Source of the DNA: Ranitomeya imitator
Lineage: Eukaryota
Direction of reading: 5' to 3'
NCBI RefSeq assembly: GCF_032444005.1
Contig: NC_091290.1
Location: forward strand, 133,610,001 to 133,674,000
DNA length: 64,000 bases
This document shows, in pieces, positions 1 through 64,000 of the stretch. A model generated the notes under the pieces. The model was given only the letters and a program-made list of their open reading frames with translations, did not search any database and was not told the origin of the DNA. Numbering within the stretch: position 1 is the first letter of the stretch; the number at the start of each line of letters is the position of its first letter. The position numbers were made by a program, and so were the translations under genes.

Positions 1-1673
1 GTAGGGGCTCCTGGTAGGGACAGATGTTAGAATGTAGGGGCTCCTGGTAGGGACAGATGCTAGAATGTAGGGGCTCCCGGTAGGGGGCAGATGCTAGAAT
101 GTAGGGGCTCCTGGTAGGGACAGATGCTAGAATGTAGGGGCTACTGGTAGGGACAGATGCTAGAATGTAGGGGCTCCCGGTAGGGATAGATGCTAGAATG
201 TAGGGTCTCCTGGTAGGGACAGATGTTAGAATGTAGGGGCTCCTGGTAGGGGACAGATGCTAGAATGTAGGGGCTCCTGGTAGGGACAGATGCTAGAATG
301 TAGGGGCTACTGGTAGGGGGCAGATGCTAGAATGTAGGGGCTCCTGGTAGGGACATATGCTAGAATGTAGGGGTTCCCGGTAGGGGCTCGTGGTAGGGGA
401 CACATGCTAGAATGTAGGGGCTCCTGGTAGGTACAGATGCTAGAATGTAGGGGCTCCTGGTAGGGGACAGATGCTAGAATGTAGGGGTTCCCGGTAGGGG
501 CTCGTGGTAGGGGACACATGCTAGAATGTAGGGGCTCCTGGTAGGGACAGATGCTAGAATGTAGGGGCTCCTGGTAGGGGACAGATGCTAGAATGTAGGG
601 GCTCCCGGTAGGGACAGATGCTAGAATGTAGGGGCTCCTGGTAGGGGACAGATGCTAGAATGTAGGGGCTCCAGGTAGGGACATTTGCTAGAATGTAGGG
701 GCTCCCGGTAGGGACAGATGCTAGAATGTAGGGGCTCCTGGTAGGGGACAGATGCTAGAATGTAGGGGCTCCCGCTAGGGTCAGATGCTAGAATGTAGGG
801 CCTCCTGGTAGGGGACAGATGCTAGAATGTAGAGGCTCCTGGAAGGGACAGATGCTAGAATGTAGGGGCTCCTGGTAGGGGACAGATGCTAGAATGTAGG
901 GGCTACTGGTAGGGGACAGATGCTAGAATGTAGGGGCTCCCGGTAGGGACAGATGCTAGAATGTAGTGGCTCCCGGTAGGGGCAGATGCTAGAATGTGGT
1001 GGCTCCTAGTAGGGACATTTGCTAGAATGTAGGGGCTCCCGGTAGGGGCAGATGCTAGAATGTAGGGGCTCCTGGTAGGGGACAGATGCTAGAATGTAGG
1101 GGCTCCTGGTAGGGGACAGATGCTAGAATGTAGGGGCTCCTGGTAGGGACAGATGCTAGAATGTAGGGGCTCCCGGTAGGGGACAGATGCTAGAATGTAG
1201 GGGCTCCCGGTAGGGGACAGATGCTAGAATGTAGGGGCTCCCGGTAAGGACAGATGCTAGAATGTAGGGGCTCCCGGTAGGGACAGATGCTAGAATGTAG
1301 GGGCTCCTGGTAGGGGACAGATGCTAGAATGTAGGGGCTCCTGGTAGGGACAGATGCTAGAATGTAGGGGCTCCTGGTAGGGACAGATGCTAGAATGTAG
1401 GGGCTCCTGGTAGGGTCAGATGCTAGAATGTAGGGGCTCCTGGTAGGGACAGATGCTAGAATGTAGGGGCTCCTGGTAGGGACAGATGCTAGAATGTAGG
1501 GGCTCCTGGTAGGGACAGATGCTAGAATGTAGGGGCTCCTGGTAGGGTCAGATGCTAGAATGTAGGGGCTCCTGGTAGGGACAGATGCTAGAATGTAGGG
1601 GCTCCTGGTAGGGACAGATGCTAGAATGTAGGGGCTCCTGGTAGGGGCAGATGCTAGAATGTAGGGGCTCCTG
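1..1673. repeat. Minisatellite, 30-31 bp unit (GTAGGGGCTCCTGGTAGGG(G)ACAGATGCTAGAAT), about 55 copies, runs off the window start
   Basis: Seen directly as near-identical tandem units; explains ORFs 307..519 and 1190..1687. Confidence 0.97.
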
Positions 1674-1958
1674 ACTTCAAAAGGCATAGAAGAGAGCGAA
1701 TTTCTCTCATACTTATGACTATTACATGAGACAGGAATGGCTGAATGTGCCTGACAATGACATACACAAGTGCATTAAGAGGAGCTGTCACTTTCCATCT
1801 GGGTACAAAGTGTGTGTCTCTGCACGGGGTAATAATGCGCACAAGGAGAAAGCATGAAACAAATGTATATATCTGTGCTCAGATCTAATGGGACCTCTGC
1901 GAACTGACCTGGGACATATACACAACAGCAGTACCACTAATATTGAGAGTAACCACAG

Positions 1959-1964
1959 TTTATT
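1959..1964 (-). terminator. Poly(A) signal AATAAA of urah
   Basis: TTTATT on the + strand about 90 nt downstream of the urah stop codon. Confidence 0.6.
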
Positions 1965-2053
1965 TGACTGATTTTATGACTTGTATTTCAGAAATGCAGG
2001 ATACAGGATGAGAGATGCAAAGTGACAATGGCGGAAGCTGCAGATTTGCCTGA

Positions 2054-2143
2054 TTAACTCCCTCTGTAGGTGGTGTATGAGAACGGAGTCAGAAGGAGTG
2101 GCACGTGGTACTTCTGTTTTGGGTCCAAGATGGTGAAAACAAC
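2054..2143 (-). CDS. urah: urah exon 4 ([29 protein letters not shown])
   Basis: Acceptor ttttacag, phase 0, stop TAA at 2056-2054, YRGS signature. Confidence 0.96.
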
Positions 2144-5100
2144 CTGTAAAATAAGATGGAAATGTACACATCACAAAGGCATTGTATGTTCTCCATTACT
2201 GTCTTTAGTGATATACAGTTGTGCTCAAAAGTTTACATACCCCGGCAGAATTTTTGCTTTCTTTGCCTTTTTTCAGAGAATATGAATATCACCAAAACTT
2301 TTTCTCCACTCATGGTTAGTGGTTGGGTGAAGCCATTTATTGTCAAACTACTGTGTTTTCTCTTTTTAAATCAAAATGACAAACCAAAACATCCAAATGA
2401 CCCTGATCAAAAGTTCACATACCCTGGTGATTTTGGCCTGATAACATGCACAGACGTTGACACAAATGGGTTTGAATGGCTACTAAAGGTGACATCCTCA
2501 CCTGTGACCTGTTTGCTTGTAATCAGTGTGTGTGCATAAAAGCTGAGTGATTTTCTGGGATCCAGACAGACTCTTGCATCTTTCATCCAGCCACTGATGT
2601 TTCTGGATTGTGAGTCATGGGGAGATCAAATGAATTGTCAACGCATCTAAAGGAAAAGGTAGTTGAAATGTATAAAACAGGAAAGGGATACACAAAAATA
2701 TCCAAGGAATTGATAATGTCAGGCAGCAGCGTTCAAACTGTGATTAACAAATGAAAAATCAGGGTCTCTGTAAAAACAAAACTACGGTCAGGTAGACCAT
2801 CAAAAATGTCATCCACAACTGCCAGGAAAATTGTTCGGGATGCAAAGAAAAACCTACAAATAACATCAGCTGAAATACAGGACTCTGAAAACTAGCGGTA
2901 TGGCTGTTTCAAGGTGCACAATAAGGAGGCACTTGAAGAAAAATGGGCAGCATGGTTGAGTCGCCAGAAGATAGCAATTACTGCGTAAATGCCACAAAGT
3001 ATCTCGCCTACAATATGCAAAACAGCACAGAGACAAGCCTCAAAACTTCTGGAACAAGATGATTTGAAGTGATGAGACCAAAATTGAAATTTTTGGCCAC
3101 AACCATAAACGTTACATTTGGAGAAAGTTCAATAAGGCTTATGATGAAAGGAACACCATTCCTACTGTAAAGCATGGAGGTGGATTGCAGATGTTTTGGG
3201 GATGTGTGAGCTACAAAGGCACAGGAAACTAGGTCAAGGTTGAAGGAAAGATGAATTCAGCACTGTGTCAGCAAATACTGGAGGCAAATTTGCACTCATC
3301 AGCCCAGAAGCTGCGCATTGGTCATACTTGGACGTTCCAATATGACAACGATCCAAATCACAAGGCCAAGTCGACCTGTCATTGGCTACAGCAGAACACA
3401 GTGAAGGTTCTGGAGTGGCCATCTCAGTCTCCTGACCTCAATATCATTGAGCCACTCTGGAGAGATCTCAAGCGCGCAGTTCATGTCAGACAGCCCAGGA
3501 ATTTACAAGAACTGGAGGCGTTTTGCCAAGAAGAGTGGGCAGCTTTACCATCTGAGAAAATAAAGAACCTCATCCACAGCTACCACAAAAGACTTCAAGC
3601 TGTCATTGATGTTACAGGGGGTAATACACGGCATTAAGAAATAGGATATGTGAACTTTTGATCAGGGTCAATTGGATGTTTTGGGTTGTCATTATGATTT
3701 AAAAAGAGAAACCACAGTAGTTTGACAACAAATGGCTTCTTCCAACCACTAACCATGAGTGGAGAAAAAGTTTTGGTGAAAACATTCACACTCTCTGAAT
3801 AAAGGCCAAGAAAGCAAAAATTCTGCCGGGGTATGTACACTTTTGAGCTCAAATGTATAAGACCGGGTACTGATGAGTGAACAAGCCGCAATGCCCAGAC
3901 TGACCCAGACTTACAGCCTCGTATGTGACTATCAGGCTGTAAGACCCATGGTCACACTGGGCATTGTGGTCCTATCTGGGCTCTTAAATGTGCCCATCTG
4001 AACCCAGGCTAAGGGGGCCACCAGATGTGATAGAAGGGTCTTGAAAACTATCAATAGCACATAGGACCTGAAGGGCCCATGATACCCTCTGCCACATAGA
4101 AGACAGTAATATTATACGTTGCACATGCAGTGGGATAATTTGAAGCTCATGCCCCCAATGAAAACTTTCCAGCAATTATATAGGTCTTCTAATATGGGCC
4201 AAAACGACTTTCTGGGCCCCCCAAGGTTAAATGTTCCGGGGGTGACAACAGCCCATGTACCTATGGGCATATGATTTTGCTGATTTTGCATACGGTACCT
4301 CCACATAAGGGTAGAAACTGTCTTGCTGCAACTGTTTCCAGTAGTCCTTGGTGTCAAAACGTAACTGGAAAGTCCCAGCGGCAAGAGGTTCTCCTCGCAG
4401 GAGCCCTGGACAGCGGCCGTCCTCATTAGTGATGCTGGAGAAGAAAGATTAGGTTTACATTAACAAAAAATTATATTAAATACAACTTTTTCCATTTGCT
4501 CAAAGAAGAAAAAAAAAATCGTACCTGGATGTGATTTATATTGTGATAGTTACAAAAACATGGCTGCTTCCTTCCTACAACAGCGCTACAGCTGGTCACA
4601 GGTTGTGTTGGGTATTGCAGCTCTGTTCACTTTAAGAGAGCCGAGTTGTAATACCGATCACAACCCAAGGACAGGGGTGGCGCTCTCGCCGGGTGAAATC
4701 ATCCTTGTTTTTAAAATCCTGTTTTTTTTTATCCATATCATAATTTGCATTAAAATAAAAAAAATAGAATTTGTGGAATTTTCAGATCGTCCACTTGGGC
4801 TTTTTTTTGACTCCTCTATTGTTTCAAGAGACACCACATGTACATTAGCCACAGTAAACAAACAGCTATGTTTTGTATTGTAGCATCTAATGAGCGTGTG
4901 CAAAGGCCATTGTGAAGGGAGGGGAGCTGGGACATAGCCTATTGCGATTGCAATTCTTCCTCTGATGATAATGAGACTGCTGAAAACTCTTCCTGAAAGG
5001 ACTGGAAACCCGGGAGACAGTTGAGTACTCACCTTCTGCTCACTTGTACCCATTTTGTTTGGCGGGCATCCAGCTTGGACAGGGTGATGGTGAGCCCTTT

Positions 5101-5710
5101 GGCAGGAATCCCCTGCGCTGTGTTGAGGACATGTGTGCTCAGCAGGCTGTCACTGCCCCCCGACATGTCCTAAAAGATATGAAGATTTCTCGTTATTTCC
5201 TATTTATTAATACATTTGCGTGAGAATTCAGTGCGGAAAAAAAATGTGCAATCTGCTATGACTTTTTCAGCTTTGCAGTAGGGGAATTTCCTTTCCTGCA
5301 TTTTCCCCAGTTGCTAGTAAATAAGATTATATTAGGGAATCCCCTTTTAAGCAATTCCCTGAAATACAGTTGTAGGTTCGGAACCGGTTGTCCTGTCCCC
5401 TTAGTTTCTTTCTCACACCCATAGAGAGCAGCATGGCTTACAAGTCTTTTAGGGAGTTGCAATGTTAGCAATTCTTGTGCAGAACGTGCGTCGCTGCCTC
5501 TGCAGCCTGCCCTCCTCATATACCTACTTGTGCTGCAGATATTCAGCAGAAGAACTTCCTGCCGCCGGATGCCACCGACCTGCAGAAACGTGAGAGCACA
5601 TAGGAGGGTGTGATCCCATCATGCCCACAGAAGTGTCAGCACATGCGGCAGATCGTTACCTGCGTGCCCTGGAGGTGCTGCTGAATGAGCTGCAATCGCT
5701 TCCTGCTCAT
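2054..5710 (-). CDS. urah: 5-hydroxyisourate hydrolase (HIUase, transthyretin-like), 4 coding exons, 137 aa
   Basis: Exons 5710-5660, 5169-5033, 4434-4299 and 2143-2054, all GT-AG and in frame. Protein: [137 protein letters not shown]. Contains the HIUase signatures STHVLN, DGRC, YHVP and C-terminal YRGS. Confidence 0.97.
2216..3855 (+). mobile_element. Tc1/mariner DNA transposon, IR/DR type, degenerate transposase, in urah intron 3
   Basis: TA on both flanks (2214-2215, 3856-3857). TIRs of about 200 bp, each with two CAAAAGTT(T/C)ACATAC direct repeats. Transposase from ATG 2617 to 3637 with stops and frameshifts; motifs W(stop)[22 protein letters not shown]. Confidence 0.95.
4299..4434 (-). 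CDS. urah: urah exon 3 ([10 protein letters not shown]...FYPYVE)
   Basis: Acceptor ttctccag, donor gtaccg, 136 bp, contains the catalytic Arg in DGRC. Confidence 0.96.
5033..5169 (-). CDS. urah: urah exon 2 ([20 protein letters not shown]...)
   Basis: Acceptor cttttag, donor gtgagt, 137 bp, starts in phase 0, carries the catalytic His and a second in-frame Met. Confidence 0.96.
5660..5710 (-). CDS. urah: urah exon 1, peroxisomal PTS2 leader ([17 protein letters not shown])
   Basis: RLQLIQQHL fits the PTS2 consensus R-L-x5-H-L found in vertebrate HIUase leaders; donor gtaacg, phase 0. Confidence 0.9.
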
Positions 5711-6430
5711 AGTAAAGGATCCAGTGTTCTGAGCCGGGACCTTTGTACTGTAAAGCTCCTGTGCCCCAGGGGGGTCCTGGTTATCATTTACCAGCCTTGT
5801 TGTCCTGACGGATCACTGACCCCAAAGGCAATGAGTATTCTAGTATTCAGTGCCAGAAAAACATGGCTGATTCTTCCAATAACAGCGGCGCCGCTGCACC
5901 TGGTTGTGTGTGATTACCTATGAGTTTGGGATTATTCCGTCTGTACCTTATATAAGCTAATGGACCCCAAGCAAAAATGTGCTGTCAAATAAAATCCGAT
6001 CACACCGACCTTGTAGGATTTATTTTCTGCCATTGATGCAGACAGTAGATCTCCAGTTCTGGTAAACCTTTGTTCTTTGGCTGTAGTTTGATTAAAATAA
6101 TAATAAAAAGTCCTTTAGTCACCCTCCTCAGGTCCAACCCTGAGTCTCCGCTTCTGCTCAGGGTGTATGTTATGGTCGGTTTTAGCCCAAATAGCCAGAA
6201 CAAGACGCTCAGAGCTGATTGCCCAAAGCGCTATCGACATTACATCAGCGCTGTAGACAATACCAGACACCGGGAGCAGCAGTGGAGATCTGGGGAGGGC
6301 GAATAAAGCACAGTTCTATACTAATTGCTCCCAGAAACCAAAAACCTCCTTTAGCGTCGCCCCCCTCCCCCCCAAAAAAAAAATAAAAAAAAATCAGCAA
6401 ACCGTGGAGTCAATTTCAGGGATGACTTAC

Positions 6431-6538
6431 CTGGTCTCCTTCAGCCGGCAGCACAGAGATGGCAACACTACAAGTGGTACGGAGTCCGACCCCTTCCATA
6501 TCTGCAGCACTGACTGTTAGAACATAGTTATTGATTTT
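6431..6538 (-). CDS. Cadherin-like exon 8 ([36 protein letters not shown])
   Basis: Acceptor (T)9CAG, donor CAG|gtaagt. Aligns to the end of CDH1 EC2 (YTLVVQAADLQGEGLSTT) but lacks DxNDNPP. Confidence 0.88.
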
Positions 6539-9500
6539 CTGAAAAAAAAAACAAACATAAATCATTCATCACAACTGAGAACATTGGTACAAAAATACCG
6601 CAACCGAGCCCATGGAGAGGATGACCTCAGGGGTCCATGCCCACCTCCTAGCCCACGTCTCCATGCAGATCAAATGGTGTGTGACTTGTCCGCACCTTGC
6701 TGTATTCTCACTATTTCTGTTGCACAACACTTGCATTGTGATCCATGATGGCAAAAAATTGGATGTAACTTGCAACCAAAAAGTCAACAGTCGTGTTAGC
6801 TGTCAGGTCGTGTGTGGCACCAACCCCACTGGAAACTATTAGATGTAACATCACAATTGGACATCACAATCCTCTGGGACTTAAATCAATAAAATACAAG
6901 TTCAGCTGAATCTCTATATATAAACCTCTATAAGGAATTAACATGTATTTTGGCAGTAGCGTAACTAGGGCCCAATGGGCCCCAGTGCAAAATTTGTACC
7001 TGGGCCCCCACCTATATGTTGGTCAGATGTATAGGCCTTTGTAGTGTTCTAGATCCAATAAACACTTACAGTATGAGTTCACCCTCCATATAATAATGTC
7101 CCCCATCCTGTCACCTTCCTCTAATAATGTCCCTTATCTTAGACCCTTTCTGTAATGATGTTCCCCATCCTGGCCCCTTCCTGTACTAATGTCTCCCATC
7201 ATGTACAGATTCCTGTTATAATGTCCTCTGTCTTGGGCCCCTTTCTGTAATAATTCCCCACCCTATCCCCTTTCTGTAATAATGTTTCCCTTCCTGACCT
7301 CCATCCTGTAAAAATGTCCTCTGTCCTGGCCCCCATTCTGTAATAATGTCCTCCGTCCTGGCCCCCAGCCTCTAATAATGTCCCTCATCATGTGTCTCTT
7401 CCTGTTATAATGTCCTCCTTCCTGGCCACTATCCTGTAATAATGTTCCCCATCATGTGTCTCTTCCTGTATTAATGCCCCCCATCCTGGCCACTATCTGT
7501 AATAATGTCCTCCATCCTGGTCCCCAGCCTGTAATGTACCTTATCATGTGCCTCTTCCTGTTATAATGTCCCTTGTCCTGGTCCCCTTCCTGTAATAATG
7601 CCCCCCGTCTTGGCCACTATCTGTAATAATGTCCTCCTTCCTGGCCCCCATCCTGTAATAATGTCCCTCATCATGTGTCTCTTCCTGTTATAATGTCCTC
7701 CTTCCTGGCCCACATCCTGTAATAATGTTCCCCATCATGTGTCTCTTCCTGTATTAATGCCCCCCATCCTGGCCACTATCTGTAATAATGTCCTCCATCC
7801 TGGCCACTATCTGTAATAATGTCCTCCATCCTGGCCACTATCTGTAATAATGTCCTCCATCCTGGCCCCCATCCTGTAATAATATTCCCCATCATGTGTT
7901 CCTTTATGTAATAATGCCCCTGGCCACTATCTGTAATAGTGTCCTCTGTCCTGGCCCCCATCCTGTAATAATGTTCCCCATTTGTTGCTCCTTCCTGTTA
8001 TAATGTCCCTTATCCTGGGCTTCTTCCTGTTATAATTTCCCCCACTTTGGGCCCCATTCTGATACAATATCCCCCTTCCTGGTATAATGCACCCATTCTC
8101 AGTCCCTAGCAGTAACAATGTCCCCCGTCCTGGGCCCCTTCCTGGTATAATGACTCTGGTATAGATATAAATATTTAGGTTCAGCTCAACTTTGTTTTGT
8201 TAAGTTTATGGCAAAATCAATGGATCAAATTAATTTAGGAAGATGAAGAACAAACCTTGTAGCTTAGTCCGAGCTTGACCACGCTGATCAGCCCAGTTTT
8301 AGGATCAATACGAAATATATCGTTGGGCTCTTTTGGTGTCTGGTCAGTTATTGAATATTGTATTATCCCATTTGAGGTGAACTCAGTATCGTCCTCATCA
8401 GTCGCCAATACCTTCACCACGGACGTACCTATATCAGAGACACAATCAGAGTCCATACATAGAGCGTGCACCTTCTGCTCCACAGGGAAAACCTATATAA
8501 CACAATCACCGCAGTCACGCACATCATAATGCACAATTCCACCTGTTTTTGGAGGAGGAAATTGGCCATCTTAACTCTTGGACCCCCTGTGTGACCGTAC
8601 AGGTTGCACCAATGATATATCCGACCCTGGTCTAAAGAGATATGTAAGAATGCATCATGTGTATTGAATAGTCTCATGGCTGAGATGTACTGTTTATAAG
8701 CAAAGCCCTAAAAATGGACCTGGGAACAGCCAAAGGTGAGCAAGACAGTTTAATGTCACACATCATGACATGGCAAGACTGAGCAACACAACAACACACA
8801 AGGTAGTTACACTGCATCAGCAAGGTGTCTTCCTGCTCACAAAGCAGACTGGGGTTACAGGATGGGCTGTTTAAGTTCTGTTGAAGAAGCACCAAGAAAC
8901 AGGCAACGTTGAGGACAGTAGATGATGCGGTCGGCCAAGGAAACTTATTGCAGCAGGTGAAAGAAGCTTCATGATTACTTGCGTTCTAAATCAGAAGATG
9001 TCCAGCAGTGCCATCAGTTCAGAACTGACAGCGACCAGTGGGACACCGCTACATCCATCTACTGTTTGGAGTAGTCTGCCCAGAAGTGACCGTCATGGAA
9101 GACGTGGCCAAAAAGAACAGATTTTCCATATGGGAACATGGACAAGCAACTCAACTATGCATGAAAATATAGGAGTTCATTAACTATTTTCAAGTGACAA
9201 GTATCGAAATGACAACACCAAATATTGATTTTTCCTTTGCTGATTCACTTTGCATTTTGTCAATTGCTAAAAATAAACAAAAACTTCTAGTTTTGAACTC
9301 ATTCATTTTTTCCACACCTGCCTGAAACTTTTGCACAATACGATACGTCTCAAGAATGGCTTAAAATTTTAAGGAATAGTGATTTGAAAAAAAATCTAGA
9401 AAAATGGAAATAACCCTTTATAAGGCGTGTGATTTAATGGTATATCTAACACAAAACATGACACTTACCGGGTAAAGCATCCTCCTTTACTCCTCCATCA

Positions 9501-12500
9501 TATCGTGCCTGTGTGAACACCGGCTTGTTGTCATTCTGGTCTGAAATATTAATGACGATTTCAACAGGATCTTCCAAAGTTTGTCCCGACTCTGAAATAG
9601 CAGATACTTTAATCTGTAATCATAAATGTTTATATGAATTACGGTAATATCGTGTCGTCATTTGAAATAACGATAAAGATTCTTGCACAGAAATCAGTGT
9701 AAAATGTAAAGTGGAGACGTGGTTTGGGATGAAATGTTCTGCCCTCCTGCACAGCCCCTCATTTTATGTCCCCCTTGCACAGCCCACAATCCCCTCATTT
9801 TATGCCCTCCAGCAACCTCTCACAGTCCCTCAGTTCATGGTCAAGTAATATAGGAATTAAAGAAAAAAAAAAACCCTTATATTCGCCTAATCCAGGCTCC
9901 TTGTCCACTGTCTCCTCTCCTGTCCTGAATAGCAGTGGGCGCTTGATGGCATGATGACATCACTGAACGGCACCATCCAATGTCCTGTGTGTGCGCCTTC
10001 TCCAACAGGGTGCAGGCTGGAAATGGCCTACATCTTGCTGGAGGTCTTGGCAGAGCAGAAGGCTGACTACAGCTCCTCTGCCGGGGAGTGATTTCTGGAG
10101 CACAGACTGAGAGAGCATGTGCCTGCGCACCGACCATAACTGTGCTGAATGCCTGCGGCTGGAGGAAGGCGTCGGGTGGCCGAAGGCATTCTTTTTTTTT
10201 TTTTTTTCAAAGGGCGCCCTCCTCAGGTAGGCAAGAGGTAGCACCCTAGTCAAGTGCCTAACTTGTCTACCCCTTGTCTCGGCCCTGCCAAACTTACATA
10301 GTGTTTTTTTATTACTTAAGAGTCAAAAGNNNNNNNNNNNNNNNNNNNNNNNNNNNNNNNNNNNNNNNNNNNNNNNNNNNNNNNNNNNNNNNNNNNNNNN
10401 NNNNNNNNNNNNNNNNNNNNNNNNNNNNNNNNNNNNNNNNNNNNNNNNNNNNNNNNNTATAATTTGTGTCGCCATTTTCCTGTATTTTTATTTTATGCAT
10501 ATTTTTTCATTGATGGAGCGGTGTGATAACGCCATCATAGTCAATAGAATTGCCACCCCCTCCAAACTGTGGCAATTAAGAGCTTGTCGTGGGCACAGCT
10601 GTAAGGGGGTACAGAAGTACACCCTATCTGGTGGAAGCAGGATGAAAAATGGCACTTCGGATTTTTGCATTGAAGCCTGGTAACTCTAAGGCTACGTTCA
10701 CACTAGCGTTGTGTGCCGCTGCGTCGGCGACGCAACGCACAACGCACGCAAAAACGCGGCAAAACGCACGCAAAAACGCTGCGTTTTGCAACGCATGCGT
10801 CGTTTTTTGCCGAAAATCGGACGCAATAAAAATGCAACTTGTTGCGTTTTCTTGGTCCGACGCTTGCGGCAAAAAAGACGCATGCGTCGCACAACGCAAC
10901 AAACAAAAACGCATGCGTCCCCCATGTTAAATATAGGGGCGCATGACGCGTGCGTCGCCGCTGCGTCGCCCGACGTTAACCCGACGCACACTAGCATAAC
11001 GCTAGTGTGAACGTAGCCTTAGCTACACCTTTCGTGCCCCCTAATAATAATACAGCAGGGACTACAGAGAGGCCGTGTACTTACATTGTACTTAGCAATG
11101 TATTCCCTGTCCAGGGGTTTGGTCACCCACAGCCAACCAGTACTGTCCACAGTAAATACCCCAATGGGATCTGAATCAGCCCCGGTGCCGGATATTCTGT
11201 AAAAGACTTTCCCAGTAGAGTCCACATTTGATTTCACCTATAGAGAAGGCAAAATAAAAGTACGTGAAAAATCAATGGTTATAGGAGGTAGAAGTTGTAT
11301 TTGACTATATCTAATCATAGTTATTCATCTCCCATTGGACATTTTGTCTATTAGCAAAATGTATAAACTTTCAGCTCTCTGCAATAAATGTTCATATCTC
11401 AACACAACTAATATTACTCTCAGAATTATTCACCCCGTGTTCTGGGGCTGCTTTGCTGCATCTGGCACAAGGTGTCTACAATCTGTGCAGGGTACAATGA
11501 AATCTCAAGACTATCAAGGGATTCTAGGGAGAAATGTGCTGCCCAGTGTCAGAAAGCTTGGTCTCAGTCTCAGGTCATGGGTCTTGCAACAGGATAATGA
11601 CCCAAAACACACAGCTAAAAACACCCAAGAATGGCTAAGAGGAAACATTGGACTATTCTGAAGTGGCCATCATAGAGCCCTGACCTAAATCCTATTGAGC
11701 ATCTTTGGAAAGAGCTGAAACATGGCGTCTGGAAAAGGCAACCTTCAAACACGAGACAACTGGAGCAGTTTGCTCTTGAGGAGTGGCCAAAATACCTGTC
11801 GAGAGGAGCAGAAGTCTCATTGACTGTTACAGGAACCGTTTGATTTCAGTGATTGCTCAAAAGGTTGTGTGACAAAATGTTAAGTTAAGGTACCATCATT
11901 TCTGTCCAGGCCTATTTCATGAGTTTCAACACTTGTGCCATTAGTTGTGCATATTTTTTACCCATTTTTGATGGATGTACATAGGCTGGAATAGCAGAGT
12001 CTATCTACCGATCTTATAGATGCCGTACCTGGAAAAATCGCTTTGGATACGGACCCCGCTCATTCTCAGTTATGTAGACTGGCGGTAAAACATAAGCTCT
12101 TTTCTTTCTTCTCAGGAGAAGACTTGTTTTCTCAATATCCTTATTTCCATCAGAAGACTGGGCCTGTGAACCACAAATATAGTTGATAAAGTCAAGTGGT
12201 TCTTACGATACTTTCAGCTACTTACATTTAAGTGAAGGGACGGAGCATATTTTCCGAGACATCGTTCAGTTTCCACATAAGGGCACCGCTGTACAGATTG
12301 GATGAAGCCAATTTCCCCCCAAATTTGTTTTATTTTCCATAGGAGGGCTCCTCACCTTTGTCAGATACATTGTTAGGACTTCTTCAGGTTAAAGTGTATC
12401 TCCCCTTTAAATCGTGAAGTCTTGTGAATTAGGATCTGTCACATTCACGCACTAGTGTATCCCATCACAGACTCAGTTTTTCGGATTGTCTCCGATGGCG

Positions 12501-15500
12501 TTTACTCCTGTTTTGGTCAAAAACTATACAGACCAGAACCAGCAATGAGACCAGCCATCTCAGGACCGAGTATGGAGCGCCAGGCAAGGGTTTATTTGGC
12601 TTTACTCAGTTAAAGAGAGTCGAGTTGTGAGTCAAATTCAGAGTCAAGTGCTGGCGGAGTTCAGTCAGAGGAAGTGCTAGACAGTGACAGCATTTGACAA
12701 GCAGCGGCAAAGTCGTCCTGTCCATGCCAAGTCTCCCAACAGTATGACGACAAATGTGAGGCTTCGTGCAGATCCCCGGGCAGTCATGGGCCTAGGTCCC
12801 GGAAAAGGCATTGAGTGCCATGTCTCTGTCTCCCCTGTGAGAAAGATGTCGGCCGGGTCTCAGCGAGGGAAGGATGGTGGGCCTCAGGGAAGCCAGATAG
12901 GAGGTCCCTGGTACCAACAGGAGCTGTTTAGGTTGGGGGGAGGTCGGGCAGAACAGAGTCAAGGACTGATAGTACACTGGACAAAGGGAACATCATCCAG
13001 AGGGGATTCTGCCGCACTCTGTGCGCCGCAACCGCAAGTATCTGAATTGCACAGTTAAATTGAATTGGTTTAACTAGACCTAAGGTCTCCTGTCATGTCT
13101 GCAGATGTATCTGGTCCCATGGATGAGGAGGTAATAGGGACTCCCGAACAACAAGTGAGTAAAGAAAGCACATCACGCTCAACTCTGATTCCTGCTTAGA
13201 AGAGGGATATCAGAGTAAAGAGAACTCTGTTCTGGCTCATCGCAACCGACCCTGTGCGCCCTTCATAGGGATACATCACTCTCCCCCACACGCTGGAAGC
13301 AGTAGTGCCCTCTCTGGCATGACACGCTCACACATCAGCCTCCTCTCGTGTGGCCAATCTTGCGCATGGTCGCTATATTCTTACCCCTTACAGGTTCCCC
13401 CTCAACTAATGGCGGCACTCTTGTTCAGGTGGGCTGATCTCCTTCACCAGGGTAACACTTCACACACTACTGCTCCGACTTAAGCGCTTTCTTGCTCCTG
13501 TGCAGCCATATCTACACCATATTATTATAAGCAGTAAAAAAAAAGCCAGTTCTGTTATGTTAATATATTGCTAACCATAAATAATAGGTTTACTCGACCG
13601 CACATGAATCAGACACTGCTTGCGTGACTGCAGCCAGCTGTGACTGTCAGGTCTCTTACTACACATATACAGTTGTGTGAAAAAGTCTCTGCCCCCTTCC
13701 TGATTTCCTATTCTTTTGCAATGTTTGACATACTTAAGTGTTTCAGATCAACAAACAAATATAAATATTAGACAAAGATAACATAACAAAATGCAGTTTT
13801 TATAAGAAGGTCTTTATTATTAAGCAAGAAAGAAATCCAAACCTACAGGGTCCTGTATGATTCCAGTTTCTCTCATACACAGCCATGTAGCCTGTGGATC
13901 GTTGTTAATAGTTGCTGCCTTCCATGCCACAGGTACTAGGTTTGAATCCCGGCAAAGGGGAAGCTCTAAGAAAAAGTAGATCTAGGCCACCTGGGTGCCA
14001 AAGTCTCAGAAGGGCCCCCCATGTCATCTGTACCGACCAGTAACACTCATTCCCCTACAACAGATTGTAGGCGCACAGTAATTTTATGAACATGTGAGAG
14101 GGCACATGCCAAGCATGATATGAGGTCTATGCACAAATGTCTGATTTATGGATTTAGGGAAAATATGTTTTTTTGGTGATGTTTTTTTTACGGAAAAAAT
14201 AAATAGAAATAAAACACTCTGCCATATAAAACAATTCATTTATTCATACAAATGGTAGAAGATCAGAAAAAGTAAGTAACCGCCAGGTAGACAAGTTAGA
14301 ACCTTCCAAAAGACTGATCCACCGCCTGATAGTTTAGAAGAAACAAAGACAAAAAAACAATTTAATGCTTAGCCATAAATGTGAAAAAAACAAACAAACA
14401 AACAAACAAAAACTTCCAAGACATCCAAGGCTGTTAGTTTAGTGATCACCGCTGGGATTAGACCATTATAACCCGTTTCTCCTCCTACTGCCTGCATTTA
14501 CCACCAGGGGGAGCTCACTGTATATAGATGTAAATAGCTACGACTGACATAATAACTGTCTTCACTCAGCTCCCTCTAGTGGTGACAGTAGGAATCCACA
14601 ACTACTGTATTTTTCGGACCATAAGACGCACCCCAAATTTTGGGGTGAAAAATAGCAGAAAAAAAGATTTTTATAAGATGGGGGTCATCTTATTGTCCGA
14701 ATTTAAGGTATCTTACCTGAGAGACGGCGGTGGTATAGCAGGGTCACAGAAGGCAGGATCCCTTCCTCAGGAAGCCAGCAGCGGCAGAAGTGGGGCAATG
14801 CTGCAGTCCCGGGGTGCGATGCTGTGGGTCCGGTGTCGGTGGTGAGGCAGAACTGAAGCAGGGACCCACCCTCAGGATGCCGGCAGCAGAAATCTGGCGG
14901 CGCAGCGGCCCGGTGTCCACGGTGAGAAGAGTGCATCACCGGTTTCTCTGCAGCCATCTTCCTGAAGCCGTGGGCCGCCGGAGGCTTCAGGAAAATGGCC
15001 GCCGGAAGCCACGCGTGCGCAGATTAAGATCTCAGCGGCCATTTTCCTGAAGCCTCCGTCGGCCCACGGCTTCGGGAAGATGGTCGCAGGGAAACTGGTG
15101 ATGCACTCTGCTCACCGTGGACACCGGGCCGCAGCGCCACCACATTTCTGCCGCTGGCATCCTGAAGAAAGGACCCTGCTCACCTGCACTCCACACCGCC
15201 CACCACCGCAGCATCGCCACACCTCTGCTACAACCCCCGGTAAGCCTGCGTCCGCACTATAAGATGCACCCCCCAATTTCCTCCCAAATTTTTTTGGGGA
15301 AAAAAGTGCATCTTATAGTCTGAAAAATACGGTATATAATTATTTTTTTCTACTTTACTCCTGTATAAAACCTTACAATTATATTTATACTATACAGCAA
15401 CCATCATGGAATTTGGAACCTAGTATGAGATGGTGGGTAAAACTTTACAGCTTTACAATACCTGCTGTTCTCTTTCATTCCATAAGATAATGGGCACAGA

Positions 15501-16877
15501 GTGTCGCGTTCCTTTGGCATCCCATGCATTCAATACAAAACTGACAGCTCCGTCGTGGAGGGTGATCTGCCTCTTCACCGCAACTTTACCATCGGGAAAC
15601 ACCCTGAAGCGGGTGTCTTCAGGCGAGTACAGCGCCCGGTTATTAACGGAGCAGGATGTAAAGGTCACTAAAAACGATAAAAACATTTTATTAACACAAG
15701 GCTGAAATAATTGAATATGTTTTCATAATGTACAGTCTACGTCACAACCATGAAGCACCATTTGTGCCTCTGTATAATGAGAAGACCCCCTTCTGTGCCT
15801 CCTATTATGAATACATCCCCCTTTGTGCTTGGCTCCAAGCGATAATGCCCCATATAATAATTCCAACCCCTTTTGCGCCTCTATATGGTAATATCGCCCT
15901 CTTTTCGCCCCTATATAATAATTATGGTCCTTTTGTGTCAATTTAAAAAAAAATGCAAATCCGTTAAGTGGTCCGCAAGTCTCAGCATTTTCTCTCCGTC
16001 TTTGGAGAACTCTGGAATGTGGGCGATTTCCTTCTGAGGTTTCTATGGAATTTATTAGTGGGATGCCAGGATTTACGTTACTTATGGGGGCACAGTATAT
16101 CCTTCCAATAAAGTGATGGAGCGTGGTACAGATGGGCAAAACGATTTTCCATTTCTAGTTCTGCCCTCTATGTCTTTACTTGTGCCCAGGAGGACGGCTG
16201 CAGCTTCATCTTGGTGCCCAAAACATGCCGGGCCAAGGATACCGGCCACGGAACGGAGGTCCGGCTGCAACGTCTGACCGGATGTGTGAATGTGGTCTTA
16301 TGTATAGGGTCCTGGGAGTTTCCAGCACTAGAAATAGCTTATTTAATAGACGGCGGAGTTTTCTAGACCACCCAATGGGATACATTACCGTTATCCTACT
16401 ATGGCTGATAACAGAGAACAACAGACTGAACGTAAAGCATTTTACTGGGACTTTAATAAAGGGGCCAGCACTTAGGACCGCCACAAAGCCCTCACTTTGT
16501 GCTATGGGAGCACCCTAAAAACTGGTACCTTTTCCAACAGCTCGGCCTCTCTCCAGGATCTTACGGGGCACAGTAAAAGCGTAGCGTTGCTCACTGAAGC
16601 CGGGCACACATTGTTCCAGGTCCTCCAAGACCACCAGGGACACCTGCAAAATAAATTAAAACACCGTTTGATATGCAACTTTGACAGTTGCACTGGCTTT
16701 GCATGCATGCTGCAACTTGTAGTCCCACCCCGGCTAGATGACAGGCGATGCTTTCATACTGTCCCAACTACAGATATCGGTTGTATGCCTAATATAAATC
16801 CGTAAGCCCCTCTTCTACCCACATAATGTATTTACCTTTACTAGGAGGATTAGTAACGCCGGGTACATCAACCTCAT
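6431..16877 (-). CDS. Truncated type I classical cadherin (CDH1/CDH3/EP-cadherin-like): signal peptide, prodomain, EC1, EC2; at least 359 aa; 3' end unresolved
   Basis: Exons 16877-16836 (42 bp), 16643-16529 (115), 15667-15462 (206), 12163-12029 (135), 11237-11085 (153), 9613-9469 (145), 8428-8256 (173) and 6538-6431 (108). All GT-AG, summing to 1077 bp without a stop, with phases matching CDH1 exons 1-8. Motifs: C-x-PGF, LERGR, RRKKR furin site, LDRE, DQNDNKP, ATDEDD. Confidence 0.92.
7085..8152. repeat. Degenerate minisatellite, about 30-33 bp unit (CCTGTAATAATGTCCTCCATCCTGGCCCC-like), in cadherin intron 7
   Basis: Tandem variants seen directly, with higher-order alternation of unit types. 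Confidence 0.9.
8256..8428 (-). CDS. Cadherin-like exon 7 ([14 protein letters not shown]...[15 protein letters not shown])
   Basis: Phase 1 in, phase 0 out; homologous to CDH1 exon 7 (EC2). Confidence 0.93.
8640..9340 (+). mobile_element. Internally deleted Tc1-like fragment
   Basis: Remnant GRPRKL-type paired-domain coding sequence near 8930-9100 and a Tc1-like terminal region near 9230-9340. Confidence 0.45.
9469..9613 (-). CDS. Cadherin-like exon 6 ([33 protein letters not shown]...)
   Basis: 145 bp, same size as CDH1 exon 6; DQNDNKP present; HAV position reads SAI. Confidence 0.95.
10330..10457. other. Assembly gap (N run)
   Basis: Run of N bases. Confidence 1.
10690..11018. mobile_element. 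Palindromic MITE (GGCTACGTTCACACTAGCG...CGCTAGTGTGAACGTAGCC)
   Basis: Perfect terminal inverted repeats of about 20 bp flanked by TAA/TTA, with an internally palindromic GACGCA-rich body. Superfamily (Kolobok/T2 or Harbinger) not resolved. Confidence 0.85.
11085..11237 (-). CDS. Cadherin-like exon 5 ([21 protein letters not shown]...[11 protein letters not shown])
   Basis: 153 bp, phase 0/0; EC1 core with GAD and LDRE motifs. Confidence 0.96.
11430..11930 (+). mobile_element. Tc1 transposase 3' fragment
   Basis: FWGCFAASG...QQDNDPKHT...[11 protein letters not shown], frameshifted and 5'-truncated. Confidence 0.9.
12029..12163 (-). CDS. Cadherin-like exon 4 (…LRRKKR|[23 protein letters not shown])
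   Basis: 135 bp, phase 0/0. Furin site followed by a mature N-terminus AYVLPP instead of DWVIPP. Confidence 0.95.
13669..13860. mobile_element. Tc1 terminal fragment
   Basis: TA|CAGTTGTGTGAAAAAG start typical of Tc1 TIRs; no partner end found. Confidence 0.55.
14605..15332. mobile_element. Non-autonomous TA-flanked DNA transposon (pogo/Tc2-like MITE) with an internal hairpin of about 150 bp arms
   Basis: TIRs CTGTATTTTTCGGACCATAAGACGCAC / GTGCATCTTATAGTCTGAAAAATACGG; TA flanks; inverted duplication at about 14850-15190. Confidence 0.85.
15462..15667 (-). CDS. Cadherin-like exon 3 (prodomain)
   Basis: [38 protein letters not shown]...FVLNAWD matches the type I cadherin prodomain. Confidence 0.95.
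16529..16643 (-). CDS. Cadherin-like exon 2 ([38 protein letters not shown])
   Basis: 115 bp, same size as CDH1 exon 2; CxPGF and LERGR motifs. Confidence 0.95.
16836..16877 (-). CDS. Cadherin-like first coding exon, signal peptide ([14 protein letters not shown])
   Basis: Hydrophobic leader, donor AAG|gtaaat in phase 0. A possible upstream acceptor at 17043-17044 would make 16878-17042 a 5' UTR. Confidence 0.8.
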
Positions 16878-17469
16878 TGTTCCACAGTTTGCCAGAGTTC
16901 TTGTTTACTGCAGCTTTTGGGTAAAGTGAGAAAGTCCAGTGAGTCTATCCCTCCTCCTCCTCACACTGGACGTAGTCACCATCGCCTCCAGCGGAGTAAG
17001 CATTTCCAGATGTGTAGAAAAGCAGAGATACCCATGTAGAGCCTGAAAAAGACAAGTACAGTTGTGGCCAAAAATATTGACACCCCTGCAATTCTGTCAA
17101 TAATACTCAGTTTCTTCCTGAAAATGATTGCAAACACAAATTCTTTGTTATTATTATCTTCATTTAATTTGTCTTAAATGAAAAAACACAAAAGAGAATG
17201 AAGCAAAAAGCAAAACATTGATTATTTCACACAAAACTCCAAAAATGGGCCAGACAAAAGTATTGGCACCCTCAGCCTAATACTTGGTTGCACAACCTTT
17301 AGCCAAAATAACTGCGACCAACCGCTTCCAGTAACCATCAACGAGTTTATTACAATGCTCTGCTGGAATTTTAGACCATTCTTCTTTGGCAAACTGCTCC
17401 AGGTCCCTGATATTTGAAGGTGCCTTCTCCAAACTGCCATTTTTAGATCTCTCCACAGGTGATCTATGG

Positions 17470-18787
<1,318 letters not shown>

Positions 18788-18809
18788 GTACTGGAGGCCC
18801 AAAGTACTA

Positions 18810-21800
18810 ATGCTTCTCAATAGAGGGAAAAGAGAAGTTCTGAGACCATTTTTTTTTCTTTGCACTGTGTTCTGTCTTTCTTTCCCCCTATACATCAGGG
18901 TGGTTCAGAAAACAGGTGTGGACATGGACATTCAGGGTCTGTCCTCTTTGATGGATAATCTCACTATAACAGTACAGAACATTCAAGATTTAGTGGTTCA
19001 GAATCCTATGTTAGAACCTAAAATTCCTATTCCTGAGTTATTTTTTGGAGATAGAGCTAAGTTTTTGAATTTTAAAAATAATTGTAAACTATTTCTGGCT
19101 TTGAAACCCCGCTCCTCTGGTGACCCAGTACAACAAGTTAAGATGATTATTTCTTTATTACGTGGCGACCCTCAAGACTGGGCATTTTCCCTTGCGCCAG
19201 GAGATCCTGCATTATGTAATATTGATGCGTTCTTTCTGGCGCTCGGATTGCTGTACGACGAACCTAATTCAGTGGATCAGGCAGAGAAAAATTTGCTGGC
19301 TCTGTGTCAGGGTCAGGATGAGATAGAGATTTATTGTCAGAAGTTTAGAAAGTGGTCCGTGCTCACTCAATGGAATGAATGTGCGCTGGCAGCTATTTTC
19401 AGAAAGGGTCTCTCTGAAGCCCTTAAGGATGTCATGGTGGGATTTCCTATGCCTGCTGGTCTGAATGAGTCTATGTCTTTGGCCATTCAGATCGGTCGAC
19501 GCTTGCGCGAGCATAAATCTGTGCACCATTTGGCGGTATTATCTGAGCATAAACCTGAGCCTATGCAGTGCGATAGGACTTTAACCAGAGCTGAAAGGCA
19601 AGAACACAGACGTCAGAATGGGCTGTGTTTCTACTGTGGTGATTCCACTCATGCTATCTCCGATTGTCCTAAGCGCACTAAGCGGTTCGCTAGGTCTGCC
19701 ACCATTGGTACGGTACAGTCGAAATTTCTTTTGTCCGATACTTTGATCTGCTCTTTGTCTTCCTATTCTGTCATGGCATTTGTGGATTCAGGCGCTGCCC
19801 TGAATTTGATGGACTTGGAGTTTGCTAGGCGCTGTGGGTTTGTCTTGGAGCCCTTGCAGTGTCCTATTCCATTGAGAGGAATTGATGCTACGCCTTTGGC
19901 CAAGAATAAGCCTCAGTATTGGACCCAGCTGACCATGTGCATGGCTCCTGCGCACCAGGAGGATATTCGCTTTCTGGTGTTGCATAATCTGCATGATGTG
20001 GTCGTGTTGGGGTTGCCATGGCTACAAGTCCATAACCCAGTATTAGATTGGAAATCAATGTCTGTGTCCAGCTGGGGTTGTCAGGGGGTACATGGTGATG
20101 TTCCATTTCTGTCTATCTCATCATCCACCCCTTCTGAGGTCCCAGAGTTCTTGTCTGATTACCGGGATGTATTCGATGGGCCCAAGTCCAATGCCCTACC
20201 TCCGCATAGGGATTGTGATTGTGCTATCGATTTGATTCCTGGTAGTAAGTTTCCTAAGGGTCGACTGTTTAATTTATCTGTACCTGAGCACGCCGCTATG
20301 CGGAGTTACGTGAAGGAGTCTTTGGAGAAGGGTCATATTCGCCCGTCATCGTCGCCATTGGGAGCGGGGTTCTTTTTTGTGGCCAAGAAGGATGGTTCGC
20401 TGAGACCTTGTATTGATTACTGCCTTCTAAATAAAATTACGGTCAAATTTCAGTACCCCTTGCCGCTGCTGTCTGATTTGTTTGCTCGGATTAAGGGGGC
20501 CAGTTGGTTCACCAAGATAGATCTTCGTGGTGCGTATAATCTTGTGCGTATTAAACGGGGCGATGAATGGAAAACAGCATTTAATACGCCCGAAGGCCAT
20601 TTTGAGTACCTGGTTATGCCATTCGGACTTTCTAATGCTCCATCAGTGTTTCAGTCCTTTATGCATGACATCTTCCAAGAGTACCTGGATAAATTCCTGA
20701 TTGTGTACTTGGATGATATTTTGGTCTTCTCGGATGATTGGGAGTCTCATGTGAAGCAGGTCAGAATGGTGTTCCAGGTCCTGCGTGCTAATTCTTTGTT
20801 TGTGAAGGGGTCAAAGTGTCTCTTTGGTGTTCAGAAGATTTCATTTTTGGGGTTCATTTTTTCTCCTTCTACTATCGAGATGGACCCTGTTAAAGTTCAG
20901 GCCATTTATGATTGGACTCAGCCTACATCTCTGAAGAGTCTGCAGAAGTTCCTGGGCTTTGCTAATTTTTATCGTCGATTCATCGCTAATTTTTCTAACA
21001 TTGCTAAACCGTTGACTGATTTGACCAAGAAGGGTGCTGATGTGGTCAATTGGTCTTCTGCTGCTGTGGAAGCTTTTCAGGAGTTGAAGCGTCGTTTTTC
21101 TTCTGCCCCTGTGTTGTGCCAACCAGATGTTTCGCTTCCGTTTCAGGTCGAGGTTGATGCTTCCGAAATTGGAGCAGGGGCTGTTTTGTCGCAGAGAAGT
21201 TCTGATTGCTCGGTGATGAAACCATGCGCCTTCTTTTCCAGGAAATTTTCGCCTGCTGAGCGAAATTATGATGTTGGCAATCGAGAGTTTCTAGCCATGA
21301 AGTGGACATTCGAGGAGTGGCGTCATTGGCTTGAAGGAGCTAAGCATCGCGTGGTGGTCTTGACTGATCATAAGAACTTGACTTATCTCGAGTCTGCCAA
21401 ACGGTTGAATCCTAGACAGGCTCGTTGGTCGCTGTTTTTCTCCCGTTTTGACTTTGTGGTTTCGTACCTTCCGGGCTCTAAAAATGTGAAGGCGGATGCC
21501 CTGTCTAGGAGTTTTGTGCCCGATTCTCTGGGTTTGTCTGAGCCGGCAGGTATTCTCAAAGAGGGGGTAATTTTGTCTGCCATCTCCCCTGATTTGCAGC
21601 GGGTGCTGCAAAAATTTCAGGCTAACAGACCTGACCGTTGCCCAGCGGAGAAACTGTTTGTCCCGGATAGGTGGACGAATAAGGTTATCTCTGAGGTTCA
21701 TTGTTCGGTGTTGGCTGGTCATCCTGGAATCTTTGGTACCAGAGATTTGGTGGCTAGATCCTTTTGGTGGCCGTCTCTGTCGCGGGATGTGCGTTCTTTT

Positions 21801-22989
21801 GTGCAGTCCTGTGGGATTTGTGCTCGGGCTAAGCCCTGCTGTTCTCGTGCCAGTGGGTTGCTTTTGCCCTTGCCGGTCCCAAAGAGGCCTTGGACACATA
21901 TCTCTATGGATTTTATTTCGGATCTCCCAGTCTCTCAAAGAATGTCGGTCATTTGGGTGGTTTGTGATCGCTTCTCTAAGATGGTGCATTTGGTGCCCTT
22001 ATCTAAATTGCCTTCCTCCTCTGATTTGGTGCCATTGTTTTTCCAGCATGTGGTTCATTTACATGGCATTCCAGAGAACATTGTTTCTGACAGAGGTTCC
22101 CAGTTTGTTTCGAGGTTTTGGCGAGCGTTTTGTGCTAGGATGGGCATTGATTTGTCTTTTTCCTCGGCTTTCCATCCTCAGACAAATGGCCAGACTGAAC
22201 GAACCAATCAGACCTTGGAAACATATCTGAGATGTTTTGTTTCTGCTGATCAGGATGATTGGGTGTCCTTTTTGCCTTTGGCTGAGTTCGCCCTTAATAA
22301 TCGGGCCAGCTCGGCTACTTTGGTTTCGCCGTTTTTCTGCAATTCTGGGTTCTACCCTCGTTTCTCTTCAGGGCAGGTTGCCTTCGGACTGTCCTGGTGT
22401 GGATACTGTGGTGGATAGGTTGCAGCAGATTTGGCCTCATGTAGTGGACAATCTGACTTTGTCCCACGAGAAGGCTCAACGTTTCGCTAACCGCAGGCGC
22501 TGTGTGGGTCCCCGATTTCGTGTTGGGGATTTGGTTTGGTTGTCATCTCGTTATATTCCTATGAAGGTTTCCTCTCCTAAATTTAAGCCTCGTTTCATTG
22601 GTCCATATAGGATTTCTGAGGTTCTTAATCCTGTGTCTTTTCGTTTGACTCTTCCAGCTTCTTTTTCCATCCATAACGTGTTCCATAGGTCATTGTTGCG
22701 GAGATACGTGGCACCTGTGGTTCCATCTATTGATCCTCCTGCTCCGGTTTAGGTTGAAGGGGAATTGGAGTATATTGTGGAGAAGATTTTGGATTCTCGT
22801 GTTTCGAGACGGAAACTCCAGTATTTGGTTAAGTGGAAGGGTTATGGTCAGGAAGATAATTCCTGGGTCTTTGCCTTTGATATCCATGCTGCCGATCTGG
22901 TTTGTGCCTTTCATGTGGCTCATCCTGGTCGGCCTGGGGGTTGTGGTGAGGGTTCGGTGACCCCTCCTCAAGGGGGGGTACCGTTGTGA
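18810..22989 (+). CDS. Gypsy gag-pol polyprotein (gag with CCHC knuckle, protease, RT, RNase H, integrase, chromodomain); one frameshift near 22380 and one stop at about 22750
   Basis: CFYCGDSTHAISDC, FVDSGA, YLDDILV, EVDAS, integrase HHCC/DDE within ORF 18810..22418. Integrase continues in 22237..22752; chromodomain EYIVEKILDSR...YLVKWKGYGQEDNSW in 22765..22989. Confidence 0.95.
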
Positions 22990-23797
22990 ATTCTGTGGCC
23001 AAGCTCCCTCCTGTGGTCGTGAGTGGTACTGTGGCTGGTTCTGTCTATAAGCTTCCTTTGGTGGATGAGAGTGGTACTGTGGCTTCTGAGTTTCCTTCCT
23101 CAGGTGATGAGGTTAAGGCGTTAGGTGCTGCTCTATTTAACTCCACCTGGTGCTTTGATCCTGGCCTCCAGTCAATGTTCTAGTATTGGTCTTGCTTCCT
23201 CCTGGATCGTTCCTGTGGCCTGTCTTCCTGCATAAGCTAAGCTCTGCTTATGTTATTTTTGTTTGCTATATTTTCTGTCCAGCTTGCTATATTGGTTTTT
23301 CTTGCTTGCTGGAAGCTCTGAGACGCAGAGGAAGCGCCTCCGTACCGTTAGTCGGTGCGGAGGGTCTTTTTGCCCCTCTGCGTGGTTGTTTGTAGGTTTT
23401 TGTGTTGACCGCAAAGCTATCTTTCCTATCCTCGGTCTATTCAGTAAGTCGGGCCTCACTTTGCTAAATCTATTTAATCTCTGTGTTTGTATTTCATCTT
23501 TACTCACAGTCATTATATGTGGGGGGCTGCCTTTTCCTTTGGGGAATTTCTCTGAGGCAAGGTAGGCTTATTTTTCTATCTTCAGGGCTAGTTAGTTTCT
23601 AAGGCTGTGCCGAGTTGCATAGGGAGCGTTAGGCGCAATCCACGGCTACCTCTAGTGTGGTTTGATAGGATTAGGGATTACGGTCAGCAGAGTTTCCACG
23701 TCTCAGAGCTCGTCATATGTTTTTGGTAAATGTCAGGTCACTTTGTATGCTCTGAACTTCAAGGTCCATTGTGGTTCTGAATTACCTGTTCATAACA
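22982..23797 (+). repeat. 3' LTR
   Basis: Copy of 17972-18787; first base T>C. Confidence 0.96.
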
Positions 23798-26707
23798 AAA
23801 CTCTATGTTGATGCCTTTGCCCAAAAAGCTCTACTTTTCTCTCATCTGACCAGAGAACATTCTTCCAAAACGTTTTAGGCTTCTTCAAATAAGTTTTGGC
23901 AAACTCCAGCCTGGCTTTTTTATGTCATGGGGTAAGAAGTGGGGTCTTCCTGGGTCTCCTACCATACAGTCCCTTTTCATTCAGACGCCGATGGATAGTA
24001 CGGGTTGACACTGTTGTACCCTCGGACTGCAGGGCAGCTTGAACTTGTTTGGATGTTAGTCGAGGTTCTTTATCCAACATCCGCACAATCTTGCGTTGAA
24101 ATCTCTTGTCAATTTTTCTTTTCCATCCACATCTAGGGAGGATGGCCACAGTGCCATGGGCTTTACACTTCTTGATGATACTGCGCACGGTAGACACAGG
24201 AACATTCAGGTCTTTGGAGATGGACTTGTAGCCTTGAGATTGCTCATGCTTCCTCACAATTTGGTTTCTCAAGTCCTCAGACAGTTCTTTGGTTTTCTTT
24301 CTTTTCTCCATGCTCAATGTGGTACACACAAGGACACAGGACAGAGGTTGAGTCAACTTTAATCCATGTCAACTGGCTGCAAGTGTGATTTAGTTATTGC
24401 CAACACCTGTTAGGTGCCACAGGTAAGTTACAGGTGCTGTTAATTACACTAATTAGAGAAGCATCACATGATTTTTCGAACAGTGCCAATACTTTTGTCC
24501 ACCCCCTTTTTTATGTTTGGTGTGGAATTATATACAATTTGGCTTTAGGACAATTCTTTTTGTGTTTTTTTTCATTTAAGACAAATTAAATGAAGATAAT
24601 AATACCAAATAATTTGTGTTTGCAATCATTTTCAGGAAGAAACTGAGTATTATCTGACAAAATTGCAGGGGTGTCAATACTTTCGCTATAGAAAAAAAAA
24701 AGTTTTATAACTTTCAAATAAACTTTTTCAGTGATGCGTGAATCTGCCAAAATTCTAATTTTGCCAGAAAATGACATATGCATGTTATACCTTGAATTGA
24801 TTTTGCTGATCTCCAGTATCTCTGCTGTCAGTGAATGGGTAAATTCTAGCTTATATCCAGAGGCTAAACATTTACAGACCAAATACTGGGGGGGGATGTG
24901 TTGTCCCCATGTCTATCCTGAAAGTGGGGAGATGCAGCTGCAAATTCAGACTGGTATCCTGCTCCGGGAATATTTCTTGCTATTCTGCAAGGCAAAAACT
25001 ACAATTGTATCTAGCAGTGGTGAACCTGCTGTAGTGGGAGGTCAGGGGGTCAATGCCAAAGGTCAGTCAAGTGGGAGGATCCTTGGTGCTGGAGTTGATG
25101 CATTGGTGCCATCGCCCCCTTCCTCCAGATTTTAGTATTTGGCCTACAGTTATATCTCCGGAGTACTGAGCATCCAGGTGTTCTTCATGAGAAAAGTATA
25201 ATAAACTTCTACCTTACCCCACAAGTAGTGGTGTTTCTTCCCTGAGGATTGAGCATGTTGAAAGCCAACTGCCCAATCCCTCTTCCTACCAACATTTTGG
25301 AGCAAATCTAGACACCCGCGTTTCTGATCAGAAAGTTGCCAAAATTGGTATTACATATAGGACCCATACCCATAGGGGAGAAAGTGCGTTGGTGATTGTG
25401 GGGGTATAGGCAGGACTTAACGTGGGGGCATCAGACGTAAGACGTATACGTGGGGGGCTGATAGTTCACAACCAGTTGTGATTTTGCAAAAAGGCTAAAG
25501 TTACTTCCCAGCCAATCAGATTGCTCCTCCCAGCTCAATCTATAATGCGATTGGCTCTTGTGGATGCCGCTGCTTTTTTTTTTTTTTTTTTTTGGATTGT
25601 ACCATTTTCCACCCGTTGAGTGGAATGACCCAGCCCAACTGTCACATCTGATCGCATCGCTCGCCGAGGACGACGCGATTAATGGCGGTGGGTGGTCGGA
25701 CTAATGTGAAATTATTTTTTTGCTGTTTGTAGGCAGATTAGACATGACTAAATAAAAAAAATAAGATTATAAAGTTTAGGGGGTAAGTAGTGGCCTAGAT
25801 CACAATCCAAGTCTTCCATTTGCCTCGGAGGGCGGCCATAAAGGACATGTACCCACTATGGGATGGCGTCTTATATACATACGCTTACCTGCGTGATCGG
25901 CAATGGCTCCTAGAAAAATATGTGTAAGAGGAACCTATTCCTCATGGGTGCAGAACGATGGGATCGAAATGCGTCAACTGGCCATACATGGGTCACACCG
26001 CCTGTATCTGATGCTTGTAATTAATGGGATACTGCTTATTAAAGTGGAATATAGTCGGCCGAATGAGCACCGACCCAACAGCTACCTAAGGGTACGTTCA
26101 CACTGGGCCTTTTTCCAGCAGTCAAAAAAGCTGAAAATGCTTTGAATTCCTGAAAATTATTTTTTCTAATTTTTGGGTAATTTCCTAAGTGTTTTTTTGC
26201 CGCTTTTTTTTTTTTCAGTTTTTTTTTTGAGGGGGGTTCACATTTCCATATTTTTTTGCAAATTGTTTCCCAAAAAAAAAATCAAGGGAATTTGTCCATT
26301 TTTGATCCAAGTCAAGGATTAAAATTATCAGTACAAGTCTGTGAGCCCTTAAAAATCACGGATCACGCAGATGCTTCTCCAGGAAGTTTTTGCAAATTGT
26401 TTCATGTAGAGCACCATGGAATTAATGGTGCTATATAAATAAATAATAATAATAATAATAAATTATTATTAATTTTTTTTTTGCATTCGAGAAAATCACT
26501 GGTAAAAACTGACACACGGACCAAACACCAATGAGAATCCGATCTAAAACACTGATGAAAATAGGTCAAATTTTTTCAAGTACAAATTCCCCCTCCAAAA
26601 ACTGATGTCTGAACAAGTCCTTAGTTCTTAACGTGTTTGAGTTAATGTATTGGTCAGTTTAATCTTTGTTTCATCTATTTTTTAAGCTTTTCTTTGTGTC
26701 TGGAAAG

Positions 26708-51092
<24,385 letters not shown>

Positions 51093-51151
51093 TGCTCCAT
51101 CCCATACAAGAAGTTATGAGACTACAGAAAAAAAGAAAAGTTCAACTTGGA

Positions 51152-51157
51152 AATAAA
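51152..51157 (+). terminator. Poly(A) signal AATAAA of nup210l
   Basis: About 60 nt after the stop codon at 51090-51092. Confidence 0.65.
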
Positions 51158-51625
51158 AGTTAATTTGGTTTGAGATTGTTTTTGTTGGTTATTTACTGAG
51201 CAGAGAGAAAAGAGCAACAAGGTTGTAAAAGTGCGACCTACAGTCCTATAATAGTCCTATAATATACAGTTTATTTCCTATGTATGTATTGGAACAACGC
51301 ACAAAAAATAGAGGAAAATTGGACAAAATTTCACACAAAACCCCCAAAATGAGGAAGTGATGATAGAAAACGATACTACGGTGGAGTCAGCGTCTCCCTT
51401 CCACCTCTGTTATTTATTGGAAGTTGTGAGGTTTTCAGAAGGATCCTGATTTTAGGAATGAGGGGGGAGGATCTGGTCCGTGAGTTATTATTTAACTCTC
51501 TCCTGAAGGGGAAGAGGGAGAGAAAATATAGAAAATGTCAGGTCATCACGGCTGGGGTGAGAGAGGTTGTATGGACCAACATTAGTGAGGGAGATTCGGC
51601 TTACAAGTCATGGTGCATCTGTTTG

Positions 51626-51737
51626 TGGAGGAAGAGGAGGAGGACGAGGAACAGGAGGAAGAGGAGGAGGACGAGGAACAGGAGGAAGAGGAGGAAGAGG
51701 AGGAGGACGAGGAACAGGAGGAAGAGGAGGAAGAGGA
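51626..51737. repeat. Purine-rich (GAG/GAA) simple repeat
   Basis: GAGGAAGAGGAGGAGGACGAGGAACAG units. Confidence 0.9.
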
Positions 51738-51884
51738 ATGTCATCAGTGGTTTTATCATATGGTTCTATCTATACTGTATGTAGTTTTTAAGAACTGTGA
51801 TATGAGGCCTGATGTTGGGGGCTGTGGGCCTCCGTGACAATGAGGCCCAGTAGTCAATACAGTCCCTAAAGTTATGCTACTGTC

Positions 51885-52195
51885 AGTTCCCCCATAACAG
51901 TGCCAGCCACAATGCCCCCAAACAATATCTAATTATAGTGCCCCCATAACAGTGCCAGCTACAATGCCCCATGCAATATCTAATTACAGGGCCCCATAAC
52001 AGTGCCAGCTACAATGCCCCCATACAATATCTAATTACAGTGCCCCCATAACAGTGCCAGCTACAATGCCCCATACAATATCTAATTACAGTGTCCCCAT
52101 AACAGTGCCAGCCACAATGCCCCCATACAATATCTAATTACAGTGCCCCCATAACAGTGCCAGCCACAATGCCCCCATACAATAACTACAGTGCT
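51885..52195. repeat. Minisatellite, about 45 bp unit (CCCCATAACAGTGCCAGCTACAATGCCCCATACAATATCTAATTACAGTG)
   Basis: About 6-7 tandem copies. Confidence 0.9.
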
Positions 52196-53259
52196 GCTAT
52201 AAAAGAGCTGGCTGCAATGCCTCCATAACAGTGCCAACCTTAGCACCCTCACACAATAGTAAACTCCAGAGCTGGCTGCAGAGCCCCCTACCATAGCCCC
52301 CCACAGTGCTCTTATAAGATTACTCGCAACATTGTTCCCATAATCGCCAACTAGTGACCCCATAACAAAGCCACCTGTGTATGGTATAGCCAGTAACTAT
52401 GCCCCCAATACACAATGCCCACATATTAGTGCCCCCACAATAGATCCATGGCCACTGACACCTTAGTGCCACGGATGGTGGGTACAGTTGCCCGCTGTCA
52501 CCAGTGCCGCTCCTGTGTGGATATCCTGCATTATTACGTATGTTTCTCCAGGTTCGAGAGGTTGGGAGATTTGCTGGTTGTTTGCTCGGAGAATAATCTA
52601 TTGTAATGTATTGTCCTTATCTATTATTAACGACCCTGCCCGACTTCACTTGAAAAGGCCGCAGGCCACAAAGGTACTACAATATGTTACATCTGCAGCA
52701 GGAACATGGAAATGTAATGCTTAAAGGTGCCCATACACACCTGTGCAGCAGTTACTCCTAACAAACCTCTTTTCCCAGGTATGCTCGGTTAGCGGAGTGT
52801 ACATGTGTTTTCCATGGGGAGAGGAAAGTAAGCTGCTCACACTAGACATCTCACCTCTCCTCTCCTGAGAATAAAAGAATAGGCCTGTGAAATTAAACAT
52901 GGCCGAACCTTCTTCCCCAGATATCACACTGAACATACAAGAGTTGCTACCGGAGGGGCAGAGGTCAGGGGCAGGTCACCATGGACCCCTGACTTGGAGG
53001 GTCCTACCCAGAGCGACCACTACCCTCAACTGTATCGGTGTGCGCACAATGGTCTCCCTGCACTACCGCTCTCCTTTCCGTAGTCCACAGGTCGCTTTAG
53101 GCCTTCAGAATGGTAAGTCCTAGGAGGAGCGATGTGATGAGGAACATGCACATGACATCAGAGCGCAGGTGCGACTACATCACCGAGTGCTCTGTCAGTG
53201 ACCTGCCGCTGGAATCACAGTAGTTAGGGGAGTACATGTTGTTTATTTTTTATTTTAAT

Positions 53260-55935
53260 ATTGTGTGAGCTGTGGGGACATCATTCTGTAGAGGGGAGCT
53301 GTGGGTCTACCATACTGCGCATATAGACACTGTGGAGACAACATATTGTGTATAGGGGAGATGTGGAGACACCATACTATGTATAGGGGAGATGTGGAGA
53401 CATCATACTGTGTATAGGGGAGATGTGGAGACATCATACTGTGTATAGGGGAGATGTGGAGACAACATATTGTGTATAGGGGAGATGTGGAGACAACATA
53501 CTATGTATAGGGGAGATGTGGAGACATCATACTGTGTATAGGGGAGATGTGGAGACAACATACTGTGTATAGGGGAGATGTGGAGACAACATACTGTGTA
53601 TAGGGGAGATGTGGAGACACCATACTATGTATAGGGGAGATGTGGGGACATCATACTGTGTATAGGGGAGATGTGGAGACATCATACTGTGTATAGGGGA
53701 GATGTGGAGACATCATACAGTGTATAGGGGAGATGTGGAGACACCATACTATGTATAGGGGAGATGTGAGGACATCATACTGTATAGAGGGGGCTGTGGT
53801 TGTACCATACTGGGTATATAGAAGCTGTGGAGACAGCATACTGTGTATAGAGGAGATGTGGGGACATTATACTATGTATAGCGGAGATGTGGGGACGTCA
53901 TACTGTATAGAGGGGAGCTGTGAGAACATCATTCTGTATAGAGGGGAGCTGTGGGTCTACCATACTGTGTATATAGAACCTGTGCAGACAACATATTGTG
54001 TATAGGGGAGATGTGGAGACACATCGGGGTGATCCTCGACTCTGCCCTCTCTTTCAAGCCACATATCCAAGCCCTTGCCTCCTCCTGTCGTCTCAAACTC
54101 AAAAATATTTCCCGAATCCGTGCTTTCCTTGACCGCAACACTGCAAAAACGCTAGTGCATGCCCTTATCATCTCCCGCCTCGACTACTGCAACCTCCTAC
54201 TCTCTGGACTGCCCTCTAGCACTCTGGCACCACTCCAATCCATCCTACATTCTGCTGCCCGACTAATCCACCTGTCCCCCCGCTAATCCCCAGTCTCTCC
54301 CCTATGTCAAGCCCTTCACTGGCTTCCTATCGCCCAGAGACTCCAGTTCAAAACCCTCACACTGACATACAAAGCCATCCACAACCTGTCTCCTCCATAC
54401 ATCTGTGACATGGTCTCCCGGTACCTACCTACGCGGAGCTGTGGGGACATCATTCTGTAGAGGGGAGCTGTGAGTCTGCCATACTGTGTACATAGAAGCT
54501 GTGGAGACAACATACTGTGTATAGGGGATATGTGGAGACACCATACTATGTATAGGGGAGATGTGGGGACATCATACTGTATAGAGGGGAGCTGTGGGGA
54601 CATCATTCTGTAAGTTCATTATGTGGGTGTACCATACTGTGCATATAGAAGCTTTGGAGACAGCATACTGCGTATAGGGGAGATGTGGAGACATCATACT
54701 ATGTCTAGAGGAGATGTGGGGACATCATACTGTATAGAGGAGAGCTGTGAGAACATCATTCTGTGTAGAGGGGAGCTGTGAGTTTACCATACTGTGTACA
54801 TAGAAGCGGTGGAGACAATATACTGTGTGTAGGGGAGATGTGGAGACACCATACCATGTATAGGGGAGATGTGGGGACATCATACGGTATATGGAAGATG
54901 TGGGGACATCATGATATGCATAGAGGAGCTTTGGAGAACACATACTGTGTATAGGGGAGATGTGGAGACATCATATTATGTATAGGGGAGATGTGGGGAC
55001 ATCATACTATGTATAGAAGAGGTGTGGGGACGTCATACTGTATGTAAGGGAGCTGTGGGTCTATCATACTGTATATAGGGGAGCTGTGGTGACATCATAC
55101 TGTATAGATTAAAGATTTAGGAACATCATAATGCATATAGTAGAGCTGTAGGAACATCATACTGTGCAGAGGGGAGCTGTGGGGACATCATACTATGTTG
55201 AGAGAGCTGTGTGAGCGTTATACTGTGTACAGGGAAGCTACAGATATATACTGTGTAGAGGGGAGATGTAGGGACATCATACTAACTATAGTGGAGCTGT
55301 GGGGACATCATACTTTGTATAGAGAGATGTGTGGGCATTATACTGTGTACAGGAGAACTATGGGGATATCATATTGTGTATACTGCATACGTAGGGATAT
55401 CATACTAGGTATAGTGGAGCTGTGGGGACATAACACTGTGTATAGACAGCTGTGTGGGCATTATACTGTGCAGAGTGGAGCTGTGGGGACATAATACTGT
55501 GTATAGGGAGATGTGTGGGCAATATATTGTGTACAGGGGAGCTATGGAGATATACTGTGTAGAGGGGAGATGTAGGGGCATCATACTAGGTATAGTGGAG
55601 CTGTGGGGACATCATACTATATAGAGAGCTGTGTGGGCATTATACTGGAGTGGAGCTGTGGGGACATAATACTATATAGAGAGCTGTGTGGGCATTATAC
55701 TGGAGTGGAGCTGTGGGGACATAATACTATATAGAGAGCTGTGTGGGCATTATACTGGAGTGGAGCTGTGGGGACATCATACTATATAGAGAGCTGTGTG
55801 GGCATTATACTGGAGTGGAGCTGTGGGGACATCATACTATATAGAGAGCTGTGTGGGCATTATACTGGAGTGGAGCTGTGGGGACATCATACTATATAGA
55901 GAGCTGTGTGGGCATTATACTGGAGTGGAGCTGTG
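53260..55935. repeat. Large minisatellite, about 33 bp unit (GGGGAGATGTGGAGACATCATACTGTGTATA) grading into a roughly 55 bp variant
   Basis: Tandem units seen directly, interrupted by an L2 fragment. Confidence 0.95.
54022..54434 (+). mobile_element. L2 (CR1-superfamily) LINE fragment inside the minisatellite
   Basis: GVILDSALSFKPHI...LVHALIISRLDYCNLLLSGLP...LHWLPIAQRLQFK is the L2 RT C-terminal domain. Confidence 0.92.
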
Positions 55936-56772
55936 GCCAAAGTAGGTATCAAGCAGCTCTCCTTTTAAATATAGTTTTACACAGTTTTTTCTGAGGACTT
56001 AGGAGCGGATCCGTTTAATTATCCACATCAAAGCATATTATAAGAGCATTTGAGGGTTTTTTGAAGTAGTTTTTAAAGAGTATCTGCTCCAAAATCCAAG
56101 TAAAAAAAACTCTGTGCAAACAAGCATTAAAAAATATCACAAATAAACCTAAGGAGTAGAATGAACAAGTCGACTGAAGGGGGAAGGGGAGGGATTGCCG
56201 CATCGATTTCATGTCATTTAATGGGATTACAGGGGTTTCCATATGAAGTAAGCTTCTTCTCAAAGAGAACAAACAAGTCATATGGAAACACGCTGCGGGA
56301 CATTCACATCTGTCACATGTAGGAGAGTCATAAACACCGGGCTCACGGTGTCATCAACCGTGGACTCCATGCATTTGGGGGTCATGGCTGCGACCCACTG
56401 TTCCCACCCTAAACCTTGACCCGAAGCCTCAACACCCACCTCCATGTAACCCAGGATGCCTAACGATGAGTGCATCTTCCCACTAATCATCTCATGGACA
56501 AACTCAAGATTACCAGCTGGAAGAAATACATGTAGGCGATCCGATGTGTCAGTCATGAGAAATCTAGTAAAGAAGCCATATGCAAATCAGGCTGTTAGTG
56601 CACTGGGGGCGTGTCCATGCACGGGGGCGTGTCCGTGCACTTGAACTGCTTCTTCCACATTCCCAGAGCACTTCCAGCCTGATTTGCATATAGCTTCTAT
56701 GCTAGATTTCTCATGAGTGGCATATCGGATCTCTACAAAAAAAAAAAAAGGTATCATTTTGTTTCTGATTTT

Positions 56773-56916
56773 NNNNNNNNNNNNNNNNNNNNNNNNNNNN
56801 NNNNNNNNNNNNNNNNNNNNNNNNNNNNNNNNNNNNNNNNNNNNNNNNNNNNNNNNNNNNNNNNNNNNNNNNNNNNNNNNNNNNNNNNNNNNNNNNNNNN
56901 NNNNNNNNNNNNNNNN
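56773..56916. other. Assembly gap (N run)
   Basis: Run of N bases. Confidence 1.
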
Positions 56917-59900
56917 TAAATGACAATTAAAGGGTATTTTCACCTTAAAATAACAGTGAAAGACTAATGCTACGCTCCCATGATGAGTTTTTGTAGATTT
57001 TTTTTATGCTGCGTATTTTCAAAAAAAATGCAAGTAATCGATTTTATTTAGTGGGTGCAGAAGATCTGCAACAGTAAAAACTCAGCCAAAGCTCATTTGT
57101 GGGAACATAGCCTAAACATGGGTATTACCCCCAATTCACAAATCTAAAGTTATGGCACCAAAACCCATACATAACACAGCTGATGAGACGTCTGCAGCAT
57201 TTTCTATAATCATGTGTTTTATATATAGAGCCAAGAGGGAAGTGAGAGTACGGCTCGGGTCACACCAGTGTATATTCTCTCATCCAAAAAAGAACACTAA
57301 ACGGAGTTAGATCTGATTCTCTCGGACGAGGAGAAGATGGGAAAAAAAGGGTCTACATCCTCTTATCTTCACCATTCTGTCAGTCCATGGAAATTGGACT
57401 GCAATCAGATGTCATCAGAGTGCAGTGTGACGGTTTCCTTGGACTCATTGACTTGCACGCACGAATGTCAGATCAAACTCAAGAGCAAAAAAAAGTGTCC
57501 TCAGCTATTCAGAGAGCAGTATAATCTACAGCTGAACGACCTTCCAATAAGTGATCCCCAGAGTATTCCTGACCCCAAAACTTCCCTGAAAAAAATGTGA
57601 CCCCTAATCTAGCACCGTTACAAATTAACATCTGCACCTCAGGCTAATGGACGCTGCAAACAAGCAATTGTAAGGGTAGGATCGCTCATACTCTGATGCA
57701 CAAGTTATGCTAAACCTTATCCAGGAGTCGTTGTGTGACCGCTGCAGTCAATCACTGGCTGCAGTGATGTCCATCACCTGGCAGAGGGAGGACAGGCTGG
57801 TGACCCAGGCATAGGTGCGGAGGAGCGGCCGGGAATTGGTAGGTATGTTTTCTTTTTCATTTTGACACCATGCCGGCCATACACATCATTATTATTATTT
57901 ATTATTATACATCCTCCTCTCTCCCCATTGAAATCACATGAACGCTCGGCCGATCTCATGTGCATGGAGGAATTGGAAGAGATCTGCTGCACCAACACTT
58001 GGCGAACCCTGGAAACCACCCAAAATTTAAAAACCCCTCACTATAAAGTTACGGGTGATCCATCAGGTTTTCTTTCATTACATGTATGTGTTATATACTT
58101 TTTCATGGCAGTCCAACAATCCAGAACACAGCCAATTATGCGGACCCCAAGTCCCTTCATGCCACACTTTACTCTATTTCTATACAAATGTAGTAATAAT
58201 GAATATTCCTATATAAACCTCTACGGAGGCGGAGCAGGAAAGTCCCACATCTGACCAACACTAATTAATGGTTTTCACACCGCGGCTTTAGGTTTCCCCA
58301 CTTCCTTTTCTGGTCATACGGATTTATTTTGTTTTCTTAACTGCTGGATATGAAACTTTAGATTTGTGCACACGGCTGACATTAAGCAATTGCTAAAATG
58401 TGGGCATTTCGTTAAAGGGGTTTTCCATATTCCCCTTTAGGATAGAAGGGCACGGCAGAGGAAAGACCACCACTGTGGACCCTCCGTGAAGCACAGCTGA
58501 CATTTCCATTGAAATCGCATTATGCTATTAATTTTATTATGGTTGACCTTCACTGGTCGAGGAGTTTGATGGCCCTATACATTATACTCGGTCAATCCCA
58601 CCAGATTAGGCAGCGTGCATGGAGTAATGCTGACCGTGCCCCGGCTGGCGAGGAGCCTGGCAGCCACTGATCTCCCCTCCCCCAGTATCCCCACCTTAGA
58701 AAGTGATCACTAGGATACACCACGGTTCCATGATCTCAGGTTAGACCTCAGAATAACGGGGAAAGCGCCGTTTAGCAATATGTCCTCTTTACTGTTTTCC
58801 TTTGCACAGTGGCACCCAAGCCATCCACCATGCTGGAAACTGCAGCATGTCCCATGGAAGTCAATGGTTACACTTAAAAGGGGATGCGGCACTTAATCAG
58901 AACTTTGGTCCCTTCTTTCTCGGGATCAGTGGATGTTCAGGAGGTTAGACCACCACAGATCAAAAATAGATGGGCTATCCTAGAGATGGCTAAACCCCTT
59001 TAAGGGTAGGTGCAGAGAATCAAGTCGATTTTGCCAATCACAGTCTGATCAGTGTGTGATTTATTTCTCTTGGATGAGATGATTGAGAAAAAAAAAATGT
59101 CTCCATCTTCTCCATTGTATCAGCCCATGAAAATCTTACTGCACTCAGATGTCATCCGTGTGCAGCCCGATGTTTTCACTGATTCATTGACTTCTCTGGC
59201 CAAGTGCGTTCCTAATATTGGATCCAACTCGGGCATGCTGTGATTTTTTTTTTTTTTTTTGTAGAGCCCCCATACTGAGGAACATTGGGGGTCTCATAGG
59301 TAGGACCCCAGCGATCAGTAAGTTATCATATGGATAGAGGATAACTTATTAGCTAGGGAATAAGTGTTAAAGACCCAATGAAGGTGAGTTGGCGCTTGTT
59401 AAACAGCGGTCATGAGTGAAGCCTAGAAGAAATGATAAATTCTGCTGCCCCTTCAATCAGTATATAGCAGCCCCCCAAAGTGCCATTTATAGTAGTGGCA
59501 ATGCCCATATCTGGACCCCCATGTACCTTCGTAGTGCCCGGCTTCAGACTGTGCACCGCCGCCTACAATTCAAAGAGGAAAACATGTAAGTACAAGAAAT
59601 ATTGTCATTGAATTCAGTCACTTGTCTGATTCTGGAAAAGCTGGGTGAGCTCATTGTGTACTAGGCCACTATTTTTTTCCCCAGAACTGCCCCCCAATTT
59701 TTAAATGTGTAAAATATGAGCATGTCCTTGTCCAAAATGAGGAAGGGTTTATGTAAACCTCACCCAAAACTGGGCATAGCCGCTGTTTTGGGGGGGCATT
59801 CATGGGTGCAAAGACTTAACCCTGGGATGCAGCGTTTAATTACGGTCATTGGTGGTGGTGGGGGACACATTTTTGGCTGTGAGGGGGTAGTAGGTACTCG

Positions 59901-60229
59901 AGTCATTTTTTTGGCTGCAGTGATGTATTATGGGTAATAGCCAATGACTAATTGGCCAACTTTAATAACCATAAAACCCGCCGTGCGCTCAGGACCCTGA
60001 CCTTGCGGCCGCCATCTTTGTACACCCTCGACTTTTCCAGATATACATATAAAAGTTTACTTAATCATAATAATTGGCAAAAAAAATGAAAACATCATAT
60101 TGACCTGCAAAAAAAATCCTCAGAAAAAGCAAAAAATAAATAAACAAATCTCCTCACAAGGAGAAACAAGCAGGAGCCGCTCAGATTCCTCTTCTGGGTG
60201 ATAATGATATCCCCTGGTCACGTGGGCCT

Positions 60230-60416
60230 CACTGGGTGAGGCGGGGCAAAGAATTTATAATGATGATTGACGTTAGAGTCGGCCAATCCGCACGCTCACC
60301 TGCCTACGTCACGCTCGGCCGGGCTCACCTGGCTCTGGAGTCAGAGCGAAGCGTGCGAGGAGCCGGACGGGTGTGTGCGACTCTGCTGGGGCCGGTGCGG
60401 GCGCGGTACCGTACAC
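60230..60416 (+). promoter_or_regulatory. CpG-rich E-cadherin-like promoter and 5' UTR
   Basis: GC box GAGGCGGGGC (about 60239), CCAAT 60283-60287, E-boxes CACCTG at 60297-60302 and 60326-60331. GGGCTCACCTGGCT (60321-60334) matches the proximal E-box context I recall for the human CDH1 promoter. Confidence 0.7.
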
Positions 60417-60479
60417 ATGGGGGCACACAAGTCACCCTTCCCGGGCTGGAGCCCCGGGGCTGTGCTGTGCGCTTTACAG
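60417..60479 (+). CDS. Probable exon 1 (signal peptide MGAHKSPFPGWSPGAVLCALQ) of a second type I cadherin (cdh1/cdh3-like); remainder outside the window
   Basis: ATG, 21 codons, phase-0 donor CAG|gtaagt. Ends xLCxLQ like the Xenopus EP/C-cadherin leader and lies behind a CDH1-type promoter. Exon 2 was not found in the window. Confidence 0.62.
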
Positions 60480-61137
60480 GTAAGTTATTACCCCTCAGTA
60501 ACGGTGGGCGCGGTGGGAGCGGCCTCTGACACGTTGTGGGGGAGAGAGCGGTCGGACGGAGGATCAATCGCTTTTAGATTAAATGTGCGGATTTTTATTT
60601 AACCCTTTAATTGTAAGATTTTTTTTTTTTAAATTATGAAGTTTTTACTTTTAGTTTCACACTAATTTTATTAATTGGGGTCATCTTTGTATATTCTTAA
60701 TATTTGTGTAGTATTAATAATAATTCCCTACAAATCCTAATGGGGATATCAACATAGATGACCCCAGAAAAAAAAAAAAAAATTTATATATATATATATA
60801 TATATATAATCCAAATCTCTGTAGGATATTGAAAAATCCTTATGTATCCAATAAATTACTCTAATGCCTTAAAAAGAAAAAAAACAACTTATTAAATCAT
60901 TTCTGCCCAACATTTTCCTTCTTCAGGGGTGGGAGTTTAATGTAATATTGTGCCTGGCAGTGTAACTGGTCATGGAATCTGTTCTTGGTCCACATGGAGC
61001 GGGTGGAGAAGTCTCTGGGGACACCATCTATTAACAAAAGTATAATATGCAACATATATGCCCAGCTTCTCTTGTTTTCTAACTCTTCTGTGTGCTGAGA
61101 TGTCTGCACACATTGTATGGAAAACCTCACCTGCATT

Positions 61138-61302
61138 NNNNNNNNNNNNNNNNNNNNNNNNNNNNNNNNNNNNNNNNNNNNNNNNNNNNNNNNNNNNNNN
61201 NNNNNNNNNNNNNNNNNNNNNNNNNNNNNNNNNNNNNNNNNNNNNNNNNNNNNNNNNNNNNNNNNNNNNNNNNNNNNNNNNNNNNNNNNNNNNNNNNNNN
61301 NN
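61138..61302. other. Assembly gap (N run)
   Basis: Run of N bases. Confidence 1.
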
Positions 61303-61309
61303 ACCGGCC

Positions 61310-62400
61310 ACGACAAGGCTGTAGCTTCCTCTGCAGATATAATTTCTTGCATTCCTGTCTCCATCCATAGGTGCTGACCTTTGTGACCGCCAGCTCTCTG
61401 GCCTGCCAGCCTGGCTTTTCTTCCAATGAGTATATCATTGCTGTGGACCGCAGGGAGCTGAAGAAGGATAGAAAGCTTGGCACAGGTATGGCATAGCCCC
61501 CTGTTCACCCCTCTCTCAGCCTTCTGTGTGGGTATGATCCCGCCCTCCTGTCCTTCCCAATTTGATACCACTAAAGCCCTGGGAACTGCTTCTTGCACAA
61601 GGTACCTGGCAGGGTTATGGTTAATGAAGGGTGGTATGATGGCTGAGAGCAGCTTCTCTACAATGTTGCAATGTGTTAACACCTTCCTTGCTGTACTGGT
61701 GGTTTCGGTCACCTTGCCTGTGCTCCTATAGGATCACTTCTCCTTACTGTTGGATTCTGTTTTCCTATCTTATTTATTTTCCCCTCTCATTGTATGGACA
61801 TTCATTTGATTATTGATCGCTATCCTCCAGTGCACAGATGCACATGTGTCCTGTCTTCAATAGGTTTTTAATTATTTCCTTCCATGTGTCCAAGTACTGA
61901 GGTCAGAACACAAGATCATGACCTGGTTGTTTCTGTTCTTGGTGTGCTACGGTGCACTTCTTTATAGTATGCAGCGGTGATATAGTCTGATGAAAGTTGC
62001 ACTTTACCTCTTCTGTAATAGGCGATTTTTATTTATTTTTTTTAAATATTGAAGCAATGCATTGTGGGTTTTCTCTTCTTTTTGACTCTAAGGCACCACA
62101 ACCTGCCTGGATCACACCCATCCCCCTCCCCACCTCCATGCATACCATGGCTCAGGTTACCTGCCAGGTCTTTCTTTTCCTCTCCTTCCTTTATAAACAG
62201 ATGTTTTGTCACCTAGTTTCTGTTGTGTCTTATTTCCCAGCCTGATACATTATATCCCGCTGCATCTTGCAGGTTGTGACATCCGGGTTTCAGGTTCTGC
62301 TGTGTTTTACTATAAATAATATGGGATTCCTGAGGGTCTTAGCCGCATTCCTGCAGCATGAGCGAGGGTCAGGTTAGGAGTCTCTGGCCTTGTGAGCTGT
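61310..62400 (-). mobile_element. Possible highly degenerate L1/Tx1-like ORF2 remnant
   Basis: Weak similarity only (IVEKLLSAIIPPFINHN resembles RT-domain ILANRL..IIP.LI); many stops. Confidence 0.3.
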
Positions 62401-62799
62401 TTGCACAGGTCTTATCTTATCATTGTTTGGGAATGTAATATAATTTATTTCTTCTGGCAGCCAGTATTTTACTTGGGACTGGCTCCTGCATACAATGGGC
62501 AATCCTTCAAATGTTTACAATGTAGCAAATCTGGTGCATGGTATCACAAAAGTAAATGTAGCACCTTTCATTTAAGCCCTAGCAATCTGCTGACCTCCAA
62601 TATACCAAGTGTGCACGTGTTCAGCTGGGACAGTGGCGTAAGCGTCGCCTATAACATGACGCACCCAATCCTTCTCTGCTTGTTAGAGCCCCCATACACA
62701 TTAGATATTTTTTTTTTTTTACTATATTGTTTATAAACTACTTTAATTGAAAGCTCAACCAATGCAATCCCTCGCCGGATGATTATTTTAGCACTAAAA

Positions 62800-63205
62800 T
62801 ATTTTGCAAGCTGATGGGTAAGTCCCTCTGGGTCTAAAGCTATGAAGGAGCATAGTTTCTGTGCTAGTCCAAGAAAAGACCAACAATTGGAGACTTAATA
62901 GCGGTCTACAAATATCTGAATGGCTGTCAGTGTAGAGGGATCATCATTATTCTCATTTGCACATGGGAACACGAGAAGCATTGGGATGAAGCTGAATGGG
63001 AGAAGAGATTAGATATTAGAAAACTTTTTGACAGTGAGGGTGATCAATGAGTGGAACAGGCTGTCACGAGAGGTGGTGAGTTCTCCTTCAATTGAAGTCA
63101 TCAAACAAAGGCTGGATGGACATCTGTCTGAGATGGTTTAGTGACTCCAGCATTGAACAGAGGGTTGGACTAGATGACCCTGGAGGTCCCTTCCAATTCT
63201 TCTAT
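62800..63205 (+). mobile_element. Degenerate CR1 3' fragment
   Basis: Homologous to the CR1 tail pattern (RGDLI..YKYL, TVRVINEWN, GLD...SLEVPSN). Confidence 0.8.
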
Positions 63206-63479
63206 ATAGCCAATACAGACTAAAGTGTTTGATCATCGTTGTTAAGCAATAAACTAATTTCTAATATATATGACCACCTTTCCCTGCCAATCAAGGCTTG
63301 TTCATCTGAGAGGTTCTGCAACCTGTGCCTCTAGAGGCTTTGGCAAGATTATGTATTTACTTGGGTGCTGTGGGTTACAAAACGCTTGTGGTTAGCTCGA
63401 CAATAACAAATGATTGACGGTTCATTCTTGACCAAATGCTGGCAATGAAACCCTAGTTCAGGGTGCCACTTTAGAGTAA

Positions 63480-63690
63480 GTCATCATAATGGCACTGTCA
63501 CCTTTTAAGCACTGTTTCCTTGCCACTCTGGGTTCAAGTCCCACCAAGTATATCTGCAAGGAGTTTGTTTTCTCCCGGGTTTCCTCCCACGCTACCGACA
63601 TGCTGATGGGGAATCTAGATTGAGCCCCAATGGGGACAGTGATGTCGTTAAAGAGTTGGAACATGATGGGGCTACATAAGCAATGCATAA
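63480..63690 (+). mobile_element. tRNA-derived SINE remnant (V-SINE-like)
   Basis: Box-B-like GGGTTCAAGTCCC, body GGAGTTTG...TTCTCCC...GGGTTTCCTCCCAC and an L2-like tail GATTG.GAGCCCCAATGGGGACAG. Confidence 0.55.
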
Positions 63691-64000
63691 TGTGACAACC
63701 AGTAGAGATGGAGTAAGTTTTTTTGTTTTCTCTACTGATCTATTAGGTTGTCCAGCAGCTGAATAGTTTGGCGTTTTTTAGCTGATGGCTGCTCTAGTGC
63801 AATCCAGAATCCTCAACAGATTCCAAATTAATCAGTGGACTCTATGGACTCTTCTACTGACATCTATAGGACAGGGATGCAAAACTATGGCATGCAATTC
63901 TTATGTGCAGTCTTGGGGAAAATACTACAAAAGTTGTCATGTAGCCCCCAAACCTTGAAAAGCTAAAGAATTTCTAATCGTCTCCTCCTTGGCTCTGCAT

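What the first reader, a model, noticed from the sequence alone, without database searches (positions are those of the whole stretch)
2054..16877. Possible secreted cadherin-HIUase fusion: EC1-EC2 arms on a transthyretin-like tetramer
Seen: the last cadherin exon ends in phase 0 at a strong donor (GAC CAG|gtaagt, 6431). urah exon 2, only 1.26 kb downstream on the same strand, begins in phase 0 (GAC ATG TCG). Splicing 6431 to 5169 skips the PTS2 exon and gives one open frame of about 479 aa: signal, prodomain, furin site, EC1, EC2, a linker [14 protein letters not shown], and a complete HIUase ending in YRGS. No convincing homologous cadherin exon 9 or TM exon lies in between. Known: HIUase is a homotetramer, and transthyretin arose from a HIUase duplicate rerouted to secretion. 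Inference: a read-through isoform would be a secreted tetravalent cadherin, or an extracellular purine-catabolic enzyme tethered by cadherin domains. I know of no description of such a protein. Phase compatibility alone does not show that the splice is used.
Basis: partly seen in the sequence, partly recalled or inferred. Interest (0 to 1): 0.9.

Follow-up and report, generated by a model that had tools for sequence, protein, structure and literature searches.

The report
Real, expressed cadherin–HIUase fusion gene
In this frog locus the first eight exons of a cadherin really are spliced onto the uric-acid-pathway enzyme HIUase, and the same probably secreted fusion is annotated from coelacanth to birds but is missing from the papers I could search.

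Summary
On the minus strand, eight GT-AG cadherin exons (16877-6431, 359 aa: signal, prodomain, RKKR furin site, EC1, EC2) lie 0.7 kb upstream of an intact four-exon urah (5710-2054). RNA contigs from four runs in two studies join 6431 to 5169 exactly, at depth 125-622. The PTS2 exon and the skipped stretch have depth 0-8. One 1355-nt contig runs from urah exon 4 through cadherin exon 8 and then 924 nt further, starting in exon 7.

The spliced 479-aa product is identical to RefSeq "EP-cadherin-like" of Ranitomeya imitator. The N gap lies in intron 5 and hides no exon.

Cadherin+HIUase proteins are annotated at the same locus (next to GAS8) in coelacanths, salamanders, many frogs, turtles, squamates, over 30 birds, echidna and some carnivores. 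Ranid cDNA contigs carry the whole ORF. Papers I could search, including an October 2026 HIUase review, never mention cadherin. The coelacanth form was called a lineage-specific testis "HIUase B".

Secretion, furin processing, tetramer formation and function are inferred, not shown. EC1 evolves unusually fast in poison frogs. The scan had noted only the cadherin part of this stretch before, in this same genome; nothing on other DNA.

The parts
16836..16877 (-). Fusion gene exon 1: start codon and signal peptide ([14 protein letters not shown])
   Evidence: Spliced model. It is the only hydrophobic segment of the protein (Kyte-Doolittle 2.1 at residues 3-21). Helix 4-21 in the AF2 model.
16529..16643 (-). 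Exon 2: start of the cadherin prodomain
   Evidence: Pfam Cadherin_pro, E=1.4e-4, 22.4 bits, just under the 23-bit cut-off for this 38-aa piece. 115 nt, the length I recall for CDH1 exon 2 (from memory).
15462..15667 (-). Exon 3: rest of the cadherin prodomain, ends in phase 0
   Evidence: Pfam Cadherin_pro E=2.4e-12. 91% identical to Anomaloglossus. pLDDT about 90.
12029..12163 (-). Exon 4: disordered pro-linker, furin site RRKKR (residues 139-143), mature N-terminus [18 protein letters not shown]
   Evidence: pLDDT under 50 at residues 126-143.
11085..11237 (-). Exon 5: core of EC1 (contains LDRE)
   Evidence: Pfam Cadherin 1.8e-7. Best PDB matches are Cadherin-1 and Cadherin-3, E about 5e-16.
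10330..10457 (.). Assembly gap (N), inside intron 5, non-coding
9469..9613 (-). Exon 6: end of EC1, calcium-binding linker DQNDNKPVF, start of EC2
   Evidence: tblastn hit to Cadherin-1.
8256..8428 (-). Exon 7: EC2 (ATDEDD ...), ends in phase 0
   Evidence: Pfam Cadherin 2.8e-7. Best PDB match Cadherin-3, 1.3e-13. Its 3' end appears as the loose end at 6540 in all four RNA runs.
6431..6538 (-). Exon 8: last strand of EC2 and the decayed EC2-EC3 linker ([10 protein letters not shown]). Its donor is spliced to urah exon 2.
   Evidence: Joint 5168|6430, skipping 1261 nt with GT..AG on the minus strand, in 4 of 4 runs at depth 622, 566, 446 and 125.
5660..5710 (-). Alternative first coding exon of urah: PTS2 peroxisomal signal ([17 protein letters not shown]). 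The fusion mRNA skips it.
   Evidence: RNA depth 0-1.4 in the four runs laid.
5033..5169 (-). urah exon 2, shared: linker DMSGGSDS and the start of HIUase (LSTHVLN, catalytic His)
   Evidence: Pfam PF00576. Joints to cadherin exon 8 and to urah exon 3.
4299..4434 (-). urah exon 3, shared: HIUase core ([10 protein letters not shown])
   Evidence: Pfam PF00576 4.5e-10. Joint 4434|5033 in 4 of 4 runs.
2054..2143 (-). urah exon 4, shared: YHVPLLL ... YRGS, then stop
   Evidence: Pfam PF00576 3.5e-10. The loose end at 4297 in the RNA contigs matches its first bases.

Best explanation
This is one compound gene with two 5' modules, not two neighbouring genes.

A distal promoter upstream of 16877 drives exons 1-8. 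These are the remains of a CDH1/CDH3-type classical cadherin cut off after EC2. Exon 8 is spliced in frame to urah exon 2, skipping the PTS2 exon. The mRNA encodes a 479-aa precursor: signal peptide, cadherin prodomain, furin site RKKR, EC1, EC2, a flexible 10-15-residue linker, and a complete HIUase ending in YRGS. A proximal promoter with the PTS2 exon (5710-5660) would give the ordinary 137-aa peroxisomal HIUase from the same last three exons.

Shown here:
- the exon structure and the open frame;
- the splice, and its dominance in four RNA runs;
- identity to a RefSeq model;
- the same architecture at the same locus from coelacanth to birds;
- conserved HIUase catalytic residues and conserved EC1-EC2 calcium-site residues;
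- no transmembrane segment.

Inferred from what is established for these families:
- The protein enters the secretory pathway, loses its prodomain to furin and is released, because it has no membrane anchor.
- It assembles through the HIUase domain into the homotetramer typical of the HIUase/transthyretin family, so it would display four EC1-EC2 arms.

What the arms bind, and whether the HIUase part works outside the cell as an enzyme or only as a tetramer scaffold, is open. In this species canonical strand-swap adhesion is unlikely, because Trp2 is Tyr and HAV is SAI.
For: Splice: joint 5168|6430 (GT..AG on the minus strand, 1261 nt skipped) in runs X9, X10 and X1 (study P1) and X5 (study P2), at contig depth 622, 566, 446 and 125. 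The skipped stretch has depth 0-8 and the PTS2 exon 0-1.4. In X1 one 1355-nt contig covers urah exon 4, exon 3, exon 2 and cadherin exon 8, then continues for 924 nt that begin with the end of exon 7.

Frame and domains.

Independent model: the spliced protein equals P0066, XP_069595133.1 of Ranitomeya imitator, 479 of 479 residues.

Orthologues carrying Cadherin plus Transthyretin Pfam domains: coelacanths, salamanders, more than 12 frogs, turtles, squamates, more than 30 birds, echidna and carnivores.

cDNA-sized Logan contigs (1478-1567 nt) from three ranid runs carry the uninterrupted 464-codon fusion ORF.

Same neighbourhood: GAS8 lies directly downstream in Anomaloglossus, Phyllobates and the bird Willisornis. 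This leaves no room for cadherin exons 9 onward.

Purifying selection: window against ranid cDNA gives dN/dS of about 0.28 for EC1-EC2 and 0.17 for HIUase, with dS saturated.

HIUase part: aligns end to end with zebrafish HIUase 2H1X, E=5e-39. The active-site residues as I recall them are kept: H372 and H463 are invariant and R412 nearly so across 33 fusions, and the C-terminus is YRGS.

Fold: AF2 gives confident prodomain, EC1, EC2 and HIUase domains, joined by low-confidence linkers at 126-143 and 357-365.

Topology: the only hydrophobic stretch is the N-terminal one, and there is a single furin motif.
Against: No protein-level evidence exists here.

The runs were chosen because they hold words from these stretches (exons 7-8, or exon 8 through urah exon 2), so the dominance of the fusion says nothing about liver or other tissues. 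Their tissue of origin is hidden.

The runs are Logan contigs labelled 'RNA?'. Contigs drop rare variants, so a minor PTS2 or truncated form may exist.

Short-read contigs do not prove that exon 1 and urah exon 4 sit on one molecule.

In Ranitomeya the canonical adhesive residues are lost, and EC1 diverges very fast among poison frogs: 65% identity to Dendrobates, against 98% for the prodomain and 95% for HIUase. That could mean the arms are decaying.

Many orthologue models are automatic predictions. Some are clearly messy, for example the Lissotriton model of 1138 aa with a duplicated block, and the long forms in meerkat, gecko and swift.
Confidence: 0.85

Rival explanations
1. The HIUase domain is the point and the cadherin part is only a delivery module. 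The distal exons serve to route HIUase into the secretory pathway, giving an extracellular enzyme that clears 5-hydroxyisourate formed when urate is oxidised outside cells. The EC domains would be vestigial or a loose tether.
For: The catalytic residues and YRGS are intact. Trp2 and HAV are lost in this species, and EC1 evolves fast. An isoform in Gastrophryne joins the signal and prodomain directly to HIUase with no EC domains (P0005). Depth differences in X9 and X10 suggest that a second donor also feeds urah exon 2 here.
Against: The HIUase exons are shared with the peroxisomal form in frogs, so their conservation proves nothing about the secreted form. The EC1-EC2 calcium-site residues (ENE, LDRE, DQNDN) stay invariant or nearly so over the long span from coelacanth to birds, and dN/dS is about 0.28. 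That is not expected for a mere spacer.
Confidence: 0.3
2. The cadherin arms are the point and HIUase is only a tetramer scaffold, as in transthyretin. The product would be a soluble multivalent cadherin ligand that binds or blocks classical cadherins or another partner, perhaps in reproduction. Fast evolution of EC1 would reflect diversifying selection.
For: EC1 is hypervariable between close relatives while its flanks are nearly frozen. The coelacanth long form is reported as the testis isoform (PMC4764851). The one bird locus examined has no PTS2-like motif before urah exon 2. Several squamates and turtles have YRGN or YKGS in place of YRGS. Sauropsids lack Urad and liver uricase yet keep Urah (PMC10517255).
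Against: No binding data exist. Trp2 is lost in several frogs. Without codon data, fast evolution cannot be told apart from relaxed constraint. Frogs keep all the catalytic residues.
Confidence: 0.3
3. The joined RNA is real but is a non-functional conjoined or read-through transcript, little translated or degraded, and the many database models only copy this noise.
For: Adjacent same-strand genes often give read-through chimeras. Most orthologue entries are automatic models.
Against: The fusion is the dominant product of exon 8, not a minor one. The cadherin part has no terminal exon of its own and no EC3-cytoplasmic exons. The frame across the junction is kept from coelacanth to birds, even though exon 8 and the linker have diverged. 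There is no premature stop, and dN/dS is below 1.
Confidence: 0.05
4. The junction is an artefact: a chimeric assembly in the Logan contigs or a mis-joined genome assembly.
For: The contigs come from short reads, and the window has gaps and many repeats.
Against: The joint sits exactly on GT..AG exon borders in four runs from two studies. It matches a RefSeq model. It is seen in a second R. imitator assembly and in R. variabilis, each 479 aa, and in ranid cDNA contigs.
Confidence: 0.01

Closest known systems
5-hydroxyisourate hydrolase (Urah/HIUase), peroxisomal, e.g. zebrafish 2H1X
   Same: The last 114 residues align end to end (E=5e-39) with the catalytic His, Arg, His and the C-terminal YRGS. 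The same three exons also serve a PTS2 form at this locus.
   Different: The known enzyme is a protein of about 120-140 aa sent to peroxisomes or the cytosol. Here it carries a 359-aa N-terminal secretory cadherin module in place of the PTS2 exon.
Transthyretin (TTR)
   Same: Same fold and family (PF00576). It is a secreted homotetramer that arose from HIUase by replacing the first exon with a signal-peptide exon. From memory of the human map, TTR lies just downstream of a cadherin gene (DSG2) on the same strand. PMC7672937 lists DSG2, DSC2 and DSC3 among the loci surrounding TTR.
   Different: TTR lost YRGS and the catalytic residues and binds thyroid hormone. This protein keeps all the enzyme residues and gains its signal peptide through eight cadherin exons.
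Classical type I cadherins CDH1/CDH3 (E-, P-, EP/C-, B-cadherin)
   Same: Best PDB matches for EC1 and EC2. Same prodomain, furin site, exon lengths and phases for exons 2-7 (compared with CDH1 from memory), and the same EC1-EC2 calcium site.
   Different: Only two EC repeats, and no transmembrane or catenin-binding domain. In this species Trp2 is Tyr and HAV is SAI. The EC2-EC3 linker DxNDN has decayed to LPAEGDQ.
Latimeria 'HIUase B' (Forconi et al. 2014, as cited in PMC4764851 and PMC4324301)
   Same: An orthologous architecture: 497 aa with Cadherin_pro, Cadherin and Transthyretin domains (P0067). It is the only member with a paper behind it, where it is reported as the testis isoform.
   Different: It was interpreted as a coelacanth-specific HIUase gene duplicate. 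The data here show one widespread architecture at the Urah locus of tetrapods as well. I could not read the original paper, so I do not know whether it noted the cadherin domains.
Urah-Urad fusions (allantoin synthase) of plants, diatoms and bacteria, and periplasmic bacterial TLPs
   Same: Other natural cases where HIUase is fused to another domain or re-routed by a different N-terminal signal (PMC13751858, PMC4324301).
   Different: In those cases the partner is the next enzyme of the pathway or a plain signal peptide, never an adhesion module.

Membership tests
HIUase / transthyretin-like protein family (PF00576) | Sequence match to the family over the full domain | tested here: met
   Pfam hits on all three exons. 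Residues 366-479 align to zebrafish HIUase 2H1X positions 7-119, E=5e-39.
HIUase / transthyretin-like protein family (PF00576) | Active-site residues as I recall them from the HIUase literature: His in THVLN, Arg in DGR, His in YHVP, and the C-terminal YRGS | tested here: met
   All are present. H372 and H463 are invariant, and R412 is conserved in 90% or more of 33 fusions. The C-terminus is YRGS.
HIUase / transthyretin-like protein family (PF00576) | Homotetramer and hydrolysis of 5-hydroxyisourate | not testable with these tools
   Only a monomer model was made.
Classical type I cadherin | Signal peptide, prodomain and furin site before EC1 | tested here: met
   Cadherin_pro on exons 2-3. 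RKKR at residues 140-143, followed by xYVLPP.
Classical type I cadherin | Five EC repeats, a transmembrane helix and a catenin-binding tail (PF01049) | tested here: not met
   Only EC1 and EC2 are present. tblastn with 743-1046-aa cadherins finds nothing beyond exon 8. GAS8 follows directly in relatives. No second hydrophobic segment.
Classical type I cadherin | Trp2 strand-swap residue and the HAV motif in EC1 | tested here: not met
   Tyr2 and SAI in this species. Trp2 is kept in most orthologues.
Classical type I cadherin | Calcium-binding residues at the EC1-EC2 junction (xENE, LDRE, DQNDN, DxD) | tested here: met
   TENE, LDRE, DQNDN and DEDD are present. E154, N155, D209 and R210 are invariant across 33 fusions, and D242, N244, D245, N246, D276 and D278 are conserved in 90% or more.
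Transthyretin proper | Loss of YRGS and the catalytic residues; hormone-binding channel | tested here: not met
   YRGS and the catalytic residues are retained. HIUases score far better than TTRs (1e-39 against 1e-15).
Conjoined / read-through transcript of two independent genes | The upstream gene has its own terminal exon, and the chimera is a minor product | tested here: not met
   Depth after the exon 8 donor is 0.5-8, against 480-620 on exon 8. No other 3' end was seen. No further cadherin exons were found.

The most novel reading that the evidence does not exclude
The Urah locus of sarcopterygians encodes an unrecognised secreted protein class: a furin-processed cadherin EC1-EC2 module displayed on an HIUase tetramer. 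Three readings would follow.

- In birds and reptiles, which lack Urad and liver uricase, this secreted form may be the reason Urah is kept. The one bird locus examined has no PTS2-like exon.
- In poison frogs its EC1 may be under diversifying selection as a recognition surface.
- The same-strand arrangement of a cadherin gene followed by an HIUase-family gene is mirrored by DSG2 followed by TTR. An ancestral cadherin-HIUase read-through may therefore have been the route by which the transthyretin lineage first reached the secretory pathway.
Probability: 0.3. Interest if true: 0.9.

Novelty: new variant of a known kind. Interest (0 to 1): 0.8.

Why it matters
HIUase and transthyretin are a textbook case of an enzyme turning into a secreted carrier, and cadherins are the textbook adhesion molecules. 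A natural, conserved and well-expressed protein that joins the two has not been discussed in any paper I could search. An October 2026 review of HIUase evolution and fusions never mentions cadherin.

If the protein is secreted and tetrameric, it would be a new kind of soluble multivalent cadherin. It would also be a second, independent case of an HIUase-family protein sent outside the cell.

It offers a concrete hypothesis for two open puzzles. One is why uricotelic birds and reptiles keep an intact, liver-expressed Urah without Urad or liver uricase (PMC10517255). The other is how the transthyretin ancestor acquired secretion.

It also corrects two records. Dozens of RefSeq entries are named 'cadherin-1-like', 'EP-cadherin-like' or 'blastomere cadherin-like'. 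The coelacanth 'HIUase B' was read as a lineage-specific duplicate.

All of this can be tested with ordinary expression and biochemical assays.

Tried and rejected
- Looked for cadherin exons 9-16 in the window with tblastn of four long cadherins. None were found, and 1-1673 is a tandem repeat. This rejects the idea that urah is nested in an intron of a full-length cadherin. It is also excluded by GAS8 lying 0.3-1 kb downstream in relatives.
- Considered a truncated cadherin ending by read-through of the exon 8 donor (DQVSHP, then stop) with a poly(A) signal near 6020. RNA depth there is only 2-7, so it is at most a trace form or unspliced precursor.
- Tried a tree of EC1-EC2 to test for a single origin. 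It was uninformative, because I had no tetrapod CDH1/CDH3 references and support was low. A Lissotriton 'B-cadherin-like' model clusters with the Ambystoma fusion. Gene conversion with, or model merging of, neighbouring cadherins therefore cannot be excluded.
- Tried codon-level selection tests. The three ranid cDNA contigs are nearly identical (dS about 0.01), and the comparison of window against ranid is saturated. No DNA was served for Anomaloglossus, Dendrobates or Phyllobates.
- Could not fetch a TTR locus to test the DSG2-TTR adjacency with the tools, so it rests on memory plus PMC7672937.
- The Forconi 2014 paper is not held.
- The bacterial promoter/terminator scan is irrelevant to a frog gene.
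As a result, the exon 7-8 junction is seen only as a loose end.

Full report
**What is in the sequence**

Both genes lie on the minus strand. Eight exons with AG/GT borders give a 359-aa open frame: 16877-16836, 16643-16529, 15667-15462, 12163-12029, 11237-11085, 9613-9469, 8428-8256 and 6538-6431. Its parts are a hydrophobic signal, a cadherin prodomain, a furin site RRKKR, EC1, the calcium linker DQNDNKPVF, and EC2. It ends ...[11 protein letters not shown] at a gtaagt donor in phase 0.

Pfam finds Cadherin_pro on exons 2-3 and Cadherin on exons 5, 7 and 8. The best solved relatives are Cadherin-1, Cadherin-3 and Xenopus EP-cadherin.

About 0.7 kb further on, an intact urah has four exons: 5710-5660 ([17 protein letters not shown], a PTS2 signal of the R-L-x5-H-L type), 5169-5033, 4434-4299 and 2143-2054 (ending YRGS). 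Joining 6431 to 5169 keeps the frame and gives 479 aa.

Full-length cadherins used as tblastn queries find no EC3-EC5, membrane or cytoplasmic exon anywhere in the window. Positions 1-1673 are a 33-bp tandem array.

**The assembly gap**

The N run at 10330-10457 lies within intron 5. Three results show that no exon is hidden there.
- The exon 5/6 junction (KYN|IKV) aligns without a gap to 19 orthologues.
- The spliced protein is identical to an independent 479-aa model.
- An RNA contig continues 924 nt upstream of exon 8. Exons 7 to 3 plus 112 nt of exon 2 add up to the same length. Only its first 30 letters were shown, and they match exon 7.

**Is the splice used?**

This was the decisive test. 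I laid Logan contigs of four runs on 4200-7050. The runs were X9, X10 and X1 from one study and X5 from another. They had been found because they hold words from 6431-8428 (exons 7-8) or 5033-6538 (exon 8 through urah exon 2).

- All four show a joint between 5168 and 6430 that skips 1261 nt with CT..AC ends, which is GT..AG on the coding strand. Contig depths are 622, 566, 446 and 125.
- All four also show the urah exon 2-3 joint (4434|5033).
- The loose end at 6540 is the end of cadherin exon 7. The loose end at 4297 is the start of urah exon 4.
- In X1 a single 1355-nt contig carries urah exon 4, exon 3, exon 2 and cadherin exon 8, then runs on for 924 nt that begin with the end of exon 7.
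- The skipped stretch has depth 0-8, and the PTS2 exon 0-1.4.
- No joint from 5660 to 5169 was reported.

In these samples, therefore, almost every exon 8 goes to urah exon 2, and almost every urah exon 2 comes from the cadherin module.

Caveats:
- The runs were picked because they hold words from these stretches.
- Their tissue is hidden.
- Contigs drop rare forms.
- The label 'RNA?' is a guess, though spliced contigs at depths in the hundreds over near-empty introns can only be cDNA.
- In X9 and X10 the exon 2-3 contig is deeper (916, 885) than the exon 8/exon 2 contig. The latter also stops 27 nt into exon 3. A second donor therefore probably feeds urah exon 2 as well. Exons 3 and 7 both end in phase 0, and both such isoforms are annotated in other frogs.

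**Independent support**

A search with the prodomain exon against 1.8 billion proteins returned short 'cadherins' that end in HIUase. My spliced protein is 479/479 identical to XP_069595133.1, 'EP-cadherin-like' of Ranitomeya imitator. A second assembly of that species and R. variabilis also give 479 aa. The window is thus most probably R. imitator.

I then searched with only the HIUase part while restricting candidates to long proteins, and with the whole protein. These searches found Cadherin plus Transthyretin architectures in:
- two coelacanths;
- Ambystoma and Lissotriton;
- Dendrobates, Phyllobates, Anomaloglossus, Rhinoderma, Bufo, Rana, Aquarana, Lithobates, Pelobates and Bombina;
- turtles, lizards and snakes;
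- more than 30 birds;
- echidna, meerkat, fox and wolverine.

No ray-finned fish with this architecture appeared among the listed hits. The sensitivity of the search is limited.

Three ranid Logan contigs of 1478-1567 nt hold the uninterrupted 464-codon ORF, which is cDNA evidence in another family.

The neighbourhood is shared. GAS8 lies 0.3-1 kb downstream in Willisornis, Anomaloglossus and Phyllobates. Two full-length cadherins lie upstream in the bird, and NUP210L lies head to head in Phyllobates.

**What the protein looks like**

AF2, run with 33 orthologues, gives confident prodomain, EC1, EC2 and HIUase domains. They are linked by low-confidence stretches at 126-143 (the furin region) and 357-365 (the linker PAEGDQDMS), like beads on a string. 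The only hydrophobic segment is the signal, there is one furin motif, and there is no anchor.

The HIUase part aligns end to end with zebrafish HIUase (E=5e-39) and keeps the residues I recall as catalytic. The two His are invariant and the Arg nearly so across 33 fusions, and the C-terminus is YRGS. The EC1-EC2 calcium-site residues are invariant or nearly so.

The EC2-EC3 linker survives only as vestiges: DINDN in Ambystoma, DANDS in quail, DPNDE in Bombina and LPAEGDQ here. This fits an origin by truncation of a five-repeat cadherin after exon 8. Amniote forms have lost the prodomain but keep the signal, a short propeptide and RQKR|DW.

**How it probably works**

The gene is best read as one locus with two 5' modules.
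- The PTS2 exon would send HIUase to peroxisomes.
- The eight-exon cadherin module would send it into the secretory pathway, where furin would remove the prodomain.

HIUase and transthyretin family members are homotetramers (established knowledge). The secreted product should therefore carry four EC1-EC2 arms on a compact core. Secretion, processing and tetramer formation are inferences.

Whether the core acts as an enzyme outside cells or only as a scaffold, and what the arms bind, cannot be decided here. I give the two readings about equal weight. In Ranitomeya, canonical strand-swap adhesion is unlikely, because Trp2 is Tyr and HAV is SAI.

**An unexpected pattern**

Among poison frogs the prodomain and HIUase are almost frozen while EC1 is hypervariable. 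Identity to the R. imitator protein:

| Compared with | Prodomain | EC1 | EC2 | HIUase |
|---|---|---|---|---|
| D. tinctorius | 98% | 65% | 84% | 95% |
| R. variabilis | 98% | 91% | 90% | 95% |

Between the two Ranitomeya species, 20 of the 30 differences fall in EC1-EC2, and several are radical. Over the long span to ranids, dN/dS is about 0.28 for EC1-EC2 and 0.17 for HIUase, with saturated dS. The arms are therefore constrained overall, but in this clade they are either relaxed or under diversifying selection. Codon data were not obtainable.

**Literature**

- Full-text searches for HIUase or urah together with cadherin returned only gene lists.
- An October 2026 review of HIUase evolution uses 'fusion' 52 times and 'cadherin' never.
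- A 2015 transthyretin-evolution review sorts TLPs into cytosolic, periplasmic and peroxisomal groups only.
- The coelacanth long form was deposited as 'HIUase B'. It is described as a coelacanth-specific duplicate with liver and testis isoforms (PMC4764851). The original paper is not held.
- Work on sauropsid uricase notes that Urah stays highly expressed in liver while Urad is absent. It does not mention a cadherin part (PMC10517255).
- In the one bird locus I read, the 1.1-kb intron before urah exon 2 has no PTS2-like motif. An upstream in-frame MSPCTFTLILLLVG looks like a signal peptide.

**Verdict**

The exact protein is already present in RefSeq under a misleading name, so the sequence itself is not new. 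The architecture, its breadth, its dominance in RNA and its implications appear to be undescribed.

I rate it a new variant of known kinds (HIUase/transthyretin family and classical cadherin) and of high interest.

The link to the origin of transthyretin secretion is speculative. It rests on DSG2 lying just upstream of TTR on the same strand, which I state from memory. PMC7672937 lists DSG2 among the loci surrounding TTR.

Noticed in passing
window 144-353 of the protein (exons 4-8, 12163-6431): EC1 is hypervariable among poison frogs: 65% identity to Dendrobates, against 98% for the prodomain and 95% for HIUase. Between R. imitator and R. variabilis, 20 of the 30 differences fall in EC1-EC2. 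Residue 2 of the mature protein is Tyr, Trp, Ile, Arg or Leu in different frogs.
   Followed up: partly
window 5169 acceptor; runs X9 and X10: The urah exon 2-3 contig is about 300 depth units deeper than the cadherin exon 8/urah exon 2 contig, and the latter ends 27 nt into cadherin exon 3. A second donor probably also splices to urah exon 2. It could be exon 3, giving a prodomain-HIUase protein as in Gastrophryne P0005, or exon 7, as in Anomaloglossus P0061.
   Followed up: no
L001 11070-12170 (Willisornis vidua): No PTS2-like motif in any forward frame of the intron before urah exon 2. An in-frame upstream MSPCTFTLILLLVG in L001 looks like the true signal peptide, which the annotated start misses.
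   Followed up: partly
P0076, P0163, P0165, P0167, P0169, P0170, P0157, P0156: Several squamate and turtle fusions end in YRGN or YKGS rather than the HIUase signature YRGS. This hints at loss of catalysis in some sauropsids.
   Followed up: no
window 61290-61490, + strand: An exon-like stretch encodes the start of another cadherin prodomain (ACQPGFSSNEYIIAVDRRELKKDRKLG), just after a short N run. A second classical cadherin gene, on the opposite strand to the fusion gene, seems to begin near the right end of the window.
   Followed up: partly
window 1-1673 and 7091-8044: Two long minisatellites. One is a 33-bp unit repeated about 50 times, just downstream of the urah 3' end. The other is a 32-bp unit repeated about 30 times, filling most of cadherin intron 7.
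   Followed up: partly
window about 2240-3900 (urah intron 3); also about 11440-11900 and 17080-17500: Sequences that read like Tc1/mariner-type transposon remnants. The one in urah intron 3 has long terminal inverted repeats. This was judged by eye only.
   Followed up: no
window about 14620-15340 (intron 3) and 10720-11030 (intron 5): Foldback elements with long inverted repeat ends, seen while reading the sequence.
   Followed up: no
window 6509: A>G on the + strand in runs X9 and X10, but not in X1 or X5. It is the third base of a Ser codon in exon 8 (AGT to AGC), so it is a synonymous polymorphism.
   Followed up: yes
P0045 (Lissotriton, 1138 aa); P0161, P0170, P0176, P0268, P0269, P0273: Some models carry a duplicated EC1-EC2 block, or three to four EC repeats, before HIUase. 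These are either real longer forms or merges with neighbouring cadherin genes. The Lissotriton full-length B-cadherin-like EC1-EC2 clusters with the Ambystoma fusion.
   Followed up: partly
P0002, P0004, P0006, P0062, P0064: Short isoforms of 123-130 aa holding only the prodomain are annotated in Dendropsophus, Xenopus laevis and Pelobates fuscus. The prodomain is also unusually conserved in poison frogs, so it may have a role of its own.
   Followed up: no

What the first reader, a model, noticed from the sequence alone, without database searches (positions are those of the whole stretch)
6431..16877. Intact two-domain classical cadherin with coordinated loss of the EC2-EC3 calcium site
Seen: eight exons, 1077 bp, no stop or frameshift, all splice sites canonical. 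The EC1-EC2 calcium ligands are kept (TENE, LDRE, DQNDN, ATDEDD). Both EC2 motifs that serve the next linker are gone: LDRE reads LSYK, and DxNDNPP reads PAEGDQ with the exon shortened to 108 bp. Known: type I cadherins have five EC domains, TM and a catenin-binding tail, and these motifs are nearly invariant. Inference: selective decay of exactly the residues made redundant by losing EC3, with the rest conserved, argues for a functional, long-standing secreted mini-cadherin rather than a broken duplicate. It could act as an adhesion decoy or as a component of secretions, egg jelly or sperm surface.
Basis: partly seen in the sequence, partly recalled or inferred. Interest (0 to 1): 0.88.

Follow-up and report, generated by a model that had tools for sequence, protein, structure and literature searches.

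The report
Cadherin front end spliced onto HIUase
The eight "mini-cadherin" exons are real, but they are not a gene of their own: RNA shows them spliced in frame onto the neighbouring uric-acid-pathway enzyme gene (urah, HIUase), giving a predicted secreted cadherin-enzyme chimera that is annotated in many land vertebrates and coelacanth and that I found described in no paper.

Summary
Observation confirmed. Eight minus-strand exons (16877-6431, 1077 nt, all GT-AG) encode a signal peptide, prodomain, furin site, EC1 and EC2. The EC1-EC2 calcium motifs are kept. The EC2-EC3 motifs are gone (LSYK, PAEGDQ).

Interpretation only partly right. There is no stop because the frame runs on. Exon 8 ends in phase 0 and is spliced to an acceptor 3 nt before the ATG of the downstream urah gene. 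The 11-exon CDS translates exactly to RefSeq XP_069595133.1, "EP-cadherin-like", Ranitomeya imitator, 479 aa (Cadherin_pro + Cadherin + Transthyretin/HIUase).

RNA contigs from three runs in two studies carry the 6431|5169 junction at high depth. No EC3-EC5, TM or tail exons follow.

The canonical urah first exon (PTS2 peroxisomal signal, 5710-5660) sits intact inside "intron 8". It is absent from the fusion-expressing runs, but other RNA runs hold its sequence. This points to two promoters, one giving a secreted chimera and one a peroxisomal enzyme.

Cadherin+HIUase models occur in frogs, salamanders, coelacanth, reptiles, birds, echidna and carnivores. Loss of the EC2-EC3 site recurs wherever EC3 is missing.

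The N gap (10330-10457) lies in intron 5, and no exon is missing there.

The scan had already noted the fusion idea on this same DNA (s1-307359). Secretion, tetramer formation and activity are inferred, not shown.

The parts
16836..16877 (-). coding exon 1: ATG and most of the signal peptide
   Evidence: One search gives the exact match to P0081. The only hydrophobic segment of the protein is residues 1-27. AF2 models a helix at 5-18.
16529..16643 (-). exon 2: end of the signal peptide and start of the cadherin prodomain
   Evidence: Pfam Cadherin_pro covers residues 25-110.
15462..15667 (-). exon 3: cadherin prodomain
   Evidence: Matches the Xenopus EP-cadherin prodomain at E=2e-12. This exon was the query of the representative search that found the orthologues.
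12029..12163 (-). exon 4: furin site RRKKR and the mature N-terminus AYVLPP...TENE (Trp2 replaced by Tyr)
11085..11237 (-). exon 5: EC1 core with LDRE
   Evidence: LDRE is invariant in 30 orthologues.
10330..10457 (.). assembly gap (N) inside intron 5; not coding
   Evidence: One search gives the position. The exon 5/6 join is in frame and aligns without a gap to mRNA-derived and other orthologues.
9469..9613 (-). exon 6: end of EC1 (SAI in place of HAV), the DQNDN linker and the start of EC2
8256..8428 (-). exon 7: EC2 with ATDEDD, ending in LSYK where LDRE would be
   Evidence: The loose end of the RNA contigs at 6540 reads the end of this exon.
6431..6538 (-). exon 8: last strands of EC2, PAEGDQ in place of DxNDNPP, phase 0-0, donor gtaagt
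   Evidence: RNA joins 6431 to 5169.
5660..5710 (-). canonical urah first exon (17 codons with the PTS2 nonapeptide RLQLIQQHL, donor gtaacg), skipped by the fusion transcript
   Evidence: tblastn with 137-141-aa frog HIUases and the sequence itself. Depth is zero in runs X1, X2, X5 and X7. RNA runs X9-X12 hold 0.25-0.69 of the words of 5650-5830, and unclassified runs X18-X22 hold 0.63-0.69.
5033..5169 (-). exon 9 = urah exon 2: acceptor ttttag|GAC ATG, in frame with exons 8 and 7; carries the first catalytic His (THVLN)
4299..4434 (-). exon 10 = urah exon 3 (DGRC catalytic Arg)
   Evidence: RNA joins 5033 to 4434.
2054..2143 (-). exon 11 = last urah exon (HVPLLL ... YRGS, stop)
   Evidence: The loose end at 4297 in the RNA contigs reads into this exon.

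Best explanation
The eight exons are the distal 5' module of a two-promoter cadherin-urah gene. A CDH1-type cadherin gene that has lost everything after EC2 sits directly upstream of urah (5-hydroxyisourate hydrolase, HIUase) on the same strand. Transcripts that start at the cadherin promoter splice exon 8 (phase 0) to the acceptor of urah exon 2 and skip urah's own first exon. They encode one 479-aa protein: signal peptide, cadherin prodomain, furin site, EC1, EC2, a short flexible linker and a complete HIUase domain. Shown here: the exon structure, the in-frame junction in RNA, exact identity to RefSeq XP_069595133.1, the Pfam domains, conservation of the architecture in other vertebrates, and purifying selection on the cadherin part. 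Inferred: the protein enters the secretory pathway, because its only hydrophobic segment is N-terminal and it has no TM. It is cleaved after RRKKR. EC1-EC2 is stiffened by its retained calcium site. The EC2-EC3 ligands decayed because there is no EC3 to pair with. The HIUase domain, which keeps every catalytic residue, forms its usual tetramer, so the product would be a secreted tetramer carrying four EC1-EC2 arms. The proximal promoter with the PTS2 exon at 5710-5660 would give the ordinary 137-aa peroxisomal HIUase from the same three 3' exons in other tissues. The confidence given is for the gene and transcript structure; for the inferred protein behaviour (secreted, processed, tetrameric, active) I would say about 0.45.
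For: (1) Gene structure. The 11-exon, all GT-AG CDS of 1440 nt translates exactly to P0081, which is XP_069595133.1 of Ranitomeya imitator. (2) RNA. Contigs of 1355, 1480 and 624 nt in runs X1, X2 and X5 (two studies) carry the joint 6431|5169 (skips 1261 nt, GT..AG) and the joint 5033|4434, at word depths 446, 389 and 125. They run on into exon 7. No depth is seen in the bins covering 5210-6364. (3) Domains. Pfam gives Transthyretin/HIUase 129 bits, Cadherin 116 bits and Cadherin_pro 81 bits. AF2 gives four folded beta domains, with low-confidence linkers at 120-145 (furin region) and 357-366 (junction). (4) No TM: the Kyte-Doolittle score exceeds 1.6 only in residues 1-27. (5) Conservation. 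Proteins with PF00028+PF00576 occur in dendrobatids, Bufo, Rana, Rhinoderma, newt, axolotl, Latimeria, squamates, turtles, many birds, echidna, canids and meerkat. Four independent ranid mRNA contigs encode the whole fusion. The flanking genes nup210l and gas8 are the same in other dendrobatids. (6) Selection against the ranid mRNA: pN/pS is 0.27 (prodomain), 0.49 (EC1), 0.50 (EC2), 0.74 (exon 8) and 0.28 (HIUase), with pS 0.6-0.8. The EC1-EC2 calcium ligands and the HIUase catalytic residues are invariant or nearly so in 30 orthologues. (7) Lithobates pipiens has Ile at the junction Met, so there the HIUase domain of this gene can only be made as a fusion. (8) The PTS2 exon is intact, and a different set of RNA runs, some from the same study, holds its sequence.
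Against: No protein-level evidence exists for the chimera. Secretion, furin cleavage, tetramer formation and enzyme activity are all inferred. The RNA evidence is assembled contigs, not raw reads. The runs were chosen because they hold the cadherin exons, so they cannot show what share of all urah mRNA is the fusion. Their tissues are hidden. An HIUase in the secretory pathway is separated from peroxisomal urate oxidase, so its substrate supply is unclear. The cadherin part looks loosely constrained in frogs. Trp2 is replaced in Ranitomeya (Tyr), a ranid (Leu), Pelobates (Arg) and Rhinoderma (Ile). EC1 is only 66-71% identical between R. imitator and Dendrobates or Phyllobates, while the prodomain and HIUase are 94-96%. 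Some frog models lack exons: Anomaloglossus lacks exon 8, Pelobates lacks exons 6-7, and Gastrophryne has the prodomain only.
Confidence: 0.82

Rival explanations
1. The chimeric transcript is real but functionless. It would be read-through or conjoined-gene splicing from a decaying cadherin relic into urah, tolerated rather than selected. The only functional product of the locus would be the PTS2-HIUase from the proximal promoter.
For: EC1 evolves fast within dendrobatids, and the adhesive Trp2 and HAV are lost. Exon content varies among frog gene models. Xenopus, Dendropsophus and Pelobates fuscus models stop after the prodomain. The PTS2 exon is intact and other RNA runs hold its sequence. 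A secreted HIUase has no obvious substrate source.
Against: All eight exons keep an open frame and canonical splice sites, here and in distant lineages. Synonymous sites against a ranid are saturated while pN is 0.22-0.36. The EC1-EC2 calcium ligands, the furin site and the fold core are conserved in 30 orthologues. The fusion contig has word depth of 125-446 in the runs that hold it, and in those runs it was the only assembled form carrying urah exons. Lithobates pipiens has lost the internal Met.
Confidence: 0.12
2. One reading: a stand-alone secreted two-domain cadherin, ending just after exon 8 (read-through would add VSHP and a stop), acting as an adhesion decoy or a secretion component.
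For: If intron 8 were retained, the frame would close four codons after exon 8. One Anomaloglossus model (P0001) ends in retained sequence after urah exon 2 rather than in the full HIUase.
Against: No RNA depth was seen between exon 8 and urah exon 2 (bins 5210-6364) in four runs. The contigs that carry exon 8 continue into urah exons. RefSeq models for R. imitator, R. variabilis, Dendrobates and Phyllobates are all fusions of 479-480 aa.
Confidence: 0.04
3. An ordinary five-domain cadherin whose exons 9-16 lie beyond the window edge, with urah nested in a large intron.
For: The window ends about 2 kb after urah, so the sequence beyond was not seen here.
Against: Exon 8 splices to urah in RNA. 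In Phyllobates and Anomaloglossus the next gene after the fusion is gas8 on the opposite strand. The EC2-EC3 ligands are destroyed, which is not expected if an EC3 followed.
Confidence: 0.01

Closest known systems
Classical type I cadherins CDH1 (E-cadherin) and CDH3 (P-, C- or EP-cadherin)
   Same: The exon plan of exons 1-8 matches: signal peptide, prodomain, furin site, EC1 and EC2, with the full set of EC1-EC2 calcium ligands. These are the best PDB sequence matches. In an EC1-EC2 tree the fused modules fall among CDH1-type sequences and not in the CDH3/B-cadherin clade.
   Different: It has two EC domains instead of five, and no TM or catenin-binding tail. Trp2 is Tyr and HAV is SAI. The EC2-EC3 calcium site is gone. 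The C-terminus is an enzyme. It is only about 43-44% identical to frog cdh1.
5-hydroxyisourate hydrolase (URAH/HIUase), the transthyretin-related enzyme of urate breakdown
   Same: Exons 9-11 encode a complete HIUase with the catalytic His, Arg and His and the C-terminal YRGS. The locus also keeps the canonical PTS2 first exon. The neighbour gas8 matches the position of human URAHP beside GAS8; that point is from my own memory and was not tested.
   Different: The transcript seen here replaces the PTS2 exon with about 360 residues of secretory cadherin sequence.
Coelacanth 'HIUase B' (Forconi et al. 2014, as cited in PMC4764851)
   Same: The nr entry '5-hydroxyisourate hydrolase B [Latimeria menadoensis]' (P0103, 497 aa) has the same architecture: prodomain, EC1, EC2, HIUase.
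   Different: PMC4764851 describes it as a coelacanth-specific duplicate, with liver and testis isoforms, and says tetrapods have a single gene. No cadherin part is mentioned in that paper. I could not read the 2014 paper. In coelacanth and bullfrog the fused HIUase and the PTS2 HIUase are separate genes. In this window they share exons.
Transthyretin
   Same: It is an HIUase-fold tetramer that became an extracellular protein by gaining a signal peptide (PMC4324301).
   Different: Transthyretin lost the catalytic residues and the YRGS tail and binds thyroid hormone. Here the enzyme residues are kept, and secretion would come from a borrowed cadherin front end.
Urah-Urad fusions (allantoin synthase) of plants, diatoms and bacteria
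   Same: These are natural fusions of HIUase to another domain, reviewed in PMC13751858.
   Different: There the partner is the next enzyme of the pathway. That 2026 review does not contain the word cadherin.
T-cadherin (CDH13)
   Same: It is a cadherin without a TM or cytoplasmic tail that does not rely on Trp2 strand swapping. This is from my own knowledge.
   Different: T-cadherin has five EC domains and a GPI anchor, and no enzyme domain.

Membership tests
Classical type I cadherin | Signal peptide, cadherin prodomain and a furin site before EC1 | tested here: met
   Pfam Cadherin_pro scores 81 bits. RRKKR lies directly before the mature N-terminus. There is an N-terminal hydrophobic segment.
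Classical type I cadherin | Calcium ligands at the EC1-EC2 linker (xENx Glu11, LDRE, DQNDN, DxDD) | tested here: met
   TENE, LDRE, DQNDN and ATDEDD are present. These columns are invariant or nearly so in 30 orthologues.
Classical type I cadherin | Trp2 strand-swap residue and the HAV motif | tested here: not met
   The mature N-terminus is AYVLPP (Tyr2), and SAI stands in place of HAV. R. variabilis has the same Tyr2.
Classical type I cadherin | Five EC repeats with calcium sites at every linker | tested here: not met
   Only EC1 and EC2 are present. No further cadherin exons lie in 1-6430. LSYK and PAEGDQ replace the EC2-EC3 ligands.
Classical type I cadherin | Transmembrane helix and catenin-binding cytoplasmic tail (PF01049) | tested here: not met
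   No PF01049 hit. No hydrophobic segment beyond residue 27.
HIUase / transthyretin family (PF00576) | Full-length domain match above Pfam's cut-off | tested here: met
   129.3 bits against a cut-off of 25.3. Residues 369-478 cover profile positions 1-109 of 109.
HIUase / transthyretin family (PF00576) | Catalytic His (THVLN), Arg (DGRC), His (HVPLL) and the C-terminal YRGS that separate the enzyme from transthyretin | tested here: met
   All are present. H372, D410-G411 and H463 are invariant, and R412 and R477 nearly so, in the alignment.
HIUase / transthyretin family (PF00576) | Homotetramer and hydrolysis of 5-hydroxyisourate | not testable with these tools
   Only a monomer was modelled.
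Chimeric (conjoined) gene using an upstream gene's promoter and exons | A splice junction between the two gene parts seen in RNA, in frame | tested here: met
   The joint 6431|5169 is present in three runs. Exon 8 ends in phase 0 and exon 9 starts in phase 0.
Chimeric (conjoined) gene using an upstream gene's promoter and exons | The downstream gene keeps its own first exon and promoter | tested here: inconclusive
   The PTS2 exon is intact at 5710-5660 and other RNA runs hold its sequence.

The most novel reading that the evidence does not exclude
The cadherin-HIUase chimera is a real, selected, secreted protein family of lobe-finned vertebrates. It would be an HIUase-fold tetramer displaying calcium-stiffened EC1-EC2 arms, made from a distal cadherin promoter. 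The same enzyme exons would also give the peroxisomal enzyme from a proximal promoter. It persists in birds and reptiles that lack urate oxidase, and some of those copies have lost catalytic residues. It would therefore have a function beyond urate breakdown, and would be a second, independent route by which the HIUase fold left the cell, parallel to the origin of transthyretin.
Probability: 0.4. Interest if true: 0.8.

Novelty: new variant of a known kind. Interest (0 to 1): 0.6.

Why it matters
Two textbook families are joined in one polypeptide: an adhesion module and a purine-catabolic enzyme. The architecture is annotated from coelacanth to dogs under uninformative names such as "cadherin-1-like" and "EP-cadherin-like". 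It appears in none of the open literature I could search, including a 2026 review of HIUase fusions.

If the protein is made, three things follow. It changes where HIUase is thought to act in amphibians. It gives a natural experiment on which cadherin features can be shed once EC3 is gone. It parallels the step by which transthyretin became extracellular.

For genome annotation, it warns that a truncated cadherin with no stop codon should be read together with its downstream neighbour.

Tried and rejected
(1) Cadherin exons in 1-6430 or elsewhere in the window. I used motif scans and tblastn with full-length and fused cadherins. None were found beyond the eight exons.

(2) dN/dS among four ranid mRNA contigs. 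They differ by only a few sites, so the test has no power. It did show that one contig carries a diverged HIUase part.

(3) dN/dS within dendrobatids. The genomic DNA of Phyllobates, Anomaloglossus and R. variabilis could not be fetched because the files are too large, and the Dendrobates product is not on record. I used per-domain protein identities instead.

(4) A single ancient fused paralogue. The EC1-EC2 tree does not show the fused modules as one clade. Several sit next to their own lineage's CDH1: Elgaria is 98% identical, Emydura 91%, and Lissotriton is sister to its own copy. One origin with gene conversion and repeated duplication therefore remain unresolved. The anuran rows are long branches and their placement is unsafe.

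(5) Contig lengths as a test of the N gap. I rejected this because the far ends of the contigs were not shown.

(6) Literature. Six searches and three papers found no description of a cadherin-HIUase protein. Forconi 2014 is not held.

(7) Reading P0004, 'cadherin-1 isoform X2' of X. laevis, as an isoform of cdh1. Rejected: it is only 31% identical to the cdh1 prodomain.

Full report
WHAT IS IN THE SEQUENCE

The feature lies on the minus strand. PDB sequence searches put them in type I cadherins. The EC2 exon matches Cadherin-3 at E=4e-14, the EC1 exon matches Cadherin-1 at E=2.7e-16, and the prodomain exon matches Xenopus EP-cadherin at E=2e-12.

A script enumerated AG/GT boundaries and fixed eight exons: 16877-16836, 16643-16529, 15667-15462, 12163-12029, 11237-11085, 9613-9469, 8428-8256 and 6538-6431. 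They total 1077 nt, every site is GT-AG, and there is no stop. The motifs are as reported: RRKKR then AYVLPP...TENE, LDRE, DQNDN, ATDEDD, then LSYK and PAEGDQ.

THE ASSEMBLY GAP

The N run at 10330-10457 lies inside intron 5. Exons 5 and 6 join in frame. The join aligns without any gap to a ranid mRNA contig and to 29 other orthologues. No coding exon is missing there.

WHY THERE IS NO STOP

There are no EC3-EC5, TM or tail exons there. Instead there is an intact urah (HIUase) gene on the same strand.

Exon 8 ends on a full codon before gtaagt. The urah exon that holds the ATG begins at an acceptor, ttttag|GAC ATG, three bases before that ATG. A splice between the two is therefore in frame.

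Adding exons 5169-5033, 4434-4299 and 2143-2054 gives a 1440-nt CDS. Its translation is identical, residue for residue, to P0081. P0081 is XP_069595133.1, 'EP-cadherin-like', Ranitomeya imitator, 479 aa. Pfam finds Cadherin_pro, Cadherin and Transthyretin/HIUase, all far above their cut-offs.

RNA EVIDENCE

Five RNA runs hold 11-20% of the sampled words of 6400-9620. I laid four runs (X1, X2, X5, X7) on 3950-7080.

- Contigs of 1355, 1480 and 624 nt in X1, X2 and X5 (two studies) carry the joint 6431|5169. It skips 1261 nt and has GT..AG ends on the coding strand.
- The same contigs carry the joint 5033|4434. Word depths are 446, 389 and 125.
- Their loose ends read the end of exon 7 on one side and the last urah exon on the other.
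- Depth is zero across the bins 5210-6364 in all four runs.

So in these samples the assembled urah-containing transcript is the cadherin fusion, and nothing suggests a transcript ending after exon 8. Three caveats apply. These are assembled contigs. The runs were picked because they hold the cadherin exons. Their tissues are hidden.

A SECOND, CANONICAL START

Many frogs have annotated HIUases of 137-141 aa whose first 17-20 residues carry a PTS2 peroxisomal signal. tblastn places that exon in the window at 5710-5660. It is intact, with its own ATG, the nonapeptide RLQLIQQHL and a gtaacg donor, and it lies inside what is intron 8 of the fusion. It had no depth in the four runs laid.

RNA runs X9-X12 hold 0.25-0.69 of the words of 5650-5830, and unclassified runs X18-X22 hold 0.63-0.69. 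X10-X12 come from the same study as X1-X4. This suggests two promoters used in different samples, but I could not lay reads again, so the splice from this exon to exon 9 is inferred. No short HIUase at 90% identity or more to this one is in the protein collection; the best hit is 89%, from Engystomops. For dendrobatids, the only annotated HIUase is therefore the fusion.

RELATIVES

A search with the prodomain exon alone returned short cadherin-like proteins, several of them ending in HIUase. A search with the Anomaloglossus fusion then listed proteins with both PF00028 and PF00576 from these groups:

- Dendrobatids at 479-480 aa: R. variabilis, Dendrobates, Phyllobates.
- Other frogs: Rhinoderma, Bufo, Rana, Lithobates.
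- Salamanders: newt and axolotl.
- Latimeria, including the nr entry '5-hydroxyisourate hydrolase B'.
- Lizards, snakes, turtles, many birds, echidna, canids and meerkat.

Four independent ranid RNA contigs encode the entire 464-aa fusion. In Phyllobates, Anomaloglossus and R. variabilis the gene sits between nup210l (divergent) and gas8. Stop-free frames that look like nup210l exons lie on the plus strand of the window from about 35 kb; I did not search them against any database.

THE CALCIUM-SITE CLAIM

In an alignment of 30 fusions, the EC1-EC2 ligands are invariant or nearly so. These are Glu-Asn of xENx, LDRE, DQNDN and DxDD. The HIUase catalytic residues are equally conserved.

The EC2 'LDRE' column and the terminal DxNDN vary:

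- Kept with EC3 present: Zootoca, snake, duck.
- Kept although EC3 is absent: axolotl.
- Partly kept: coelacanth, turtle, galliforms.
- Lost: hyloid frogs (LSYK, LSYE), ranids (LSHQ, LAHQ), newt (LKHE), most Neoaves (LVAQ, LAAQ).

It is the expected consequence of having no EC3.

SELECTION

Against a ranid mRNA, synonymous sites are saturated (pS 0.60-0.81). pN is 0.22 in the prodomain, 0.33 in EC1, 0.36 in EC2, 0.46 in exon 8 and 0.17 in HIUase. The uncorrected pN/pS values are 0.27, 0.49, 0.50, 0.74 and 0.28. The cadherin part is constrained, though less than the enzyme, and exon 8 is the least constrained.

Within dendrobatids, the prodomain and HIUase are 94-96% identical between R. imitator and Dendrobates or Phyllobates. 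EC1 is only 66-71% identical. Trp2 is replaced in several frogs. I could not obtain dendrobatid CDS to tell relaxation from positive selection.

STRUCTURE

AF2 with the 30-row alignment gave mean pLDDT 73. It models four beta domains: prodomain 28-116, EC1 150-241, EC2 254-353 and HIUase 367-467. Confidence is low at 120-145 (furin region) and 357-366 (junction). The only hydrophobic segment is residues 1-27. This fits a cleavable signal peptide, no membrane anchor, and a flexible tether between EC2 and the enzyme.

ORIGIN

An EC1-EC2 tree with canonical CDH1 and CDH3/B-cadherin sequences places the fused modules among CDH1-type sequences, outside the CDH3 clade. They do not form one clade. 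Elgaria, Emydura and newt modules sit beside their own species' full-length cadherin (98%, 91% and 60% identity). Carnivore modules fall within mammalian CDH1. Anuran modules are long basal branches.

One ancient fusion with gene conversion from a neighbouring CDH1 and repeated partial duplications both remain possible. In frogs the module is clearly a separate gene from cdh1, at 43-44% identity. In coelacanth and bullfrog the fused HIUase and the PTS2 HIUase are different genes (92/113 and 103/111 identical). In Pelobates and in this window they appear to share exons.

LITERATURE

I found no paper describing a cadherin-HIUase protein. A 2026 review of HIUase fusions does not contain the word cadherin. 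PMC4764851 cites Forconi 2014 for two coelacanth HIUase genes with liver and testis isoforms, and calls the duplication coelacanth-specific. I could not read that paper.

VERDICT

The thing itself is not a mini-cadherin gene. It is the cadherin-derived front end of a cadherin-HIUase chimera, already modelled by RefSeq, supported here by RNA junctions, and conserved widely.

The mechanism I commit to is a secreted, furin-processed EC1-EC2-HIUase that tetramerises through the enzyme domain, alongside a peroxisomal PTS2-HIUase from a proximal promoter. The gene structure and transcript are shown. Secretion, processing, oligomer state, activity and the promoter switch are inferred.

Noticed in passing
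window 18226-23562 (+): An LTR-retrotransposon-like insertion. It has a 1210-aa stop-free frame at 18786-22415, flanked by near-identical ends of about 327 nt at 18226-18552 and 23236-23562. It lies between coding exon 1 of the fusion gene and nup210l.
   Followed up: no
window 7091-8044: A tandem array with a 32-nt period, about 30 copies at 71% match, in intron 7. I kept it out of the read-laying stretch.
   Followed up: partly
window 290-1690 (-) and GC skew of 1-2000: A long tandem repeat that translates as a repeated ...PTRSPYILASV... unit. GC is 0.53 and GC skew 0.39, just downstream of the urah 3' end.
   Followed up: no
window 3251-3637 (+), 11335-11661 (+), 17277-17895 (-): Tc1/mariner-like transposase remnants in the introns and flanks of the gene.
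   Followed up: no
L001-L004 (ranid RNA contigs): L004 has the same cadherin part as L001-L003, but its HIUase part differs at dS of about 0.15. With the bullfrog short and fused HIUases differing at 8 of 111 residues, this points to two HIUase 3' modules (paralogues) in ranids, or to chimeric assembly.
   Followed up: partly
orthologues P0123, P0111, P0093, P0108: Some sauropsid fused HIUase domains have lost catalytic residues. The turtle has DGNC and YKGS, the crane YCGS, the snake YWGN and Elgaria YRGN. Their lineages are thought to lack urate oxidase, which hints at a non-enzymatic role there.
   Followed up: no
locus listing (Anomaloglossus): A second complete gene with Cadherin_pro, Cadherin and Transthyretin domains (477 aa) ends 7.7 kb upstream of the one I asked for. 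This is a tandem duplicate of the fusion gene in that frog.
   Followed up: no
window 25600-26710 and about 35000-47000 (+): Stop-free frames that look like nup210l exons lie on the plus strand; I did not search them against any database. In R. variabilis the fusion gene model starts 1.2 kb from nup210l on the other strand, which fits a shared divergent promoter and a 5' non-coding exon far upstream of 16877.
   Followed up: partly
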